This document shows, one piece after another, positions 1 to 64,000 of a DNA stretch of 64,000 nucleotides; within the stretch, counting starts at the first letter, position 1; each line of letters begins with the position of its first letter. This stretch comes from Acidimicrobiales bacterium. Its GTDB lineage: Bacteria > Actinomycetota > Acidimicrobiia > Acidimicrobiales > Bog-793. The position numbers were made by a program, and so were the translations under genes. The notes beneath the pieces are model-generated. The model was not told the origin of the DNA, made no database searches, and worked only from the letters and a program-made list of their open reading frames with translations. The stretch lies in assembly GCA_049510975.1 (NCBI GenBank), contig JBEKYM010000003.1, positions 103,011 through 167,010 of the forward strand. Direction: 5' to 3'.

Positions 1-591
1 GCCACGGCCGCCGCCCTCTGGGGATCGCCCAGCCTCGAAGGGCGCCACATCGCCGTGAACGGCGTCGGGAAGGTCGGAGGCGCACTGGCGCTGCTGTGCG
101 CCGAGCGAGGGGCACGGCTCTCGGTGGCCGACGTCTCCAGCGGTGCGCTCGGCGCCCTCGGCGCTCAGCTGGACGTCGAGGTCGTCCCGCCCGATGCCAT
201 CCACGCCGTCGAATGTGACCTCTACGCGCCGTGTGCGCTCGGCAGTGCCCTCAACGATCGGACCGTGCCGGAGCTGTCGTGCCAGGCGGTTTGCGGTGCC
301 GCCAACAACCAGTTGGACACTCCGGACACCGAGGCGGCCCTGCAGGCACGCGGCATCACCTACGTGCCGGACTACGTCGCCAACGCCGGCGGCATCATCA
401 ACATCGCCTACGAGGCCGGCGGCTACGACGCCGAGGCGGCTCGATCCCACGTCGCCCGCATCTACGACACGGTTGCTCGGCTCTTCGAGGAGGCGAGCCG
501 CACGGGCGAGCGCCTCAGCGTGCTCGCCGACGGCATGGCCGAAGCGCGCCTGGCGGCGGCCGGCGCCTCCCCCGCCGCGGCACAGCCCTGA
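1..591 (+). CDS. Glu/Leu/Phe/Val-type (leucine-like) dehydrogenase, C-terminal NAD-binding half; 5' end lies outside the window
   Basis: Frame 1 is open from base 1. GVGKVGG dinucleotide-binding motif, GAANNQL and YVPDYVANAGGII motifs typical of ELFV dehydrogenases. Confidence 0.8.
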   Translation, partial: ATAAALWGSPSLEGRHIAVNGVGKVGGALALLCAERGARLSVADVSSGALGALGAQLDVEVVPPDAIHAVECDLYAPCALGSALNDRTVPELSCQAVCGAANNQLDTPDTEAALQARGITYVPDYVANAGGIINIAYEAGGYDAEAARSHVARIYDTVARLFEEASRTGERLSVLADGMAEARLAAAGASPAAAQP

Positions 592-607
592 GAAACCCCC
601 TCGGGCC

Positions 608-1180
608 TTAGCGAGCAGCCTTCTGCCGAGCGCCCGAGCGCGACCGAGGGAGGGCCTCGTGGCCGTCGCGGGCCGTCGCGGGCTCGGCGACGGCCTCCTC
701 GCCGGGCTCCTCATCGGCCCACCCCGCAACGGCCCAGCCGGTGTCGTTCCACCCGGTGATCACGAGCATGAAGAGGGCGAACTGCAAGATGTGGACGCTC
801 GTGCACCAGATGCAGATGTGCTTGACGGCGAGCAGCTCCACGCCGACGAGGTACAGCACCATGACCATGCCGAGGCATGCGGCCGCCAGGCGGAGGCGGG
901 CGACGAGCAGCGACTCCGAGCGCCACATCGCCGGCACGTTGATCACCACCATGAAGAGGAAGAAGACGGCTCCGTAGAGCGCCACCGGGAGGCCGAGGAT
1001 GGTCGACCAGCCGCTCGTGAGCACAGCCTGACAGTCGATCGTGCCACCCGAGCCGCCGCCGAACGGGCAGACGTTCACGCCCTTGGATCCGGCCGAGTAG
1101 TGGCTGTAGGTGAGGTACACGGCCACGGCCAGTCCGAGGACCGACACGATGAGGGCCGCCCACGGCCGCCAGCGGGTCAT
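608..1180 (-). CDS. Vitamin K epoxide reductase (VKOR) family membrane protein
   Basis: Four hydrophobic helices. Loop cysteines (VNVCPFGGGSGGTIDC) and a CIWC redox motif in the last helix. The ATG overlaps the upstream stop (ATGA). Confidence 0.85.
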   Translation of the reverse strand: MTRWRPWAALIVSVLGLAVAVYLTYSHYSAGSKGVNVCPFGGGSGGTIDCQAVLTSGWSTILGLPVALYGAVFFLFMVVINVPAMWRSESLLVARLRLAAACLGMVMVLYLVGVELLAVKHICIWCTSVHILQFALFMLVITGWNDTGWAVAGWADEEPGEEAVAEPATARDGHEALPRSRSGARQKAAR

Positions 1181-2385
1181 GACTTCGGGAGCAGCTTCAG
1201 CGCCTGCTGGACGGCCGGGAGGCTGCAGACCGAGGCAGGCTGATCACCGGTCATCTTGCAGATGGCCGCCGTGTAGATGTTGGCTGCCCCGAGGATCGCC
1301 TGACCCACCGTCGTGAGCGGCGTCGACTGGATGTTGTCGATGATGTCCTGCCAGCTCAGCGGGTGCCAACCGAAGACCGTCTGACTGTTCCCCAAGGTGA
1401 TCAGGTTGGGGTTGTAGAGACTGCCGGACGAGACGTACTTGCCGGCCCAGTCGAGGAAGGGAATCCCCTGGGTGGTCTGGAAGTACGGCGCGCTGTCGTA
1501 GGTCTGGAACAGCTTGGCTTGTGCCGGGGTGGCGCCGGGTTTGATGGGCGTGTAGTTGTCGTTCGGGCAGGCGTTGCTGACCAAGGCGACGGCGCAGACG
1601 TTGGAGACGAGCTCGACGGGGTCGAACACGAGGTAGGGGCTCGTGTACGTCGCCTTGGCGAAGCTCCAGGTCCGCGTGTTCGCGAAGCTGTCCTCGGGTG
1701 ACGACCCGATGATCCCGAGGCCCTTGAACGTCCCGAAACGGCTCAGGGCGATGATGAGCGGCCAGCGAGAGGCGGCACAGTAGGGGCAGTACTCCGCCCC
1801 CATGTAGAGCAGCTCGGGCTTCTTCTTGCCCCCGACCGTTGCCGTCAGCGGCGGTTGCTTCGGAGTAGCGACGAAGACGGAGGGGCTTTCCTGCCCGTTG
1901 CCGGTGCCGCCGGCGTTGAGCTGGGCGTTCGACACCGTCGTGACGGCGGTGACGTAGGACGCCGGAGCCGTCTTGAAGGTGATCGGGCTGCCGACCTTGC
2001 CGGTCGTAGTCGAACCGCCGAGCGTGGAGATGAGGATGATGACGACGATGGCGAGGACGACGAACGCCCCGCCGAAGATGCCCGCCGTCTTTCCCGTGCT
2101 GCGTTGCTGCTGCCGCCGGCGGCGGGGGTCGATCTTGGCGCCGGGGCGGTTGCTCCGGGGCGGCGGGCGTTTCGAGCTCGACTTCGGCTGGCTGAGACGG
2201 TCGCGAGCGCGCTCGTCGGCAGACAGCCGATCCGAGCCGCCACCGTTGCCGGCCGCGCCGCCCGCCGAGGCGGGCTTGGCGGCTGCGGGAGCACCAGATC
2301 TACGGGTCGCCGCCGAACGGTTCCCGGTGCCCGGTGGTCGCCGATTGCCGCTCCCGGGCTTGCGGGGTGTCCCGCTGTTCGCCAT
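1177..2385 (-). CDS. DUF929-type membrane-anchored thioredoxin-fold protein (CPYC motif)
   Basis: Basic, disordered N-terminus, one TM helix (IFGGAFVVLAIVVIILI), then LLYMGAEYCPYCAASRWPLIIALSRFG. 4-nt overlap with the VKOR gene. Confidence 0.75.
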   Translation of the reverse strand: MANSGTPRKPGSGNRRPPGTGNRSAATRRSGAPAAAKPASAGGAAGNGGGSDRLSADERARDRLSQPKSSSKRPPPRSNRPGAKIDPRRRRQQQRSTGKTAGIFGGAFVVLAIVVIILISTLGGSTTTGKVGSPITFKTAPASYVTAVTTVSNAQLNAGGTGNGQESPSVFVATPKQPPLTATVGGKKKPELLYMGAEYCPYCAASRWPLIIALSRFGTFKGLGIIGSSPEDSFANTRTWSFAKATYTSPYLVFDPVELVSNVCAVALVSNACPNDNYTPIKPGATPAQAKLFQTYDSAPYFQTTQGIPFLDWAGKYVSSGSLYNPNLITLGNSQTVFGWHPLSWQDIIDNIQSTPLTTVGQAILGAANIYTAAICKMTGDQPASVCSLPAVQQALKLLPKS

Positions 2386-2533
2386 CTTGGTGAGATTCCC
2401 TTCGTGGTGTTGCGAGTGGCCTCGTCAACCACAGGCCTTCGCCGGTTTGCGCCCCATGAGGTTACATGCCTGCCAACACCGAGGGCACGTCGCCCTCGCA
2501 GCGGGAACAGAGGGACGTACCTAGGCTCGCCCT

Positions 2534-2947
2534 GTGCATCGTCGCCGCCTGAGCTGGGCTCTTGGTCTCGCCCTGGCCGCCGGGCTCGCCGACTGCGTCG
2601 TTGATGCCCCAGCCCGGCCGTTCACGCTCCGAGCAGATGTCACGACGGCGATCGGAATCGCCGGAGTCCTCCTCCTCGGGGCCTTCGGGCGACGGCGGGC
2701 ACGGGAGGCATCGCCGCCGGCCGGGGAGCCCGTGGCGCCTGCAGTGGGCCGTCCGGCCAAGCTCGCCTGGGCGACGCTGGCCGTAGCGGTGGCGAGCCTC
2801 GAGCTCGGCAACTTCGTCGCCTCTCCCCGCAGCCAGCATCCGACGATCAGCTCGCTGCTCGCCGTCGCCGAAGGTCACGAAGTCTGGCGGGCCCTGCTGT
2901 TCGCCGCCTGGCTCGCAGTCGGCTGGTGGCTGTGGGGACCCTCGTGA
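2534..2947 (+). CDS. Hypothetical small membrane protein (tandem paralogue 1)
   Basis: High third-position G+C and hydrophobic segments. C-terminal motif RALLFAAWLAVGWWLW is shared with the next ORF. Confidence 0.45.
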   Translation: MHRRRLSWALGLALAAGLADCVVDAPARPFTLRADVTTAIGIAGVLLLGAFGRRRAREASPPAGEPVAPAVGRPAKLAWATLAVAVASLELGNFVASPRSQHPTISSLLAVAEGHEVWRALLFAAWLAVGWWLWGPS

Positions 2948-3138
2948 GGACGCTCTCCCTCGCGCTGTGGAGCGGCCTTGCAGCCGTCGCCCTCGTGCTC
3001 GAGGTGGCCGGTCGGCGCAGGCTCGCCGGCCTCGCTCCCCTCGGCCAAGTGCTCCGGGCCTTGTGCACGGCCATGCCGGCTCGCATCGGCCTGTTTCTCG
3101 TGTGGGCGTGGCTCGGCTGGCACCTCTTCGCCCGCTGA
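2944..3138 (+). CDS. Hypothetical small membrane protein (tandem paralogue 2)
   Basis: GTG at 2944 overlaps the previous stop (GTGA). C-terminal RIGLFLVWAWLGWHLF resembles the previous protein. Confidence 0.4.
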   Translation: MRTLSLALWSGLAAVALVLEVAGRRRLAGLAPLGQVLRALCTAMPARIGLFLVWAWLGWHLFAR

Positions 3139-3260
3139 CTGCCCCGGTGCCGTCGCCGGCGCCGCCAGACGAATCTCGATCGCCCGGCGCCACCCACCAG
3201 GCGAGTGTCGCGCACGCCCGCCGGGCTTGCGTCACCTGCGCTGCCCTCGAGATGCCACAA

Positions 3261-3298
3261 GGCGCCGGGCCCTCCCCCGAGGGGGAAGATCCGGCGCC
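3261..3298. terminator. GC-rich nested hairpin between convergent genes (possible bidirectional terminator)
   Basis: GGCGCCGG ... CCGGCGCC arms enclose TCCCCC-GA-GGGGGA. It lies between the 3138 stop (+) and the 3389 stop (-). Confidence 0.35.
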
Positions 3299-3388
3299 TT
3301 GCTCCGGTGCCGCCAGAGCTCGAGTCGATTCGGTGGCTGATCAGGGTTTACTTCACGCTGCGACCGCCACGAGCGTGTCGGGCGACCG

Positions 3389-5149
3389 TCAGGCGACGGG
3401 CCGGGCCCCCAGCGAGATGGTGGCCGAGTGCTTGCCGCCGGAGGGGTCGATCCAGGTCACGTTGACGGACTGGCCGGGCTTGTCCTTGGACAGGATCGCT
3501 CCGAGAGCCACGGGAGTGGCAACCGAAGTGCCGTTGACGGCCGTGATCACGTCGCCTTCCTTCAGGCCGGACTGCACCGCCGGCGTGCCCTGGAGGATGC
3601 CGGCGACATAGGCGCCCTTGTTCGTTCCCGGCGTCGGGTACTGCGCACCGAAGATGCCGGTGGGAGCGGCCTCCGCCTGAGCGATCGTGATGACTTCGAC
3701 TCCGATGAAGCCCTTGTTGTTGATCAGGACCGACGAACTGCCCTTGCCCTGCTGGATCTGCTGGGCGATGGCGATGGCCTCGTTGATCGGGATGGCGAAT
3801 CCGATGTTCGTGGCCGCCTGTGTGGAGCTGCCCGATGCGGCGGCGGTGTCCATGCCGATGACCTGTCCGGCGGCGTTCACGAGCGGGCCGCCCGAGTTGC
3901 CCGGGTTGATGGGGGCGTCGGTCTGGATGAGGCCGCTCAGGTTCTCGGTCACTCCGGTTCCTTCATCACTGGCCGAGATGGAGCGCCCGAGGGCCGACAC
4001 GATGCCCTGGGTCACGGTCGGCGGGCCCTTCAGGTCAAGCGCGTTGCCGATGGCGACGACCGGATCGCCCACTTGCAGGCTCGAGGAGTTGCCGATCGAC
4101 ACCGTCGAGAGGCCGGAGGCGCCCACGAGCTGCACGAGAGCGACGTCCTGCTTGGTGTCGGTTCCGAGCACCCGAACCTTGTAGGTGGTGCCCTTGCCGT
4201 CGATCTGGGCCGTGATCGAGGTCCCGTCCGCGATGACGTGGTTGTTCGTGAGGACTTCGCCGTTCGACGTGAGGATCATGCCGGTGCCGGCCGCCTCCTC
4301 GCCGCTCGACTGGTCGATCGAGGTGATGTCCACGACGGCAGGGTCGACTTTGGCAGCGATGGCGGACACGTTGATCTTGGCGTTGGTGCCGGGGCTGCCC
4401 GAATTCGACGGCGACGGGATCGGTTGGGTCGCCGTCGTCTGTGCTTTGGTCGGGCTGGACGACTTGCCGATGAGCACGCCACCGCCGATCGCGGCCAGCA
4501 GGACGACGGCTCCGAGGGCACCGACGAGCACGCGGCGCGATCGACCGGGCTTTGCGCCAGGCGTCGCCGGCTCCGGATCACCCTCAGGGAACCCGTATCC
4601 ACCTGGCGCCGGCGGCGGACCGCCCGTCGGTGGCAGACCGCCGCTTCCACCCATCGGCCAGCCCTCTCCGATCTCGATCGGCTGGCCCGGGGGGGCGCCC
4701 GCCGCGCCCGCTGCTGCGGAGCCCGGCACCCAGCTCGGGGTAGCGGGCTGAGGCCAGCCACCCCAGGCAGGCGACTGCGCCTGATAAGGCCCGAGGGGGT
4801 CGGCCGGCGCCGGCATCGGCGCCCAGGCCGCAGTGCCGGCAGGTGGCGTCGGGCGGGGTACGTCCGGGTCCGGGTGCGGGGCCGCTGCGCCGGGCGTCCA
4901 TGCCGGCATCCCGCTCGGTGGGGTCGAGGGCTGGGCGGCATACGGGTTCCAGCCGCTCTGGGACGGGTCGGGGATCCATCCGCCGACCACCGGCGACGCC
5001 GACTCGGGCATCGCCGGCTCGGCCGCGGCCGCTTCCGGCTCGGCCGCGGCTGCTTCCGGCGCTGTCGTGGCCTCGGAACCGACCTCAGCCTCGGGAGAAC
5101 CGGTCTCGGCCTCCGGAGTTGACTCGGGGCTCTCGAATTCGTTGTCCAT
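3389..5149 (-). CDS. HtrA/DegP-like S1C serine protease with Pro/Ala-rich N-terminus, TM anchor and C-terminal PDZ domain
   Basis: Catalytic-triad contexts TNNHV, DVALV and GNSGGPL. PDZ-like GAYVAGILQGTPAVQSGLKEGDVITAVNG. Confidence 0.9.
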   Translation of the reverse strand: MDNEFESPESTPEAETGSPEAEVGSEATTAPEAAAAEPEAAAAEPAMPESASPVVGGWIPDPSQSGWNPYAAQPSTPPSGMPAWTPGAAAPHPDPDVPRPTPPAGTAAWAPMPAPADPLGPYQAQSPAWGGWPQPATPSWVPGSAAAGAAGAPPGQPIEIGEGWPMGGSGGLPPTGGPPPAPGGYGFPEGDPEPATPGAKPGRSRRVLVGALGAVVLLAAIGGGVLIGKSSSPTKAQTTATQPIPSPSNSGSPGTNAKINVSAIAAKVDPAVVDITSIDQSSGEEAAGTGMILTSNGEVLTNNHVIADGTSITAQIDGKGTTYKVRVLGTDTKQDVALVQLVGASGLSTVSIGNSSSLQVGDPVVAIGNALDLKGPPTVTQGIVSALGRSISASDEGTGVTENLSGLIQTDAPINPGNSGGPLVNAAGQVIGMDTAAASGSSTQAATNIGFAIPINEAIAIAQQIQQGKGSSSVLINNKGFIGVEVITIAQAEAAPTGIFGAQYPTPGTNKGAYVAGILQGTPAVQSGLKEGDVITAVNGTSVATPVALGAILSKDKPGQSVNVTWIDPSGGKHSATISLGARPVA

Positions 5150-5253
5150 CGGACTTCACACTCCTGTGTGCGACGTGCTGCTCGTTGGCGGCCTGTCTCG
5201 CTCTGCTGCACAGCATGGACGAGCCGCCTGAGAGATCTCTGAGAACAAGCTCT

Positions 5254-5281
5254 GGAGTTGTGGTGAGAGTTGTCGAGAGTC
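5254..5281 (-). promoter_or_regulatory. Three GAGAGT/GGAGTT direct repeats at ~10-11 bp spacing upstream of the HtrA gene (candidate response-regulator site)
   Basis: On the gene strand this reads ACTCTC-GACA-ACTCTC-ACCACA-ACTCC. It sits in a locally less G+C-rich intergenic region. Confidence 0.25.
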
Positions 5282-5305
5282 TGGCACCATGTCCGCCTGC
5301 TGGGA

Positions 5306-6031
5306 TCAGCCCTTCCGCGCCAAGCCGAAACGCGACCGGCGAGGCACCGCAACCGTCTCGACGGCGGCGTCGTCGTCGGGCGGCACCTCCGACGGCTGGA
5401 GGAGGTCCGCCAGAGCCGTCACGAGCTCGTCGATCTCCCGCCAGGTGACCTCGTACTGCTCGGACGTCCCGCCGAACGGGTCGGCGACATCGTCGAGCCA
5501 GGAGTCGCCGAGGAGCTCGGCCGGCTCGCGGTCTTCGTGCAGGCGAGCCAGGAACGCCTCGACCGTCTCGCCCTCGTCGATACCGCCGGCTGCGGCGCCC
5601 CGGCGAACGATCTCTTTCAGCGTGAATGTCTTCGGCCAGGCGCTGTCGGTCATGAGAGCGGCCTCGCGCAGCTGATGGCGCTCCATCGTGATCACGATGT
5701 CGGCGCGGTCGAGATCCTCGCCGGTGAGCTGGTGGCTCGTCCGCTCGCTCAGGTCCACCCCGAGCCTGCCGACGAGCTCGACGACCGGCTCTGGGCTCGT
5801 CCGGCCGTCCTCGAGCAGCCCGGCCGACGACACGACGGCTGTCTCGGCGCGCTCGGCCATCTTCTGTCTCATGAGCGCTTCGGCCATGGGTGACCGGCAG
5901 ACGTTGGCCGTGCAGACGAACAGGATTTCGATCGTCCCAGCGTATCCCGCTCTTGCCGCCCGACGGCCCGGCGGGGCACACTGCCAAGCGCCGTGGGACG
6001 ACGCCTCCTCTACCAGCTGTCCGACCTCCAT
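5306..6031 (-). CDS. Low-molecular-weight protein-tyrosine phosphatase / arsenate-reductase-fold protein
   Basis: ILFVCTANVCRSPMAE P-loop (CX5R) and a downstream DP motif. The only canonical in-frame start upstream of the catalytic Cys is the ATG at 6031. Confidence 0.7.
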   Translation of the reverse strand: MEVGQLVEEASSHGAWQCAPPGRRAARAGYAGTIEILFVCTANVCRSPMAEALMRQKMAERAETAVVSSAGLLEDGRTSPEPVVELVGRLGVDLSERTSHQLTGEDLDRADIVITMERHQLREAALMTDSAWPKTFTLKEIVRRGAAAGGIDEGETVEAFLARLHEDREPAELLGDSWLDDVADPFGGTSEQYEVTWREIDELVTALADLLQPSEVPPDDDAAVETVAVPRRSRFGLARKG

Positions 6032-6766
6032 CTCGTGAGCGAGGGCCGTCACCGTTCCGGAGCCGATCCCCTCGAGAACCTCGAGCGGGCCATCGAGCTC
6101 ATGACGGTCGCGCCCAGCCGCCCCGAGGGCATCGTCCTCACCGGCGATCTCGCCGATTCCGGCGAGCCCGGCGCCTATCGACTGCTGCGAGCCGCCATGG
6201 ACCGACTCTCGGTCGCCCTCGCCGCACCGGTCGTGTACGTGCCGGGCAATCACGACCTCCGCAATGGGTTTCGAGGCATCCTCCTCGAACAAGCCGACGT
6301 CGACGAGACCGCTCCCATCGACCAGATCCACCGCTTCGGCGGGTTGCGCCTGATCTCCCTCGACAGCGTCGTGCCCGGCGTCGACGGCGGCGAACTGCGC
6401 GACGAACAGCTCGAGTGGCTGCGATCCGAGCTCGGCTCTCCGGCGCCCGACGGCACCATCGTCGCCCTCCACCACCCACCGATCAGCTCCCCGATCCGCT
6501 CGATGGCCGCCTTGGCCTTGGCGGAGCCGGAGCGCCTGGCGAGCGCCATCGAGGGCTCCGACGTCTGCCTCGTGATCGCCGGCCACAACCACCACGCCTC
6601 GAGCGGCATGCTGGCGGGCGTCCCGGTATGGGCAGCGCCTTCGCTCTGCTACCGGTCCCATCCCCTCGTCGAAGACGCCTACGTCCCACTGCCCGGAAGC
6701 GCCTTCACGCGCATCGACGTCGTCGACGGCCGACCGCTCGTCACCGTCGTCCCCGTCCCCCTCTGA
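5993..6766 (+). CDS. Metallophosphoesterase (CpdA-like calcineurin-fold phosphodiesterase)
   Basis: Motifs LSDLHL, GDLADSG, GNHD, HHPP and GHNHH in the canonical order. Confidence 0.8.
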   Translation: MGRRLLYQLSDLHLVSEGRHRSGADPLENLERAIELMTVAPSRPEGIVLTGDLADSGEPGAYRLLRAAMDRLSVALAAPVVYVPGNHDLRNGFRGILLEQADVDETAPIDQIHRFGGLRLISLDSVVPGVDGGELRDEQLEWLRSELGSPAPDGTIVALHHPPISSPIRSMAALALAEPERLASAIEGSDVCLVIAGHNHHASSGMLAGVPVWAAPSLCYRSHPLVEDAYVPLPGSAFTRIDVVDGRPLVTVVPVPL

Positions 6767-6861
6767 GCCGTGAGCCGCTGAGGCTGCCGGGGGCGCCCCC
6801 GATGGACGACGAGCGAACTGAGTAGTGTCGCCAGGGAGAACGCGCCGATAGGGGGACCCCA

Positions 6862-8817
6862 ATGGCCATCGACACAGCTGCGCCGGCACCACAACGGCCG
6901 CACGGGCCGGGACTCGTCGAGGGCCTCTGGCGACGGCAGCTCGAGCACTACCCCGACACGGGTCGGAGGGCGTCCTACCTCGGCATCGTCGTCATCGCCT
7001 CGATCATGCTGTACTACGAGCTCTACATCCAAGGTGCCGTCGCCACCAACATCATCCACCAGTACGGGATGAGCTTTCGGTACTTCGTGTTCGTCTCGGT
7101 CATCGGCAACCTCGTGGGTGCCTTCGCCTCGCTGGCCGCAGGACTGGCCGACCGTTGGGGACGAGCAAACCTCGTCGCCTATGGGCTGGCGCTCACCGGT
7201 GTGCTGATCTGTTTCGGGCTGCCGAACGCCTCGAGCAAGGGTGTGTATCTCATCCTGTTCGCCTTCGTGAGCCTCGTCGAAGGCGTCGTGCTCGTGGCTA
7301 CGCCCGCCCTCATCCGTGACTTCTCACCGCAGTTGGGGCGGGCACAGGCGATGGGTTTCTGGACGCTCGGGCCCGTGATCGGCAGCCTCGTGGTCACCGA
7401 GGTCTCGAGCCACACGCTCGCCACCCACACCGACTGGCAGTACCAGTTCCGCCTCTGCGGGCTCGCCGGCCTCGTCGTCTTCCTCATCGCCGTCGTCGGT
7501 CTGCGAGAGCTCTCGCCGCGCCTTCGCGACCAGCTGATGGTGAGCATGCACGACCGCGAGCTCATCGAGGCGCGAGCTGCGGGCATCGATACCGAGCAAG
7601 CGCTCACCGGGCACTGGCGGCAGATGCTGCGCTTCGACATCGTCGGCCCCGCCTTTGCCATCAGCGTGTTCCTGCTCTTCTATTACATCGCCGTCGGGTT
7701 CTTCGTCGTGTACTACGCCACGAACTTCGGGTATTCGCCGGCCCGTGCCAACAGCCTTGCCAACTGGTACTGGATCTCCAATGCCATCGCCCTCGTGACG
7801 GCCGGCTTCCTCTCGGACCGCTTGCGGGTACGCAAGCCGTTCATGGTGATCGGGGCGGTCGCGAGCGCCGTCGGCGTGGCCATCTTCGCCATGAAGGCCA
7901 CCCAGCCCCACACGAGCTACTCGACGTTCGGCTTGCTCCTCATCCTCATCTCGGCCGGCAGCGGGCTCGCCTACTGCGGCTGGATGGCGGCCTTCACCGA
8001 AACCGTCGAGAAACACAACCCGGCCGCAACCGCCACAGGCCTTGCCGTCTGGGGCTGGACGATCCGCATGATCGTGACGATCTCGCTCGTCGGCCTCACG
8101 TTTGCCATCAGCGCTGCCAACGTCCTTGTCGACAACGGGCCGACGGCACAGGCCATCCAAGCCAAGTACCCGAGCCAGGTGGCCACGCTGTCGCTCGTCG
8201 ACCCGGCGACCCTGACGGCACTCAATGCCAACCCGAACGACGTGGCGGCACAGCTGAAGGCCGCCAGCGAGCTCTCGAAGGTCCCGCTCCCGATCGTCAC
8301 CCAGCTCGAGACGCTGAAGACGAAGCACCCCTCCGAGGTGCAGACCCTCTCGGCCATCGACCCGGTGACCCTGGCGGCGCTGCACGCCAATGCGCACAAC
8401 CCGGCCGCCGACGGCAAGGCCATCACCGAGATCGCCGCCCACTTCCACATCTCCTCGGGTGCGGCCACGACTCGCCTGCTGGCCGTGGCCACGCTCGGCA
8501 CGGCAAACCTCAACTTGCTCTTCAAGTACGGCAACACCGTCAACGCGGCGGCGGCACGGCTGCTGGCGGTGAGCGCCACGGTGCCGAAGGCCGATCTCGC
8601 CTACCTGCAGAAGTACGGCACGTCAGTCCAGAACGCCCAGAAGAGCTCGCCCCATCAGTGGCAGCGGTGGTGGTGGATCTGCTTCGCCGGCCAGGTGCTG
8701 TTCCTGCCGTTCGTGTTCCTCTTGACCGGTCGCTGGAGCCCGGGTCGGGCGAAGGAAGACGCCGAAGCCCACGAACTGCTCATCCAGCGGGAGATGAAGG
8801 AGCTGACCGCCGTCTGA
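6862..8817 (+). CDS. MFS transporter with a ~175-aa non-membrane insertion before the last helix
   Basis: Multiple hydrophobic helices and the MFS loop motif GLADRWGR. Hydrophilic region at 8128-8660, then a terminal helix WWWICFAGQVLFLPFVFLL. Confidence 0.85.
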   Translation: MAIDTAAPAPQRPHGPGLVEGLWRRQLEHYPDTGRRASYLGIVVIASIMLYYELYIQGAVATNIIHQYGMSFRYFVFVSVIGNLVGAFASLAAGLADRWGRANLVAYGLALTGVLICFGLPNASSKGVYLILFAFVSLVEGVVLVATPALIRDFSPQLGRAQAMGFWTLGPVIGSLVVTEVSSHTLATHTDWQYQFRLCGLAGLVVFLIAVVGLRELSPRLRDQLMVSMHDRELIEARAAGIDTEQALTGHWRQMLRFDIVGPAFAISVFLLFYYIAVGFFVVYYATNFGYSPARANSLANWYWISNAIALVTAGFLSDRLRVRKPFMVIGAVASAVGVAIFAMKATQPHTSYSTFGLLLILISAGSGLAYCGWMAAFTETVEKHNPAATATGLAVWGWTIRMIVTISLVGLTFAISAANVLVDNGPTAQAIQAKYPSQVATLSLVDPATLTALNANPNDVAAQLKAASELSKVPLPIVTQLETLKTKHPSEVQTLSAIDPVTLAALHANAHNPAADGKAITEIAAHFHISSGAATTRLLAVATLGTANLNLLFKYGNTVNAAAARLLAVSATVPKADLAYLQKYGTSVQNAQKSSPHQWQRWWWICFAGQVLFLPFVFLLTGRWSPGRAKEDAEAHELLIQREMKELTAV

Positions 8818-8833
8818 GCCCCGCAGCCGTTGC

Positions 8834-9925
8834 TCAGACGCCGGCCTCGGCGTAGGTGAGCCACTTGCCCTCGTCGAAGTCGTACAGCTTGCACTGACGC
8901 GAGCTGGCGACGAAGTCCTTGAAACGCAGCTTGCTGTCGTGCACGGTGCCCGGGAAGGCCTCCTCGATGGCGGCAGCGGCAGCCTCGAGGTTGTACATCG
9001 GGATGCGCATGTCCACGTGGTGGGGTACGTGCACCATGATCCAGTGCAGGAAGAAGTTGTAGCCGCGGGGCGCCCGCAGGATCGTCGTCCCCTCCATCTG
9101 ACCGCGGAACTTGGTCCACTCCGAACGCTTCCACCAGCGGATGTCCGGCTGGACGTGGTGCACGTGCACGAACGAGCCGATCATGTACTGAAAACCCAGG
9201 AACGGCAGCACGAGCACGCGGGCCACGAGCCAGATCGTGCCGGCGACGGTGCCGGTCATCTCGGCTCCGAGCCAGCTCAGCAAGCCGGCGCTCACGAGCA
9301 AGAAACCCAACACGGCGAAACGGTCCCGTCGCACGAGCCGGGCCCACCGGTGAGGGGGCTTGCCCACGATCATCTTCGACCACCACACCTGGTGCATGTA
9401 GTACAGGCCGGCGCCGGCCCACGACCACTCGATGCGGTGCAGCAACCGAGCCGGACGCGACATGGCGGCGAACTCCTCGGGCGTGACGGGGTGCCAGACG
9501 AAGTCGAAGCCCTGGCGGACGGTGTAGGAGTGGTGGATGCGGTTGTGCCCGAGAATCCACCCCTCGTAGACGTGCAGGCCAGGCAGCATGGCGATGTGAC
9601 CGACGACCGAGTTCATCCGCTTGGTCTTGAACAGTGCTCCGTGGGCCGAGTCGTGGCCGACGATGAACAGCGCGGCCACGAAGATCGAGGCCGCCGCCGC
9701 CAGGGCGAGGGCGCCCGGGACGTTCGGGACGAAGATCAAGGCGGCAACAAGACCCAGGTAGATCACGAGATCTCGGAAGAAGTACGCCATTCCCTTCCAG
9801 GTCGGGTTCTCGTAGACCGACTTGGGCAGGATGTCGAGAACGGGCTTGAGCGACCCACTTCGTGCTGCCGGTGCGTCCGCCTCGTCCGCATCGGGGGCAG
9901 CCTTCGTCATCTCCTGAAGAGTCAC
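8834..9925 (-). CDS. Membrane fatty-acid desaturase family protein
   Basis: Three His boxes: HDSAH, HNRIHH and HVPHH. Confidence 0.85.
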   Translation of the reverse strand: MTLQEMTKAAPDADEADAPAARSGSLKPVLDILPKSVYENPTWKGMAYFFRDLVIYLGLVAALIFVPNVPGALALAAAASIFVAALFIVGHDSAHGALFKTKRMNSVVGHIAMLPGLHVYEGWILGHNRIHHSYTVRQGFDFVWHPVTPEEFAAMSRPARLLHRIEWSWAGAGLYYMHQVWWSKMIVGKPPHRWARLVRRDRFAVLGFLLVSAGLLSWLGAEMTGTVAGTIWLVARVLVLPFLGFQYMIGSFVHVHHVQPDIRWWKRSEWTKFRGQMEGTTILRAPRGYNFFLHWIMVHVPHHVDMRIPMYNLEAAAAAIEEAFPGTVHDSKLRFKDFVASSRQCKLYDFDEGKWLTYAEAGV

Positions 9926-9988
9926 AGAGCCAGCCTACCTACCGGTAGGTAGTTTGTCGAGGCGCCCTCCCGCCGGCTCCGAACCGGG

Positions 9989-10366
9989 CTACTGCCAGGT
10001 GCGGGCGTCGCTCGCGAAGGCCTCGGGGTCCTGCACGCGAACCACGCAGAACAGGACACCGGCCGGGTCCCGCATGACCCACCAGCTCTCGATCTTCTCG
10101 ACTCGCTCGGCGCCGAGGGTCTCGAGGCGCTCGACTTCTGCATCGATGTCGTCAGTCTCGATGTCGAGATGGATGCGTGAAGGTGCGTCCACCCGCTGCA
10201 CCATGAACTGCAGACCCGGGATCGGCTGACCGACGGAGGCGTAGTCGGGGTCCTCGTCGTCGACTTCCGCCTCGACGCCGAAGGCCCCAGACCAGAAGGC
10301 GATCACGGAGCGGTAGTGCTCCTCGGGAACATCGACGAGTGCGGCCGTGAGGCGGCTCCGGTGCAT
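9989..10366 (-). CDS. VOC/glyoxalase-fold protein
   Basis: The coding-looking part starts at ATG 10366 (MHRSRLTAALVDVP...). IHLDIETDDIDAEVERLETLGAE is typical of the glyoxalase-like fold. Confidence 0.6.
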   Translation of the reverse strand: MHRSRLTAALVDVPEEHYRSVIAFWSGAFGVEAEVDDEDPDYASVGQPIPGLQFMVQRVDAPSRIHLDIETDDIDAEVERLETLGAERVEKIESWWVMRDPAGVLFCVVRVQDPEAFASDARTWQ

Positions 10367-10442
10367 GCCCCATACTGCCCGTTTTGACAGCCGTCTGCCG
10401 CGGTCGAGTGGTCGGAGGCGACAACTGCCGCCGGTGACGATG

Positions 10443-11264
10443 TCAGATCGTGTAGGCGAGGTTGCCGGCGAGGTGCTCGGCGAGGGAGACGTCGCCGTCC
10501 AGCAGGAGGTCGCTGCCGAGGTGGCCGGCCGCCTCGACACGCCCGCCGGTGAGACGCAGGAACAGCATTGCTGGCAACGTGATGCCAGCAGTTGGCTCAC
10601 CGTCGAGGCGGTCGACGACCTCGGCGCGCTCACGCACGCGAACGAGGTAGGTGACCTCGACCGAGCCAGTGAGGCGGATGCGGACGCTCGATCCCGAAGG
10701 CATGGCCGCCTTGCGCCCGACGATGTACCCGAGGGCGGTCGCCGTCTCCGCTAAGGCAGAAGCGACGTGGGAGGGCTCGTCCCGATCTGCCAGCCCGAGA
10801 GCTTGACGGATGTCGTGCTCGTGGAGGAAGCAGTCGTAGTGGCGGATGCGCATGAAGCGCCCGTAGGTCTCGTCGCGCCCGACCGGAGTCCAGGACGGCT
10901 CGTCGAAGTCGGCTTGGGTCATGGCTGACAGCGCCGCCAGCCGCTCGCCGGTGACGGCCTCGAAGCCGGCGAGCACGTCCGCGCCCGAGCGTGCCCGGTT
11001 CGCCTCCACCCAGAGCTCGTTGGCGCGCCCGACATCGTTGCGCACATAGGGCTCATCGGGAACCTCGACCGGCGGCGGCGGCTCGCCGGCGAGCATCTGC
11101 TCGGTGCCGGCGAGGTGACTGAGCTGGTCCTTCACGGTCCATCCGGGCAGGCACGTCGCCGTCGCCCAAGCCTGCTCGTCGAAGCTGCGGCACATCTGGG
11201 AGAGGGCGGCGAACTCCTCGGTGAGCAGTCCCACCATGGCGTCCCGATCGACGATGGTCGCCAT
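10443..11264 (-). CDS. Mycothiol-dependent maleylpyruvate-isomerase-like (DinB/MDMPI_N, TIGR03083-type) protein
   Basis: N-terminal ...WATATCLPGWTVKDQLSHLAG... signature of the MDMPI family. Confidence 0.75.
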   Translation of the reverse strand: MATIVDRDAMVGLLTEEFAALSQMCRSFDEQAWATATCLPGWTVKDQLSHLAGTEQMLAGEPPPPVEVPDEPYVRNDVGRANELWVEANRARSGADVLAGFEAVTGERLAALSAMTQADFDEPSWTPVGRDETYGRFMRIRHYDCFLHEHDIRQALGLADRDEPSHVASALAETATALGYIVGRKAAMPSGSSVRIRLTGSVEVTYLVRVRERAEVVDRLDGEPTAGITLPAMLFLRLTGGRVEAAGHLGSDLLLDGDVSLAEHLAGNLAYTI

Positions 11265-11265
11265 G

Positions 11266-11964
11266 TCAGAGTGCCTCCTTCTGCACCGTCTCCCAGTCGC
11301 GAGCCTCGAGGTACGGGCGGAACGTGCTGGCGATGGCCTCGATGTCGTGGCCCTGCTTGGGGCGCTTCAGCTCATAGAGATGGGGGAACTCCAGCCACGA
11401 CACGAGGCCGTTCCACAGGCGCACGGCGGCCTCGCCGGCGGGCGGGTCGATGAGCACCGGCCCGAAGAGCGCCTGCCCGTCGTCGAAGAACAGCGTCGGC
11501 ACACCGAAGGCGCCGACTGCCGTCACCCGCTCGTGATCGGCGAGCACCTCGTCGTTCGTTGTCGGGTCCTCGATCGCCTGCTGCACGATGCCCGGATCGA
11601 GGCCGAGCTCGGCGAGGAGCGCCTCGGCGACTTCGGGCCGATGGGGCTTGCGCCCGTCCACGTGCAGCGCCGTACCGGCAGCGAAGTACCAGCGGTCGAG
11701 CAGGCTCATGTCCATGCGACGCAGCACGGCGCCGATGCGCATCATGGACCAGCCGTAGGACCAGGGCCGTTCCCAGGGGTGTTTCTTGCCTTCGGCGCGG
11801 TTGATCTCCTCGAGGCTGAAGAACTTCCAGCGGACTTCGAGGCCGGTGCGGTCACGGACCTCCCGCATCCACAGGGAGGTCTGGTACGCCCAGGGGCACA
11901 TGACGTCGAAGTGGAAGTCGACAGCGGTCGGGGCCGGAGGCGGCTCGGTCGTCACGCTCGTCAT
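11266..11964 (-). CDS. DsbA/HCCA-isomerase-like thioredoxin-fold oxidoreductase (single-Cys CPWA motif)
   Basis: [14 protein letters not shown] and [10 protein letters not shown] motifs. The ATG at 11964 overlaps the upstream stop (ATGA). Confidence 0.75.
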
Positions 11965-12527
11965 GATGTCATCCCGCCGAGGCCGACGAGCCCCCGGGCG
12001 AGCTCGATCTCGCCCATGTGGCGCAAGCCGTGCTGGTAGATCCAGCACTCGGCTGCGTCGAGGAGCGTGATGCCGTCCGGGCCGGCGACGCGAGCGCTGT
12101 AGGTGCTGGCGATCTGGGGCGGGAAGGGGCGGGGAACGACGAGCCGATCGAGCTCGGACGGATCGAGGGCGCCCAGCCACGTTTCGGTACGCCCGAAGAC
12201 CGCCCGCTGATAGGCCTTGAACTCGTCGTAGTCGCCGATGCGCTGATGCACCATCTCCTCGACGCTGCGGTGCTTGCCGTGATCGGCGATCGCCATCCCG
12301 ACACGCTCCTGCCACGAAGCGTCCCAGATCGGAGCCACGCCGGTCATGAGCAGGAAAGCAGCGTCGATCATGTTGGTGATGTGGAACAACGAGAAGGCGA
12401 TGGGCACGACACCCTCGCGCTCGAAGTGGTTGACCTGCTCGATGTCCATCGTCTCGACGGCGTCGAAGTAGAGCGAGTGCATGGCGCCCATGCGGCGCTG
12501 GAGTGAGTCCAGGATCAGCTCGCTCAT
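11961..12527 (-). CDS. DinB-family (DinB_2) four-helix-bundle protein
   Basis: His-containing helices ([23 protein letters not shown]) typical of the DinB superfamily. Confidence 0.65.
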
Positions 12528-12605
12528 CGGCTCGACCTCCAGTCAGCTCGCCACCGCCCTCGGCGGCACGGCTTTCGGCACGTGCCCTGACACTAGTGGG
12601 GAGTG

Positions 12606-13097
12606 TCAGTACCAGCCGTAGTTCATCTCGTGTGCCCAGGCCGCGACCGGTGTGCCGTAGCGAGCATGGATGTAGCGCTCCCCCGCCGTGCACTGGTACC
12701 AGCCCGCCGGCTCGGTCGGAGACCCACTCCAGTACTCGTCGAACTTCACGCCCTCGTCGTAGATCAAGGGAGAGTCCATCTGGAACCACCCGTACTGCCC
12801 GACGTTCTCGGCGTGGTACTCGAACGTGCTCTCGTAACAGATGATGCGGGCGATGTCGATCCGGTACTCGAGGTCGCTCCAGTACGTGCTCGGAATGTCC
12901 TTGTGCATGCTCGTGGCCCCGTCGATGCGAGCCCAGATGTAGGACGGGGCGGACTTGACGGCCTGGCTGTCGCACCAATCCCAGTGCGAGTTCGCCTCCG
13001 GACGGGCCGCAGCGGCTGCCGCCGAGGCCGGTCGGGCGAGAACCACTGGCAGTGATAATGACACTACTGTGACCAATCCGAGCATGACTCGGCCCAT
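12606..13097 (-). CDS. Secreted protein with lysozyme/SLT-like catalytic signature
   Basis: Signal peptide [48 protein letters not shown] resembles the E-S...G-x-x-Q transglycosylase motif. Confidence 0.45.
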
Positions 13098-13254
13098 GAC
13101 AGAACGATGACTTCGCAACGCGTGACCTCCGGAGCGGCATCCAACCGGCGAAGCCCTCGTCCGGTCCGACCCGCAGGTCAGAGCGTCGGCTTCGCGAGAA
13201 TGCTCAGCAACAGTCCGTGACCGCGGCGCGCTTTGGGCAACCGCGAAGGCGCCC

Positions 13255-13284
13255 ATACTGAACGAGCCTGATCGCCAGAGTCAA
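13255..13284 (-). promoter_or_regulatory. Candidate sigma-70-type promoter for the SLT-like gene
   Basis: On the gene strand: TTGACT, 18 nt, CAGTAT. A ~150-nt leader follows, containing the stem GCGAAGCC ... GGCTTCGC. Confidence 0.3.
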
Positions 13285-13388
13285 GTCCTGCAACGAGATC
13301 TTCACGTTTCGAGCTCGTGTCGCCGCACTGCTGCAACACGATCTCGGTGACGGTCAGGCGCCAGAACCGGACGGCGGCCGTCGTTTCG

Positions 13389-15101
13389 TCACGGCTCGTC
13401 AGCGTCGGCCGACGACGCCGGCTGGCGACTCGGCAGCACGAGCAGCACGACGACGGCCGCCGTGGCCACGACGGCTGTGCCGGCGGTCATGGCGAGGTCC
13501 AGGCCGCTCACGAAGGCACCTCGAGCGAACACGCTGAGACCGTGGCCGAGTGCCCCTCCGACGCCGTGGGCCACGCCGAGAGCGCCCCCGAGCGAGCCGG
13601 TGATCAGGTGGCGGATCGGTGCCGGGATGGGGTAGTGGGAGAGCACCGGAGCGAGCCGGCTCTGGTAGCGGGTGTTGAGGAGGCTCCCGAGCACGGCCAC
13701 GCCGAGAGCGCCGCCGATCTGCAGCGCCGCGCTGTTGGTGGCCGAGCCCACACCCGCCTGGTCACGGGGCAGCGACCCCATCACGGACTCGGTGCAGGGC
13801 GCAAACGCCAGGCCGGAGCCGGCGCCCATGAGGAAGAAGGCCGGGAGCGCCTCGAGGTACGTCCCGCCGACCGTCACCCGAGAGAGCAGGCCGAGACCGA
13901 TGGCGATGAGCACCATCCCGGCACACACGACGACTTTGGTCCCGACGCGGCGAGCTGCTGCGATCGACAGCGGGGCGCACACGAGCACGACGACGGCGAT
14001 GGGAGCGATCCGCAGCCCGGTCTCGAGTGGGCTGTAGCCCAGTGAGAACTGCAGGTACTGGGTGAGGAGGAACAACCCGCCCATGAGGGCGAAGATCACG
14101 AGCCCGAGGGCACCCATGGCCGCCGAGAACCTCCGCGAGGAGAAGAACGAGAGCTCCAGCATCGGATGGCTCGAGTGGCGCTCCCAGGCGATGAACGCCG
14201 CGAGCACGACGACGGCCGCTGCCGTCGCACCGAGGAAGCTGACCGAGGTCCAGCCGTAGGTCGGGGCCTCGATGAGCCCCCAGAGCAGGAGCCCCATACC
14301 GGCGACCGAGAGGGCGGCACCGACGGGGTCGGGTGGCTTGCTGTCGGGGTTCTTCGAATTGGGGACGAGCGCGAGCGCGAGCACGAGCCCGACGAGAGCG
14401 ATCGGAACGTTCACGAGGAACACCGACCCCCACCAGTAGTGAGCGAGCAGCCAGCCGCCGGCCACGGGACCGATGGCGATACCGAGACCCGACGTGCCCG
14501 ACCAGATGCCGATGGCCCGAGCGCGGTCGCCGTCGCTTTGGAAGACGTTGGTGAGGATCGAGAGGGTCGACGGCATGATGGCGGCGGCGCCCACGCCCAT
14601 GAAGGCACGGGCGGCGATGAGGTGGTCGGGCGTCCCCGAGAAGGCGGCCGTGGCCGATCCGACGGCAAAGAGCCCAAGTCCTGCCACGAAGATCCACTTG
14701 CGGCCGAGGCGGTCTCCAAGGCTTCCGGCGACGAGCAGGAGACCGGCGAAGACCACGGCGTAGGCGTCCACGATCCACTGGAGTTGGCTGGACGTTGCGT
14801 GCATCGACCGGACCATGACCGGCAGGGCGACGTTCAAGATGGTGTTGTCGAGGCTGACCACGAGCAGGCTCACGCAGAGCACGGCGAGGATCAGCCGACG
14901 GTGGCTCTCACGCCGGCGCCCTTGGCGGCCGAGCCCGTCGGGCTGGACCGCCGGCGTCGTGGGTGGACGGGCTTCGCCGGCACTGCCGGCCATAGCGGCA
15001 GGGCCGGCCGCACTGCCGGCCGTGGCGGCGCCGACGGCGGCTTCGCCGGGCGTCGAACCGCCAGTCGTCGAACCGCCAGTCGTCATCGGCGCCTTCACCA
15101 T
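13389..15101 (-). CDS. MFS transporter, DHA2 (EmrB/QacA-like, 14-helix) drug:H+ antiporter family
   Basis: LDNTILNVALP and GSLGDRLGRK motifs, with many hydrophobic helices. Confidence 0.85.
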   Translation of the reverse strand: MVKAPMTTGGSTTGGSTPGEAAVGAATAGSAAGPAAMAGSAGEARPPTTPAVQPDGLGRQGRRRESHRRLILAVLCVSLLVVSLDNTILNVALPVMVRSMHATSSQLQWIVDAYAVVFAGLLLVAGSLGDRLGRKWIFVAGLGLFAVGSATAAFSGTPDHLIAARAFMGVGAAAIMPSTLSILTNVFQSDGDRARAIGIWSGTSGLGIAIGPVAGGWLLAHYWWGSVFLVNVPIALVGLVLALALVPNSKNPDSKPPDPVGAALSVAGMGLLLWGLIEAPTYGWTSVSFLGATAAAVVVLAAFIAWERHSSHPMLELSFFSSRRFSAAMGALGLVIFALMGGLFLLTQYLQFSLGYSPLETGLRIAPIAVVVLVCAPLSIAAARRVGTKVVVCAGMVLIAIGLGLLSRVTVGGTYLEALPAFFLMGAGSGLAFAPCTESVMGSLPRDQAGVGSATNSAALQIGGALGVAVLGSLLNTRYQSRLAPVLSHYPIPAPIRHLITGSLGGALGVAHGVGGALGHGLSVFARGAFVSGLDLAMTAGTAVVATAAVVVLLVLPSRQPASSADADEP

Positions 15102-15366
15102 GGCATGCCTCGCTGAGTCGTGCCCTCAGCATCCGCCCTTACCGGAGGCCTGTCCAGGGGAGAAAGTCCCTCCCGCCGGCCGCACTCGACCGATCGCAAA
15201 CCGGCGAAAATGCTGTCGCCGCGGCGTGGCTCCTGACGGTCGGAAACCCGCTTCGACCGGCACCGCAGGGGCTGCGGATCTCCACATCAACCACATCACT
15301 CACAGTGGTCACACAACCACTAAAAGTGACTTAAGTCCACCGAATGCCCGACCGATATACCCGCCC

Positions 15367-17205
15367 ATGAGCGCACTGGTCGGCAGGCGGACGGCCGGGA
15401 CGCCGTCCGAGGAATTCTTCGTACGGCACACCGAAGAACCGCGGAGATGGTCAAGACGGTTCGCCCGGTCGCGGCTCGTCGCCGCCGGGGTGGTGACCGT
15501 GTCGGCTCTGGCGCTGGCGCTCCCGAACGCGGGAGCGACGAACTCCGGGCCGTCGGCCTACTACGGCCAGTTCAGCAACGGCCTCCCCAGCTCTCCCAGC
15601 TTCTTTCCCATCGGGGTGTGGTTCCAGAACCCGAGCGGGGGCAACGTGCCGGCGCCCTACACCGACCAGGCGCAGGCCTTCAAGGCGATGGGCATGAACG
15701 TCTTCATCGGCATCAGCCAGGAGAACGGCCTGGCCTGGCCCGAGAGCTACGGAAGCGATGAGGGCGAGATGGCCGCAGCCGCTTCCGCCGGCATGTACGT
15801 GATCGGCGGCGGCGACCCCAGCTGCTCGGCATCGAACACCGGCAGCGACCCGTGTGACACCGATCATGCCTCGGTCGATTCCGTGCAGAAGCTGCTTGCC
15901 TCCCTGCCGTCCGGCGACGCCAAGTACTTCGCCGGCTACGAGTGGATCGACGAGCCGGCTTGCAACGTGAGCATCCCTGATCAGGTTGCCTCCGTCAGTT
16001 CCGAGGACCCGACGCGCATGACCTATGCGAACGAGGGCGCCTGGGTGGCCGATCTCCCCAACGACGACATCGGCCCACCCCCGGGCTCCGGCCTCACGGG
16101 CGCCCAGTGCCTGGCCGACGCCGAAACGAACCTCGTCGGTCCCTCGATCGCCTCGAGCGACGACTACGCCATCACGGACCCCTGGCACACGGCGACGTGC
16201 GCCGGCGGGAACTGCATCTACCTCTACGGCGACTCAGCTGCCAACATGCGAGGCCTCGCCGGCCCGAACAAGCCGGTCTGGGCCTACATCGAGTCGGGCA
16301 CCGATGATCTCGGTCTCAGCACTCAAAACGGCGCCTGCAACTGGACCACGAACCTCTGCGCCAGCGGTAACGAGGCGGCTGCGACTCCGGTGCAGGTGAA
16401 CTCGGCCGCGTGGGACTCCATCATCGGCGGAGCCAACGGGCTCGAGTGGTTCTGCGACGCCGCCGACCTCGGGTCGTCGGGCACCGTCAACTCGGGCGTG
16501 ACGGCCTACGACGCCTGTGCCGGCGGCGGCGGTGACGGCAACCCGGCCAACTACGGGTCGACCGTCATCCCGGCGAACCTGACGTACATCGACAACACCG
16601 TCGAGTCGTACGCCCCCGAGCTGAACTCCCCCAACGTCGACGGCATGTCCGTTGCCAGCTCGAACTCCTCGGTCCCGGTCGTCGACATGCTCAAGCAGGT
16701 CAACGGCGTGGACTATCTCTTCGTCGAGAGCGACCGGGACGGCAGCACGACGGCCACCTTCACCGATCCGAGCCTCGCCGGGCTCACCGCAACCGAGGTG
16801 TACGACTCGGCCAACCGCTATGACGCGGCGAACTCCGAGCAGAACCAGACGTTCTCGATCTCGGGCGCGGGCAGCTTCAGCGACTCGCTCGGGACGTCGG
16901 CCAACCCCTACCAGGTGAAGATCTACACGATCTCCGGGTCCGGCCCGACCACGACGACGACGGTTCCGACCACCACCACGACCGTCCCGTCGACCACGAC
17001 CACGACGGTGCCGACGACCACGACGACCGTGCCGTCGACAACGACCACCACGACGACGGTGCCCACGACGACGACCACGATCCCCACCTCGCCGAAGCTC
17101 GGAGTCGGGCCGCCCAAGCACCGGCGCCATCACGGCCGCTGGTGGTGGATCGAGCATCTCGTCATTCCCACCGTGGGGCCGTCTGAGCTGAGCGGCATCG
17201 GCTGA
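15367..17205 (+). CDS. Secreted glycoside-hydrolase-like protein with C-terminal Thr/Pro-rich linker
   Basis: ATG at 15367. Arg-rich signal (RRWSRRFARSRLVAAGVVTVSALALALPNAGA). FFPIGVWFQ ... MNVFIG is TIM-barrel-like. Function is uncertain. Confidence 0.55.
   Translation: MSALVGRRTAGTPSEEFFVRHTEEPRRWSRRFARSRLVAAGVVTVSALALALPNAGATNSGPSAYYGQFSNGLPSSPSFFPIGVWFQNPSGGNVPAPYTDQAQAFKAMGMNVFIGISQENGLAWPESYGSDEGEMAAAASAGMYVIGGGDPSCSASNTGSDPCDTDHASVDSVQKLLASLPSGDAKYFAGYEWIDEPACNVSIPDQVASVSSEDPTRMTYANEGAWVADLPNDDIGPPPGSGLTGAQCLADAETNLVGPSIASSDDYAITDPWHTATCAGGNCIYLYGDSAANMRGLAGPNKPVWAYIESGTDDLGLSTQNGACNWTTNLCASGNEAAATPVQVNSAAWDSIIGGANGLEWFCDAADLGSSGTVNSGVTAYDACAGGGGDGNPANYGSTVIPANLTYIDNTVESYAPELNSPNVDGMSVASSNSSVPVVDMLKQVNGVDYLFVESDRDGSTTATFTDPSLAGLTATEVYDSANRYDAANSEQNQTFSISGAGSFSDSLGTSANPYQVKIYTISGSGPTTTTTVPTTTTTVPSTTTTTVPTTTTTVPSTTTTTTTVPTTTTTIPTSPKLGVGPPKHRRHHGRWWWIEHLVIPTVGPSELSGIG
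16945..17088 (+). repeat. In-frame Thr-rich low-complexity repeat (T4-5 V P units)
   Basis: PTTTTTVPTTTTTVPSTTTTTVPTTTTTVPSTTTTTTTVPTTTTTIPT, encoded by ACG/ACC runs. Confidence 0.9.
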
Positions 17206-17233
17206 GCCAGCGGGGTCATCGGCACTCGCGCTG

Positions 17234-17911
17234 TTGGGCGAGACTGGGCCGATGTCGCCCATCTCGGACTGCTGGCCGCTGTTCCAGTTGATCCTCCGGA
17301 CCGAACATCACGGCTTGGAGCTCCGGCCGCTGACCGAGGCAGACGCTCCTGAACTGGCAGCCATCGTGCCCGGCGACGCCGAGCCGGACCCAGCCCTGCC
17401 GACCCTCGATCTCGATGGCCAAGCAGCCATACGGGGAGCAAAGCTCCTGCAGTCGTACTGGACCTCCATGGGGAATTGGCGACCGGAGGCGTGGCGGGTG
17501 GGTTTTGTCGTGCGTCGCGCCGGAGTCTGCATCGGCGTGCAGGAGCTCGAAGCCGACCGCTTCCCGCAACGGCGCACCGTCGAAACGAGCTCCTGGCTCG
17601 GTATGTCTTGGCGGGGACTCGGGATCGGCAAGGCGATGCGGGCTGCCGTGCTCGCCCTCGCCTTCGACGGGCTCGGCGCCATCGTCGCCGAGACCGAGGC
17701 GCTCGATGACAACCGCGCCTCGCTCGGCGTCTCGGCGTCGCTCGGCTATGAGCCGAACGGCGAAACCGTCCACGACCACAACGGGACGCACGCTCGCATG
17801 CTGCGAATGCGACTTTCCCAAGCCAGATGGGCGGTTTCGGTGAAGCCGGACTGGCCGTGCCGCATCGAGGGACTCGAGGCGGCGGCGCCCATGTTCGGGC
17901 TGGATCCTTGA
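17234..17911 (+). CDS. GNAT N-acetyltransferase (RimJ/RimL-like)
   Basis: LRPLTEADAPEL ... WRGLGIGKAMRAAVLALAF ... NRASLGVSASLGY. Confidence 0.8.
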   Translation: MGETGPMSPISDCWPLFQLILRTEHHGLELRPLTEADAPELAAIVPGDAEPDPALPTLDLDGQAAIRGAKLLQSYWTSMGNWRPEAWRVGFVVRRAGVCIGVQELEADRFPQRRTVETSSWLGMSWRGLGIGKAMRAAVLALAFDGLGAIVAETEALDDNRASLGVSASLGYEPNGETVHDHNGTHARMLRMRLSQARWAVSVKPDWPCRIEGLEAAAPMFGLDP

Positions 17912-17965
17912 TCGGCGTCCTCGCCGAGGCCCTTCCGGCGGCGGGGCACACACGGATCTGACAAA

Positions 17966-18448
17966 GTGTCGATCGTGGCACGACCCTCGATCTTCGAGTT
18001 CGCCGGCGGCGAGCCGGCGTTCCTGGCACTTGCAACCGCCCACCATGAACGGTGCCTGGCCGACCCGGAGCTGAATCACCCGTTCTCACACCCCGGGCAT
18101 CCGCAGCACGTCGAGCGGTTGGCCAGTTACTGGGCGGAGGTGTTCGGCGGTCCGGCCCGTTTCTCGGAGTCCTGTGGCGGCCACTCGGCGATGCTCGACA
18201 TCCATGCGGGCCAGGGCGCAGAGGCCGACCTCGGCGATCGCTTCGTGGCGTGCTTCGTGCAGGCGGCCGACGACGCCGGTCTCCCGGAGGATCCGGACTT
18301 CCGCCGCTGCCTCCGCTCCTACATGGAGTGGGCCGTGAACGATGTCCTCTCCTACTCGCCCCGCGGTTCGGCGGTGCCGACGGACCTGGCCACGCCCAGA
18401 TGGTCCTGGGACGGGCTGGAGCCGGCTGCAAGCGCCGAGGACGCCTGA
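17966..18448 (+). CDS. Group II truncated-hemoglobin-like globin
   Basis: FEFAGGEPAFLALATAHHERCLADPEL ... YWAEVFGGP ... MLDIHAG, consistent with a trHbO-type fold. Confidence 0.7.
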   Translation: MSIVARPSIFEFAGGEPAFLALATAHHERCLADPELNHPFSHPGHPQHVERLASYWAEVFGGPARFSESCGGHSAMLDIHAGQGAEADLGDRFVACFVQAADDAGLPEDPDFRRCLRSYMEWAVNDVLSYSPRGSAVPTDLATPRWSWDGLEPAASAEDA

Positions 18449-18467
18449 GCGCTCGGCGGCGTCCGGC

Positions 18468-18890
18468 CTACCTCGCCCGTGGCTCGAGGGACGGCAGGTG
18501 GATGAGACCTGCGTCGGTGGGGCGAAAACCGCACGCCTCCACATAGAACCCCGCGAGGTCGCCCGCGTAGTCGACATGGAGCCACTCGCAGCCGGCCGCC
18601 TTGGCGTGCTCGGCGGCTCGGCGCACCACCTCGGCCCCGATCCCCTGGCGCTGATGGCTGCCACGGGACTTCGTGTCGATGAGGAAGGCGTGGTCTCCCC
18701 CGTCCCAGGCCACGTTGACGAAGCCGACGAGGAGGCCCTCCGCCGTCCGGGCGGCGATCCAGCCGAGGCTCTGAGGTCGGATCTGATCCCACCATCCAGG
18801 CACCGCAGTGCCGCCGTGAGAGCGGACGAGGTCGACCATCTCGTCGTCGGTGACTGCTCCTCGCCACGTGTAGGAGATCACGTCGGTCAT
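18468..18890 (-). CDS. GNAT family acetyltransferase
   Basis: Start ATG at 18890 (MTDVISY...). HQRQGIGAEVVRRAAEHAKAAG acetyl-CoA-binding motif. Confidence 0.75.
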   Translation of the reverse strand: MTDVISYTWRGAVTDDEMVDLVRSHGGTAVPGWWDQIRPQSLGWIAARTAEGLLVGFVNVAWDGGDHAFLIDTKSRGSHQRQGIGAEVVRRAAEHAKAAGCEWLHVDYAGDLAGFYVEACGFRPTDAGLIHLPSLEPRAR

Positions 18891-18931
18891 GTCGTCCAAG
18901 TCTGGCGGAACCGGTACGGCGGCCGCCGTTG

Positions 18932-19294
18932 TCAGAGCGAGGTGTCGGGGAAGGCTTGCTGCATCCGCACGGCCACGAGCTTGTCGACGAGAGACTTCGG
19001 CAGGGGCGTGTCGACGGGGAACTGGAGCGCCCCCGTCGACGTCACGTACTCGGCAGCCTCGTCCGACAGCTGCGGGATCACCGAGCCGCTGTGTGGGAAG
19101 TAGCTCAGGTGGTTCTTGAAGGCGGCGAACCCGGCGATCACTTTGCCCCGCACTCGAAACGCCGGCATCCGATAGGAGATGCACTGCTCGGCTTCCGGGG
19201 CGGCGTCGAGGATCAGCTCGCGAAGTGCCCGCAACGTCGACTGTTTGGGCTCCTCGAGCGCCGCCAGATAGTCGTCGATCTCGCGTTGCGACAT
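18932..19294 (-). CDS. DUF1801 (YdhG-like) domain protein
   Basis: Start ATG at 19294. MSQREIDDYLAALEEPKQSTLRALRELI ... ISYRMPAF. Confidence 0.65.
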   Translation of the reverse strand: MSQREIDDYLAALEEPKQSTLRALRELILDAAPEAEQCISYRMPAFRVRGKVIAGFAAFKNHLSYFPHSGSVIPQLSDEAAEYVTSTGALQFPVDTPLPKSLVDKLVAVRMQQAFPDTSL

Positions 19295-19387
19295 GAAGCC
19301 AGTCTCACCGGGCGGCTCGGCGTGGTCAAGGACAGCACGACCGACTGCCGACGCCTCATCGCTCCGTGGCCGCGCGACGATCGTCAG

Positions 19388-19684
19388 ATGATCGCAGCCT
19401 TTTCCATCGCCCCAGTCGGTGCCGGCGACTCGGTCAGTGAGACGGTCGCCGAGTGCATCGCCATCGTGCGGGCGAGCGGCATCCCGAACGAGACCAACGC
19501 CATGTTCACCAACCTGGAGGGCGACTGGGACGAGGTGATGGATGTGATCAAACAGTGCCTCGATCACGTGGCCGCCGTCGCCCCCCGCGTCAGCCTGGTC
19601 ATCAAGATCGACCATCGGCCGGGCGTCTCGGACGCCTTGCACGGCAAGGTCGCCGCCATCGAAGCTCACCTCGGCCACCAGTAG
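19388..19684 (+). CDS. MTH1187/YkoF-family (thiamine-binding-like) small protein
   Basis: MIAAFSIAPVGAGDSVSETVAECIAIVRASG ... TNLEGDWDEVM. Confidence 0.75.
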   Translation: MIAAFSIAPVGAGDSVSETVAECIAIVRASGIPNETNAMFTNLEGDWDEVMDVIKQCLDHVAAVAPRVSLVIKIDHRPGVSDALHGKVAAIEAHLGHQ

Positions 19685-19826
19685 CGTCGAAACCCCCCGG
19701 AGCGGACCGACTCTCGCGCTGGTTCACCCCTCGCCCGCCGATGAACGGCCCGAGGACTCCCGCGGTCTCGACCGGCTCGGGGCGCCGCCTGGCTAGGGTT
19801 TGGCACCTCCTCGACGACGGAAGGCC

Positions 19827-20939
19827 ATGACGAGCTTGGACAGGATTCGACTGGGCGTGCTCGGCGCCGGCAACGTCGCCGACCTCAACGTCGCCGGCTA
19901 CCTCGAGGACCCGCGCTGCGAGGTGATCGCCGTCTGCGACGTGCTGCCCGACGCCGCCGAGTCGGCTGGCAAACGCTGGGGCGTGCCCAAGATCTACACC
20001 GACATGGATCGCTTCCTCGCCGACGACGACATCGACGCCGTCGAGATCGTGACCCCGACCTACCTGCACCACAGCCACGTGCTCGACGCGCTCGCCGCCG
20101 GCAAGCACATCTCGGTGCAGAAGCCTCTCTCGAACACCATCGACGAGGCCGACGAAATGGGCGATGCCGCCGCCGGCGCCGGCCTGACCCTGCGAGTCGG
20201 CGAGTGCATGGTCCACTACCCGCCGCTCGAGCTGGCGAAACGCCTCATCTCGGACGGCGCCATCGGCAAGCCCGTCGGTCTGCGCATCCGCACGGTGGTC
20301 GGGCAGACGGACTCGGCGTTCCAGGCCGGCCTCAACGCCGACGGCTACAGCTGGCGGCTGGACGCCCGCTCACCGGGCGGGCACCTCTTCGACGACATGG
20401 TGCACAAGTACGCCGTGGCACTTTGGCTCCTCGACCAGGACGTCACCTCGGTGCAAGCCGTGGTCCGCCGCCGGGACCTGTACTTCGAGCCGTGCGTGGC
20501 CCTGTTCGAGTTCGAGGATCCCGATCTCCTCGGGACGATGGAGGTCGTGTACGCACCGCAGATGTGGCTGAGGAGCCAGTACTTCGGCGCAGACGAGTTC
20601 TTCGAGATCCAGGGCGAGGAGGGTTCGCTCTGGGTGACGCGAGCGACCGGTGAGATGCTCGACCTCGCACCGGTGGTCCTGTACCAAGGCAAGGACAACA
20701 AGATCTCGACCACTCGGTTCACGGAGGTCGACTCGAACTTCGCCACGGGTTTCAAACGGTCGTCGTCGCATTTCATCGATGCCCTCATCTCCGGCGATGC
20801 CGCCTCCATGACGCCCGTCGACGCGAGAAAGGTCCTGCAGCTCTGCTTTGCCGTCTATCTCGCCGGCGAGACCCGCCAAGCCGTCGATCCCCGGGTGCTG
20901 ACCGGGTCGGTGTCTCCCTCCGGCTGGGCGGACTGGTAG
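19827..20939 (+). CDS. Gfo/Idh/MocA family NAD(P)-dependent oxidoreductase
   Basis: IRLGVLGAGNVA Rossmann motif, VEIVTPTYLH and GKHISVQKP motifs. Confidence 0.85.
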   Translation: MTSLDRIRLGVLGAGNVADLNVAGYLEDPRCEVIAVCDVLPDAAESAGKRWGVPKIYTDMDRFLADDDIDAVEIVTPTYLHHSHVLDALAAGKHISVQKPLSNTIDEADEMGDAAAGAGLTLRVGECMVHYPPLELAKRLISDGAIGKPVGLRIRTVVGQTDSAFQAGLNADGYSWRLDARSPGGHLFDDMVHKYAVALWLLDQDVTSVQAVVRRRDLYFEPCVALFEFEDPDLLGTMEVVYAPQMWLRSQYFGADEFFEIQGEEGSLWVTRATGEMLDLAPVVLYQGKDNKISTTRFTEVDSNFATGFKRSSSHFIDALISGDAASMTPVDARKVLQLCFAVYLAGETRQAVDPRVLTGSVSPSGWADW

Positions 20940-20957
20940 GCGTCTGCACTGCGTGGG

Positions 20958-22274
20958 GTGAGTAACGTCACGTCGGTGACCGCGTCGGCACCGTGGCTGG
21001 TGAGACGGCTGTTCCCCCTCCTCGCCACGATCGGCCTGCTTGCCGTGGGCATGATCTCGACGACGTGGTGGGGAGCCCATCTCGTCGACAAGACGTCGTG
21101 GCAGCTTCCGCACGACCTCTGGGGAACGTTGCTGGCGGCCCGGCGACTCCTCCACTTGGATCCCGGTGGTCTCTACACCCAACCGACGGGCCTGGTCTCG
21201 CTTCCCGGCGCCGCCTTGATCCTCGTGCCGATCGTCGCCCTCATCGACGTCGCCGGAGTCGGCCTCGGGGTTCCGGGCGCGCAGAACACGCATCCGACCG
21301 CGTGGCTGTTCGCCGGTCCGTACGAGATCGCCTTGTCGGCGCTGGCGCTGCTGGCGGCGGACTCGCTCGCCGAGCGTCTCGGTGTCACCCGCCCAAAACG
21401 AGCGCTGCTCGCAGCCGCCGCCGCCGTCGCCCTCTGGAGCGTGTCGGTGAGATGGGGCCATCCGGAGGACGCCGTCGCGGTGGCGCTGTTCTTGTTCGGG
21501 ATCGCAAAGTTGGCCGACTCGAGAGTCGCATGGTCCGCATGGCTCGTCGGAGCGGCCATCTGCGTGCAACCGCTCGTGCTGCTGGCTGTGCCGGTTCTCC
21601 TCGTCACCATCGAGCCACGACGGCTGGCCGGCTACCTCGGTCGTGCGGCGGCCCCGAGCGCACTCTTGCTCGGCGTGGCGGCGGCCGCCAACTGGAACGC
21701 CACCTACGCGGCGATCACCAGCCAGCCAAACTGGCCAGCGACCGACCACACGACGCCGTTCACGTCGCTCGCCCCCCACCTGAGCGGCGGGGCCGTCGCC
21801 GCCGGGCCGGCCAGGGTCGTCGTCATCTTCCTCGCCGTCTGCTGCGCCCTCGTCCTCCAGCGGCAATGGCATGCTCCTCGAGACGCCCCCCTCAGTGCAG
21901 AGGTACTGGAAGAGCTGCTCTGGTGGGTAGCGGTGGCCCTCACCCTCCGCTGCGTGTTCGAACCGGTGATGACGCCGTACTACTTGTGGCCGGTGCTGGC
22001 GGTGGGGCTGATCGCGGCGTCCCGCAGCTGGTCTCGCCTCGTCCCGACGTCGCTCGTCGCCTCTGCGGTCACCTTCGTCTCGCAAGCGTCCTGGCACGGG
22101 CCCTGGCTGTGGTGGGGATCGGCGGTCGGTGGGCTCGTGCTGGCGCTGGTCCTCTCCTACAACCGAGGGCCGAAGCCGCGCGGCGTTGCCGCCGGCGCCG
22201 GGTCACTGCGAGTCGCCGGCTTCAGCATGGATCCGAGACGCCCGGCGACGCCTCACGGCAGCCACGAGACGTGA
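20958..22274 (+). CDS. Polytopic integral membrane protein of unknown function (GT-C-like topology possible)
   Basis: At least 9 hydrophobic segments and high third-position G+C. I recognise no motif with confidence. Confidence 0.5.
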   Translation: MSNVTSVTASAPWLVRRLFPLLATIGLLAVGMISTTWWGAHLVDKTSWQLPHDLWGTLLAARRLLHLDPGGLYTQPTGLVSLPGAALILVPIVALIDVAGVGLGVPGAQNTHPTAWLFAGPYEIALSALALLAADSLAERLGVTRPKRALLAAAAAVALWSVSVRWGHPEDAVAVALFLFGIAKLADSRVAWSAWLVGAAICVQPLVLLAVPVLLVTIEPRRLAGYLGRAAAPSALLLGVAAAANWNATYAAITSQPNWPATDHTTPFTSLAPHLSGGAVAAGPARVVVIFLAVCCALVLQRQWHAPRDAPLSAEVLEELLWWVAVALTLRCVFEPVMTPYYLWPVLAVGLIAASRSWSRLVPTSLVASAVTFVSQASWHGPWLWWGSAVGGLVLALVLSYNRGPKPRGVAAGAGSLRVAGFSMDPRRPATPHGSHET

Positions 22275-23110
22275 CCGTGGAGGAGCACCCAGCCCACGAA
22301 AGCACCGGTGTCGATCAAGCTGTGGGCGACGATGAGGCGGAGCAGGCGACCCTGGCGTTGGAAGAGGCGCCCGAAGAGCAGCCCCATGACGGCATTGCCA
22401 AGAAACCCGCCGAAGCCCTGATACAGGTGGTATGACCCCCGGATCACCGAGCTGGTGGCAAGGGCGCGGTTCTCTCCCCATTGCAGCTGGCCGAGGCGGT
22501 GGAGCAAGTAGCCGCACACGACCACCTCCTCGAGCACGCCGTTCTGGACGGCGGCCAGCACGAGCACCGGGATCCGCCACCACACCGCAGGCAGGTTCGT
22601 GGGCACGACGTTGACGCTCAGGCCGGCGTGATAGGCGCCGAGATAGAGCGCCAGCCCGGCGCCGCCCACTCCGGCGGCGAGCGCCGCTCCCCAGCCGATC
22701 TCCCGCCTGAGTCGCCTCGTGTCGAGCCCGATGCTGGCGCTCGACTCACCGGATCTGGACAGCAGGTAGACGACGAGCGCCACCGGCACGAGGGCGACCG
22801 CGATGCCGACGAGTGCGTAGGCGAGGTTGAGCAGCGAGCTGTTGGCGCCGGCCGACGAGTTGATCACGGTGCTCTGCGAGCGCAAGGGGACACCGATGGA
22901 CAGCGAATTCACCAACGCCAGGACGGCGTACACGGCATCGGCGCCGAGCGACAGCCCCAGCACGAGCCAGATCTCGATCACGAGGGCCTTACGGGTCAGC
23001 GTCGGGGGGAGGCCCGGGGCGGGGGTTTCGGTGCGATGGCGGGCAGCTCCGAGCGGCTCGGCACTCGCGAGCGGCTCGGAACCCTCGTCGCCGATCAGGG
23101 CCTCGCTCAC
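22253..23110 (-). CDS. CPBP (CAAX/Abi) family intramembrane glutamic endopeptidase
   Basis: Motifs EEVVVCGYLLHRL, SSVIRGSYH and IVAHSLID. Confidence 0.8.
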   Translation of the reverse strand: MSEALIGDEGSEPLASAEPLGAARHRTETPAPGLPPTLTRKALVIEIWLVLGLSLGADAVYAVLALVNSLSIGVPLRSQSTVINSSAGANSSLLNLAYALVGIAVALVPVALVVYLLSRSGESSASIGLDTRRLRREIGWGAALAAGVGGAGLALYLGAYHAGLSVNVVPTNLPAVWWRIPVLVLAAVQNGVLEEVVVCGYLLHRLGQLQWGENRALATSSVIRGSYHLYQGFGGFLGNAVMGLLFGRLFQRQGRLLRLIVAHSLIDTGAFVGWVLLHGHVSWLP

Positions 23111-23149
23111 GCCGGACGACGCTACTGCCGGGCTGGCGGCGGCGACCTG

Positions 23150-24089
23150 TCAGGCGTTCGGCCGGCGGAAGTAGTGGCCCTCGTCGAGATCGTCGAGGAG
23201 ACCGGGACGCGTGGGTTCCCATCCCATCAGCTCGCGGGTGAGGGAGCTCGAGGCGGGGCTGTCGGCGGCCACCAAGTGCGCCAGCCAGGAGAACTGCACA
23301 GCAGCGTCGGCCGGCGAGATGGAGACCACCGGCACGTTCAGGTGGCGGCCGATGACTTCGGCGACGTCGCGGATCGGCACGCCTTCGTCGGCGACGGCGT
23401 GCAGGGTGGACCCCGCCGGCGCCTTCTCCACCGCCAGGCGGAACAAGTGGGCGGAGTCGAGGCGGTGCACGGCAGGCCAGCGGTTCGAACCGTCACCGAC
23501 ATGGCCGGAGACTCCGGTGTCGCGGGCGATGGCGACCAGCCTCGCCACAAAGCCGTTGTCGCCGTCGCCGTGGTTCGTCGGTGGGAGGCGCAGCACTGAC
23601 GAGCGCACGCCCTTGCCAGCGAGCGAGAGCACGAATTCGGCCGTGGCCGCTCGAGCCGAGGGACCGTCGCCGAAGGTGGTCGACGCCGTCGGCCCGTGGC
23701 CGTCCAGCTCGGTCGCCAGCCGCCCCGGCGAGAGCCCGAGCGTTCCCGAAGCGATCACGAGCGGGCGATCCGAGCCGGCGAGCGCCTCGCCGAAGGTCTC
23801 GACGGCGCGCCGATCGGCCCTCGGCAGCGCCCTGGAAGTCCCCCGAGAAGGCGAGGTCGTGCTTGAAGGCGAGATGGATCACGCCATCTGAAGCGGCCGC
23901 AGCACTCCGGAGACTCTCGAGGTCGTCGAGAGTGCCTTCATGCACCTCGGCCCCGGCGGCGGTGATCACGGCGGCGGAGGCATCGGAGCGAGCGAGCCCG
24001 ACGACCTGATGACCGGCGCCGATGAGCTCGGGAACGACGGCAGAGCCGATCCAGCCGGACGCGCCGGTGACGAAAACACGCATGAGCAT
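23150..24089 (-). pseudogene. NAD(P)-dependent SDR/NmrA-like oxidoreductase interrupted by a 1-nt frameshift
   Basis: The N-terminal frame ([18 protein letters not shown] ... [19 protein letters not shown]) switches to another frame ([25 protein letters not shown] ...) at a G/C run near 23818-23820. Confidence 0.7.
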
Positions 24090-24133
24090 GACCTCCAGTT
24101 CAGCGACCGCCCTCGGAGGCGAGGGCGATCTCG

Positions 24134-24183
24134 ATGTCAGTTACTGCCATCACCCTACCAGCTATGTCAGTCTCTGTCATCAC
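24134..24183. promoter_or_regulatory. Two 20-bp imperfect direct repeats, 30 bp apart, in the SDR/TetR divergent region (candidate operator)
   Basis: ATGTCAGTTACTGCCATCAC (24134-24153) and ATGTCAGTCTCTGTCATCAC (24164-24183), 17/20 identical. Confidence 0.35.
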
Positions 24184-24199
24184 GGAGTACGATGGCGTC

Positions 24200-24766
24200 A
24201 TGGGACGTTGGGAGCCGGACAGCCGCGGCAGGCTCGAGGGGGCGGCGCTGGCTCTGTTCGGTGAGCGAGGTTTCGAGAACACGACCGTTGCGGAGATCGC
24301 CTCCCGCGCAGGGTTGACGGAGCGAACGTTCTTCCGGCACTTCGCCGACAAGCGCGAGGTGCTGTTCTCCGGCGCGGGCACCCTGCAGGATCTCCTCGTG
24401 AACGGGGTCGCCGGCGCACCGGCTTCGGCGGCGCCGATCGAGGCCGTCGTCGCTGCCCTCGAGGCGGCCGGCGCCCTGCTCCAGGAACGCCGTGACTACG
24501 CCCGGCAGCGCCAGATGGTCATCGCCGCCAACACCGAGCTGCGCGAGCGCGAGCTGATCAAGCTGGCCTCGCTCGCCACGGCCCTTGCCGACGCCCTGCG
24601 CCGGCGGGGAGTCAAGGACCCCGCCGCCAGCCTGACCGGCGAAGCCGGGATCGCCGTGTTCAAGATCGCCTTCGAACGCTGGCTCGACACGCCCGGTCAA
24701 CGCGATCTGCCGCAGCTCATTCGAGATTCCCTGGACGAGCTGAGAGCGGTCACCGCCGGCGGCTGA
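24200..24766 (+). CDS. TetR/AcrR family transcriptional regulator
   Basis: HTH FGERGFENTTVAEIASRAGLTERTFFRHF. The start could instead be the ATG at 24134. Confidence 0.85.
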   Translation: MGRWEPDSRGRLEGAALALFGERGFENTTVAEIASRAGLTERTFFRHFADKREVLFSGAGTLQDLLVNGVAGAPASAAPIEAVVAALEAAGALLQERRDYARQRQMVIAANTELRERELIKLASLATALADALRRRGVKDPAASLTGEAGIAVFKIAFERWLDTPGQRDLPQLIRDSLDELRAVTAGG

Positions 24767-24812
24767 GCACGAGCGGCGGGTCCGGGGTCGATCCGCCTGC
24801 CAGAGTAGGGCC

Positions 24813-25544
24813 GTGCCGACGAACTACTTCGACGAACCCGTCGCCGAGACCTACGACTCCGACTCGGGCGACATGTTCGACCCGGCGGCCGTGGACCCGG
24901 CCGTCAATTTCCTCGCCCGACTGGCAGGCGACGGGGCCGCCCTCGAGCTCGGCATCGGCACGGGCCGCATCGCCGTGCCGCTCAGCCAGCGGGGTGTCCA
25001 CGTGCACGGGATCGACTTGTCGCCGGCCATGGTGGCCCGGCTCCAAGCCAAGCCCGGCGCCGAGGGCATCGGCGTGACGATCGGGGACTTCGCCACCGCC
25101 ACGGTGGACGGGACGTTCCGCCTCGCCTACCTCGTGTTCAACACGATCGAGAACCTCACGAGCCAGGACGAGCAGGTCGAGTGCTTCTGCAACGTGGCGG
25201 CCCATCTCGAGCCGGGCGGGTGCTTCGTGATCGAGGTCGAGATTCCCGCCCTGCAACGGCTCCCCCACGGCGAGACCGTTCGTCCGTTTGCGGTGAGCGA
25301 GACGAGGCTGGGTTTCGATGAGTACGACATCGCCCGCCAAGGTCTCGTGTCGCACCACTTCTGGAAGGTCGGTGATCACTTCGAGGGTGCCTCGGTGCCG
25401 TTTCGCTACGTGTGGCCGTCCGAGCTCGACCTCATGGCGCGCATCGCCGGCATGCGGCTGCGGGAGCGATGGAGCAATTGGGGCCGCGAGCCCTTCACGA
25501 GCGACAGCACCAAACACATCTCGGTGTGGGAGAAGACGGTCTAG
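24813..25544 (+). CDS. Class I SAM-dependent methyltransferase
   Basis: Motif I LELGIGTGRIAVPL, followed by GIDLSPAMV. Confidence 0.85.
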   Translation: MPTNYFDEPVAETYDSDSGDMFDPAAVDPAVNFLARLAGDGAALELGIGTGRIAVPLSQRGVHVHGIDLSPAMVARLQAKPGAEGIGVTIGDFATATVDGTFRLAYLVFNTIENLTSQDEQVECFCNVAAHLEPGGCFVIEVEIPALQRLPHGETVRPFAVSETRLGFDEYDIARQGLVSHHFWKVGDHFEGASVPFRYVWPSELDLMARIAGMRLRERWSNWGREPFTSDSTKHISVWEKTV

Positions 25545-27367
25545 AGAAGGCTTTCGCGCCAGGCCTCGTAGAGCTCGGCGTAGTGGCCCGACCCCTCCGC
25601 CAGCAACTGCTCCGGAGGACCGTCCTCGACGATCCGTCCCGCCTCGAGCACGAGAACCCGATCGGCGATCTCCACGGTCGAGAGGCGGTGGGCGATGATC
25701 ACGGCCGTCCGACCCTTGAGCACGGTCCTCAGGGCGGACTGCACGAGCCGTTCCATCGGTGCATCGAGCGAGGAGCTCGCCTCGTCGAGGATGAGGACGG
25801 CGGGGTTGGCGAGGAAGGCGCGGGCGAGGGCGACGAGCTGGCGCTGGCCTGCCGACAGGCGCGCACCCTGCTTGCCGACGTCGCTGTCGTACCCGTTGCC
25901 GAGTGCTCCGACGAACGAGTCGACGCCGACGGCGCGGCCGGCAGCCGCAATCTGGGCGTCGGTGGCAGCCGGCGAGCCGAAGGCGATGTTCTCGCCCACC
26001 GTGCCCGAGAACAGGAAACTCTCCTGGGTCACCATGGCGACCGCCTTGTGCAGGGACGCCTCGTCGAGCTCCGGCAGGGCGATGCCGTCGATGGCGACCT
26101 CACCCTCGAGCGGGTCGTAGAAGCGGGCGAGCAGCCGGGCGATCGTGCTCTTGCCGGCACCGGTCCTGCCGAGCAGGGCGACGGTTTGGCCGGCCGGGAT
26201 CGCCAAGTCGAAGCCCGAGAGAATGTCGACGCCCTCCCGGTAGCCGAACCGAATTTGGCGGAACTCCACGGCTCCCCGCAGGCCGCCGGCGGGCAGGGGG
26301 GCGCCGATCTCGACCATCGGCACGCCCGGCTCCTCGTCGAGCACGCCGGCCAACTTCTCAAAACCCGCCCCGGCCGCCTGGAACGAGTCGTAGAACTGGC
26401 TCACCTCTGCCAATGGTTCGAAGAACCTGCGCAGATACAGGACAAATGCCGCCAGCACGCCGACTTGCATGTCGTGGTCGATCACGCGGACCCCGCCGTA
26501 GAGGAGCACGGCCGCCGTCGTGAGGTTGCCGACGAGCACGATCCCCGGCCAGTAGATGCCGAGCAGTTGGAACGACCGGCTCATGGCGGTCCGGTAGCCC
26601 TCGGAGAGCTGGCCGAAGATCTCGTCGTTTCGGGGCTGGCGCCGGAAGGCGTGCACCGCCCGGATGCCCCGGAGCGACTCGGTGAAGTGCACGATGACCA
26701 GTGCCATGGCGTTTCTCGTGTTGCGGTAGGCGATCGTGGAACGGCGCTGATACCAGCGAGTGAGGAACCAGAGCGGGATGAAGCCCGACAGGCACACCAA
26801 TCCGAGCGGGAGGTCGAGCACGAGGAGGATGACTCCGACGCTCACGACCGAGAGCACGGCGTTGATGAGCGTGTCGAGCCCGAGCGTGAACATGTCGTTG
26901 ATCGCCTCGAGATCCGAGGTGAGCCGCGAGATCATCCTGCCCGTCGTGTAGCGCTCGTGGAACGCCAGGCTCAGCCGTTGAAAGTGGGCGAAGACCCGCT
27001 CCCGGAGCTCGAGCAGTATCTCCTGGCCGATCCGCCCCGAGCCGGCCACGAACACGCGGTAGCCGAGCGCCTGCACGACGGCGCAGACCACGATGAGGCC
27101 GGTGATGACGCCGATCGGCACGTAGTCGTGGTGGCGGACGCCGTCCACGCCCCGGTCGATGCCGAGCCCGACGAGGTAGGGCACGGCCGTGGCGGCGAGG
27201 TTGGAGACGAGGATGGCAGCGCTGAGCCAGATGATCGCCCGCCGGTGTGGCGCCGCCAGTGACCCGAGGAGGTGGCGGGTGCGCCGCCTGAGCAGCCCCG
27301 TCCACGCCGGCGGGACTTCATCGACCTCCTCGGCAGCGATACCCCGCCACTCCTCCACCGTGCTCAC
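25541..27367 (-). CDS. ABC exporter, fused permease/ATPase subunit (second of a pair)
   Basis: GTG at 27367 overlaps the upstream stop (GTGA). Walker A GRTGAGKST, signature LSAGQRQ, Walker B ILILDEA. Confidence 0.9.
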   Translation of the reverse strand: MSTVEEWRGIAAEEVDEVPPAWTGLLRRRTRHLLGSLAAPHRRAIIWLSAAILVSNLAATAVPYLVGLGIDRGVDGVRHHDYVPIGVITGLIVVCAVVQALGYRVFVAGSGRIGQEILLELRERVFAHFQRLSLAFHERYTTGRMISRLTSDLEAINDMFTLGLDTLINAVLSVVSVGVILLVLDLPLGLVCLSGFIPLWFLTRWYQRRSTIAYRNTRNAMALVIVHFTESLRGIRAVHAFRRQPRNDEIFGQLSEGYRTAMSRSFQLLGIYWPGIVLVGNLTTAAVLLYGGVRVIDHDMQVGVLAAFVLYLRRFFEPLAEVSQFYDSFQAAGAGFEKLAGVLDEEPGVPMVEIGAPLPAGGLRGAVEFRQIRFGYREGVDILSGFDLAIPAGQTVALLGRTGAGKSTIARLLARFYDPLEGEVAIDGIALPELDEASLHKAVAMVTQESFLFSGTVGENIAFGSPAATDAQIAAAGRAVGVDSFVGALGNGYDSDVGKQGARLSAGQRQLVALARAFLANPAVLILDEASSSLDAPMERLVQSALRTVLKGRTAVIIAHRLSTVEIADRVLVLEAGRIVEDGPPEQLLAEGSGHYAELYEAWRESLL

Positions 27368-29133
27368 GACGCCGCCCTCGACCCGTCGTAGTTGACCGAC
27401 AGCACCGAGGCGTAGTCCGGCCGTTCCATCAGCTCGTGATGGGTGCCGACCGCCACGAGGACGCCGTCGCGCAGCAGCGCGACCCGATCGGCGAGGGCGA
27501 CCGTCGAGGGCCGGTGCACGACGAGCAGCCCGGTCGTATTGCGGAGCACTCTCGCCAGGCTCGCTTCGACGAGCGCCTCGGTGTTGACGTCGAGGGCCGA
27601 CAACGGGTCGTCGAGCACGAGCACCGACGGTCGGGCGAGCACGGCCCGCGCCAGCGCCAGCCGTTGCCGTTGCCCGCCCGACAGCGCCATCCCCTGCTCG
27701 CCGATGCGGGTGTCGAGACCCCAGGGAAGGTCGTGCACGAAACCCGCCTGCGCCAGCTCCAGCGCGGCGGCGATCTCGTCGCTCGACGCGTCCGGCTGCC
27801 CGAGGACGAGGTTCTCGCGCACGCTCATCGAGAAGAGCACCGGCTCCTCGAAGACGACGGCGACATGGGAACGCAGCGACTCGATCGTGAGATCTCTCAC
27901 GTCGATGCCGTCGAGGGTGATGCGGCCGGCGGTGACGTCGTAGAGCCGCGCCGGCAGAGATGCCAGCGTGCTCTTGCCGGATCCGGTGAGGCCGACGATG
28001 GCGACCGTTTCGCCCGGCTCGATGCTGAGGTTGACGTCGCGCAGAACCGGCGCCGGCGCGCCCGGGTAGGAGAACGCCACGTGCTCGAAACAGAGGCGTC
28101 CGCTCGAGACCGGGAGCACGCGCGCCCCGGGCCGGTCGCCGACGACCATGGCGGCATCGAGGACCTCGCAGACCCGATCGGCCGCCGTCGCCGCCTCCTG
28201 GGCCATCGACAGGATCCAACCGAGGTCGATGATCGGGAACTGCAGCAGCACGAGCAGCGTCGTGAAGGCCACGAGGGCGCCGAGGGTCAAGGAGCCGTGA
28301 GCAACGGCGATGCCGCCGATGAGCACGGCCGAGGCCATGGTGACGTTCGGGACGACGGTGAGCCAACCCCAGAAGCGAGCTCGCAGCTTCACCATCTCGA
28401 GGGCCGACCCCCGGAGGGTCCGCGCCGAGGTGCCGAAGCGGAACTGCATGAGCGGGCCGCGCCCGAATGCTTTGACGACCCGCATGCCGGAGGCCGCCTC
28501 CTCGGTGAGCGTCGCCAGGTCGCCCTGCTGGTCCTGCACGCGCCGAGAGATCTGCGAGTATCCCGCCCCGAAACGCTTCGCCAGCCAGATGACCGGCAGC
28601 GTCGTGATGACGGCGATGATCCCGAGCGGTGGGTACACCGCGATCAGCAGCCCCATGACGGCAAGGTATTGCAGCCCGTCGACGATGAAGAAGATGGCGC
28701 CGAAGCCGAGAAACCGCCGAATCGTTCCCAGGTCCGTCGTCGTACGCGAGAGCAGCTGGCCCGTCTGCCAGCGGTCGTGAAACTCGACCGGCAACCGCTG
28801 CAAGTGGGCATAGAGCCCGTCGCGGATCTCCCGCTCCACCTTCTGCACGGCGACGGACTGCACGCGGCGGCGGGCGACGATGAGGCCGGCCTCGAGGGCG
28901 CCGAGACCGAGGGCGATGAAGAACATCGGGATGAGCTCGGCACGGTCGCCCCGTTTGATCGGGCCGTCCACCACGGCCTCGAGTACGAGCGGGATGAGCG
29001 TGCTCGCCACGACCGCCAGCGTGGCGCACACGAGCATGGCCACCATCTGGCGCGAGTAGGGCCGCACGAAGGTGCGCATCCGCCAAAGCGACCGGTACGA
29101 GGCCGCGCTTCGCCGGCGGGATGCACGACTCAT
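27364..29133 (-). CDS. ABC exporter, fused permease/ATPase subunit (first of a pair)
   Basis: Six-helix TMD, Walker A GLTGSGKST, signature LSGGQRQ, Walker B VLVLDDP. Confidence 0.9.
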   Translation of the reverse strand: MSRASRRRSAASYRSLWRMRTFVRPYSRQMVAMLVCATLAVVASTLIPLVLEAVVDGPIKRGDRAELIPMFFIALGLGALEAGLIVARRRVQSVAVQKVEREIRDGLYAHLQRLPVEFHDRWQTGQLLSRTTTDLGTIRRFLGFGAIFFIVDGLQYLAVMGLLIAVYPPLGIIAVITTLPVIWLAKRFGAGYSQISRRVQDQQGDLATLTEEAASGMRVVKAFGRGPLMQFRFGTSARTLRGSALEMVKLRARFWGWLTVVPNVTMASAVLIGGIAVAHGSLTLGALVAFTTLLVLLQFPIIDLGWILSMAQEAATAADRVCEVLDAAMVVGDRPGARVLPVSSGRLCFEHVAFSYPGAPAPVLRDVNLSIEPGETVAIVGLTGSGKSTLASLPARLYDVTAGRITLDGIDVRDLTIESLRSHVAVVFEEPVLFSMSVRENLVLGQPDASSDEIAAALELAQAGFVHDLPWGLDTRIGEQGMALSGGQRQRLALARAVLARPSVLVLDDPLSALDVNTEALVEASLARVLRNTTGLLVVHRPSTVALADRVALLRDGVLVAVGTHHELMERPDYASVLSVNYDGSRAAS

Positions 29134-29145
29134 ACCTGAGACCGT

Positions 29146-29160
29146 AGCGAGTGACTCGCT
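29146..29160. promoter_or_regulatory. Perfect 7-1-7 palindrome AGCGAGT-G-ACTCGCT just upstream of the ABC operon start
   Basis: It lies 13-27 nt upstream of the ATG at 29133. On the gene strand, TTGACA lies 5' of the palindrome (sharing its last base) and TACGGT overlaps its 3' end. Confidence 0.3.
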
Positions 29161-29240
29161 GTCAACTTGCCCTTGCGGGTGGCGGCGCCGCGTCGGCCGG
29201 GTTGTCGACCCGCCGGCTGTCGTGGCCGGCGGCCGCAGGT

Positions 29241-30161
29241 TCAGGGTTCGAGGACGATCTTGCCCAACGTGTGGCGCTGCTCGAGGTCGCGGAACGCCTC
29301 CCGCACGTCGGCGAGCGGATAGATCTTGGCGATGGGAACCTCGAGACGGCCGTCGCCGATCAAGCCGGCCAGCTCGGCGAGCACCTCAGCGGTGGCGGCG
29401 GCGGCGCTCCCATCCGTCTTGGCTCCGTACTGGGCTGCAGCCGCCCGGTCGATGATGGTGTCGATGCGCTCGGGGGCCACGCCCAAGCCGATTGCCATCT
29501 CGACGTACCCGCCGCCGAAGGTGTCGATGAAGGCGTCGACACGCCCGCCGCTCGCCTCCTTGATCCGCTCGGCGACTCCGTCGCCGTAGGTGAGCGGGAT
29601 CACGCCGTGGCTCTTCAGCCAGTCGTGATGGCCCTCGCTCGCCAAACCGATCACGGTGGCGCCGATGTTCACCCCCAGCTGCGCCGCCAGGGAGCCGACG
29701 CCTCCAGCCGCCCCGGACACCACGACCGTGTCGCCGGCGCCGAGGTTCACTGCCTTCACCGTCGCGTAGGCAGTCGTACCCACCACGAACAGCGAGCCGG
29801 CCACCTCCCACGGAACGTCGCTCGGGCGCGCCACGAGGTTGCCGGCCTCGGCCACGACGAGCTCAGCGTGGCTCCCGCGGGTCTCGACGAACCCGAAGAC
29901 CTCGTCCCCGGGCGCGAACTGGGTGACGTCGGGGCCGACGGCGGCGACGACGCCGGCCAGGTCGCTCCCCTCTCCGGAGGGGAACGTGGCCGGCCACATC
30001 GCATGCAGCAGGCCCTTGCGGATGGATGCCTCGCCGGGGTTGATGCCCGCTGCCACGACCTTGACGAGCACCTGGCCCGGACCCGGAACGGGCTCGGCGA
30101 CTTCGACGACCTTGAGGACGTCAATGTCTCCGTATTCGTCGAATCTCACTGCTAGCGGCAT
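29241..30161 (-). CDS. NADPH:quinone oxidoreductase (MDR/zeta-crystallin family)
   Basis: Start ATG at 30161. GINPGEASIRKG ... VVVSGAAGGVGSLAAQL ... LGKIVLEP. Confidence 0.85.
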   Translation of the reverse strand: MPLAVRFDEYGDIDVLKVVEVAEPVPGPGQVLVKVVAAGINPGEASIRKGLLHAMWPATFPSGEGSDLAGVVAAVGPDVTQFAPGDEVFGFVETRGSHAELVVAEAGNLVARPSDVPWEVAGSLFVVGTTAYATVKAVNLGAGDTVVVSGAAGGVGSLAAQLGVNIGATVIGLASEGHHDWLKSHGVIPLTYGDGVAERIKEASGGRVDAFIDTFGGGYVEMAIGLGVAPERIDTIIDRAAAAQYGAKTDGSAAAATAEVLAELAGLIGDGRLEVPIAKIYPLADVREAFRDLEQRHTLGKIVLEP

Positions 30162-30250
30162 GGGGTCGCTCCCTTCTCGCTTCTCGGACGACGCCGGAGA
30201 CAACCGCGTCCGGAGGAGGAACATTCCGCCGCTTGCCACCCGTGGCGACC

Positions 30251-30715
30251 TCAACTCGGCGCCGGCAGCCCCTCGAGCCAAGCGGTGGCCTCGTCGCGCT
30301 GATCGAACCCGACGATCTCGCCGATCCGCCCATCCCGCACCGTCAGCACCTGCCATCGGGTTGCCCGGCCACCTCGTTCCCGTGCGTTCTTGGTGCGTGT
30401 GACGACAAGCCCGACGAGGATCCGGTCGCCGACGACGGTGACCTCGTTCACCCGGGCGCTTGCGCCCGACTCCCGCCCGCGGTGATACCAGGCGATCACC
30501 TGTTCGCGACTCTGGCAGGGAGGCGACGGATCTCCTGGCGGTCCCCACCGCACGTTCGGGTCGAGCAGGTCGGCGAAGGTGCGCAGATCGGCCATCTGCA
30601 ACGCCGTCGCCACCTGCTCGGCGATCTGCTCGATCGACTCGGCTTGCTGCGACGCTGCTTGCTGCGACGCTGCTTGCTCCGACGCTGCTTGCTGCGACGC
30701 TGCTTGCTCCGACAC
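30251..30715 (-). CDS. SnoaL/NTF2-like fold protein with an N-terminal (QQAAS)n repeat
   Basis: GTG at 30715 lies 6 nt after GGGAGG; a TTG at 30721 is an alternative. LLDPNVRWGPP ... WQVLTVRDGRIGEIVGF. Confidence 0.6.
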   Translation of the reverse strand: MSEQAASQQAASEQAASQQAASQQAESIEQIAEQVATALQMADLRTFADLLDPNVRWGPPGDPSPPCQSREQVIAWYHRGRESGASARVNEVTVVGDRILVGLVVTRTKNARERGGRATRWQVLTVRDGRIGEIVGFDQRDEATAWLEGLPAPS

Positions 30716-30716
30716 T
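30642..30716 (-). repeat. 15-bp tandem repeat x5, in frame
   Basis: GCTTGCTGCGACGCT x2, GCTTGCTCCGACGCT, GCTTGCTGCGACGCT, GCTTGCTCCGACACT. Confidence 0.95.
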
Positions 30717-30827
30717 GCCAACCTCCCGTCGCTGAGCTGCCCTCAGCGCACACTGCAACCACAGCAGCCCTCCCGTTCTACCCGACGCGAAGGCCCGGTG
30801 CTGTGGCAGTTGGGCTAGACCGGGTAG

Positions 30828-32840
30828 ATGAGGCGCCGTCGCACGGTTGCTGGCATCGCCGTCGTCCTGTGCGTCCTCTCGGCCAGCGCGGTCGTCTCGG
30901 GTTCTGCCGGCGCGGCGTCTGCAAAGGTTGCAAGGGTCCCGTCCTCGCCGGCGTCGTGGACCATCCAACGCCGATTCGACCCCTACCTCCAATACGTGTA
31001 CGGCATCGGGTGCCGCAGCACCCACTGCATCGCCGTGGGTGCTGGACCCCAGGCGGCCAACTCAGGCGGATACGTGGGTGCAGTGGCCTTCACCGTGAAC
31101 GCATCCGCCTGGATGCCCGGGCTTCTCCCAGCCGGCGTCTTCCAGCTGAACGGCGTCTCGTGCGCCACGGCGGCCGACTGCTGGGCTGTTGGCGAGGCCA
31201 CGACGAGTGCCGCAGCGGTCATCGTCGCCACGACTGACGGGGGCAGCCAGTGGACCGCCGAGAATGCCCCGAGCGGCGTCGGCGACCTTGCCAGCATCTC
31301 GTGCCCGTCCACGAGCGACTGCCTCGTGCTCGCGAACGGCAACGGCGTCGTTGCGACGACCGACGGTGGCCGGCAGTGGCAGACCGAGACTCCACCACCG
31401 GCGGCCATCCGTCACGCCGGTATCTCCTGTGCCTCCGAGAGCTACTGCTGGACCGGGACGACCCCCGCCTACGTCACCACCGACCTCGGTGCCACGTGGA
31501 GTGCCCAGAGCTTTCCGACGGGCGACACGCTGGTCTCGCTGTCGTGCCCGGCCGCCGGCGACTGCTGGGCGAGCGCCGGCGGCAACACCATGTTGGAGAC
31601 GACGGACAACGGCGCCGGCTGGACCAGCCACACCGTGAACGCGAGCGAGCTCGGGACGGTGTCGTGCGAGAGCATGAGCGACTGCTTCGTGTTGGCCGCC
31701 AACTCGAAGGAGACCCTCAGCGTCGCAACGACCGACGGTGGCGCGAGCTGGAAAGTGGGGACCTTTCCGGCCGAGTTCAGTAGCGCCGTCTACGGGCCCT
31801 TTGCCTACTTGGTGGCAGTCACCTGTTCGAGCGACACGGACTGCTTCGCCATCGGGGATCCGGAAGGTCCGCCCGCAGTGATCGCCACGACGACCGACTT
31901 CGGGAGCAGCTGGACGACGGGCCGGTTTCCCGGCGGACCCGTAGCCTTCGACACCGTGACGTGCGCGAACGTCGACGACTGTTGGGCCGGCGGGACCAAC
32001 GTCGTCGAGTCGCTCAACTCCATCGGCGCGGTCGTGGCGACGACGGACTCCGGCGGCACGTGGGGCCCGCAGAGCGTGCACGCGGCGAACTCGCTCACGA
32101 GCATGTCGTGTCCGACCACGATGGAGTGCCTGGCGACGACGGACACCGGATTCGTCAGCATCACCAAGGATGGCGGCACGGAGTGGACCTCCAAAGAGGT
32201 GAACTCGTCGGAAGACGCCGGCTTCCTCGGGGTTTCGTGTCCGTCGAGCTTGATCTGCTGGGTCGTCGGAGGTCCCACTGAGAAGACGACAGACGCTGGG
32301 TCCGTGTGGAAGGTGCAGGGGGGCGCTTCGGTCGGCGACCCGGACGCGGTGTCGTGCCCGACAGCGAACGTGTGCGTCGTCGTCGGCGCAGCGCCCCTCG
32401 CCAGCAATGATGTCGAGTACACCTCGGACGGCGGAGGGGTCTGGACGAGTGAATCGGCGCCCGGGGATCCCTCCCTCAGTGACGTGTCGTGCTCCAGCGC
32501 CACGAACTGCGTCGCCGTAGGCGACGACGTTCTGCTCACGACGACAGACGGCGGCCGACAGTGGAGCTCGCACGTACCTCCGGTTGCGGCAGATATCGAC
32601 GGAGTTTCCTGCCCGAGTACCGATGACTGCTGGGCTGTCGGGTACACGACCTCGACACCGAACACGCCCGTGATCCTGACATCGGGCGACGCCGGCAAGA
32701 CCTGGACGACAGAGAGCGTGCCTGCCGGGATCGGCGCACTCAACGCGGTGTCCTGCGTGAAGAACACCACCGACTGTTGGGCAGTCGGCAAGACGAGCCC
32801 CGGTGGTGTGGCGATCCTCTCGACGGTTGAATCGAGCTAG
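30828..32840 (+). CDS. Secreted BNR/Asp-box-like repeat protein with 14 Cys-pair units (putative double beta-propeller)
   Basis: Signal peptide. 14 units of [GST]-[VIL]-[ST]-C-x(4-6)-C-[WFLIV]. About 12 units of T-[TS]-D-x-G-x-x-W. Confidence 0.75.
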   Translation: MRRRRTVAGIAVVLCVLSASAVVSGSAGAASAKVARVPSSPASWTIQRRFDPYLQYVYGIGCRSTHCIAVGAGPQAANSGGYVGAVAFTVNASAWMPGLLPAGVFQLNGVSCATAADCWAVGEATTSAAAVIVATTDGGSQWTAENAPSGVGDLASISCPSTSDCLVLANGNGVVATTDGGRQWQTETPPPAAIRHAGISCASESYCWTGTTPAYVTTDLGATWSAQSFPTGDTLVSLSCPAAGDCWASAGGNTMLETTDNGAGWTSHTVNASELGTVSCESMSDCFVLAANSKETLSVATTDGGASWKVGTFPAEFSSAVYGPFAYLVAVTCSSDTDCFAIGDPEGPPAVIATTTDFGSSWTTGRFPGGPVAFDTVTCANVDDCWAGGTNVVESLNSIGAVVATTDSGGTWGPQSVHAANSLTSMSCPTTMECLATTDTGFVSITKDGGTEWTSKEVNSSEDAGFLGVSCPSSLICWVVGGPTEKTTDAGSVWKVQGGASVGDPDAVSCPTANVCVVVGAAPLASNDVEYTSDGGGVWTSESAPGDPSLSDVSCSSATNCVAVGDDVLLTTTDGGRQWSSHVPPVAADIDGVSCPSTDDCWAVGYTTSTPNTPVILTSGDAGKTWTTESVPAGIGALNAVSCVKNTTDCWAVGKTSPGGVAILSTVESS

Positions 32841-32996
32841 GCGGCGGGACCCCCCGTGGGAGCGAGCAAACGCCGATGCGCCGGCGGAAAGTGTGGCGAC
32901 GCTCGGCTCCGCCCCGGCGAGGCTGGCGCGGTGGACGGAGGTATCCTGCGACCGCGTTGAGCGGCCGGCAGGTTCCGAACTCAGAGGAGGCGCGCG

Positions 32997-33767
32997 ATGG
33001 GTCTTGACGCCGACCCGCTCGAGCGGAGAGAGGCCGGCGAGGGCTTCGGTGACGACGCAACGGCGAACCCCGACGGCGAGCCTCCGGCGCCTGATCAACT
33101 GTTGAGCCAGCATCGCCTCCGGGCGGTCGCACCCATCATCTTCTTCGACGTGGCTGGCCCCCTGGCGGTCTACTACGGCGCTCGGGCGGCGGGTCTATCG
33201 ACGGTGGTTGCCCTCGTCTTGAGCGGCGTCCTGCCCGCCTTCCGGGTGATCGGCACAGTTGCTCGACACCGTCGCCTTGACGCCATCGGCGCGTTGATCC
33301 TCTCCGGAATCGCCATCGGGACGGTGACAGGACTGGCGAGCGGCAGCGCCCGGCTGTACCTGCTCGACGGGATTGTGCCCACCGTTGTGCTGGGCGGTGT
33401 GTGCCTGATGTCGCTGTTGTCAGCCCGGCCGATGATGTTTCGCCTGGCGCTCGAGACAATGGGAGGGGATGACTCGCCGCAGGGCCGCGCCTTCGCCGGC
33501 CTGTGGCGCTACCCCGCCTTTCGTCGAACCCTCCGGATCATCACGTGGGTGTGGGGCTCGGTGTTTCTGGCCGAGTCGGCGCTGCAGGCGATCATCGTCG
33601 AGAGGGCCTCGATCAACACCGCCAAGCAGACGTCCAACCTTCTGCCCGTGGTCGTGTTGTTCTTGACCTTCGCCTGGACACGGCTGTACGGCAAGCGATC
33701 TCAGCAGCGAGGCCAGCACGTGTCGGTGGCAATCGAGGCGAACGCCCCGGGCGAAACCCTCGCCTGA
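32997..33767 (+). CDS. Integral membrane protein of unknown function (VC0807-like)
   Basis: Five to six hydrophobic helices after an acidic N-terminus. Family assignment is tentative. Confidence 0.55.
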   Translation: MGLDADPLERREAGEGFGDDATANPDGEPPAPDQLLSQHRLRAVAPIIFFDVAGPLAVYYGARAAGLSTVVALVLSGVLPAFRVIGTVARHRRLDAIGALILSGIAIGTVTGLASGSARLYLLDGIVPTVVLGGVCLMSLLSARPMMFRLALETMGGDDSPQGRAFAGLWRYPAFRRTLRIITWVWGSVFLAESALQAIIVERASINTAKQTSNLLPVVVLFLTFAWTRLYGKRSQQRGQHVSVAIEANAPGETLA

Positions 33768-33833
33768 GCGCCGGCTCCATCGGCGCCTGCCCGGCCGGAG
33801 CGGGTTGAAGGCAGGCTGGCCACCGGTGCGGAG

Positions 33834-33893
33834 GCGTTTCTGGGTGCATGAACGGGACACATACGTCCCTAAACGTCACCCAGAACGCTGATC
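33834..33893. repeat. Structured repeat, copy A (nested hairpin)
   Basis: TCTGGGTG (33839-46) pairs with CACCCAGA (33877-84), and GGGAC with GTCCC inside. 50/57 identical to copy B. Confidence 0.85.
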
Positions 33894-33994
33894 ATGCTCC
33901 GACGGAAGGCGACCTTTTCGCACGAGGAATGAATCCGGTGTCGCCTCGCCGAGGCGCGATGGGAGCAATTCGCATGCCCCCGGCGGCAGTCGAT

Positions 33995-35233
33995 CTACGG
34001 CGTCTGCGGTGTCGGAGACGGGCCGAGGGCTGCGGCCATAGGCACCGCCAGCGCCTCGACACCGAAGCCGGCCTGGGCGACCACAAAGGCGATGGCGGCG
34101 GCGACGACGGCGTAATACGCCACCGCAACCGGGGGGTTCGTATGGGCAGCGAGGAACACAATCCGCGCACCAAACGTGCCGATGGCACGCCGGCCCCCTG
34201 TAATCCAACCAATGTGCTCCAGGGAGGGTTCGATGAGCGTGTCATCGATGTGGGGCCGCTCGGCCGGATCGAGGCCGTGCCACTGGGCCTTCAGCCTGCG
34301 TCCACCGAAGACGGCCACCTCCACTTCACCGACGAGGTTCCCATGATTCAGCAAATGAGAGAAGTTGCTGCTCACCACGTGCTGAACGGCCTTCTGAACT
34401 CCCGGTGGCAGCAGGCTCGTGATCCGCTTCAGAAGCCACTGGATGATCTTTGCCGCCTCTCGCCTCAGTCTGTTGCGGAATCCTTGAAGCGCCAGGATGG
34501 TATCGATCGCGACGGCACCCTCGTGGGAGCTTCGGACTACATGCTCGAGGGCCGTGATCAGCGAGGGCAGCTCCGCGGCGCCACCGAAGCACGCAAGGGC
34601 AATCGTCTCACTCCCGGCGGCGCTCTCGAGGCGATCGAGCTCGCCTGGGAGGGTCGCCGGCGGATCCACCGCCGCCACCGCCGAGCCGCCACTGATCACT
34701 GCCGCGAACCGTCCGATGTCGGCCCGAGCGTCCTCGCCGAACTCGGCCAGGCTCCTCAAGCGGAACTCCGCCCGAACTGTGCTCGGGGACTCGGCAGCGC
34801 CAAGAAGGACGTCGACGACTGACAGCGAGCCGGCGACGAGGGCTAACGCACGGTTGGCGGCGTCGACCTCCTCGGGTTCGGCGGACGTGTCGGCCCCCTC
34901 GATGGTTCGGTCCAGCGGCTCCTCCCACTCCTCGTCCCGAAGCTCCCGTTCGGTCTGCTCGACGATGAATCGGTCGGGTGACAGGTCCTCGACCGACTCG
35001 TTCGCTGGAAACGTTGACTCCTGCTCCGAGAAGTTGGGGAGCTCGGCGAGAACGCCATCGGAGGCGGCGAGGAACGCAGCGACCGCAGCCTCCGGATCCA
35101 GGCCATCCGGGAACAGCCCGGCGTCGAGGATGCTCATCCGCACCGGCGCAGCACGACGGGCGACATCGATCACTTCCTGCGCCGTGCGCTGCCACTCACC
35201 GGCCGCCCGGTTCAGCTCTTCCGTCGTTGCCAT
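33995..35233 (-). CDS. Orphan 412-aa protein with acidic N-terminal half and C-terminal hydrophobic anchor
   Basis: AGGAGGAGGGG RBS before the ATG at 35233. Long intact ORF. Lower G+C: 103/180 in 34321-34500. No domain recognised. Confidence 0.6.
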   Translation of the reverse strand: MATTEELNRAAGEWQRTAQEVIDVARRAAPVRMSILDAGLFPDGLDPEAAVAAFLAASDGVLAELPNFSEQESTFPANESVEDLSPDRFIVEQTERELRDEEWEEPLDRTIEGADTSAEPEEVDAANRALALVAGSLSVVDVLLGAAESPSTVRAEFRLRSLAEFGEDARADIGRFAAVISGGSAVAAVDPPATLPGELDRLESAAGSETIALACFGGAAELPSLITALEHVVRSSHEGAVAIDTILALQGFRNRLRREAAKIIQWLLKRITSLLPPGVQKAVQHVVSSNFSHLLNHGNLVGEVEVAVFGGRRLKAQWHGLDPAERPHIDDTLIEPSLEHIGWITGGRRAIGTFGARIVFLAAHTNPPVAVAYYAVVAAAIAFVVAQAGFGVEALAVPMAAALGPSPTPQTP

Positions 35234-35429
35234 CGGCCCCTCCTCCTGTCTCGCCCCTCGGCACGATATGCCGTCGGGGGCGCGCCCGAGAGATACAGCG
35301 CCGACAGATCACCGGTGGCGTCATGTGCCCCGATGGGTACTCGACCAGGGCCGAACCAGTCCGGAGACAACCTCACCGACGAGCTGCCGCCGCTTCCAGG
35401 TGTGTCGGCGCCCGTCGATCGACCTTACC

Positions 35430-35786
35430 TCACGCCATTCCGGCAAGGACGGCCACGACCCTGAATTGAGCGAGGCGTCGTGACGTGTGCCGCCACGCCC
35501 ATGGCAGGCACAGCGCGACCATCGCAATGAAGTACAGCAGACCGTAGAGGGCGACCGGCACACCGAAGATGACCGATTCGGGACTCGTCGTGACGACTCC
35601 GCAGTTGACAAACCCGCGGGCCCCGCTGCTCAGCATCGAGCACGAATTGTTGATCGCCTTCTGATCGAAGTAGTGCGCCCACGTGAGCCATCCGGCCAGA
35701 CCGGTGCCCAGCAGGCAGATGATCATCGTGGCGGCAGGCCGCCATCGCCTCGCCACCGGAGACGCCTCGTCTGCTTGGCTTGCCAT
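35430..35786 (-). pseudogene. Truncated VKOR paralogue (TM1, Cys loop and TM2 only; no CXXC helix)
   Basis: GLAGWLTWAHYFDQKAINNSCSMLSSGARGFVNCGVVTTSPESVIFGVPVALYGLLYF aligns with the 608-1180 VKOR. It stops in TM3. No CXXC in any downstream frame. Confidence 0.6.
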
Positions 35787-35813
35787 CAGAATCGTTCCCT
35801 CTCTGCGACGTCA

Positions 35814-36027
35814 ATAGGCTACTTGCGCCAAGTCGGATCGAGCGCAGACGCCTACGGGGACGCCGTGAACCATGGCTTGCTCAAGGGCAAACCAACCCGT
35901 CGTTGGCGGCGCGATGGATCCGGCCACCGGCGGTTACTGGCTGGCCGTCACGGGCGGGGGTGTGAGCGCATTCGATGCCCCGGCCTGTGGGTCGTTGCGC
36001 ACCGGCGTCGTTGCGATCACAACGGGT
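35814..36027 (+). pseudogene. Decayed relic of a GYWL...DGGVF.FGDA repeat protein (frameshifted, no start)
   Basis: Frame 2 reads IGYLRQVGSSADAYGDAVNHG. It then shifts to frame 1, NQPVVGGAMDPATGGYWLAVTGGGVSAFDAPACGSL. Confidence 0.3.
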
Positions 36028-36268
36028 TGTGTGAGTGCCCGGCACTCTGCCCGAGCGCCGGGGAGCGAGGGAATGCCGGTGACGTCGGGTCCGAGTGTTC
36101 CCGTACCCGTTACCGGCGTCACCGGCCCCGCCGTGAGCTGCTGCCCGTCGGAACTGTGACAGGTTGGTGCCACAAAGGCAAGGGGAACGCGCCAGAGCCG
36201 CCTTCCCACCCAAGGGTGGGTGGGAGACCTGTGAAAGCGAGTCGGTCAACTGTCCGCTCGGCTGCCTG

Positions 36269-36329
36269 GCGGTTTCTGGGTGCATGAAAGGGACACATGT
36301 GTCCCCAACCGTCACCCAGAACGAGGATC
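36269..36329. repeat. Structured repeat, copy B (nested hairpin)
   Basis: TCTGGGTG (36275-82), CATGAAA, perfect 16-bp palindrome GGGACACATGTGTCCC (36290-305), CAACCGT, CACCCAGA (36313-20). Confidence 0.85.
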
Positions 36330-36391
36330 CAGGCCAGGGCCGCCGGTTCTTCGCGAATGGGGGCGAGCACCAGACTGTGAAGCAGCGGGGA

Positions 36392-37147
36392 CTACAGCTC
36401 GTGGAGCATCCAGACGTTCGGCTCCCAGTAGCCGCCGATGCCGTCACGAACACTGAGCGGTGCGAGCCCGGACGGGAAGACGTACTCGCCGTCCTCCGGA
36501 AAGGTCATCTCGGTCCATCGCTCCCAGTCGTCCACCGGGGCCTCGATCCGGAGCGATCGTGGCTCGCATCGCAAGACGGTGGCCCCCAACCGAGCGTGTA
36601 CCCGCAGCCAAGGGTCGATCGGCAACCCGTCCGGGCGCTTCCAGGCGGCGTAGCGGTCGATCGGAGTGAGCGGGTAACGATCCTTCCAGCTCGGCCGGAC
36701 GGGGGCCACGAGCGAGGCGAGACCGGCCGTGCGGGCAGCAGCAGCCATCGCCTCGATCACGAGACGGCTCAGACCCCGGCCTTGCTGGTCCGCCGTCACC
36801 TCGGCTGCAAGGGCTGAGAGCGCAGTTGGTGGCCGCGGGTCGTCAATCGCCTGGAGCCCGACTGCGTCGATTCCGACGGGAAGGTCTTCGAGCGAACCGT
36901 CCCATCGGAAAGGAATGGTTCTCCCTCGAGCGACGATGCGGTCCATATCCGTGTCGTAGAGGAGCACCTGGAAATGCGCATGTCGCGGAACGAGCGTTCC
37001 GAAGTACTTTCCGGTGTGATTCCCGTGGTTGTTGTACTCCGGCCATACTCCCTCGAAGCACGAGCGCGCCTGCTCCCAGAGCTCCGGACGCTCCTCGGCC
37101 GTGAACACGTCGATCGACGACGGGCGTCGCGCAGGGGTCGCTTTCAT
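36392..37147 (-). CDS. GNAT-like acetyltransferase family protein
   Basis: Start ATG at 37147. QQGRGLSRLVIEAMAAAARTAG acetyl-CoA-binding-like motif. Confidence 0.65.
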   Translation of the reverse strand: MKATPARRPSSIDVFTAEERPELWEQARSCFEGVWPEYNNHGNHTGKYFGTLVPRHAHFQVLLYDTDMDRIVARGRTIPFRWDGSLEDLPVGIDAVGLQAIDDPRPPTALSALAAEVTADQQGRGLSRLVIEAMAAAARTAGLASLVAPVRPSWKDRYPLTPIDRYAAWKRPDGLPIDPWLRVHARLGATVLRCEPRSLRIEAPVDDWERWTEMTFPEDGEYVFPSGLAPLSVRDGIGGYWEPNVWMLHEL

Positions 37148-37307
37148 CGGCCATATCTTGCCCTGCGCAGGCGCAGCCCCCGTCATCCGTCCGTTGAGAG
37201 CCGTCTCCCGTCGAGCGCACGATCCCGTCGATCGGGGATGGACGCCGGCCCGGCAGACGAACCGAAGTTGTGCGTTCACCTGCCCGCCCGTGTCCGATCT
37301 GGCGCGG

Positions 37308-38000
37308 CTAGGGCTCCCAGACCGCTCCGTCATGGGCGAACACGACTCGTCGGGGGTCGAAGGCTTGGAGGCGCGTGATCCAGTCAGGTACCGGTGGAAG
37401 GTCACCGCCATGGCGGTCGTGGGCGGCACGCGCCGCGAGCACGTCGCGCCCGAACGCCGTCGCACTGTCATGACTCTGGCCGGCGATGATCACCGTCCCA
37501 TCGGCCCGGCGCACGACGACCGACTGGTGGCCGGCGGTGTGCCCCGGCGTCGGCACGACGAACACGCCCCGCAGGATCTCCGCCTCGCCGTCGAGCAACT
37601 CGTAGGACAGCCCTGGGGCATCGACCAGCTCGGCCAGCGTGTAGTCCGGACCTCGAGCTGCTTCGAGCTCGACCCGTTGGGTGAAGATCGGCCGTCCGCC
37701 CAGCCGAGGGTTCCCGCCGCAATGATCGAAATGAAGGTGGCAGTTCACCACGCACTGAACGTCCGCGACGGACACGCCGGCCGTCGCCAAGGCCTCGTCG
37801 AGTGGGAGGCGTCGCGGCCGGTAATGAGCATCCACCTCTGGGTGCGAGCCCATCCCGGTGTCGACGACAATGAGAGCGTCGGGGTGCGAGATGACGTAGC
37901 CCAGGCAGGGCTCCACTCGGGCCTGCCCGCTCCCGGTCTCATCAGCGGGCCGAACGAAGTACCCGTAGTCGATACGTCGCACCCGAAGCTCCATGCCCAT
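37308..38000 (-). CDS. MBL-fold metallo-hydrolase (N-acyl-homoserine-lactonase-like)
   Basis: HLHFDHCGGN zinc motif, and TPGHTAGH. Confidence 0.8.
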   Translation of the reverse strand: MGMELRVRRIDYGYFVRPADETGSGQARVEPCLGYVISHPDALIVVDTGMGSHPEVDAHYRPRRLPLDEALATAGVSVADVQCVVNCHLHFDHCGGNPRLGGRPIFTQRVELEAARGPDYTLAELVDAPGLSYELLDGEAEILRGVFVVPTPGHTAGHQSVVVRRADGTVIIAGQSHDSATAFGRDVLAARAAHDRHGGDLPPVPDWITRLQAFDPRRVVFAHDGAVWEP

Positions 38001-38398
38001 TCAGACCAAACTACCCAGACAGAACGACGGCGAAGCCGGAGTCGGTCGTCGGGTCGGTGGCCCTGTTTCGTCTGAGGTTCGGGCGATTTTCGCTCGCCTC
38101 CACGTCAACGCGCTTGCAGGGATACCTGCTCTGTTGCTAGCGGGTCGCCTGCGTCGGCGTTCGGCCGGGCGTCCATCTGTCGCCAGATGGGGAAACGAAC
38201 GGTGGGAGTGTGGCAAATCCGTAAATGATCGCCGCTGACAGCAGCGCGACGCGGACCCCTACGAAGGACACGAGAAGCCCACCCGGAGGCTTCCGAATGG
38301 GATGCCGACCCACGCCGAGGCGCCGACTGCGCCGAGGACACGGGCTTGGAGGTGGCGGGGGACGCGCTCGTACTCGATCGCGCCGACGATGCCAACCG

Positions 38399-39001
38399 TC
38401 AGGACGAGCTGTTGTCCGACTCGTAGGTGACGCACCCGCTTGTCGTGCCGGGCGCGCACAGGGTGAGTGTCAGGGTGGTGACTTCGTAGCTCCAATCAAC
38501 CGTGCCGTAGGCGGCGTTGCACGACTCGCCACAGTTCGACGTCTCGGTGTCGAGAGCGAGGGTGTTCCCCTGCGTTCTCCACTGGCCAAAGGTCTCGACC
38601 CCCGCACAGTCGCTGTTCTCCGGGTCCTGCGCGAAGCTGAACGTCCCGTTGGCACCGAAAGAGAACGAGTCGATGTCTTGACACGCGCCCGTCATCTCAC
38701 TGCTCTCTTCGACCCAGTTTCCAACCACCGCCTCGTCGAGCGACCCGGTCGGCGCACTCGAGCTCGGGGCGGTGTTGCTCCCAGGCGTCGTGGTGTCAGT
38801 GGAGCCAGGGGGACGGGTGGTCTGGCCCGGGTTGGTGCTTCCTCCTCCCACAGGAGTTGTCCCCGGACCCTTGGAAGGGCCACAACCGGCCAACACCACG
38901 CCTGCGACGATCAGAGCACCCACCGTCCGGGCGTTGAGCCAACGCCTGTGGCACCCTCGTGCCAGGTCACCAAGGCGCGACCCGGGAGTCCTGTCCCTCA
39001 T
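38399..39001 (-). CDS. Lipoprotein with Thr/Pro/Gly-rich linker and Cys-rich lipocalin-like domain
   Basis: Lipobox VVLAGCG, followed by a low-complexity linker and a domain containing 6 Cys. Confidence 0.7.
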   Translation of the reverse strand: MRDRTPGSRLGDLARGCHRRWLNARTVGALIVAGVVLAGCGPSKGPGTTPVGGGSTNPGQTTRPPGSTDTTTPGSNTAPSSSAPTGSLDEAVVGNWVEESSEMTGACQDIDSFSFGANGTFSFAQDPENSDCAGVETFGQWRTQGNTLALDTETSNCGESCNAAYGTVDWSYEVTTLTLTLCAPGTTSGCVTYESDNSSS

Positions 39002-39316
39002 CGTTTCCTGCTCTCTCTGAGGCCCGGTGGCAACGCCAACCCACTGCGCCGGTCCGGGCGCCGTTTCACGTCAGCCCTTGAGTTCGAGCAACTGTATGTG
39101 AAACGCCCGGGATCGGTGACAGCTCCAACCTTGAGAGCGTGGAGCGTCGGACAGGGGTTGAGGGTCGCCGGCTCGACGCGTCGCCGCTTGTGCCATGCGA
39201 TGGCACAGCCTTGTCACGCCTGAAAAGCGGCGGACTCGATTCCGTCGGAGAGCGGCAGGTGCTCGGGCTACTGGTCTGGCGAGCTCTCGCGGGCCTCACG
39301 GCAAGGGGGAGCGAAC

Positions 39317-41773
39317 GTGTCCATGCTCATCGAGAGGACGATCGGGAGGCCGGGGTCAGGGCGACGAGGGGGACGCCACACGTTGCGCGGCGACGGCTGG
39401 CAGCTGGTGTGGCTTGCCCGGGTGGCTGGTGCCGTCGCCCTGGTCGTGGCGACGCTCCTCATGTCGAGCGGGCCGGCCCTTGCCGCCGACTCTGGGGCGA
39501 GTCCGGCGTCCGCCCATTCGGCACCGCTGGACACAGTGGGTGCGAGCATGCCGACACCGCCAGGGTTGCCGGCCCGTCCGCGTGGGGTTGCTCTGCCGAA
39601 GGGGGTCCCTGCGCCGGGCACTTCCGTCTCTCCACCTGGTGCCAAGTCCAACTGGTCGGTCCAGCCGACATCCAACACGCCAAACCTGGAGCCGACCAAT
39701 CTCAGTTCCGTCTCCTGCACGGCGACCAATGCGTGCGAGGCCGTCGGCGACTACTTCGACGGTGGGAAGCAGCTCACTCTGGCGGAGGGATGGAACGGCA
39801 CGACCTGGTCCGTACAACCGAGCGCCAACCCGAACGCCTCCAACGCTCTGAACGCGGTGTCATGCACCGCTGCCACAGCATGTGAGGCAGTCGGCTCGAT
39901 CTACAACGGCGAGGACTCCTACCCTCTGGCCGAGGTTTGGAACGGCGCAGTCTGGACCAGCCAATACATCCCCAACCCGAGCGGCTCTACCTACAACGAA
40001 CTTGAGTCGGTCTCCTGCACGGCGTCCGACGCCTGTATGGCCGTGGGCTACTCCTACATCGACTCGGAGTGGTCCACGTTGGCGGAGGCTTTGAGCGGGA
40101 GCAACTGGACGATTGAGTCCACCCAAAACCCAGGCGACATCAACTACCTGTACGGCGTCTCCTGCACAGCAGCTGATGCCTGCGTCGCCGTCGGCGACTT
40201 CGACTGCTCGTCGTACTGCGGCCTGGTCGAGGTCTGGAACGGGACGAACTGGTCGGACCAGTCCATGCCCAACCCGAGCGGCGTCTCCCTCACTTTCCTG
40301 GACGGCGTCTCCTGCACGGCGACCGATGCTTGTGAGGCGGTGGGTGAGTATTACGTGGGTGAGGACACGGTCACCCTGGCGGAGAGCTGGAATGGGACGA
40401 CCTGGTCGGAGCAGTCCACTCCCAATCCGACTGGGGCGACCGGCAATGCCCTCGAAGGCGTGTCGTGCACAGCGACAGACGCCTGTATCGGCGACGGCTG
40501 GTACTCCAACGGTTCGCAGACCTTGCCCTTGGCAGAGGACTGGAACGGGAGCACCTGGATGATCGAGTCCCTCTACGACTCGTTCGGCAACTCCGGCCTC
40601 TCCGGAGTCTCGTGCTCGTCGGCCAGTGCGTGCCAAGCCGTCGGTAACTATGAAGACGGTGCAGGCGACTACCCGCTCGCATATGTGTGGAACGGGTCGC
40701 AATTGGCCTTCCAGATCGTCCCGAACGGAGCCAGCAGCAGCTCGCTGGCTTCGGTGTCGTGCACGGCGGCCGACGCGTGTGTTGCCGTCGGATACTCCCT
40801 CCCCCTCATCGGCTCCGATTACTCGCCTCTGGCCGAGACCTGGAACGGGACGAGCTGGGCCCTCATGTGGCCGCCCCCGCCCAACCCAAACGGCTCCAGC
40901 GACACCTACCTCGAGTCGGTCTCCTGTACCACGGGCGGCTGCATGGCCGTCGGGCAGTACTGGAACGGTTCGGCCTACCAGAGCCTGGCCGAGGATTGGA
41001 ACGGGAGCAGCTGGACCCTCGAGCCGACCTCCAACCCAGGCAGCAGCACTGAGCTGCTCGGCGTGTCGTGCACGGCGGCCAACGCCTGCGAGGCCGTCGG
41101 TACGTACTCGAATGGTTCCGACTACGACAGCCTGGTTGAAGTGTGGAATGGGACGGCTTGGTCGGACCAGTCCAGTCCCAACCCCGCCAAATCGCTCGGC
41201 ACCTACCTCGACGGGATCTCGTGCACGGCGGCAGGTGGCTGCGAAGCTGTCGGGTCCTACTACAAGGCCTCAGGTGTCTACTACACCCTCGCCGAGACCT
41301 GGAATGGCACCAGTTGGGCGATCCAGTCGAGCCCGAGCCACAAGGGTGCCTCCAGTTTCCTGGGGAAGGTGTCCTGCTCAGCTACCGATGCTTGTGTGGC
41401 CGTCGGTACCTACGACAAGAAAGCTGGAACCGTGCTCACGCTGGCCGAGAGCTGGAACGGCACGAGCTGGGCCATCAACTCCAGTCCCAACCCCGGCAAA
41501 GCTGGGAGCGCGCTGGACGGGGTCTCCTGCAGCGGGGAGAGTGGCTGCGTGGCCGTCGGCTACTACGACACCGACTCGGGCTCTCAAGCACTCGCCGAGT
41601 CCTGGAACGGGACGACGTGGGCCTCCAGCCGGACCGCCATTCCTTCCGCCGCGATCGGCAGCTCCCTTGCAGGCGACTGGTGCAACGGCGTCAGTGCGTG
41701 TGTCGCCGTCGGCAGCTACTCCAACATCTCCGGTGTTTCGCTGACGTTGGCCGAGGCAGAAGGCGGGGACTAG
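39317..41773 (+). CDS. Secreted 14-unit Cys-pair repeat protein (SC-T-x4-C-x-AVG ... LAE-x-WNG-T/S-x-W ... PNP)
   Basis: Signal peptide ending ALAADSG. 14 units of ~45-55 aa, counted by eye. Confidence 0.8.
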   Translation: MSMLIERTIGRPGSGRRGGRHTLRGDGWQLVWLARVAGAVALVVATLLMSSGPALAADSGASPASAHSAPLDTVGASMPTPPGLPARPRGVALPKGVPAPGTSVSPPGAKSNWSVQPTSNTPNLEPTNLSSVSCTATNACEAVGDYFDGGKQLTLAEGWNGTTWSVQPSANPNASNALNAVSCTAATACEAVGSIYNGEDSYPLAEVWNGAVWTSQYIPNPSGSTYNELESVSCTASDACMAVGYSYIDSEWSTLAEALSGSNWTIESTQNPGDINYLYGVSCTAADACVAVGDFDCSSYCGLVEVWNGTNWSDQSMPNPSGVSLTFLDGVSCTATDACEAVGEYYVGEDTVTLAESWNGTTWSEQSTPNPTGATGNALEGVSCTATDACIGDGWYSNGSQTLPLAEDWNGSTWMIESLYDSFGNSGLSGVSCSSASACQAVGNYEDGAGDYPLAYVWNGSQLAFQIVPNGASSSSLASVSCTAADACVAVGYSLPLIGSDYSPLAETWNGTSWALMWPPPPNPNGSSDTYLESVSCTTGGCMAVGQYWNGSAYQSLAEDWNGSSWTLEPTSNPGSSTELLGVSCTAANACEAVGTYSNGSDYDSLVEVWNGTAWSDQSSPNPAKSLGTYLDGISCTAAGGCEAVGSYYKASGVYYTLAETWNGTSWAIQSSPSHKGASSFLGKVSCSATDACVAVGTYDKKAGTVLTLAESWNGTSWAINSSPNPGKAGSALDGVSCSGESGCVAVGYYDTDSGSQALAESWNGTTWASSRTAIPSAAIGSSLAGDWCNGVSACVAVGSYSNISGVSLTLAEAEGGD

Positions 41774-41918
41774 TCCTTGGGGGTCTCGGTCTCGTCCGGA
41801 TAGGACCCTTCAGATGGGCGGCGTCGGCAACGATCGCGGCGGGCTTGGGCAGTTGTGGTCCGAGGCGGCCAACGTCAGGGGTCGATTCCGATGCTCGGCG
41901 TGTGTGGCTGGCGTGTTG

Positions 41919-41991
41919 CTGGCGGGGGAGGGCTCGAACCTCCAACCTCCTGATCCAAAGTCAGGCGTTCTGCCGATTGAACTACCCGCCA
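41919..41991 (-). tRNA. tRNA-Gln (anticodon TTG), no encoded CCA
   Basis: 73 nt folded by hand. Acceptor TGGCGGG/CCCGCCA, D arm GTTC/GAAC, anticodon arm CCTGA-CTTTGGA-TCAGG, T arm GGAGG-TTCGAGC-CCTCC. Confidence 0.9.
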
Positions 41992-42122
41992 AGGTAGGCG
42001 TTTTGGGCGACGAGGCCCTCGGGCTGTGACTCCAGCCTGACACAGACGGCAGGCGGTTTGGTCCGCTGCGCCAGGAGGGTGCGAGACGCCGACAGCGCCG
42101 GCCGGTGACGCCCGGCCGGGAG

Positions 42123-42851
42123 TCACCGAGTGGCCGAGATCGTGTGACCGCACGCTCCGCAGTAGACGAGGGTGACGTTGCCCGGGGGCCGGCGGCGCCC
42201 GGATGTTCCGGCGCCCGGTGACGCCACGCTCATCGTCGCCAACACATCGGCCAAACGTTCCCCGCACTTGGGACACAACGGCGGAGCCAGCACGCGTGTC
42301 GGGACGACTTCCCCATCGCCGCGGCTGCCCTCGGAGGACGCCTCCGACGACGGGGTCTCCGGCCCGCCGCTCGAGCCGGGACCACCGCCAAAGCGGTCCT
42401 GATCGAAGAGCCGCTCACGCCCGGCGCGGGCCTCGAGCACCTCGTCGCGGAGCTCGACCAGATCTACGCCCATGTCCGTGAGCACGAGTGCGGCAACGCC
42501 GCTCGCCTGACGGATGATCCCGAGCAGCAGATGCTCCGGGCCGACCTCGAGATCGTCCAGCTGCTCGGCCTCCCGGCTCGCCAAAGTGAGCACCTGCTTC
42601 GCCCGAGCCGTCAGCGGTTGGGCGTTCTCGGAGGCGTCATCTCGACCGCTTCCCGGGCGGGCGACCTGGGTCCGCACCTCGACGGCGACGATGCCGTGCT
42701 TGGACAGGAGCGGAGCGGCGATCTCGTCGTCGCAGGCGAGCAGACCGAGCAGGATGTGCTCGGTCCCGGTGAACTCGTGACGTAGTCCGGCCGCCTCCTG
42801 CCTGGCGATCGCCAGCACCTTGTCGCTCTCGGCGCTGAGGGCATCCATCAC
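42123..42851 (-). CDS. Clp_N (ClpC/ClpB N-terminal repeat) domain protein with C-terminal 4-Cys zinc ribbon
   Basis: Two Clp_N repeats (TEHILLGLL and PEHLLLGII), a Gly/Ser linker, then CPKC ... CGAC. Confidence 0.8.
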   Translation of the reverse strand: MMDALSAESDKVLAIARQEAAGLRHEFTGTEHILLGLLACDDEIAAPLLSKHGIVAVEVRTQVARPGSGRDDASENAQPLTARAKQVLTLASREAEQLDDLEVGPEHLLLGIIRQASGVAALVLTDMGVDLVELRDEVLEARAGRERLFDQDRFGGGPGSSGGPETPSSEASSEGSRGDGEVVPTRVLAPPLCPKCGERLADVLATMSVASPGAGTSGRRRPPGNVTLVYCGACGHTISATR

Positions 42852-43055
42852 CCCTCGACGCTACCCGTCTGCGCTCGTCTGAGTGTGCCAATGAGCTGCC
42901 GGGGGTGTTCGACGGTTGGTCGCGGCCGATGTGGCCCGCCGCGCATCGAGATCCAAGACAACGGCCCTCAACAGCAGGAACGGCTGCTCGTACGGGCCGC
43001 CGGCGACTCCCCGCGGACGACGCAGCCCTAAAGACCGGCTATCCTCACCCTCGCC

Positions 43056-43157
43056 ATGGGTTCCCTCATCAAGAAGCGCCGTAAGCGCATGCGCAAGAAG
43101 AAGCACAAGAAGATGCTGAAGCGCACACGCTGGCAGCGCAGAGCCGCCGGGAAGTAA
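43056..43157 (+). CDS. Small-subunit ribosomal protein bS22 (33 aa)
   Basis: MGSLIKKRRKRMRKKKHKKMLKRTRWQRRAAGK matches the actinobacterial bS22/AURKAIP1-like family. Too short for the ORF track. Confidence 0.85.
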   Translation: MGSLIKKRRKRMRKKKHKKMLKRTRWQRRAAGK

Positions 43158-43181
43158 CTCCCGGGGGCCTCGGCCGTCGCC

Positions 43182-43952
43182 TCACGACGCCGGGACCGTG
43201 CTCACCAGCTTCACGAGGGCGCTCTCGCCTGCGGTGGAGATGGCCGCTGTCATCCGTAGCTGTACGTCGGCCAGCTCGTCGCGCCCGCCCTCCAGCCACC
43301 ACGTGCCGCCGCTGCCGGCGAGCCGCGGGCGCCGGCCGGCCGTCGCCGACACGAGGTCGCGCCACCACTCGAGACGGGGCTCTACGGCGAGGGCCGCCGG
43401 CTCGAGGTCGTTCTCCAGCTCCCCCGCCGGCCCGCCGATCGAATCCCAGGCGGCATAGACCGACGGCGTCGAGATATGGAGCCGGGGAACGACGAGCAGC
43501 AGATCGGTCTCCTCGAAGGCCAGCGGCTCGACAACCTCGCCAACTCCGCTCACGAGAGCCCTCCCACCGCTCAAGCAGAACGGCACGTCGGCGCCCAACG
43601 AGGCGGCAACGCTCACATCGCTACAGCCACCCCACCGCAGCACAGCGGCCGCGTCCGCCGAGCCACCACCGAGCCCGGCTCCGGCCGGAATGCGTTTGCG
43701 GAGACGAACACTGGCCGATCGCCCGACGGCTCGCAGGGCGAGCTCGACCAGGTTCGGTCCGGGACCATGTGGCACTCGAGCGGCGGTTCCGATCCAGTCG
43801 ACCTCGTCGACGACATCGAGGCCGCCGCCCGGGCCGATCTCGAGCTCGTCCACGAGGCTCACCGTGATCATCTCTGCTTCGAGGAGGTGGTACCCGTCGG
43901 AGCGTCGGCCGACGACGCGCAAGGAGCGGGTGAGTTTTGCGGGCGCCGTCAC
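43182..43952 (-). CDS. ispE: 4-diphosphocytidyl-2-C-methyl-D-erythritol kinase
   Basis: GTG at 43952 overlaps the rsmA stop (GTGA). APAKLT ... IPAGAGLGGGSADAAA GHMP-kinase motif. Confidence 0.85.
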   Translation of the reverse strand: MTAPAKLTRSLRVVGRRSDGYHLLEAEMITVSLVDELEIGPGGGLDVVDEVDWIGTAARVPHGPGPNLVELALRAVGRSASVRLRKRIPAGAGLGGGSADAAAVLRWGGCSDVSVAASLGADVPFCLSGGRALVSGVGEVVEPLAFEETDLLLVVPRLHISTPSVYAAWDSIGGPAGELENDLEPAALAVEPRLEWWRDLVSATAGRRPRLAGSGGTWWLEGGRDELADVQLRMTAAISTAGESALVKLVSTVPAS

Positions 43953-44848
43953 GACGCCGGCGTCGCCCCCCCACTGCCGATCTGCCGTAGACACCCCGCC
44001 AGCTTGCCCCAAGTCTCGACCCCCAGCTCCTCTGGCCGCCGGGTCGAGTCGACACCGGCCGCCGCGAAGACCTCGTCGCTCACGAGGTCGGCGAGGGATC
44101 GTCGCAACATCTTCCTCCGCCCGGAGAAACCCGCCCTCACCAGACGATCGATCTCCTCGAAGCTGGCGACCTCGGGCGGCACCGGCGGCGCCTGGCGGCG
44201 AACGATCTCGACGAGGACGGACTCGACGTTGGGACGGGGCAGAAAGACGTTCGCCGGCACCTTCGCCACGACCCGTGCCGTGGCGAAGTAGGCCACCCGA
44301 ACCGTCACAGCGCCATAGACGCGAGACCCGGGAAGCGCAGCGAGCCGTTCGCCCGCCTCCCGCTGGACCATCACGAGCATGCGGGAGATGGCGGGCACGC
44401 CGGCGAGGAGATCGGCCACGAGCGGCGTAGCGATGTTGTACGGGAGGTTGGCGACGAGCACCCACGGCCGAGGATCGCCGTCGGCATCGCCGGCATCGCC
44501 GGCTTTGCCGGCACCGAGCAGCTCACTCCAGTCACAGGCCATGGCGTCGGCCCGTACGACCGTGACGCCGAGCGGCTCGACGAGGGAGCGCAGGACGGGC
44601 TCGAGGTAGCGATCGATCTCGACGGCGAGCACTTCGGCCCCCGTTGCCGCCAGGGCGAAAGTGAGCGAGCCGAGGCCGGCGCCGATCTCGACGACGCGAT
44701 CGCCCGGTCCGACGGCGGCGAGGCGTGCGACTCGCTCGACGACGTTGGGGTCGACGACGAAGTTCTGCCCGAGAGCTCGCGACGGTGAGATGCCGTGATC
44801 GGCGAGCAGAGCGACGATCTCCGCCCGTCCGGGCGGTCGCCGGCTCAC
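43949..44848 (-). CDS. rsmA: 16S rRNA (adenine1518/1519-N6)-dimethyltransferase
   Basis: LGQNFVVD, VVEIGAGLGSLT and ANLPYNI motifs. Confidence 0.9.
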   Translation of the reverse strand: MSRRPPGRAEIVALLADHGISPSRALGQNFVVDPNVVERVARLAAVGPGDRVVEIGAGLGSLTFALAATGAEVLAVEIDRYLEPVLRSLVEPLGVTVVRADAMACDWSELLGAGKAGDAGDADGDPRPWVLVANLPYNIATPLVADLLAGVPAISRMLVMVQREAGERLAALPGSRVYGAVTVRVAYFATARVVAKVPANVFLPRPNVESVLVEIVRRQAPPVPPEVASFEEIDRLVRAGFSGRRKMLRRSLADLVSDEVFAAAGVDSTRRPEELGVETWGKLAGCLRQIGSGGATPAS

Positions 44849-44911
44849 GAGGAGCCCGCCGTCATTCGCCCGCCGGCCGGGTGGCCGGCGCCGTCGGGTT
44901 GGCTCGCCAGC

Positions 44912-45910
44912 TCAACCGTGCAGGTCGAACACCACGGCGGCGTTGGACGTCGACGCCTGCGCCACATCGGCGTCTTCCAAACCTTTGAGAGTGGCGATCT
45001 GGGCACCGACGAGGGGAACGTACGACGGCTCGTTCGGCTTGCCCCGGTGAGGAACCGGCGTCAGAAACGGCGAATCCGTCTCGACAAGCAGCCTGTCGAG
45101 CGGGCACACCGTTGCCGCCGCCCGAACCGCCGCCGCGCTCGGAAACGTGACGATCCCACTGAAGGACAAGTAGGCGCCACGCTTCAAGCAGGCTTGCGCC
45201 TCCTCGGTCCCGCCGGTGAAACAGTGAAACACCAGCCGCGGGGGCAGCCCCTCCTTGTCGAGGATCGAGAACGTGTCCTCCCACGCCTCCCGCGTGTGGA
45301 TCACAAGCGCCAGGCTGTACTGGTGGGCGAAGGCGATCTGAGCCGCGAACGCCTCCCGCTGCATCGGCCGAGGCGAGTGGTCGTAGTGGTAATCGAGACC
45401 GCACTCCCCCACCGCCACGACCCGGGACGCCGCCAGTCCCGACGCCGACAGCTCGCGCAGGAACCGGCCCACGCCACCGATGCCCGTGCTGGCGTCGTGC
45501 GGGTGCAGGCCGACCGTCGACCACACCTCGACGGGCGGAGCACCGGAGCCGGTGAGACGAGCGGCGGCGGCGGCCGCTTCGCGCGACGTCGTCTCGTCCG
45601 TGCCGACAAAGACCATCCGCCGAGCCCCCGTCTCCCTGCTCCGCTCGAGGACGCTTTCGACATCGTCGGACGACTGCAAGTGGCAGTGGCTGTCGGTCCA
45701 GAGCGGCAGCCCAGCAAGACGATCGACGCGCTCGGCCTCCAGTCGCTCGGCCTCGAGCCGCTCGCCCTCCAAGCGGGCCGCTTGCAGCCGGTCCGCCAGC
45801 TCGGCGCCGATGTCGGGCTGGCCGGGGAAGCCGGCATTGCTCGGCGAAGCTTGCTCCGCCTCCGCTTCGCGACGGCGACGACCACCGAAGAGACGTCCGA
45901 GTCCGCTCAT
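44912..45910 (-). CDS. TatD-family metal-dependent hydrolase with a repeat-containing N-terminal extension
   Basis: The ATG at 45910 overlaps the metG stop (ATGA). DSHCHL, GECGLDYH and ETDSPFL motifs. Confidence 0.85.
   Translation of the reverse strand: MSGLGRLFGGRRRREAEAEQASPSNAGFPGQPDIGAELADRLQAARLEGERLEAERLEAERVDRLAGLPLWTDSHCHLQSSDDVESVLERSRETGARRMVFVGTDETTSREAAAAAARLTGSGAPPVEVWSTVGLHPHDASTGIGGVGRFLRELSASGLAASRVVAVGECGLDYHYDHSPRPMQREAFAAQIAFAHQYSLALVIHTREAWEDTFSILDKEGLPPRLVFHCFTGGTEEAQACLKRGAYLSFSGIVTFPSAAAVRAAATVCPLDRLLVETDSPFLTPVPHRGKPNEPSYVPLVGAQIATLKGLEDADVAQASTSNAAVVFDLHG
45730..45774 (-). repeat. 15-bp tandem repeat x3, in frame (RLEGE-RLEAE-RLEAE)
   Basis: GCTCGGCCTCCAGTC / GCTCGGCCTCGAGCC / GCTCGCCCTCCAAGC. 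Confidence 0.85.
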
Positions 45911-47445
45911 TCTGCTTCGACCTTCCGACGAGGGAACAGTGGCGTACCTTTCTCGACCAGCAGCCCGCCCGGGTAACCGCCCCACGCGAGCACGCCGTTG
46001 TCGCCGGCGTTGCCGGGCGCTCCGGGAGAGCCGTCGATGCCGAGGCGCCGCCAGATCTCCGCCGCCGTCTCGGGCAGCACCGCCGAGATGAGCACGGCCA
46101 CGATGCGGAGCACTTCGAGGGCGTCACCGAGCACGCTGTCAACCTCTGGACCGGGTTCCAGCTTCCACGGCTCGACGGCCTCGAGCTCGGCGTTGGCGGC
46201 GCGGATCAGGCGCCACGTCGTCTCGAGGCCTTCATGTGGCGCGAAGGCACGCCAGTGGGCGACCGCCGCTGGTGTCAGCTCGGCTGCCGTCTTCGCGAGA
46301 TGCGATCCATCAGCAGCACTCCGAGGGGCCGGGCCGATGCCTCCGCACTTCGATGCCACGACCGTGGCGACCCGCGACAGCAGGTTGCCGAGGTTGTTGG
46401 CGAGATCGGAGTTGTATCGGGCGATCATGCCCTCGTAGCTGAACTCGCCGTCGGACCCGAGCCCCACATCGCGCAACAGGTAGTAGCGGACGGCGTCGTT
46501 GCCGATGTCGGCGGCCAGCTCGACCGGGTAGATCTGGTTGAAGGCGCTCTTGGCCATCTTCTTGCCGCTCACGAGAAGAAACCCGGTCACCACATACGAC
46601 GCCGGCGGATCGATCCCGGCAGCCATGCACATTGCCGGCCACCAGACGCAGTGAAAGCGGATGATGTCCTTGCCGATCAAGTGGCAGACGGCCGGCCACC
46701 ACGTCTCGAAACGCTCCGGATCGTTGCCGTATCCGATCGCCGAGATGTAGTTGACGAGGGCGTCGTACCACACGTAGAAGACGTGCCCCTCGTCCCAGGG
46801 CACCGGGATCCCCCAGTCGATGGACGTGCGGGTGATCGAGATGTCCTGCAGCCCGCCGCGGATGATCCCAAGGGCCTCGTTGCGCCGAGTCTCGGGGAAG
46901 ATGGCCTGGGGGTGGGCGTCGTACCATTCGAGGAGCCGCTCGGAGAAACGGCTCAGCTCGAAGAACCAGTTCTCCTCGGTGAACCACTCGACGGGCCGCT
47001 CGTGCACGGGGCAGACCTGGCCGTCCAACAGATCGGCCTCGTTGTAGTACGCCTCGCACGAGACGCAGTACCAGCCTTCGTAGACGCCCTTGCGGAGATA
47101 ACCGTTGTCGTAGATGGCCGTCATGAACGCCTGCACGCTCTCGTGGTGGCGCTTCTCGGTCGTGCGGATGAAGTCGTCGTTGCCGATGCGCAACTCGACC
47201 CAGGCGTCCCGGAATCGCTGCGAGGTCTGATCCGTCCAGTCCTGCGGGCTCATGCCGTTCTGCTCGGCCGAGCGCAGCACCTTGAGGCCGTGCTCGTCGG
47301 TGCCCGTGAGGAAGAACACGTCGTCGCCCTCGAGACGGTGCCACGCCGCCAGCGAGTCGGCGACGATGGTGGCGTAGCCGTTGCCGAGGTGAGGAACGTC
47401 GTTCACGTAGAAGATCGGCGTCGTCACATAGAAGCGGCCGGCCAT
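45907..47445 (-). CDS. metG: Methionine--tRNA ligase
   Basis: HIGH-type PHLGNGY and KMSKS-type KMAKS motifs, plus an anticodon-binding C-terminal domain. Confidence 0.95.
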   Translation of the reverse strand: MAGRFYVTTPIFYVNDVPHLGNGYATIVADSLAAWHRLEGDDVFFLTGTDEHGLKVLRSAEQNGMSPQDWTDQTSQRFRDAWVELRIGNDDFIRTTEKRHHESVQAFMTAIYDNGYLRKGVYEGWYCVSCEAYYNEADLLDGQVCPVHERPVEWFTEENWFFELSRFSERLLEWYDAHPQAIFPETRRNEALGIIRGGLQDISITRTSIDWGIPVPWDEGHVFYVWYDALVNYISAIGYGNDPERFETWWPAVCHLIGKDIIRFHCVWWPAMCMAAGIDPPASYVVTGFLLVSGKKMAKSAFNQIYPVELAADIGNDAVRYYLLRDVGLGSDGEFSYEGMIARYNSDLANNLGNLLSRVATVVASKCGGIGPAPRSAADGSHLAKTAAELTPAAVAHWRAFAPHEGLETTWRLIRAANAELEAVEPWKLEPGPEVDSVLGDALEVLRIVAVLISAVLPETAAEIWRRLGIDGSPGAPGNAGDNGVLAWGGYPGGLLVEKGTPLFPRRKVEAE

Positions 47446-47454
47446 GAAACGAGC

Positions 47455-48351
47455 CTACCGATCCAGCGCCTCGCCCCGAGGCGAGGCAGCGGATCGGATG
47501 GCCGCCTCGTACACCACGCTGCGGGCGATCCCGAGGCGCCCGGCCACGTCGCGAACGGCGTCACGGCGGGAGGCGCCTGCGGCCACGACGGCCTCGACGG
47601 CGCCGGCGAGCTCCTCAGTGCTCAGTTGCGCCGCCGCCTGCTCGGAGGGATCCGCCCCGTCGATCACGAGCACGAACTCTCCCCGCGGCGTCGCCTCGGA
47701 GTAGTGGGCGGCTGCCTCCCCGAGGCTCGATCGCCGCACCTCCTCGTGCAGCTTGGTCATCTCGCGGCAAACGGCGAGGCGCCGCCCGGCTCCGCAGGCG
47801 CCGGCGAGATCGACCAGGGTCGCCGCCAGCCGCTGGGGGGACTCGTAGCAGACGCTCGGGCACGGCGAGGCGGCGATGTCGGCGAGCCGGCTCCGGCGCT
47901 CAGCGCCCTTGCGCGGCAGGAACCCCTCGAACCTCCAGCGCGACAGCCCCATCCCCGAGACGACGACAGCCGCCAGCACGGCAGACGGCCCTGGGACGGC
48001 GCTCACCCGCACGCCGGCCTCGGCGGCGGCGGCCACGAGGCGCTCGCCCGGGTCGGAGACGGCCGGCGTGCCGGCGTCGCTCACGAGCGCCACCGTCTGG
48101 CCGGCGGCGAGCTCCTCGAGCAGATAGGCGATGCGCTCGGCCTCGTTGTGCGCATGGAGCGAGAGGAGGCGCCGCGTCGTGATCCCGAGTCGTTTCAACA
48201 TCGTTCCCGTGTGGCGAGTGTCCTCGCAGCAGACGATGTCGGCCGCCGACAAGGTGGCAGCCGCCCGTGGGGAGAGGTCGCCGAGATTGCCGATCGGCGT
48301 GGACACGAGCACGAGCTCCCCACCGGCGGGACTGCCGGAGGGGACGCTCAC
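47455..48351 (-). CDS. rsmI: 16S rRNA (cytidine1402-2'-O)-methyltransferase
   Basis: GTG at 48351 overlaps the upstream stop. TPIGNLGDLSPRAAATL ... CCEDTRHTG. Confidence 0.9.
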   Translation of the reverse strand: MSVPSGSPAGGELVLVSTPIGNLGDLSPRAAATLSAADIVCCEDTRHTGTMLKRLGITTRRLLSLHAHNEAERIAYLLEELAAGQTVALVSDAGTPAVSDPGERLVAAAAEAGVRVSAVPGPSAVLAAVVVSGMGLSRWRFEGFLPRKGAERRSRLADIAASPCPSVCYESPQRLAATLVDLAGACGAGRRLAVCREMTKLHEEVRRSSLGEAAAHYSEATPRGEFVLVIDGADPSEQAAAQLSTEELAGAVEAVVAAGASRRDAVRDVAGRLGIARSVVYEAAIRSAASPRGEALDR

Positions 48352-48677
48352 TCCTTGATCTCCAGGTGGTCGCCGACCTTGAGGCCCCAACGCTCGAAGG
48401 CACCTGCCTCGGCCTCGAGCACCGACCTCGCCGTGAGGCGAGGACGGGCCATCGAATGCCGGCGCAGGGTGACGGTGTCGACGACGACGAGCTCCTTGTC
48501 CAAGAAGGCGACGTCGATGGGAAAACGCATCCCCACCGAGTGCACCCCTCGCGTGTGGGTGAGCAGCATCGCCCCCGCTGTGCCGGAGCGACCGAGCAGG
48601 CCCCGGTTGCGAGCCAGGAACGTCTCGGCGATCTCCAGACTCGCCAGCACCTGCCCGTCGCACAGCAGCCATGCCAT
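48348..48677 (-). CDS. DUF192 domain protein
   Basis: Start ATG at 48677. RFPIDVAFLDKE ... VLEAEAGAFERWGLKVGD. Confidence 0.65.
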   Translation of the reverse strand: MAWLLCDGQVLASLEIAETFLARNRGLLGRSGTAGAMLLTHTRGVHSVGMRFPIDVAFLDKELVVVDTVTLRRHSMARPRLTARSVLEAEAGAFERWGLKVGDHLEIKE

Positions 48678-48722
48678 AGGGGGATTCTGGCATGCGAAGC
48701 GCCCGCTACACTCTCCGGCACT

Positions 48723-48806
48723 GTGTCGAAGCGAACCACGAAGCGGAAGCTCCGCAAGAAGAAGAAGGCCAACCACGGCAAGAAGCCGAACTGCGGCAGG
48801 GGCTGA
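48723..48806 (+). CDS. Large-subunit ribosomal protein bL37 (27 aa)
   Basis: VSKRTTKRKLRKKKKANHGKKPNCGRG carries the KANHGK[RK]PN signature of actinobacterial bL37. It is hidden inside a long shadow ORF (48267..48806). Confidence 0.7.
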   Translation: MSKRTTKRKLRKKKKANHGKKPNCGRG

Positions 48807-48853
48807 GCCGCAGCGCTCTGCCTTTCGAGACGCTCCGGCCCCGAACCGCTGCT

Positions 48854-49714
48854 CTAGCGGCGCCAGGCGGTTCCTCGTTCTTCCAGCACTTCGGCCAACA
48901 AGCTCGGCACGTCCGAGATGATCCCGTCGACGCCGAGGTCGAGCAGCCGTTCCATCTCCTCCCGATCGTTGATCGTCCACGGGTGGACGGCAAATCCGGC
49001 CGAATGAGCTTGCTGCACGAAGGTCTCGTCCACGACGAGTAGGTCCTGGTACCGGGACGGCACCTGCAGTGCGACGAACCGCTGCAGCGCCTCGGGCGGT
49101 TGCTCGCCGGCGTGGATGGCGCGATAGAACTCCGCCACCGCCAACGTGCCGGCCGAGGTGGCGATCTCTGGGGCATAGGCGGTGAACCGCTCCGTGGCGC
49201 CGTCGATGAACGAGGCCACGATGACGTCGTCGGTGCGCTCGTGCTGGCGAATCAGATCCGCCAGCAGATGCTCGTATCCCGGCACCTCGGGATCGGTCCG
49301 CTTGATGTCGAGGTTGAGGGCCACTCCCGGGGTGAGCTCGAAGATCTCGGCGAGGGTGGCGATCCCGTAGTCGTGATCGGCGGGAGCAAGCCCTCGCAAG
49401 GGGTAGTCCTCCGGCTCGCGATCGGGCTGCACGTCCTCGCCGGGCACGAACCAGTAGGAATTGTCGAGCTCGAGCAGCTCGGCGAGCGTGTGCCGGGCGA
49501 TCTCCCCGGTGGTGTTCGTCGTCCGATCGAGGGTGGGGTCGTGGCAGACCACGAGCTGGCGGTCCGCCGTGGCATGCACGTCGAGCTCGATGGCGGTGGA
49601 GCCGTGAGCGATTGCCTCGCGGATGGCGTGCAATGTGCTCGACGGGTTCTCGATCGCCCCGCCTTGATGGGCATAGCAGATGACGCGACGTTCCAACCAG
49701 GGGTTCTCCCTCAT
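48854..49714 (-). CDS. Glycerophosphodiester phosphodiesterase (GDPD family)
   Basis: YAHQGGA ... ELDVHATADRQLVVCHDPTLDRTT ... VHPWTIN. Confidence 0.85.
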   Translation of the reverse strand: MRENPWLERRVICYAHQGGAIENPSSTLHAIREAIAHGSTAIELDVHATADRQLVVCHDPTLDRTTNTTGEIARHTLAELLELDNSYWFVPGEDVQPDREPEDYPLRGLAPADHDYGIATLAEIFELTPGVALNLDIKRTDPEVPGYEHLLADLIRQHERTDDVIVASFIDGATERFTAYAPEIATSAGTLAVAEFYRAIHAGEQPPEALQRFVALQVPSRYQDLLVVDETFVQQAHSAGFAVHPWTINDREEMERLLDLGVDGIISDVPSLLAEVLEERGTAWRR

Positions 49715-49788
49715 GGTTCGTGTCTACCAGGTCGTCCCGCCCGAGTCGGCCATGATCGGGCGCCGGCGGGAACTAACGTCGGCTCGCC

Positions 49789-50394
49789 ATGATCGATCAC
49801 ATCCTCCTCGACGTCATCGGAGCGATCCGGGAAGCCTTCGAGGGCGCTCTGCTGGAACAGCAGGCGGTCGAGGAGCGCTTCCAGATCGACGTCTTCCTCG
49901 GCGACCTGTCGTTCGAGACCTCCTACAGCCTGCCCGGCGAGGGCAACCCGGCCCGCGTGCGAGCCGACCTCACCCTCGACTGGCCGACGTGGAGCCAAAG
50001 TGCCTACCGGTCGTGGTCGATCGGCGAGACGCCGGCAGAGCCGCCGGAGCTCATCATGGAGCTGGCCTTCCGGCTGCAGCACCTCGTGGGCGCGCCCGAA
50101 GTCGGCAACGTCCTGTCCGTGCTCGACCCTGAGGGACCGGAGATCGGCACCGAGCGCCTGGAGCGGGCGGCACCGACCCTCGAGCAGTCCTTCGACGGCA
50201 TGCCAGAACCGACCTGCGCGTTCGAGGTCGCCTACCAGGGGAGCCTTCGCCTCGACGACGGCGTCCTCGAGGACCCGTCCAAGCTCGACGACCAGATCGC
50301 CGGCCTCGCCCGCTGGGTGGCGAGCGCTCTCGTGCGCCTGGCCGATCTCCACTTGGCGTTCCGTCCCCCCGAGGAGGACAGCCACCCCGCCTGA
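49789..50394 (+). CDS. Acidic hypothetical protein
   Basis: High third-position G+C and an intact 201-aa ORF. No motif recognised. Confidence 0.5.
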   Translation: MIDHILLDVIGAIREAFEGALLEQQAVEERFQIDVFLGDLSFETSYSLPGEGNPARVRADLTLDWPTWSQSAYRSWSIGETPAEPPELIMELAFRLQHLVGAPEVGNVLSVLDPEGPEIGTERLERAAPTLEQSFDGMPEPTCAFEVAYQGSLRLDDGVLEDPSKLDDQIAGLARWVASALVRLADLHLAFRPPEEDSHPA

Positions 50395-50407
50395 GCGGGA
50401 TGGCGAG

Positions 50408-51445
50408 TCAGGCCGGCGACAGGAGCTTGCCGGCGGCCTCGCGCAGGCTGACGGCCGGGCGCGCCCCGAGGTGACTGATCACTTCGGCCGCAGCAAAGCT
50501 GCCGACTCGGAGGGATGCTTCGGGACCGAGCCCGTGGGTGAGCCCGTACAGGCATCCGGCTGCGAACAGGTCGCCGGCTCCCGTCGTGTCCTCCACCCGA
50601 GCCACCGAGTCCGCCTCGATGACGACTTCGTCGTCGGGCAGGATGACCATGGCGCCGGCGGCGCCGAGCGTGACGACCGCTGCCGAGTCGGCCCGGCGCA
50701 GCCTCGAGGCCGCCTCGGCCCGCGTGCTCGCCCCGGTCAGCATCATGGCCTCCTCCTCGTTACCGAAGAGCAGGTCGACGGCGCCGCCGAAGACGAGATC
50801 GCGGATGCGGGCGGCATGGCGGTCCACCACGAGAGGATCTGACAGCGAGAGCGACACAAGTGTCGACGAGGCGTGCGCCAGCTCGACCGCCCGAGTGAGC
50901 GCGGCCGATGCCAGCGGAGGGTCGAGCAGGTACCCCTCGAAGTAGACGATCTTCGCCTGCGACACTTGCGCCCGCTCGACGGTCTCGACCGCCAGTTCCC
51001 CGGCGGCTCCGAGGCTGGTGGCCATCGAGCGGTTGCCCCCGTCGGAGATGAGCACATGGCAGACGCCCGTGGGCCCGCCGCTCGCCACCGTGGCGACGGT
51101 GCAATGCACTCCAGCGGCTTCCAGGTCGGAGGCGTACCACGACCCGGGCTTGTCGTCCCCGACGGCCCCGGCGAAGGCCGGGCGGCCACCGAGCGAGGCG
51201 ATCCCGGCAGCGGTGTTGGCCGAGCAGCCGCCTGCGACCTGCTCCCAACCGTCGAAGGCATCCTCGATGTCGCCGGCGCGCTCGGCGTCGACGAGAGTCA
51301 TCCCGCCGGCGTCGATGCCGGCGGCGCTCACGTGTTCGAGGGTCGCATACACGAGCCGGTCCACGAGGGCGTGGCCGAGGCAGAGGACGTCGATCGGCCG
51401 CTCGGACAGAGTGCCTGCGGGAAAGGGCCAGCGATGATCGAACAC
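50408..51445 (-). CDS. PfkB-family sugar/nucleoside kinase
   Basis: VLCLGHALVD ... TTGAGDLFAAG. GTG at 51445 is preferred, because the longer ORF would overlap the pepN start. Confidence 0.8.
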   Translation of the reverse strand: MFDHRWPFPAGTLSERPIDVLCLGHALVDRLVYATLEHVSAAGIDAGGMTLVDAERAGDIEDAFDGWEQVAGGCSANTAAGIASLGGRPAFAGAVGDDKPGSWYASDLEAAGVHCTVATVASGGPTGVCHVLISDGGNRSMATSLGAAGELAVETVERAQVSQAKIVYFEGYLLDPPLASAALTRAVELAHASSTLVSLSLSDPLVVDRHAARIRDLVFGGAVDLLFGNEEEAMMLTGASTRAEAASRLRRADSAAVVTLGAAGAMVILPDDEVVIEADSVARVEDTTGAGDLFAAGCLYGLTHGLGPEASLRVGSFAAAEVISHLGARPAVSLREAAGKLLSPA

Positions 51446-51504
51446 GGCTCGTGACGGTAGCGGCTGCGAACCACGTCCACACACTGCGGCACTAGCCTTC
51501 CGGC

Positions 51505-54150
51505 ATGACGATCGAGATCGGCAAGGACGCCGACTTCCGGCTGCCACGAACGGCCCTGCCGCGGCGGTACGCCCTGTGGCTGTCTCCCGACCTTGGTACC
51601 GCCACGTTCACGGGCACCGTCGCCATCGAGCTCGACATCTCCAGCCCGACTTCGGAGATCGTCTGCAACGCCGCCGAACTGGCGCTGTCGGGGGCGACCC
51701 TGCGCGCCGCAGGCGCCGCCGAGGCCACGTCGCTCGACGTCCAGCTCGACGAGCGCCTCGAGCGGGCGCGTTTCTCGGCTCCAGCACCGATCGAGCCCGG
51801 CTCCTACGTACTCGAGTGCGCTTTTGCCGGCGTACTGAACGACAAGCTGCGGGGTTTCTATCGGAGCCGGTTCACCGACCCCGAGGGCACCGAGCACTGG
51901 TTGGCGACGACCCACTTCGAGTCCACCGACGCCCGCCGCGCCTTCCCATGCTTCGACGAGCCGGACATGAAGGCCGTCTTCTCCGTCGCCCTCGACATCG
52001 ACGAGGACCTCTTCGCCGTCTCCAACGGCCCGGAGGTTTCCGTCACCGCCACCGGCGACGGGCGCAAGCGGATCGTGTTCGAGGACACGATCGTGATGTC
52101 GACCTATTTGGTGTGTTTCGTCGTGGGCCAGCTCGAGGCGAGCGAAGCGGCCTACTCCTGCGGCGTTCCCATCCGGGTCGTCACGCCTGTCGGCAAGCTC
52201 CACCTGACGCCGTTTGCCCTCGAGGTCGCCGTGCACGCGCTCCAGTGGTACACGACGTACTTCGGCCTGCCCTACCCGGCGGCAAAGCTGGACCTCGTCG
52301 ACGTGCCGGACTTCGCCCAGGGGGCGATGGAGAACCTCGGATGCGTGACCTTCCGGGAGACCGACCTGCTCTGCGACACCGCCACGGCCTCGGTCTCCGA
52401 GCTCACGCGCATCGCCGAGGTCATCGAGCACGAGATCGCCCACATGTGGTTCGGCGACCTCGTGACGATGAAGTGGTGGAACGGCATCTGGCTGAACGAA
52501 GCTTTTGCGACGTTCATGAGCATCTGCTGCCTCGACGATTTCCGGCCCGAGTGGCGCCGGTGGGTGTCCTTCGGCCGGGAGAAGGACTACGCCCTCGCGA
52601 TCGACGCCCTGCACTCCACCCGCCCGATCGAGTTCGACGTGCGCGCCCCGGACGAAGCCGAGGCGATGTTCGATGCCCTCACGTACCTAAAAGGCGGCAA
52701 CGTCCTGCGGATGCTCGAGCAGTACCTCGGCACGGAGCGCTTCCGCGACGGCGTTCGCCGGTACCTCAACACCCACCAGTACGGCAACACCGAGACGACC
52801 GACCTCTGGGATGCCATCGAGTCCGCCGCCGACGGCGAGCCCGTGCGTGCCCTCATGGACAGCTGGATCTTCCAGGGTGGGACGCCGCTCGTGACGGCCC
52901 GCCGTAACGGCGACGAGCTCGAGCTCACCCAGGAGCCGTTCTCGTGGCTCCCGCCCGAGGAGCTCGATCCCGACGGCGAACCGTCTGCCATCGGCGACAA
53001 CTGGATCATCCCCATCCGGGTGGCCGAACGGCCGCTCGGGGTCACCCCGTCGCCGGACGGCGGGCCAGGCGAGGTGCGAGCCGTGCTGCTCGGCCCGGCC
53101 CCGTATGCGACCGAGCCGCTGCGCCTCCCGATCGGGGACGGGCTTGCCGTCGTCAACGCCGGCGGTTCGGGCACCTACCGCCTCCGCTATCACGGGCCTC
53201 TGCTCGAGGAGATCTGCTCCAACCTCGCCAGCCTCACGGCGCTCGAGCAGTTCAACCTCGTCTCGGACATGTGGGCGGCCACGCTCGCCAGAGTGTCCAC
53301 GCTCGACGACTTCCTGGCGCTCGCCCGCAGCCTCAAAGGCGAGGACGACCCGAACGTCTGGGGCATCGTGATGAACGCCGTCGGGATGCTCGACCTCGCC
53401 GTCGCCCCCGAGGATCGCCCCGCCCTCGAGCGGTTCGTGCAGAAGCTGTTCGCTCCGGAGCTGCTGCGGTTGGGTTTCGAGCCGGTGGCAGGAGAGACCC
53501 AGGAGATCGCCCGGGCTCGCTCCGCCTTCATCTCGATCCTCGGAACCGTCGGCGCCGACCAGGACGTGCGCTCCAGCGCTCAGGCCGCCTTCGACGCCGC
53601 CCGCCTCGGTGGCGCCGCCCTGCCCGGCGACACGGCCGAGTCCATCCTCCAGGTCGTGGCCTATGCCGGCGGGCGGCCCGAGTTCGAGGCGATGCGAGAC
53701 CGCGTCCTGCACCCGGTCGACCCGATCGACCAGTCCCGGCACCTGTTCGCCATCGCCAATACCCGTGTGCCCGAGCTCGCCGCCGAGCTTCGTGAGATGT
53801 GCCTCACCGAGGTGCGCAGCCAGGACGCTCCCTACGTTCTGCGCGTGCTCCTCGGGGGGACCGCCACGGGGCCATCGACGTGGGACTTCATCGCCTCGCA
53901 CTGGGACGAGCTGCGGGACCGCTACGCCACTCACGCCGTGCCCGGCATGCTCGGGGGCATCCCCCGCCTCGCCGACGTCGACGCCGACGGCGTCCCCATC
54001 CTCGCCGGCGCCGTGCGCGCCTTCCTCTCCGAGCACCCCCTCGGTGGTCATCAGCGGATCATCGATCAGCACCTCGAGCGGTTGTCGGTGAATGTGGGTT
54101 TTGTGCGGGAGCAGCGGCCGACGCTCGGCGAACTGCTCGCCAAGTCCTGA
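51505..54150 (+). CDS. pepN: Aminopeptidase N (M1 family)
   Basis: GAMEN exopeptidase motif and HEIAHMWFGDLVTMKWWNGIWLNEAF (HEXXH-18-E). Confidence 0.95.
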   Translation: MTIEIGKDADFRLPRTALPRRYALWLSPDLGTATFTGTVAIELDISSPTSEIVCNAAELALSGATLRAAGAAEATSLDVQLDERLERARFSAPAPIEPGSYVLECAFAGVLNDKLRGFYRSRFTDPEGTEHWLATTHFESTDARRAFPCFDEPDMKAVFSVALDIDEDLFAVSNGPEVSVTATGDGRKRIVFEDTIVMSTYLVCFVVGQLEASEAAYSCGVPIRVVTPVGKLHLTPFALEVAVHALQWYTTYFGLPYPAAKLDLVDVPDFAQGAMENLGCVTFRETDLLCDTATASVSELTRIAEVIEHEIAHMWFGDLVTMKWWNGIWLNEAFATFMSICCLDDFRPEWRRWVSFGREKDYALAIDALHSTRPIEFDVRAPDEAEAMFDALTYLKGGNVLRMLEQYLGTERFRDGVRRYLNTHQYGNTETTDLWDAIESAADGEPVRALMDSWIFQGGTPLVTARRNGDELELTQEPFSWLPPEELDPDGEPSAIGDNWIIPIRVAERPLGVTPSPDGGPGEVRAVLLGPAPYATEPLRLPIGDGLAVVNAGGSGTYRLRYHGPLLEEICSNLASLTALEQFNLVSDMWAATLARVSTLDDFLALARSLKGEDDPNVWGIVMNAVGMLDLAVAPEDRPALERFVQKLFAPELLRLGFEPVAGETQEIARARSAFISILGTVGADQDVRSSAQAAFDAARLGGAALPGDTAESILQVVAYAGGRPEFEAMRDRVLHPVDPIDQSRHLFAIANTRVPELAAELREMCLTEVRSQDAPYVLRVLLGGTATGPSTWDFIASHWDELRDRYATHAVPGMLGGIPRLADVDADGVPILAGAVRAFLSEHPLGGHQRIIDQHLERLSVNVGFVREQRPTLGELLAKS

Positions 54151-54217
54151 ACTCCGCCGGTGCCGTGCGGTCCCGAGCGGGCTGCCCGGCCCCATCGAGA
54201 TCCACGGCTGGTGCGCC

Positions 54218-54811
54218 GTGAACCTCGCCATCGCCGCAACGACCATGGTGCTCGTCATCCCCGCCGAGCTCCCCGACAAGACGTTCATCTCCTGCGTCGT
54301 GCTCTCGTCGCGCAACCGGGCACTGCCGGTGTGGCTCGGGGGCGCCATCGCCTTGACACTGCAGGCACTGCTCGCCGTGGTCGCCGGCGGACTGCTGGCG
54401 CTCCTCCCCCACACCGCCGTCCGCATCGTCATCGCCGTGCTGTTCATGGCTGGAGCCGCCTACCTCATCTTCGTGCCAGAGAAGGCGGCGGAGGAAAAGG
54501 GCGAGCGCCTCGGCGACAAGGCTGCCGTCGCCGTCTCGGACTGGCGGGTGTTCTTCACCACCTTCACGATCGTGGCGCTGGCCGAGTTCGGTGACATCAC
54601 CCAGGTCCTCATCGCCAACCTCACGGCTAAGTACCGTGATCCGGTGGGTGTGTTCGTGGGGGCGACGGTAGGTTTCTGGATCGTGTCGGGCTTGGGAGTG
54701 CTGTCCGGCAAGACGATCGTTCGCGTCGTCCCGCTGGCGTTCGTCCGCCGGCTCTCCGGCGTCGTGCTCCTCGGCTTCGGCATCTTTACGATCGTGAGCC
54801 TCGTCAAGTGA
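54218..54811 (+). CDS. GDT1/TMEM165 (UPF0016) family cation transporter
   Basis: Two E-x-G-D-[KT]-[ST]-type motifs (ELPDKTF and EFGDITQ) in antiparallel halves. Confidence 0.8.
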   Translation: MNLAIAATTMVLVIPAELPDKTFISCVVLSSRNRALPVWLGGAIALTLQALLAVVAGGLLALLPHTAVRIVIAVLFMAGAAYLIFVPEKAAEEKGERLGDKAAVAVSDWRVFFTTFTIVALAEFGDITQVLIANLTAKYRDPVGVFVGATVGFWIVSGLGVLSGKTIVRVVPLAFVRRLSGVVLLGFGIFTIVSLVK

Positions 54812-54818
54812 GGCGGCG

Positions 54819-55529
54819 GTGAGCGGGGCGGCCGGCGAGGTCGAGCGCGTGCTGGAAGCTGCTCGGGCGGCGACCGGGTTCATGCCCGACGAGGAGGGAC
54901 TGGCCCTCGGGCGGGTCGCCGGACTGGTGGCCTCGCTGGCACCGGGTGCCGGCGGCGACGTGATCGTCGAAGTCGGCGCCTACTGCGGCCGCTCGACGCT
55001 GTACCTCGCCCACGGCGTGCTGGCGGCGCTCGCTGAGGAGGTCGGCGGCGGCGCAGCCGGCGGGGGGCGACCCGTCGTGTTCAGCGTCGACCACCATCAC
55101 GGCTCCGAGGAGAACCAGGCCGGCTGGGAGCACCACGATCTCTCCCTCGTCGATCCGCAGACGGGCCGGCTCGACACGCTCCCGACCTGGCGCCGGACGA
55201 TCGAAGGGGCCGGCGTGGAAGGCGGGGTCGTCGGTCTCGTCGGCGACTCCCCGACCATCGCCGCACGGTGGGGGGCGATGGCAGGTCTCGTCTTCATCGA
55301 CGGCGGCCACGGCGCCGAGCCGGCGTGGGCGGACTATTACGGCTGGGCGCCGGTCGTGGCCGTCGGTGGATGGCTCGCGATCCACGACGTCTTCCCGGAT
55401 CCGGCCGATGGCGGGCGACCACCGTACGAGCTCTACCTGCGAGCCCTCGAGTCGGGCGCCTTCGTCGAGGAGGCTGCGCTCGGTCGGGGCAGCCTGCGGG
55501 TCCTGCGACGGGTGACCGCCGGCGTCTGA
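54819..55529 (+). CDS. Class I SAM-dependent (TylF/CmcI-like) methyltransferase
   Basis: VEVGAYCGRSTLYLA ... FIDGGHG ... GGWLAIHDV. Confidence 0.7.
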   Translation: MSGAAGEVERVLEAARAATGFMPDEEGLALGRVAGLVASLAPGAGGDVIVEVGAYCGRSTLYLAHGVLAALAEEVGGGAAGGGRPVVFSVDHHHGSEENQAGWEHHDLSLVDPQTGRLDTLPTWRRTIEGAGVEGGVVGLVGDSPTIAARWGAMAGLVFIDGGHGAEPAWADYYGWAPVVAVGGWLAIHDVFPDPADGGRPPYELYLRALESGAFVEEAALGRGSLRVLRRVTAGV

Positions 55530-55611
55530 GGGCATAGAGCCCGGCGGCGCCGGCGGGGTGGCGTGGAGCGAGGCGGCGGGTTTCTTTGGTCAGGCGTGGC
55601 GCCGGCCGGAT

Positions 55612-55673
55612 CGAACCGTGTGCACAGGGTGACCGCCCGACGCCCTGTCCGGTTACTTTGTGCACACGGTTCG
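55612..55673. terminator. 15-bp perfect inverted repeat with 32-nt spacer between convergent genes
   Basis: CGAACCGTGTGCACA (55612-26) and TGTGCACACGGTTCG (55659-73). A GGGTTTCTTTGG tract lies upstream. Confidence 0.35.
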
Positions 55674-55729
55674 CGCTGCAGCACCGCCGCAGCACCGCCG
55701 GACGCCGGCGGCCGGCGGCCCCGAGCCCG

Positions 55730-56800
55730 TCAGGCGCGCTCTTCCACCTCGGACTCGGCATCGAGGTCGAGCACGGTGCCCGCCGGCAGCGAGCGCCCGA
55801 GGAAGAGGCCCGACGCCGGCCCCTGTGCTTCGAGGGCGTCGACGGCGAGGATCATGGCGGCGGCGGTGTAGCTGCTGCGCTCCTCGTGGGGGAAGCTCGA
55901 ACGCTGCGGGTAGACGAGGCCGGTCATGTAGGAGCCGTCCGGGCATCGCTGGTCCTGCACCCACTCGAGGAGGGAGGCGGCCTGCTGGCGGCGGTCGAGG
56001 CTGAGCAGGGCCATGGCGCACTCGGCCGTCTCGGCCGCGGTCACCCAGGAGCGGTCGGACACGCAGCGGACGCCTCGGCCCTCGATGACGAGCTCGGACC
56101 ACCGCTCGTCGATGCGCTCGGCACCGCGGGCCGGCTCGAGCGCACCGGACAGGACCGGGTAGTACCAGTCCATCGCAAAACGCTCCTTCGGCTCGAACCG
56201 GTCCGGCCGGTAGGCGACGGCGTGTCGCAGCCTCCCGGCGGCCAGCTCCCAGTCCGGGCGGTCGAGGCCGATGCGCTCGGCGCAGGCGACCGCGCAGCGC
56301 AGGCTGAAGTAGGCGGACGACGACCCGGTGAGCAGCGCATAGTCACCAGGCGTGCCGTCGGCCTCCACGGACCAGGTCAACTCGCCGCCGGGCTGCTGCC
56401 AGGAGAGGACGAAGTCGATCGACGCCTCGACGACGGGCCAGAACGACTCGATGACCCCCGTGTCGCCCGTCACGAGGTAGTGATGCCAGATCCCGGTGGC
56501 GAGGTAGGCGCAGACGTTGGTGTCGCGTTTTGCGTCCTCGATGGAGCCGTCAGGCCAGTAGTAGTTGTGCCAGGCGCCGTCGGGGAGCTGCGTGGCGCGG
56601 AGCCACTCGTAGGCGCGCACGGCGGCGTCGAGCCGGCCGGCGGTGGCAAGGGCCATGGCGGCTTCGACGTGGTTCCACGGGTCGGCGTGGCCGCCCTCGA
56701 ACCACTGCACCATCCCGTTCGGCAGCTGGCACGCCTCGATGGACGCCGCCGTGGCGCTGAGGTCGTCGGCGCTCAACAGGTAAGCCGGGATTCGGGTCAC
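55730..56800 (-). CDS. Prenyltransferase / terpene-cyclase-like alpha-alpha toroid repeat protein
   Basis: Recurrent Q-x-x-[DNG]-G-x-[WY]-type motifs (QLPNGMVQW, QLPDGAWHNYYW, QQPGGELTW, RCPDGSYMTG). The ATG overlaps the upstream stop. Confidence 0.6.
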   Translation of the reverse strand: MTRIPAYLLSADDLSATAASIEACQLPNGMVQWFEGGHADPWNHVEAAMALATAGRLDAAVRAYEWLRATQLPDGAWHNYYWPDGSIEDAKRDTNVCAYLATGIWHHYLVTGDTGVIESFWPVVEASIDFVLSWQQPGGELTWSVEADGTPGDYALLTGSSSAYFSLRCAVACAERIGLDRPDWELAAGRLRHAVAYRPDRFEPKERFAMDWYYPVLSGALEPARGAERIDERWSELVIEGRGVRCVSDRSWVTAAETAECAMALLSLDRRQQAASLLEWVQDQRCPDGSYMTGLVYPQRSSFPHEERSSYTAAAMILAVDALEAQGPASGLFLGRSLPAGTVLDLDAESEVEERA

Positions 56801-57510
56801 GATGCATGCTCCACATACACGACGAAACTCTTACCGATCAAGGGGTTCAGTACCTGCTCCGAGACGCGGGTGAGGGCGGGGCGTTTCATGATGTCCCAGA
56901 CGAGCAGTTGGTGGTAGGCCCGCACGGCCCGGTGCTGATCGTTGCTCGTGCCCACGAGGCACTTGAGCCACCAGTAGGGACTATGGAGGGCGTGGGCGTG
57001 ATGTGTGGCGAGGATGCGCAGGCCTGACGACTGCAGCCGAGCGAGGAGCTGGCTCCGTCGGTAGATGCGGATGTGGCCACCCGGAACGCTGTGGTACTCC
57101 TCCGACAGGGCCCAGTTGATCATCTCGGGCCCATAGCGAGGGACCGTCACGGCCATGCGGCCGGTCGGCTTCAGCACGCGAGCGAGCTCGGAGATGGCGA
57201 CGTGGTCGTTCGGCAGGTGCTCGAGCACCTCGGCGGCGATGATCCGGTCGAAGCTGTCGTCGGGGAACGGCAGCTGGAACGCCGTCCCCTGCACCTCCAT
57301 GCTGCGAGCACCTTCGCCTGCTTCGCCGGCCTCCGCCATCGCCTGCACGAGCCCGGTCACGCCTTTCAGCTCGACGAAGTCGGCGTCGAAGGCGACGACG
57401 CTCGCCCCCCGCCGGAACGACTCGAAGGCGTGACGGCCGCCGCCACATCCGAGGTCGAGCACCCGATCACCGGGCTGCAGGCCGAGACGTTCGAAGTCGA
57501 CCGTCAGCAC
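56797..57510 (-). CDS. Class I SAM-dependent methyltransferase
   Basis: VLDLGCGGGRHA motif I and AAEVLEHL. GTG at 57510 overlaps the GT4 3' end by 7 nt. Confidence 0.8.
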   Translation of the reverse strand: MLTVDFERLGLQPGDRVLDLGCGGGRHAFESFRRGASVVAFDADFVELKGVTGLVQAMAEAGEAGEGARSMEVQGTAFQLPFPDDSFDRIIAAEVLEHLPNDHVAISELARVLKPTGRMAVTVPRYGPEMINWALSEEYHSVPGGHIRIYRRSQLLARLQSSGLRILATHHAHALHSPYWWLKCLVGTSNDQHRAVRAYHQLLVWDIMKRPALTRVSEQVLNPLIGKSFVVYVEHAS

Positions 57511-58889
57511 GGCGACCCGGTCCCGGCGGCGTCGATCGCCGGCGCGACGCCGGCCGGAGCGACGCCGGCCGGAGCGACGGCCAGACCGCCGGCGTGGGCA
57601 GCAGGAGCAGAGGCCCGGTCGCGGGCGGCTCGCGCCCGCTCCTCGAGCAGGACCCGATACTGATCGGCGGTGAGGCGTGCGGTGACAGGCCAGGTGAAGA
57701 GCTCGAGCGTGCGTTTCCGGCCGGCAGCCCCGATCCGAGCTCGCAGCTCGGCGTCGCCGAGGGCCCGCAGCAGACCGGCGGCGAGCGCTCCCGGGTCGTT
57801 CGGCGCCACGAGCAGAGCCGTGACACCGTCGGTGCCGGCAACTTCCGGCAGTGCTCCGCCAGTAGTCGCGACGAGCATGACGCCGCTCGCCATCGCTTCG
57901 ATCGCCGGCAACGAGAAACCCTCGTAGAGCGACGGCACGACCGCCACCTCCGCCGAGCCGTACAGCTCCGACAGCTCGTCGTCGGAGATGCCCGAGCGGA
58001 AGTTGACAGCACCTTCGAGGCCGAGGCGATCGAGCACCCCCGGGATGAGGCTCCCGTCCCGCAGCCGCCCGACGACGACGAGGTGGGCGTCGGAACGCTC
58101 CGTGCGTACCTTCGCAAGGGCTTCCAGCAAGGGGATGAGGCCTTTCATGGGCACATCCGCACTGGCGGTCGTCACGAGCCTGCCCGGCACCCGGGCGATC
58201 TCGGGCCGAGGCCGGAACACCGACTCGTCGACACCGACCGGCACGACGGCCATCCGGGACGGCTCGACGCCGAGCTGCTCGGCGATGTCGTGGCACGACG
58301 ACTCCGACACGGTCACGACACGGGGGATCTGGCGGGCGACTCGGCGCTGCATCTCGATGAACCCGTACCACCGCCGCAGCGTCAGCCGCCGGCGGATCGT
58401 GGTGGCGTGCGACAGGTCCAGCTCACGATCGACCGTGATCGGATGGTGGATCGTGCCGAGCAGCGGCCAGCCGTCGCGCATGATCCCGAGCAGCCCGCTG
58501 CCGAGCGACTGGTTGTCGTGCACGATGTCGAACTGGCCGGTGCGCGCCGCCAGCAGCTTGCGTGCACGCAGCGTGAACGTGCGCGGTTCGGGGAAGCCGG
58601 CCGTGCACATGATGGCGAACTCGAGGGCGTCGATCGACGTCTTGAACTCCGAGGGGCGCGGCACCCGGAACGGGTCGGGCTCCCGGTACAGGTCGAGGCT
58701 CGGCACCTCGACGAAACCCACCCCGTCCTCCAACTCCGGGTACGGCTGCCCGGAGAACACCGTCACTTCGTGGCCGAGCTTCGTGAGCTCATTGGTCAGG
58801 TGGCGGGTGTAGACACCCTGACCGCCACAACGTGGGTTGCCCCGGTAGACGAGATACGCGACGCGAAGCCGCTCCGCATCAGCGTTCAT
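57504..58889 (-). CDS. GT4-family glycosyltransferase
   Basis: N-terminal GGQGVYTRHL ... and C-terminal PSLYEGFSLPAIEAMASG (E-x7-E region). Confidence 0.85.
   Translation of the reverse strand: MNADAERLRVAYLVYRGNPRCGGQGVYTRHLTNELTKLGHEVTVFSGQPYPELEDGVGFVEVPSLDLYREPDPFRVPRPSEFKTSIDALEFAIMCTAGFPEPRTFTLRARKLLAARTGQFDIVHDNQSLGSGLLGIMRDGWPLLGTIHHPITVDRELDLSHATTIRRRLTLRRWYGFIEMQRRVARQIPRVVTVSESSCHDIAEQLGVEPSRMAVVPVGVDESVFRPRPEIARVPGRLVTTASADVPMKGLIPLLEALAKVRTERSDAHLVVVGRLRDGSLIPGVLDRLGLEGAVNFRSGISDDELSELYGSAEVAVVPSLYEGFSLPAIEAMASGVMLVATTGGALPEVAGTDGVTALLVAPNDPGALAAGLLRALGDAELRARIGAAGRKRTLELFTWPVTARLTADQYRVLLEERARAARDRASAPAAHAGGLAVAPAGVAPAGVAPAIDAAGTGSPC
57544..57588 (-). repeat. 15-bp tandem repeat, about 2.5 copies, in frame ((APAGV)n tail of GT4)
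   Basis: GCGACGCCGGCCGGA x2, then a degenerate third copy. Confidence 0.8.
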
Positions 58890-58954
58890 GATCGCTCAAG
58901 CCTTCCCCGCTTCGGTGCTCCAGCGCAACTCAACATCCAACCTGGCCTTTTCGC

Positions 58955-60346
58955 TCACTTGATCCCGATCGCCGGCAGGATCGTGACGACCACGAGGAGA
59001 ACGGCCATGAAGCTCACGACGACCGTGACCACGGCCGAGACGACCTTCAGAATGGGCCCGTTCGCCCACTTGCCGAGAACGCTCTTGCGGTTGGCGAGCA
59101 CGACGATGAACGTCAGCGTGATGGGTGTGACCAGCCCCTGCACGACCTGGGTGCCGATGAGCAGGCTGATCAGGTTGATCGGCGTCAGCGTCACGATGAC
59201 ACCGATGATGATCTGAGCGGTGAACAGCCCGAGGAACAGCGGCGCCTGACGGAAGCTGCGCGAGACGGAGCGCTCGACGCCGATCGCCTCGGCGAGGGCG
59301 TACGAGGTCGACAGGGGGACGACGGCTGCCGCCAGGGCCGAAGCCCCGAGCAAGCCGAGGCCGAAGAGGATGACGGCGGCCGGGCCGGCCACGGGGCGAA
59401 GGGCATGGGCCGCTTCCTTCGCCGAGGTGAGCACGCCGGAGCCACCGATGGCAGCCCCAGTGGCGATGATGATCGACCACGAGATGAACGTGGCAAAGCC
59501 GGCGCCGGCGACGGCATCGATGCGCTCGAGCGGGTACTCCTCCGGACCGATGCCGCGGTCGACCACCGCCGAAGCGTTGTAGAGCTGCATGTAGGGCGAG
59601 ATCGTCGTGCCGATGAGGGCCACAGCGAGGAGGACGAACGCCTTGTTGGACACGAGGTGCGGGATGACGACCGAGCTCGCCACCGTCGACCACTTCGGAT
59701 GTGAGAGGGCGGCCGCCACCGGGTAGGCGAAGAAGGCCACCGTGAGGAGCAGGAAGACCCGCTCGGCGTACCGGTAGCTGCCGAGGAGCACGAGGAGCCA
59801 GATGGCGACGGCTGAGATCGGGACCGTGATGTAGCGGGAGACGCCGAACAATTCGAAGGCGGTGGCGATGCCGGCGAACTCCGAGACGACGATGCCGACG
59901 TTGGCGATGACGAGCGCTCCGAGGGCGAGGGAGGTGAGGCGGATCGAGAACTCCTCTCGGATGAGAGAGGCGAGTCCTTTGCCCGAGATGGCGCCGAGGC
60001 GGGCCGACATCTCCTGCACGAGCGCCAGCCCGATGCCGATGAGGAGCATGAGAAACAACGTCCGGTAGCGGTACTGCGATCCGGCCGAGGAGTAGGTGAC
60101 GATGCCGCCGGCGTCGTTTCCCGCGGCGGCGGCGATGAGGCCCGGGCCGGCGATGGTGGCGAGGAAGAGGATGCGCCGGCGGACCGGACGTCGACGGGGA
60201 GCCCGGGGCGTTCGCAGCAGCCGCGGCTCCGGCTCCCCGGATCCTCGCGGCCGGCCCACCTCGACGGCACCGGCCTCTCCTCGCGACACCGCCCGGCTCG
60301 GGCGACGCCGACTCGGCTCCTTGGTGCCCTCGTCCGAGGGCGCCAT
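58955..60346 (-). CDS. SLC11/Nramp-related transporter with a non-canonical metal site (NRMT-like)
   Basis: GPGLIAAAAGNDAGGIVTYSSAGSQYRY (canonical DPGN reads DAGG here). GTTISPYMQLYNAS (canonical A-x-x-M-P-H reads T-x-x-S-P-Y here). Strong RBS GAAGGAGGAAGG. Confidence 0.85.
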   Translation of the reverse strand: MAPSDEGTKEPSRRRPSRAVSRGEAGAVEVGRPRGSGEPEPRLLRTPRAPRRRPVRRRILFLATIAGPGLIAAAAGNDAGGIVTYSSAGSQYRYRTLFLMLLIGIGLALVQEMSARLGAISGKGLASLIREEFSIRLTSLALGALVIANVGIVVSEFAGIATAFELFGVSRYITVPISAVAIWLLVLLGSYRYAERVFLLLTVAFFAYPVAAALSHPKWSTVASSVVIPHLVSNKAFVLLAVALIGTTISPYMQLYNASAVVDRGIGPEEYPLERIDAVAGAGFATFISWSIIIATGAAIGGSGVLTSAKEAAHALRPVAGPAAVILFGLGLLGASALAAAVVPLSTSYALAEAIGVERSVSRSFRQAPLFLGLFTAQIIIGVIVTLTPINLISLLIGTQVVQGLVTPITLTFIVVLANRKSVLGKWANGPILKVVSAVVTVVVSFMAVLLVVVTILPAIGIK

Positions 60347-60362
60347 AAGCCTTCCTCCTTCG

Positions 60363-61700
60363 TCACTGCAGGAACCGTGGGAAGTGCAGGCGTCCCCGCT
60401 CAGGCAGCAGGGCGTCGACGACGTCGTCGGCGAGGATGCGCCCGATGGGGCGACCCTCCTCGACGACGAGCACCGACGACCGGCGGGCTTCGGTCAGCTG
60501 GGCCGCCACCGCGCGGATCGACTCGTCGGGGCCGACGGTGAGCGGCGTCTCCTCACCGACGAGATCGCCGACCGTCGTGTTCGGGTCGGCGATGAGCAGG
60601 TCGAAGAGCGTGAGGTCGTCGACGAGCAGCCCGTCGGCATCGACGACGGCGACACCGTCGAGCTCGCCGCGGTGATCGGCCAGCTCGCGCAGGCGGCCGC
60701 GCAGCGCCTCGACCGTGTCGTCGAAGTGGGCGACGGCGAGCGACGTCGTCATGATGCCGCCGGCGGTGTCCTCCTCGTAGGCGAGCATGCCCGAGAGCTC
60801 GGCCGCCCGTTCGCTGTTCATGTGGCCGAGGAGCTCGTCGCGCTCCTCGTCGGCCAGGTCGCGCAACGCTTCCACGGCTTCGTCGGTCTCCATGGAGGAG
60901 ACGAGTGAAGCGGCCTGATCCGGGTCGACCCCGCGCAGCAGGGACTCCAGCTCCTCGGGGTCCATCTCCTCGAGGGCGTCGGCCGCCTCTCTCGGGTCGA
61001 GCACCTTCAGCAGCTCCTGCTGCTCCTCGCGATCGAGATCCTCCAGCAAGTCGGCGAGCTCGCCCGGACGGAGGCGGTGGAGGCCCTCGTGCGTGGTGCG
61101 CAGGCGCACCGTCAGGCCCGGGGCGCCGAAGGGTTGGATGGCCGCCCAGTCGATCACCCGTCCCGGTGTCGGTCGGCTCCGCTGGCTGAAGGGGCCGAGG
61201 CGGCGCAGCAGCGTTTGGGTGCTCACGTCGACGCCGACGAGGCGGATGCGGTTCTGCACAGGAGCCAGGTAGAGATCGGCTGCCCGGATGACCTGCACGC
61301 CGTCGACGTCCACGAGCTGGTGGTCGAGCACGTCGCGGGCGAGCAGGAGCTCGCCGTCACGCCGCTCGTAGTCGCGCAAATCCACCCGCGCCGACCGCAG
61401 CACGACCTCGGTGTGACTGAGGCTGGCGACGAGGCTGGCGTCGAGGAACACCTTGCGCCGGCCGACCCGCACGACGAAACCAGTGATCGGCGGGTACGCC
61501 TGGTCGCCCGCGAACCGGGCGATGGCGTCCACGACGCGGCCGATCTCCTCACCGCCTTGATGGCGGACGGGACGGTTGATGAGGCCGGCGAGGCTGACGA
61601 TGGAGTCCCGCACGGCGCGAGTCGCCGTCAGGCGGTTGTGGCGCTTGTCGAGGCGGGTACGGAGCGTTTGCGGAGCGGGCACAGGAGGGCGACGAGCCAT
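60363..61700 (-). CDS. Soluble PRC-barrel x2 + MgtE_N + CBS-pair protein (MgtE cytosolic module without a pore)
   Basis: PRC-like GEEIGRVVDAI ... GFVVRVG. MgtE_N helices LADLLEDLD ... EALRDL. GGIMTT, then two CBS motifs. Ends at HFPRFLQ with no TM helices. Confidence 0.85.
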   Translation of the reverse strand: MARRPPVPAPQTLRTRLDKRHNRLTATRAVRDSIVSLAGLINRPVRHQGGEEIGRVVDAIARFAGDQAYPPITGFVVRVGRRKVFLDASLVASLSHTEVVLRSARVDLRDYERRDGELLLARDVLDHQLVDVDGVQVIRAADLYLAPVQNRIRLVGVDVSTQTLLRRLGPFSQRSRPTPGRVIDWAAIQPFGAPGLTVRLRTTHEGLHRLRPGELADLLEDLDREEQQELLKVLDPREAADALEEMDPEELESLLRGVDPDQAASLVSSMETDEAVEALRDLADEERDELLGHMNSERAAELSGMLAYEEDTAGGIMTTSLAVAHFDDTVEALRGRLRELADHRGELDGVAVVDADGLLVDDLTLFDLLIADPNTTVGDLVGEETPLTVGPDESIRAVAAQLTEARRSSVLVVEEGRPIGRILADDVVDALLPERGRLHFPRFLQ

Positions 61701-62084
61701 GGGACCTCCTTCGAATGACAGGCGCCCTGGGGGCGCAAGCGAGCAACGGCGGCGTCATGCGGACGGCGCGCAACAGCGCGCCTCCACGGTGCAGTCGTGA
61801 CCCGGTCCTCGGCAGCCGGCCGAGCCGGCCGGTCCTGCGGCTCAGCGCTCCCGCGTGCGACTCAACGGGGTGGACGGAGGCAGGGCACCTGAGGACGGGG
61901 CGCGCCGGTACTCGGGGGTTGGTCGGTTGACATCGACCCCACCTCCTTTCGTGCTCGGCCAACTCGTCACGGGTGCTCCGCCGACTGCTCCACCAGGCGA
62001 AACCCGCAGCATCCTAGCCGCGCGCCACCCCCTTTCCGCCCGGCCAACTGCCACGTGCTGCGGGCCGGCGGTAGCCTCTGGGCC

Positions 62085-63326
62085 ATGGATCTGACTTACC
62101 CGCCCGAAGCCGAGGCGTTTCGCGTCGAAGTCCGCAGCTGGCTCGAGGAGAACCTGCCGCAAGGTTGGGGGCAACCGGGGTTCTCGATGACGCCCGATCA
62201 ACGTGCCTCGTTCAACAACGAGTGGACGAAGAAGCTGGCCGACGGCGGCTGGATCTGCGCCTCCTGGCCGAAGGAGTACGGCGGCCGCGGGCTCTCGATC
62301 ATGGAGAGCGTCGTGCTCAACGAGGAGTTCGCCCGGGTGAACGCCCCCATGCGGGCGGACTTCTTCGGGGACACGCTCGTCGGCCCGACGATCCTCAAGT
62401 GGGGCACCGAGGAGCAGAAGCAGTACTTCCTGCCGAAGATCCTCTCCGGTGAGATCTCGTGGTGCCAGGGCTTCTCCGAGCCAGACTCGGGGAGCGACCT
62501 CGCCTCCTTGAAGACGAGGGCCGAGCTCGACGGGGACGAGTGGGTCATCAACGGTCAAAAGGTGTGGACCACCCAGGCGCAGTACGCCGACTACGTCTTC
62601 CTCATGGCGCGCACCGACCCGGAGCTCCCCAAGCACAAGGGCATCTCCTACCTGCTCGTCCCGATGCGGCAGGAGGGCATCGAGGTGCGCCCGATCGCCC
62701 AGATCGACGGGTCGGCCGAGTTCAACGAGGTCTTCTTCTCGAACGCCCGCTGCCCGAAGGACAACGTCGTCGGCGGTGTCAACAACGGTTGGGCCGTGGC
62801 CATGGACACGCTCGGCTTCGAGCGGGGCACGTCGGCGACGACCGGCTACCGCCGCTTCCAGAAGGAGCTCGACGCCATCATCGACGTCGCCAAGGCCAAC
62901 GGCAAGATCAACGACCCGCTCGTGCGCCAGCGTCTGGCGCTGGCGTGGTCGAAGGTCAAGATCATGCAGATCAACGGGTTGCGAAGCCTGACCTCGGCGC
63001 TGACGGGCGACCACTCGACGATCGCCCTCGGGGCCACCAACAAGATGTACTGGTCCGAGTACCACCGCGACACGATGGAACTGGCGATGGACATCTTGGG
63101 CATGGAAGGCCAGGTCCTTCCCGTGCACGCCGGCGATGACGACGACGTCGAGTTCATGCCTGGCATCGGTGCGCGCCACCGGCGGCCTGGGTATGGGGTG
63201 AGCCCGCTGCAGGCGAGTTTCTTCTTCTCTCGTTCCGAGACGATCTGGGGAGGAACCGCACAGATCCAGCGAAACATCGTCGGCGAGCGCGTGCTCGGCC
63301 TGCCGAAGGAACCCAAGGCCGGCTGA
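62085..63326 (+). CDS. Acyl-CoA dehydrogenase family protein
   Basis: ATG at 62085. WPKEYGGRG ... CQGFSEPDSGSDLASL ... GGTAQIQRNIVGERVLGLP. Confidence 0.9.
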   Translation: MDLTYPPEAEAFRVEVRSWLEENLPQGWGQPGFSMTPDQRASFNNEWTKKLADGGWICASWPKEYGGRGLSIMESVVLNEEFARVNAPMRADFFGDTLVGPTILKWGTEEQKQYFLPKILSGEISWCQGFSEPDSGSDLASLKTRAELDGDEWVINGQKVWTTQAQYADYVFLMARTDPELPKHKGISYLLVPMRQEGIEVRPIAQIDGSAEFNEVFFSNARCPKDNVVGGVNNGWAVAMDTLGFERGTSATTGYRRFQKELDAIIDVAKANGKINDPLVRQRLALAWSKVKIMQINGLRSLTSALTGDHSTIALGATNKMYWSEYHRDTMELAMDILGMEGQVLPVHAGDDDDVEFMPGIGARHRRPGYGVSPLQASFFFSRSETIWGGTAQIQRNIVGERVLGLPKEPKAG

Positions 63327-63445
63327 GCCCGGCGGCCGGCGCCGGCTACCTCTTCGGACTCGGATCAGGGCGGCGGCTAAGGACCGTCGTCGCAAAGGTG
63401 CCGGCGGTACGCTGCGAGCCTTGCTACCTCGCGGAGGCACCTGAC

Positions 63446-64000
63446 ATGCACGGCCCCACTCGGTCCTCGGGATCAACTCGCCGGCGCCGGTTGAGCGTGC
63501 CAGTGGTGCTGGCACTCGGGCTCGCCGCCGTCATGGCTGCGCCGGCGGCCGCGGCCGCTTCGCCTTCGACCGGTGCAGGCTCGGCCACCGTGACCTCGCC
63601 CTGGACGACGCAGGCGGCGCTCGGCACGACCTTCGTCCTGTCGAGCGTGGTGGCATGCGCCTCGTCCACCGACTGCTACGCCCTCGGGCGGACTGATGGG
63701 GAGGAGGCGGCCGGGTTTCTTGTGTCGAGCGACGCCGGGCAGGTCTGGTCGAGCGCGGCGATCGCCTCTGGTTCCACTGACTTCGACGTCATGGCTTGCC
63801 CGGCGATCGCCACCTGTTACATCGCCGGGCCGGGTGGCGGCGGCACGATCATGGACAAGACGACGAACTCCGGCGCCAGCTGGGCCGCCGTCAAGGTGCC
63901 GGCGTCGGTCAGCATCGACGCCCTCACCTGCCGCACGGCCACGTGGTGTGTCGCCGGCGGCTTCTCCACGGCGAGCAACGAGTCGATCGTGACCACCAAT
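63446..64000 (+). CDS. Secreted Cys-pair/BNR-like repeat protein, third paralogue; 3' end lies outside the window
   Basis: My own translation: MHGPTRSSGSTRRRRLSVPVVLALGLAAVMAAPAAAAA ... VACASSTDCYALG ... SSDAGQVW ... MACPAIATCYIAG ... TTNSGASW ... LTCRTATWCVAGG. The frame stays open to the window edge, so it is not on the ORF track. Confidence 0.7.
   Translation, partial: MHGPTRSSGSTRRRRLSVPVVLALGLAAVMAAPAAAAASPSTGAGSATVTSPWTTQAALGTTFVLSSVVACASSTDCYALGRTDGEEAAGFLVSSDAGQVWSSAAIASGSTDFDVMACPAIATCYIAGPGGGGTIMDKTTNSGASWAAVKVPASVSIDALTCRTATWCVAGGFSTASNESIVTTN

Follow-up and report, generated by a model that had tools for sequence, protein, structure and literature searches.

We present a small palindromic repeat family, previously undescribed insofar as neither Rfam nor the literature yielded a match, two copies of which (A and B) lie 2436 nt apart and in the same orientation in the 64-kb stretch of DNA analyzed here (hereafter the window). 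On balance, we favor the interpretation that A and B are two independent members of this dispersed family, and that the family represents a gene-end hairpin comparable to the REP and TRIT elements, probably recognized by a sequence-specific factor. We document below the family membership of A and B, their anatomy, the genomic placement of the copies and their conservation at orthologous sites. As far as the searches show, the family occurs only in one clade of uncultured Acidimicrobiales from peat and soil. The element comes from an uncultured class; its 48 nt provide a compact bait for pull-down, and its covariance model can be used for surveying metagenomes.

A repeat search of the window recovered A and B as a single direct-repeat family with 51 of 58 positions identical (88%). 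The extended 58-nt repeat units, which carry no strand assignment, span 33836..33893 (A) and 36272..36329 (B), and were likewise found by a pattern scan and a covariance model; their 48-nt cores occupy 33838-33885 and 36274-36321, respectively. In copy A, the 5' arm of the outer box, TTCTGGGTG (33838..33846), which is invariant or near-invariant across the family, pairs with the 3' arm, CACCCAGAA (33877..33885), and between them lies an inner module (33854..33869) comprised of GGGAC, the 6-nt center ACATAC and GTCCC. The same outer arms recur in copy B (36274..36282 and 36313..36321), whose inner module (36290..36305) is the perfect 16-bp palindrome GGGACACATGTGTCCC, to which copy A shows two mismatches. 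The seven differences between the copies are distributed over the N7 spacers (three), the 6-nt center (two) and the 3' flank (two), the outer (9-bp) and inner (5-bp) boxes being free of differences. A nested fold is predicted for both copies, on both strands, as RNA and as DNA, with RNA fold energies of -25.6 to -32.7 kcal/mol and z-scores of -1.95 to -6.1. The first-pass annotation of this DNA was thus right in describing two look-alike hairpins in direct orientation, each with an outer stem, an internal loop and an inner stem, with the paired stems identical between the copies and a perfect palindrome at the center of B. The pattern TCTGGGTG-N30-50-CACCCAGA matches the window exactly twice, as against no match in 100 shuffles, and the family covariance model, run on the window with filters off, detects A and B only (73-78 bits, with the next best at 10 bits).

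Search of relatives for further copies, which the first-pass annotation had proposed, recovered about 25 non-redundant copies from Acidimicrobiales MAGs and from peat and permafrost metagenomes. In GTDB genomes, scanning for the exact pattern turned up true relatives from two MAGs (L015 and L024; L026) along with unrelated perfect G+C hairpins, and a half-site scan of JGI metagenomes furnished about 20 more copies, in which the half left out of the pattern is likewise conserved. The strict pattern, which recovers about 80% of the known family members, has two matches in the MAG CAZAMA01 and one locus in WH2.bin64, in addition to the two copies in the window; overall, the copy number is low, at one to three per MAG. 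The family consensus reads TTCTGGGTG-N7-GGGAC-RNATNY-GTCCC-N7-CACCCAGAA, in which the four boxes and their 7-6-7 spacing hardly vary (the spacing has three exceptions among the approximately 25 copies, namely L052, L053 and the second copy in L059/L060) and the sequence of the N7 spacers is free. All 21 aligned copies have the same GGGAC and GTCCC, the outer stem is 96.8% paired in the same alignment, and the central A-T is conserved across the family. Similarity between loci is confined to the element of about 48-68 nt, with the unit consisting of the 48-nt core and about 5-15 nt of weakly conserved flank, which bears a weak CTCGGRRGY motif on one side only. None of the 4227 covariance models of Rfam 15 matched the window at gathering thresholds, and no match at E<=10 in the region 33700-36500 overlapped the element. 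Literature searches returned coincidental matches only for the box sequences (e.g. TEM bla primers containing CACCCAGAAACGCTGGTG) and nothing on palindromic repeats in Acidimicrobiia.

At orthologous sites, the boxes have been retained. In the comparison of L024 with L026, the flanks are 84% identical and the element is identical at 46 of 46 positions, with the surrounding intergenic DNA being diverged and indel-rich. Similarly, both L056 and L060 have the element in the rplL-rpoB spacer, with all boxes kept and the N7 spacers almost wholly different, and L055 and L053 are perfect 48-bp palindromes with differing N7 spacers. That the boxes are held while the neighboring intergenic DNA decays argues for continuing selection or continuing enzyme action. 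Double changes that keep the pairing are found in the second copy of L059/L060 (TTCTGGATG/CATCCAGAA) and in L044 at 8163-8220 (TTCTGGGTT/AACCCAGAA); both of these 'compensatory' variants might also stem from quasi-palindrome template switching, without selection. Of the N7 cells 52% are paired, versus 47% in shuffles and 18-41% with the partner slid. The earlier proposal that retention of the stems with variation of the loops reflects selection on a hairpin is only half right: what is preserved in the stems throughout the family is the sequence itself, rather than pairing via covariation. This points to sequence-specific recognition beyond structure alone. One-sided changes are mostly wobble-compatible when the alignment is oriented arbitrarily; set against the direction of neighboring genes, the one-sided transitions show no consistent G-U strand, and in L040, L044 and L047 it is the sense strand that carries an A-C mismatch.

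Most copies lie 19-114 nt past stop codons, their neighbors being unrelated housekeeping genes such as rplL, pntB, msrB, cysS and recR, and five to six loci are convergent intergenic regions. Both A and B are situated in such convergent regions, the plus-strand ORFs of which end at 33767 and 36159. Copy A is preceded by a plus-strand gene for a DUF3159/VC0807-family membrane protein (32997..33767), whose stop is 70 nt before its core, and a minus-strand 412-aa gene with no family assignment (33995..35233) converges on it, with its stop 109 nt from the core. On copy B converges a plus-strand 81-aa ORF (35914..36159), a repeat-protein fragment with a GGYWL...GGGVSAFD motif, and on its other side a minus-strand 251-aa gene with no family assignment (36392..37147) has its stop 70 nt from the core. 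Measured from the extended copies, the distances to these minus-strand stops are 101 nt (A) and 62 nt (B), in agreement with the 57-101 nt given previously.

This placement, mainly shortly past stops and often between convergent genes, renders a gene-end hairpin the most likely role. Among the options listed in the first-pass annotation, a REP/MITE-type element and a structured 3'-UTR or protein-binding hairpin both fit such a dispersed family of conserved palindromes situated mostly just past stop codons. As single-stranded RNA or DNA, the element is predicted to fold into a two-tier hairpin whose outer stem has 9 bp and whose inner stem has 5-6 bp, the two being separated by a symmetric internal loop of roughly 7x7 nt, often with some pairing, and the inner stem being capped by a loop of 4-6 nt; being palindromic, it could do so on either strand. 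Reading from sequence, we propose that it probably serves as a terminator or a 3'-end stabilizer, i.e. as a U-tract-less, probably factor-assisted, bidirectional terminator and/or a structure that would protect the 3' end of the mRNA. Gene-end roles of this type have been put forward for the TRIT of mycobacteria and demonstrated for some REPs of E. coli. That the boxes are invariant in sequence and fixed in spacing implies sequence-specific recognition by a protein.

On either strand, the hairpin is followed 3' by AGAAC, AGAAA or AGAAT. The lack of a U-tract on either side excludes a canonical intrinsic terminator, and a terminator scan did not call the element, a G+C-rich hairpin devoid of a U-rich tract of 7-9 nt. 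Mycobacterial RNA polymerase is said to require a U-tract in vitro, which bears against a terminator role. Certain other observations also speak against a gene-end role: stems kept in sequence are atypical of an RNA needing structure only, the one-sided transitions show no consistent G-U strand, the 'compensatory' variants have the alternative origin given above, two copies lie in divergent promoter regions (L029; and L015, 27 nt upstream of a tRNA-Pro), and two lie in frame inside ORFs, one for an acetoacetyl-CoA synthetase (L044) and the other for a member of the SAM hydroxide adenosyltransferase (SAM_HAT) family (L050). Likewise, a copy number far below that of REP or TRIT speaks against such a role.

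In Mycobacterium, to which it is reported to be restricted, TRIT marks gene termini with a palindrome that is conserved in sequence and mostly bidirectional; there are 147 copies per genome, centered some 8 nt ahead of the stop codon (Gardner et al. 2011, PMC3152330). Like TRIT, the element described here is an actinobacterial, sequence-conserved palindromic hairpin at gene ends without a canonical U-tract, and both are mostly bidirectional by virtue of being palindromic. The trait of a bidirectional gene-end palindrome conserved in sequence and structure is present, the likeness being a functional one that sets it beside TRIT by description. The two differ in their hosts (Mycobacterium versus Acidimicrobiales), in abundance and position (147 copies before the stop versus a few copies 19-114 nt after it), and in the two-tier architecture with a fixed 7x7 spacer, which belongs to the present family. 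With the REP, BIME and REPIN sequences of Proteobacteria it has in common that they are short imperfect extragenic palindromes, typically after genes and between convergent genes, conserved within a lineage and persisting at orthologous sites, and its inverted pair of approximately 24-nt half-units resembles a minimal REP doublet. REPs can stabilize the upstream mRNA or bind proteins. However, they number in the hundreds, as against tens or fewer here, and some copies of this element lie inside ORFs. The GT(A/G)G or GTAG tetranucleotide found 5' of REPs is absent from its flanks, and no RAYT linked to it was found in the scanned regions of the window and the loci around the copies.

Canonical terminators are few in high-G+C actinobacteria, and there is still debate over the way in which transcription units end in these bacteria. 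A second, independent sequence-conserved gene-end palindrome after mycobacterial TRIT would support the existence of factor-recognized hairpins in some lineages. We entertain, with considerable reserve, the further idea that the element is the cis site of a novel protein-nucleic-acid system in Acidimicrobiales, working as a hairpin or cruciform at gene ends. A sequence-specific factor would then read the two nested box pairs at their fixed geometry, and might be dedicated to termination or to 3' ends, be derived by domestication from a transposase or recombinase that binds hairpins, or serve as a roadblock protein in replication or topology. Were this true, it would constitute a new factor-dependent marking of transcription-unit boundaries in U-tract-poor, high-G+C bacteria. 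From the fixed box geometry we infer a protein partner, and from the distribution of copies considered below, a mode of spread.

Such a partner might instead bind duplex DNA. It is conceivable, if rather unlikely, that the element is bound as duplex DNA by a multimeric protein, for which the four boxes are half-sites and the hairpin is irrelevant; candidates would include a site for a nucleoid or chromosome-organizing factor, a roadblock or replication-pause site, or one for a repressor. The invariance of the boxes, the N7 spacers free in sequence and fixed in length, and the conserved central A-T are all consistent with this, as are the few copies per genome, which recall matS, parS or Ter sites, the holding of the boxes at orthologous sites as the spacers turn over, and the lack of a consistent strand bias in G-U-compatible changes. 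Nevertheless, the symmetric double changes GGATG/CATCC and GGGTT/AACCC, each seen in a single copy, would weaken both half-sites of a dimer, yet pairing is kept, and in several copies the pairing continues into N7 or the palindrome is perfect with another N7 sequence. Moreover, location after stops and between convergent genes is unlike that of operators, and isolated boxes never occur alone in the window, where TTCTGGGTG and CACCCAGAA are found twice each, always inside the two elements. A DUS-like uptake signal was dropped for the same absence of isolated boxes in the window.

With regard to the mode of spread, we infer that the family reached non-orthologous sites by some copying or mobilization process. 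L032 and L049 come from different genomes and non-orthologous sites and share 88-92% identity with A and B, i.e. they are as near to them as A is to B; the element is tandemly duplicated in L026 and L047, and L047 and L061 show a one-copy versus two-copy polymorphism at one locus. The closest homologue of L044 (88-91% identity) lacks 23 aa at the in-frame element, and L074 lacks 69 nt there relative to L044, the region being a hypervariable loop with ambiguous boundaries. The orthologous rplL-rpoB copies may also differ in orientation, with the center matching at five of six positions when reverse-complemented versus two of six as aligned. The near-identical copies at non-orthologous sites, the in-frame copies, the duplications and polymorphism, and the possibly opposite orientations would all suit a purely selfish miniature element (MITE- or REPIN-like) with no host function, served in trans by a RAYT or an IS200/IS605-type Y1 transposase. 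We deem this reading improbable, its very low copy number, the absence of a consistent target-site duplication or of a terminal signature such as the GTAG of REPs, and the absence of a transposase near any copy (in the scanned regions of the 64-kb window and the loci fetched around the other copies) all being contrary to it; so too is the retention of boxes at orthologous sites across lineages diverged by about 16-18%, where the adjacent intergenic DNA has decayed. A selfish element would merely be found after genes because insertions are tolerated there.

As for individual mobility marks, TCGGGAG is present on both sides of L035 only, and neither a terminal inverted repeat or target-site duplication signature nor a parent IS element was identified; with respect to MITE traits, the element is itself an inverted repeat and has no consistent duplication, and the boundaries are ambiguous in the one filled/empty comparison (L044 versus L074). 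It resembles Rickettsia palindromic elements (RPEs) and in-frame MITEs in that these palindromic repeats occur both intergenically and in frame within protein genes, leaving the frame unbroken. RPEs are 100-150 bp long and numerous, whereas the present element is 48-60 bp and rare. Should the element be no more than a selfish repeat of low copy number, it would matter only as a lineage marker and as a cause of assembly breaks.

The first-pass annotation also raised the prospect that A and B are att-like recombination sites around a 2.4-kb cassette of lower G+C content; that they are such sites, or attC-like ones, and delimit a mobile cassette we consider highly improbable. It could draw on the shared orientation of the copies across 2436 nt, each directly 3' of a minus-strand gene, and on their position within a variable island of no-family genes and gene fragments. 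In their nested succession of stem, internal loop and stem, and in their length (about 57 nt), the copies are similar to the smallest attC sites. Indeed, integron attC sites share with the element an imperfect palindrome of about 57-60 nt with an outer stem, unpaired spacer, inner stem and terminal loop, and a location at the 3' ends of genes, here with two copies in direct orientation. However, the element lacks the RYYYAAC/GTTRRRY boxes of attC, which the arms TTCTGGGTG and CACCCAGAA do not fit, with the base before TTCT variable and GTT/AAC unconserved; its sequence, beyond its structure, is conserved across genomes; and elsewhere it occurs not in arrays but as single, dispersed copies beside unrelated housekeeping or core genes. 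No intI-type or other tyrosine recombinase, integrase or transposase was detected within about 10 kb of the window copies, nor in the scanned parts of the window, and attC, Xer and dif sites were rejected on account of the ill-fitting boxes and the absence of a recombinase in the vicinity.

The DNA between the copies likewise fails to behave as a cassette. All five contigs of the same species from other samples share the arrangement of the window and are collinear with it, so no empty or excised form is seen. The closest relative on the left flank outside these five contigs, L066 (92%), lacks the element and has different neighbors; it ceases to be syntenic within the 3' end of the DUF3159 gene, which is the last syntenic gene, about 100 nt before copy A, and its sequence ends before any resumption of synteny. 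Examination of relatives thus yielded no empty site bounded by one copy. The inter-copy segment is indeed below the window mean in G+C (66.6% versus 68.6%), in line with the earlier description, but the copies do not bound the dip: the next 5.7 kb outside them, beyond copy B, has 66.1%, and 11.7% of same-size windows, whose standard deviation is 1.5%, are equally low. Further, no element lies near any of the three homologues found for the 412-aa 'cassette' gene. The 2.4 kb is ordinary variable-island DNA, and the copies define no cassette in it. By way of caution for annotation, two nearby copies of a dispersed repeat need not be the ends of a mobile cassette.

An origin from a phage or plasmid was rejected, as IMG/VR and INPHARED held nothing real and PLSDB a single 22-nt chance match. 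A small ORF was also considered, as some cores are preceded by GGAGG-N7-GTG and read M-x-x-R-D-x-x-V-P-x-x-H-P; it was rejected because the palindrome alone gives the same peptide pattern on both strands, the stop position is unconserved (15 codons in A, more than 50 in B) and such ORFs overlap convergent genes.

The genes between the copies have no PADLOC or NCBIfam matches, and a defense island was hence dropped. The 412-aa gene had been termed an orphan, which is nearly the case and strictly is not, as homologues exist in three clusters only, at 53-63% identity. The cut-off VKOR paralogue was confirmed as a truncated VKOR-family fragment on the minus strand (35430..35786; Pfam PF07884, profile positions 3-98 of 134); in L001, a different strain of this species, unrelated DNA stands in place of its 3' part (35432-35614). 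The 81-aa ORF would have 95 aa if started at the ATG at 35872, and the ORF of the 251-aa gene is open to 37471.

A repeat search across 33.0-37.2 kb recovered a single significant direct repeat, a 58-nt pair at 33836-33893 (copy A) and 36272-36329 (copy B) that is identical at 51 of 58 positions. Each copy holds a 48-nt palindromic core, in which 9-bp outer boxes and 5-bp inner boxes (GGGAC/GTCCC) are held apart by 7-nt spacers around a 6-nt centre; the middle of copy B, GGGACACATGTGTCCC, is a perfect 16-bp palindrome. The seven substitutions between the copies fall in the 7-nt spacers (three), the 6-nt centre (two) and the 3' flank (two), leaving both sets of boxes untouched. Folding predicts a nested hairpin for both strands, as RNA and DNA alike, with RNA energies of -25.6 to -32.7 kcal/mol and z-scores of -1.95 to -6.1. 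Outer boxes enclosing 30-50 nt occur twice in the 64 kb, against no occurrence in 100 shuffles. The paired nested-hairpin repeat noted in the first-pass annotation is thus borne out by the identity of the copies, the fold predicted on both strands and the substitution-free stems. No third copy was found in the window by the family covariance model with filters off, the next-best hit scoring 10 bits as against 73-78 for A and B.

Scanning GTDB, with one genome per species, for the exact pattern GGGTG-N6-8-GGGAC-N6-GTCCC-N6-8-CACCC yielded 25 loci, the majority of which are unrelated perfect G+C hairpins. Three of these also match the full outer boxes and centre: L015 and L024, both in a single Acidimicrobiaceae metagenome-assembled genome (MAG), and L026, in a MAG labelled 'Actinomycetes'. 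When JGI metagenomes were scanned for a half-site (TCTGGGTG-N7-GGGAC-N6-GTCCC), 35 contigs were recovered, chiefly from peat, bog and permafrost, and in about two thirds of them the unspecified half also reads CACCCAGAA. Together there are about 25 non-redundant copies, with the consensus nTTCTGGGTG-N7-GGGAC-RNATNY-GTCCC-N7-CACCCAGAAn. The inner boxes never vary among the 21 aligned copies, 96.8% of outer-stem cells in the family alignment are paired, and the 7-6-7 spacing holds in all but three copies (L052, L053 and the second copy in L059/L060). BLAST similarity of the family contigs to the window is confined to the 48-68 nt of the element, and two metagenomic copies (L032, L049) match A and B at 88-92% identity, as closely as A matches B. 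Copy number is low: the strict pattern, which recovers ~80% of known members, finds two sites in one MAG and one locus in another. The element is unmatched in Rfam, in phage and plasmid collections and in the searchable literature. The family appears not to have been described before, but short palindromic repeats at gene ends are a well-known kind; less usual are its double boxes at fixed geometry and the small number of copies.

Contexts assigned by a GC3-based gene caller and Pfam place most copies just beyond stop codons. One group, including A and B, occupies spacers between convergent genes, with stop-to-core distances of 19-114 nt; its other members lie between a kinase-like gene and a glycosyltransferase gene (L024/L026), thiolase and recR genes (L046), and pntB and an unknown gene (L055). 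Others follow a stop in tandem or one-sided settings, at 55 and 51 nt past rplL ahead of the rpoB promoter region (L056, L059/L060), 32 nt past msrB (L035), 77 nt past cysS (L039), and 27 and 32 nt past the stop in L040 and L041. The exceptions are a divergent thiolase/thioesterase spacer (L029), a site 27 nt upstream of tRNA-Pro (L015), one 448 nt past hisG (L047) and two copies within ORFs (L044, L050). Since these neighbours are housekeeping genes with no relation to one another, the element is untied to any cargo. In related Acidimicrobiales the rplL-rpoB spacer contains the element once (L056 2341-2388) or twice (L060 640-794; L059 120-274), placed after the rplL stop and before a promoter-like TTGAC...TACCCT sequence that lies upstream of rpoB; the E. 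coli counterpart of this spacer is home to an attenuator and an RNase III site. Another short motif, GGAGGGGGTTTCG, precedes the element by 14-30 nt both at the orthologous L024/L026 site (1235-1247; 3115-3127, minus strand) and at the non-orthologous L046 site (490-502, minus strand), directly past the recR stop codon; the motif could belong to a longer composite repeat present in some copies, or be a small repeat in its own right.

The weight of the evidence best supports a two-tier hairpin of conserved sequence, scattered at low copy number and marking genes on their 3' side, akin to proteobacterial REPs and the mycobacterial TRIT palindromes. Between the orthologous L024 and L026 sites the flanks are 84% identical and the surrounding intergenic DNA is substituted and indel-rich, while the element matches at every one of its 46 positions. 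Likewise, L056 and L060 (flanks 82-88% identical) retain all four boxes, with only 3 of 14 N7 positions in common. These pairs indicate that boxes and spacing are constrained and spacer sequence is free, the reverse of a typical structured RNA, in which stems covary and loops are conserved. Such a pattern would imply sequence-specific recognition at a fixed geometry, and the gene-end palindrome is probably read by a protein.

Binding of that kind to duplex DNA is a live alternative to action as a transcript hairpin, and one-sided transitions show no consistent preference for either strand as the transcribed one. In favour of pairing, L055 and L053 each form a perfect 48-bp palindrome, their N7 spacers differing, the second L059/L060 copy carries the double change GGATG/CATCC, and L044 at 8163-8220 has GGGTT/AACCC with a different interior. 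N7 pairing reaches 52%, versus 47% when shuffled and 18-41% when slid, 33 of 500 shuffles attaining the observed value. That pairing matters, or arises from the mutation process, is suggestive only, because quasi-palindrome template switching could give symmetric changes without selection.

A purely selfish element is likewise a live alternative. In L044 a copy whose core reads FRVGDGDASVPIAHPE lies in frame within an acetoacetyl-CoA synthetase, in a loop that is hypervariable; the closest homologue (P0126) is 88-91% identical and has 23 aa fewer there, with ambiguous DNA boundaries. L050 bears a decayed in-frame copy in a SAM hydroxide adenosyltransferase (SAM_HAT) family ORF. Local tandem duplication is seen in L026 (100-nt unit) and L047 (63-nt unit); the L061 counterpart of the L047 locus has just one copy. 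The copies showed neither a consistent target-site duplication nor a GTAG-type signature, and no transposase was found nearby.

Returning to the gene-end palindrome, we posit a role as terminator or 3'-end stabiliser, given the placement, the scarcity of canonical terminators here (five terminator-like sites in 12 kb versus 4.9 expected) and the TRIT analogy. The absence of a U-tract speaks against simple intrinsic termination.

That A and B form an att-like pair is very unlikely. Among the same-species contigs and relatives compared, no empty site delimited by a single copy was seen. Nor did the proposal that A and B bracket a mobile cassette survive: four contigs with homologues of the enclosed 412-aa gene lack the element (best covariance-model score 11 bits), and no integrase or transposase was seen in the island at ~33.75-41.9 kb. 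In the nearest different relative, L066 (92% identical over 32938-33726), similarity ends within the 3'-terminal part of the DUF3159 gene (~33726-33747), a WYL regulator is present instead, and the element was not found. Five other same-species contigs (99.2-100% identical to the window) share the arrangement, with both copies where covered. In more distant relatives the neighbours differ again, an IS110 transposase being one of them. The DNA that follows DUF3159 is therefore variable, and nothing ties this variability to the element.

Copy A separates the DUF3159/VC0807-family gene (stop 33767) from the convergent 412-aa gene (stop 33995), and copy B an 81-aa repeat-protein fragment (stop 36159) from a 251-aa gene (stop 36392). 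The 412-aa gene, formerly called an orphan, has three homologue clusters at 53-63% identity and no more, whereas the truncation of the VKOR gene is upheld (profile positions 3-98 of 134). The segment between the copies is indeed lower in G+C (66.6% versus a window mean of 68.6%), but marginally so (sd 1.5%), and the dip runs past copy B to ~42 kb (66.1%). The stretch at 33750-41991 looks like one variable island of no-family genes, which A and B do not delimit. Bounded on the left by the DUF3159 gene, it holds genes of 412, 251, 200 and 818 aa without Pfam, NCBIfam or PADLOC family, the VKOR and repeat-protein fragments and an AiiA-like MBL-fold lactonase; on the right lie tRNA-Gln(TTG) (41918-41991) and a conserved cluster of Clp_N-domain, ispE-like, ksgA, tatD, metG and rsmI genes.

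Several minor observations concern this region. In L001 (GCA_964502025.1), otherwise 99.8% identical, the only difference lies in the VKOR fragment, where window 35432-35614 (183 nt, also in L075) is replaced by an unrelated 153 nt (L001 6361-6513), leaving the ORF shorter still. Metagenome contigs of this species tend to end within 20-70 nt of A or B (L038, L002 and L077, at window 33909, 33958 and 36246), perhaps because the assembly graph branches at the repeat or because strains vary there. A 75%-identical relative (L068/L069) has an IS110-family transposase after its DUF3159 gene and a RepSA-like replication gene 9 kb upstream (310-765 and 11210-12223), as would fit a neighbourhood that is a hotspot of element integration across the clade. 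On either side of the region is a large Cys-rich repeat protein (39317-41773 and 31074-32840); the two look paralogous, one with ...WNGT.W....VSC....C.AVG... repeats and the other BNR/Ycf48-like with TTDGG..W...SCPS...C repeats; the 81-aa GGYWL fragment between A and B may be what remains of a further repeat protein.

Follow-up and report, generated by a model that had tools for sequence, protein, structure and literature searches.

A pore-less MgtE-type partner protein encoded directly upstream of an NRMT transporter in an Acidimicrobiales-like actinobacterium

An Acidimicrobiales-like actinobacterium carries a bicistronic, apparently translationally coupled operon of the NrmT type, in which a soluble protein built like the cytosolic part of an MgtE channel is encoded directly ahead of an NRMT-type Nramp/SLC11 transporter. 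The partner protein may act as a Mg2+-dependent brake on the transporter, a role to which we give about an even chance. Both genes lie on the (-) strand of a 64-kb stretch of DNA, which was analysed as a whole and is referred to as the window.

Gene pair and its conservation

The sensor gene (60363..61700, (-) strand) encodes a soluble protein of 445 residues, which is sequentially composed of PRC, PRC-like, MgtE_N and CBS-pair regions and contains no pore domain. The transporter gene (58955..60346, (-) strand) encodes 463 residues. The sensor stop codon TGA occupies 60365..60363 and the transporter ATG 60346..60344, and the 16-nt gap between the two genes holds the Shine-Dalgarno sequence GAAGGAGGAAGG of the transporter gene (60350..60361, (-) strand). 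The two reading frames, their coordinates, the gap and the Shine-Dalgarno sequence had been listed in a preliminary description and were all recovered from the sequence. Its domain reading of both proteins is also correct, with Pfam matches to MgtE_N, CBS and Nramp and none to the MgtE pore domain PF01769. The rest of the 64-kb window contains no further copy of either the sensor or the NRMT.

The pairing is genuine and widespread, but it is not new. The preliminary description regarded it as experimentally undescribed, but Shin et al. (2014, PLoS Genet; PMC4072509) reported that a homologue of the MgtE N-terminal cytoplasmic domain precedes most NrmT genes, and they co-expressed such a pair from Acidobacterium capsulatum. 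Co-expression did not improve Mg2+ rescue; the A. capsulatum transporter acted as a Mn2+ importer, and sensing of Mn2+ was suggested. The authors speculated that the partner serves in cytoplasmic feedback regulation or as a chaperone. Recruitment of an MgtE gating module in trans is likewise a hypothesis already published in that study. In the window pair, as in the published operons, a gene for an MgtE-like cytoplasmic domain comes before that of an Nramp-related transporter without the Mn/Fe ligands. The published pair is conserved over many genomes, with some copies under an M-box riboswitch, whereas the window copy has no M-box and its 445-residue partner bears an N-terminal tandem PRC module.

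A gene-neighbourhood survey, which the preliminary description had proposed, reveals that the adjacency is conserved beyond the window genome. In 79 of 80 actinobacterial loci from GTDB, a partner gene directly precedes the transporter gene in the same orientation (73 full length, four reduced, and two cut by a contig end). The single remaining locus, L054, contains the transporter without any partner, and this partnerless transporter counts against the brake. The adjacency spans Acidimicrobiia, Streptomycetaceae, Mycobacteriaceae, Coriobacteriia, Saccharimonadales and Chloroflexota, and the pair is retained in reversed gene order in Ktedonobacterales. The distance from stop to start codon is estimated at a median of -4 nt, and most estimable spacings lie within a few nucleotides of overlap.

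A full partner is also present upstream of the Eggerthella lenta transporter EleNRMT in 65 of 80 gut contigs, and a further ten are cut by a contig end; in the rest, the upstream DNA is absent or the partner was missed by the position filter. Wherever a gut contig extends far enough upstream, the full partner is present. The Eggerthella partner displays the same order of PRC, PRC-like, MgtE_N and CBS-pair regions as the window partner. Partners in Eggerthellaceae end in a conserved hydrophobic helix, a membrane anchor that is missing from the window partner. This helix would place the partner near the membrane, an observation in favour of the brake.

Mycobacterium and Solirubrobacterales have reduced partners that are missing the CBS pair, or both domains derived from MgtE, and are still paired with a transporter. 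Because of these losses, such partners cannot sense Mg2+ by a clamp of N and CBS domains, and their persistent pairing counts against the brake.

Natural fusions of sensor and transporter (L055, L074 and P0241-P0245) were considered as Rosetta-stone evidence and rejected as frameshift artefacts. Reading in the +1 frame recovers the canonical sensor tail GRFHFPRLL(S/Q) and a stop in both L055 and L074, and the stop overlaps the transporter ATG in L055. The apparent 'Pro-rich linker' of the fusions is this canonical tail read out of frame. The fusion assemblies carry 1-nt indels, and other frameshifts occur as well (P0243 and P0245, and the split sensors L001, L010 and L018). The observation that would have argued for contact between the two proteins is therefore an artefact, a point against the brake.

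Transporter and its metal site

The 463-residue transporter matches the Pfam Nramp family (PF01566) with an E value of 1.6e-77 over profile positions 2-356 of 357. Its close homologue EleNRMT (PDB 7QIA; E 6e-100, 43% identity) is a Mg2+/Mn2+ transporter of known structure (PDB 7QIA/7QIC; Ramanadane et al. 2022, PMC8806188). The TM1 motif N77-D78-A79-G80-G81 (60104..60118, (-) strand) corresponds residue for residue to N54-D55-A56-G57-G58 of EleNRMT, where D55 and G58 belong to the metal site, with residue roles taken from PMC8806188. The TM6 motif G246-T247-T248-I249-S250-P251-Y252 (59591..59611, (-) strand) pairs in the same manner with G223-T224-T225-I226-A227-P228-W229, which includes T224, A227 and W229.

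Both motifs bear the marks of an NRMT. In TM1, the aspartate is kept (D78) and a glycine (G81) takes the place of the canonical asparagine, giving D-x-G-G rather than D-P-G-N. In TM6, a threonine (T247) replaces alanine, a small residue (S250) replaces methionine, and both helix-6b histidines are gone, their places being taken by Y252 and N258. EleNRMT has likewise lost the histidine pair, to Trp and Asn. The EleNRMT residues D55, G58, T224, E133 and Q379 are kept as D78, G81, T247, E156 and Q400, so that the D, G, T and Q site residues are shared; the helix-3 glutamate (E156) and the helix-10 glutamine (Q400) are invariant in alignment A1. The NDAGG and GTTISPY motifs and the NRMT assignment of the preliminary description are thus borne out by the alignment to EleNRMT. 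The two proteins differ at the canonical methionine position, which is Ser250 in the window transporter and Ala227 in EleNRMT, and in a 60-residue Arg-rich N-terminal tail present on the window transporter.

By these residues the window transporter is an NRMT, predicted to possess the enlarged site without Met and Asn that takes hydrated Mg2+, and Mn2+, in EleNRMT. As in EleNRMT, the proton pathway is absent as judged by sequence. Purified EleNRMT transports in liposomes without its partner (PMC8806188), and NRMTs also transport without a partner in vivo (Shin et al. 2014, PMC4072509). The role of the partner is therefore probably regulatory rather than essential.

Domains of the sensor protein

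The N-terminal region of the sensor contains a PRC barrel (residues 34-120; 61341..61601, (-) strand) followed by a partial PRC-like segment and a basic linker (residues 121-200; 61101..61340, (-) strand). A fold search with the full-length AlphaFold model returned MgtE/CBS matches only, and a separate N-terminal model (pTM 0.76) was used for the PRC region. The first barrel is modelled with pLDDT values of 73-96. All PDB matches listed by Foldseek for the N-terminal model are PRC-barrel proteins; the best are the tandem-PRC proteins CdpB1/CdpB2 (E 9e-5), followed by PRC1/PRC2, the reaction-centre H subunit, MTH1859, CdvA and RimM. The second segment, identified by BLASTP to P0330 and P0331, falls in a part of the AlphaFold model that is of low confidence (residues 128-205).

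The Pfam PRC profile (PF05239) scores below threshold on the window sensor (15.6 bits against a gathering cut-off of 21.2; E 0.016). Orthologues exceed the cut-off: the Eggerthella partner reaches 42.8 bits, and P0331, P0330 and P0317 are in the range of 28-38 bits (the individual scores being 38.5, 29.9 and 28.3). Their matches jointly cover both segments and fall on the second in P0330 and P0317. A PRC barrel at about residues 34-120 is thus predicted with confidence, and about residues 121-160 appear, with less confidence, to form only half a barrel. The preliminary description had recognised two PRC-like segments; the first is upheld by its predicted fold and by the Pfam matches in orthologues, and the second is reduced to a half barrel.

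The tandem PRC module is also present on complete MgtE channels. The PRC region of the sensor matches PRC-bearing channels by BLASTP (P0330, E 5e-24; P0331, E 3e-18). These proteins of 620-674 residues share the N-terminal tandem PRC, the N domain and the CBS pair with the sensor, but retain the pore PF01769. The one example whose surroundings were inspected has no Nramp neighbour, which indicates that the PRC module was not invented for pairing with Nramp. Apart from the missing pore, the sensor has the complete domain layout of a PRC-bearing MgtE channel (PRC, PRC-like, N domain and CBS pair).

Support for the PRC barrels as a docking element is mixed. Alone of the sensor's parts, the PRC module is retained in the reduced partners of Mycobacterium and Solirubrobacterales. 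This retention would also suit a scaffold, assembly or localisation factor whose tandem PRC attaches to the transporter or to some other structure of the cell and whose MgtE-derived domains are dispensable, as would the closest folds (CdpB1/B2, CdvA, RimM and the reaction-centre H subunit), which are protein-binding modules, and the membrane anchor of the Eggerthellaceae partners. Such a factor is unlikely, however, as EleNRMT (PMC8806188) and clostridial NrmTs (PMC4072509) fold and transport partner-free.

The C-terminal half of the sensor matches the MgtE cytosolic domains (T. thermophilus 2YVY/2YVX; E. faecalis 2OUX) by sequence with an E value of 1e-22. The MgtE_N helical domain (residues 210-311; 60768..61073, (-) strand; Pfam E 7e-23) carries D241, D273 and E277, the counterparts of E59, D91 and D95 in T. 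thermophilus MgtE. The CBS pair (residues 313-433; 60402..60764, (-) strand) carries D426 and D429, the counterparts of D247 and D250, and R406 and R407 in place of D226 and F227. Pfam matches CBS only to residues 385-432 (E 1e-10). The AlphaFold model nevertheless superposes on the MgtE cytosolic domains (2OUX) with a TM score of 0.83 and an rmsd of 1.8 Å over 230 columns, which indicates that the N domain and a full CBS pair are both present. There is no Pfam match to PF01769 and no hydrophobic segment in the 445 residues, so the sensor is not an MgtE channel. It ends in a basic and aromatic tail, ERGRLHFPRFLQ (residues 434-445; 60366..60401, (-) strand), located where MgtE has its plug helix. 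The tail is nearly invariant, with R437 in all 58 family sequences and H439, F440, P441 and R442 each in at least 55 of them.

The MgtE residues were mapped onto the sensor family through alignments at ~28% identity, a low figure that weighs against the brake. At the N/CBS interface, 57 of the 58 members have acidic counterparts of E59, D91, D95, D247 and D250; the sole exception has Gly in place of D95, and Asp is invariant at four of the five sites. The family has retained the acidic ligands of Mg4, Mg6 and Mg7 together with one half of Mg5, which favours the brake. The other half of Mg5 is gone, with an invariant Arg at D226, and the plug-helix sites Mg2 and Mg3 (E258 and D259) have no acidic counterparts; both losses count against the brake. 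The MgtE ATP-site residues Y170, R187, N203 and F227 are not kept in the family, with Y170 replaced by Gly/Ala, R187 by Phe and F227 by Arg. As the ATP contacts are not conserved, ATP sensing through the CBS pair was judged unlikely. The sensor differs further from MgtE in being encoded separately from the pore and paired with an unrelated carrier of the LeuT fold. No paper linking PRC barrels to MgtE, and no description of the Eggerthellaceae anchor, the ligand conservation or the PRC module on MgtE channels and as the remnant of reduced partners, was found in the searchable literature, whose incomplete coverage makes this weak evidence of absence.

Gating of the transporter by the partner could instead respond to something else than Mg2+, for example Mn2+, a further cation or a nucleotide. 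In A. capsulatum, the homologue restored uptake of Mn2+ and not of Mg2+, with Mn2+ sensing suggested (PMC4072509), EleNRMT also carries Mn2+ (PMC8806188), and CBS pairs commonly bind adenosine nucleotides. The replaced ATP contacts and the kept acidic Mg2+ ligands make this improbable, and the M-box control of orthologous operons points instead to Mg2+.

The N and CBS domains carry net charges of -25 and -15, respectively. Such acidic domains, with several conserved metal-ligand positions, might suit a cytosolic acceptor, chaperone or buffer that takes Mg2+ or Mn2+ from the inner vestibule of the carrier without gating it, an alternative named by Shin et al. (PMC4072509). This is quite improbable: there is little need for a chaperone with free cellular Mg2+ in the millimolar range, reduced partners without the acidic domains are still paired, and the homologous module is a gate in MgtE.

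Leader peptide and proposed function

A candidate leader peptide is encoded upstream of the sensor gene. The uORF MSTDQPPSTGAPRPQVPCLRPPR (61862..61933, (-) strand) comprises 23 codons and a TGA stop, with a conserved core (E/D/Q)-P-P-S at codons 5-8. Its Shine-Dalgarno sequence AAAGGAGGTG (61941..61950, (-) strand) places GGAGG 8 nt before the uORF ATG and is conserved in 40 aligned leaders. The consensus is M-x3-E/D/Q-P-P-S, with a Pro-Pro motif and the serine encoded by the rare codon AGT. The operon is preceded by such a uORF, Shine-Dalgarno sequence included, in 40 related loci, and the uORF is present in L054 as well. The element is ~670-fold enriched in the upstream zone and 3-5 times more conserved than its flanks.

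The leader occupies the position of the M-box riboswitch in the Streptomycetaceae orthologues. An M-box precedes the sensor gene in ten of the 80 related loci, in agreement with Shin et al. (PMC4072509), and ties the pair to Mg2+ physiology, in favour of the brake. Neither an M-box nor any other Rfam family is detected in 55000..64000 at E<=1, save a chance snoRNA match. The window leader has no consensus promoters or terminators of note, and its predicted folding is no more stable than that of shuffled sequence (z -0.03). RNAalifold on the 40 leaders gives only an invariant pairing of the Shine-Dalgarno sequence with CCNCC, with no covariation and no alternative RNA structures. No description of the leader peptide was found in the searchable papers, which is weak evidence of absence given their incomplete coverage.

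In Salmonella, mgtA and mgtCBR are preceded by the proline-codon leader peptides MgtL and MgtP. The window uORF is similarly short, contains Pro codons and lies ahead of a Mg2+ transporter operon, but it is unrelated in sequence and host phylum and has a fixed (E/D/Q)-P-P-S at codons 5-8 with the rare AGT Ser codon. By analogy with MgtL, the Pro-Pro leader may link ribosome pausing to downstream expression. Expression is probably subject to a second layer of control, by the M-box in the Streptomycetaceae orthologues and by the leader peptide in the window.

Some transporters are plugged or gated, by proven interaction, by a cytoplasmic regulator with a gene of its own, as AmtB is by GlnK and KtrB by KtrA. 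In the window pair too, the gene of a transporter shares a transcript with that of a soluble protein that would sense a ligand and act from the cytoplasmic side; the folds and ligands are unrelated, and the interaction is a predicted one.

As a Mg2+-dependent brake, the partner would reside at the cytoplasmic face of the transporter. At high cytosolic Mg2+, the ions would bridge the acidic N and CBS domains, by analogy with MgtE, and the compact state would inhibit the carrier. When Mg2+ drops, the two domains would part and uptake would proceed. Contact between the two proteins would most likely involve the PRC module and the conserved basic C-terminal tail. The failure of co-expression to improve Mg2+ rescue (PMC4072509) is the outcome expected of a brake. 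That A. capsulatum experiment is also the sole published functional test of a partner, and its lack of effect, with a transporter that behaved as a Mn2+ importer, is also a point against the brake. The same result would agree with mere co-transcription of two genes whose products do not interact, but this is highly improbable given an adjacency in 79 of 80 loci across many lineages, its survival of gene-order inversion and the spacings near overlap.

A broader and less likely reading is that Mg2+ control operates at two levels. The gating module of a PRC-bearing MgtE channel would have shed its pore and would now gate the LeuT-fold carrier in trans, kept on the transporter by the tandem PRC module and the basic tail or, in Eggerthellaceae, by the membrane anchor. 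The Pro-Pro leader would replace the M-box as the expression-level sensor in Acidimicrobiia and some other actinobacteria, acting through ribosome pausing.

Among the known bacterial Mg2+ importers, NRMTs form a fourth class. As these carriers appear to be uncoupled, an unregulated NRMT could overload the cell. The partner gene has been noted since 2014. The structural work on EleNRMT was done without the partner, even though the partner gene is the next one upstream. The conserved residues, the reduced partners, the membrane-anchored variant and the Pro-Pro leader make the role of the partner experimentally approachable. If an MgtE sensing domain does exert control in trans over a carrier with another fold, the pair would be a clear case of the modular reuse of a gating device.

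The transporter and its partner

The sensor ORF (60363..61700, minus strand) encodes a 445-residue protein and ends in a TGA codon at 60365..60363. The transporter ORF (58955..60346, minus strand; 463 aa) lies downstream and starts with the ATG at 60346, and GAAGGAGGAAGG occupies positions 60361..60350 between the sensor stop and this ATG. The GC content is about 70% across the region of both ORFs, and the nearest homologues of sensor and transporter alike are found in Acidimicrobiales metagenome bins. The neighbouring genes are unrelated, with a divergent acyl-CoA dehydrogenase gene upstream and genes for a GT4 glycosyltransferase and methyltransferases downstream. A 356-residue ORF located 3' of the glycosyltransferase and methyltransferase genes (55730..56800, minus strand) has no Pfam match. 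A weak Rfam match to the archaeal C/D-box sRNA sR41 (59201..59251, plus strand), antisense within the transporter gene, reaches 23.5 bits where the gathering score is 54 (E 0.035), and is read as chance.

The transporter matches the Pfam Nramp family with an E-value of 2e-77, and its matches to the NCBIfam MntH models are all below cut-off. The top PDB match by far is EleNRMT, the Mg2+/Mn2+ transporter of Eggerthella lenta (7QIA; E 6e-100), whereas canonical Mn2+ transporters match at 1e-20 or worse. D78, G81, T247, S250, Y252, E156, and Q400 align with EleNRMT D55, G58, T224, A227, W229, E133, and Q379, respectively. In EleNRMT, D55, T224, and Q379 are important in transport, T224 specifically for Mg2+; the site is enlarged by G58 and a small residue at the Met position, and replacement of the helix-6b histidines accompanies proton-independent transport (Ramanadane et al., PMC8806188). 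By this alignment, the transporter carries all sequence-level hallmarks of the NRMT clade, as the preliminary description had proposed from its lack of the Mn/Fe ligands.

The C-terminal half of the sensor resembles the cytosolic part of MgtE. Pfam identifies an MgtE_N domain (residues 210–311) and a CBS match, and residues 201–434 can be aligned to the cytosolic domains of MgtE structures. The AlphaFold model, in which most of residues 250–430 have a pLDDT above 90, superimposes on 2OUX with a TM score of 0.83 and an rmsd of 1.8 Å. Neither a hydrophobic segment nor the MgtE pore domain was found in the 445 residues, in agreement with the pore-less architecture first assigned. The identity of both proteins is established.

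The N-terminal 200 residues score below the Pfam threshold for PRC, but are homologous to orthologue regions that score above it. A separate model of residues 25–205 has a pTM of 0.76; every structure match listed for it is a PRC barrel, headed by the tandem-PRC proteins CdpB1 and CdpB2. The first barrel is well defined, while the second is a half barrel modelled at lower confidence. Of the two PRC-like segments originally noted, the model upholds the first as a barrel and the second as a half barrel.

The Mg2+ sites defined for Thermus thermophilus MgtE were mapped onto 58 sequences of the sensor family. The counterparts of E59, D91, D247, and D250 are invariant Asp residues, and that of D95 is Asp or Glu in 57 of the 58. 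The partner thus retains the interdomain Mg2+ ligands. An Arg invariably takes the place of D226, no acidic residue in the family corresponds to the plug-helix ligands E258 and D259, and the ATP-contact residues of MgtE are not kept. With net charges of −25 and −15, the partner's N and CBS domains are strongly acidic. Residues 1–60 of the transporter form an Arg-rich tail with a net charge of +10 that is missing from many homologues of about 400 residues. Electrostatic complementarity between this tail and the acidic domains is possible.

Conservation and variation of the gene pair

A GTDB scan with one genome per species yielded at least 554 transporter relatives, and the best 80 loci were analysed with sensor-family HMMs. 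A full partner lies directly upstream on the same strand in 73 of these 80 (three split and two falsely fused by frameshifts). Two more loci, truncated by a contig end, still show the partner C-terminus, four have reduced partners, and one (L054) has none. The adjacency extends beyond the source genome, and the distance from the first stop codon to the next start, as estimated, is −4 nt in the median. Ktedonobacterales have the order transporter, then partner. A metagenome scan with EleNRMT retrieved gut contigs with 70–98% identity, in which a full partner with PRC, PRC-like, MgtE_N, and CBS parts lies directly upstream wherever upstream DNA suffices. The window and Eggerthella partners are colinear, with 30% identity over 415 residues (E 2.5e-47). 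The pair is conserved and tightly coupled.

The preliminary description knew of no experimental account of such a pairing. However, Shin et al. (2014, PMC4072509) reported that most NrmT-group genes are preceded by a gene for a homologue of the MgtE N-terminal cytoplasmic domain, so the central claim of novelty fails. The window pair is a member of this published gene pair, and a solved structure exists for a close homologue of its transporter. The partner is not discussed in later NRMT papers on structure and evolution.

The tandem PRC module also forms the N-terminus of complete MgtE channels of 620–674 residues (P0330–P0337; L084 1544..3535), one of which is encoded without an Nramp neighbour. 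The module is not special to the Nramp pairing, and the partner is most simply read as the descendant of a PRC-bearing MgtE that lost the pore. No paper joining PRC barrels with MgtE was found in the searchable literature. PRC is the only part common to all reduced partners, which lack the CBS pair. Those of Mycobacterium (L053 and L061; one isolate genome, one MAG) keep PRC and part of the N domain, and those of Solirubrobacterales (L072, L078) keep PRC only. Reduced partners, including P0425, still directly precede an Nramp gene, and one of 292 residues overlaps the start of its own.

The C-termini also differ. Where MgtE has its plug helix, window-family sensors end in a nearly invariant, basic-aromatic tail, LPERGRLHFPRxLQ. 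In contrast, the last segment of Eggerthellaceae partners (L085–L164; for example, L085 2473..3912), including that of EleNRMT, is a conserved hydrophobic helix (...FLALYTLVLLQ...), probably a single membrane anchor, which is missing from the window family.

A second, paralogous pair, transcribed divergently, lies at about 1..3200 (minus strand) of L010, L014, L031, L051, and L057. Its sensor paralogue (PRC, MgtE_N, CBS) has the tail ...LPEDWRRRE..., and the gene behind it is a more distant Nramp-like one whose motifs are GDNDAGG and GTTVAPW. Some actinomycetes therefore have a head-to-head duplication of the entire two-gene module. Separately, a tRNA gene lies shortly upstream of the pair on the same strand in several Eggerthellaceae contigs (L085 2224..2297, with about 175 nt between it and the sensor ORF; L113; L129), and the Ktedonobacterales locus L081 has one close upstream of its pair (2083..2156).

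Apparent single-chain partner–transporter fusions in several database proteins and two loci were rejected, as the +1 frame keeps the canonical tail and stop codon. The apparent linker is the sensor tail in the wrong reading frame, and in L055 the sensor stop overlaps the transporter ATG. These fusions are indel errors and give no evidence of physical coupling. Sensor and transporter ORFs falsely fused or split by 1-nt indels occur in long-read MAG assemblies (L055 4923..5102; L074 1609..1803; L001, L010, L018; P0241–P0245), and proteins of 700–900 residues with MgtE_N, CBS, and Nramp from such assemblies should not be read as fusions.

A candidate leader peptide upstream of the sensor gene

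Many NrmT operons are under M-box riboswitches (PMC4072509), and orthologous operons in Streptomycetaceae are under such Mg2+-riboswitch control. No M-box was found in the window. Upstream of the sensor ATG, at a distance of 161 nt, lies a 23-codon uORF, MSTDQPPSTGAPRPQVPCLRPPR (61933..61862, minus strand), behind a strong Shine-Dalgarno sequence (61950..61941, minus strand). By nhmmer and pattern search, the element precedes the sensor gene in 40 other loci among L001–L080. In L054 (1..1147), the sole surveyed locus whose NRMT gene has no recognisable partner, it directly precedes the transporter gene; an upstream 283-residue ORF there has no Pfam match.

The layout is fixed: behind the Shine-Dalgarno sequence, three or four variable codons separate the start codon from (E/D/Q)-P-P-S, whose Ser codon is the rare AGT in 42 of 43 cases. 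Most copies are 19–23 codons long. Across 1.77 Mb there are 45 occurrences of the pattern, 42 of them within the 650-nt zone before the sensor gene, an enrichment of about 670-fold; two further occurrences are the leaders of the window and L054. It is absent from the 1.26 Mb searched in Eggerthellaceae and other loci, and never occurs together with the M-box of the Streptomycetaceae orthologues. Between closely related pairs, 7–17% of uORF sites differ, compared with 42–53% in the flanks, and the leaders showed no conserved, covarying RNA structure. Given its position, fixed layout, conservation above the flanks, and lack of covarying structure, the element appears to be a translated leader peptide, reminiscent of MgtL and MgtP, the Pro-codon leaders of Salmonella Mg2+ transporter genes. 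It may be an MgtL-like attenuator. No description of it was found in the searchable literature.

Possible roles of the partner

The observation first made on the pair is correct, and the functional reading given to it is reasonable. In a gating model, the partner would bind the cytoplasmic face of the transporter, and Mg2+ would clamp its N and CBS domains together and so inhibit transport. Such gating fits with NRMTs functioning without the partner (PMC4072509, PMC8806188), and with the need to restrain a Mg2+ carrier that is uncoupled. It also fits with co-expression of the Acidobacterium capsulatum pair in Bacillus subtilis, which improved neither Mg2+ rescue nor growth at low Mg2+ (PMC4072509). 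Against gating, this single published functional test was negative, the reduced partners are incapable of an N/CBS clamp, and one locus has no partner. On balance, Mg2+-clamped inhibition has roughly an even chance of being correct. Shin et al. (2014, PMC4072509) suggested that the partner acts in feedback regulation or as a chaperone; models with the partner as a chaperone, as a scaffold, as a protein responding to another ligand, or as one that does not interact with the transporter share the other half.

The remaining interest of the pair lies in the role of the partner. Handles on this role come from its PRC module and its tail or anchor, from the Mg2+ ligands that are conserved in it, and from its reduced forms. 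Another lead is the candidate Pro-Pro leader peptide.
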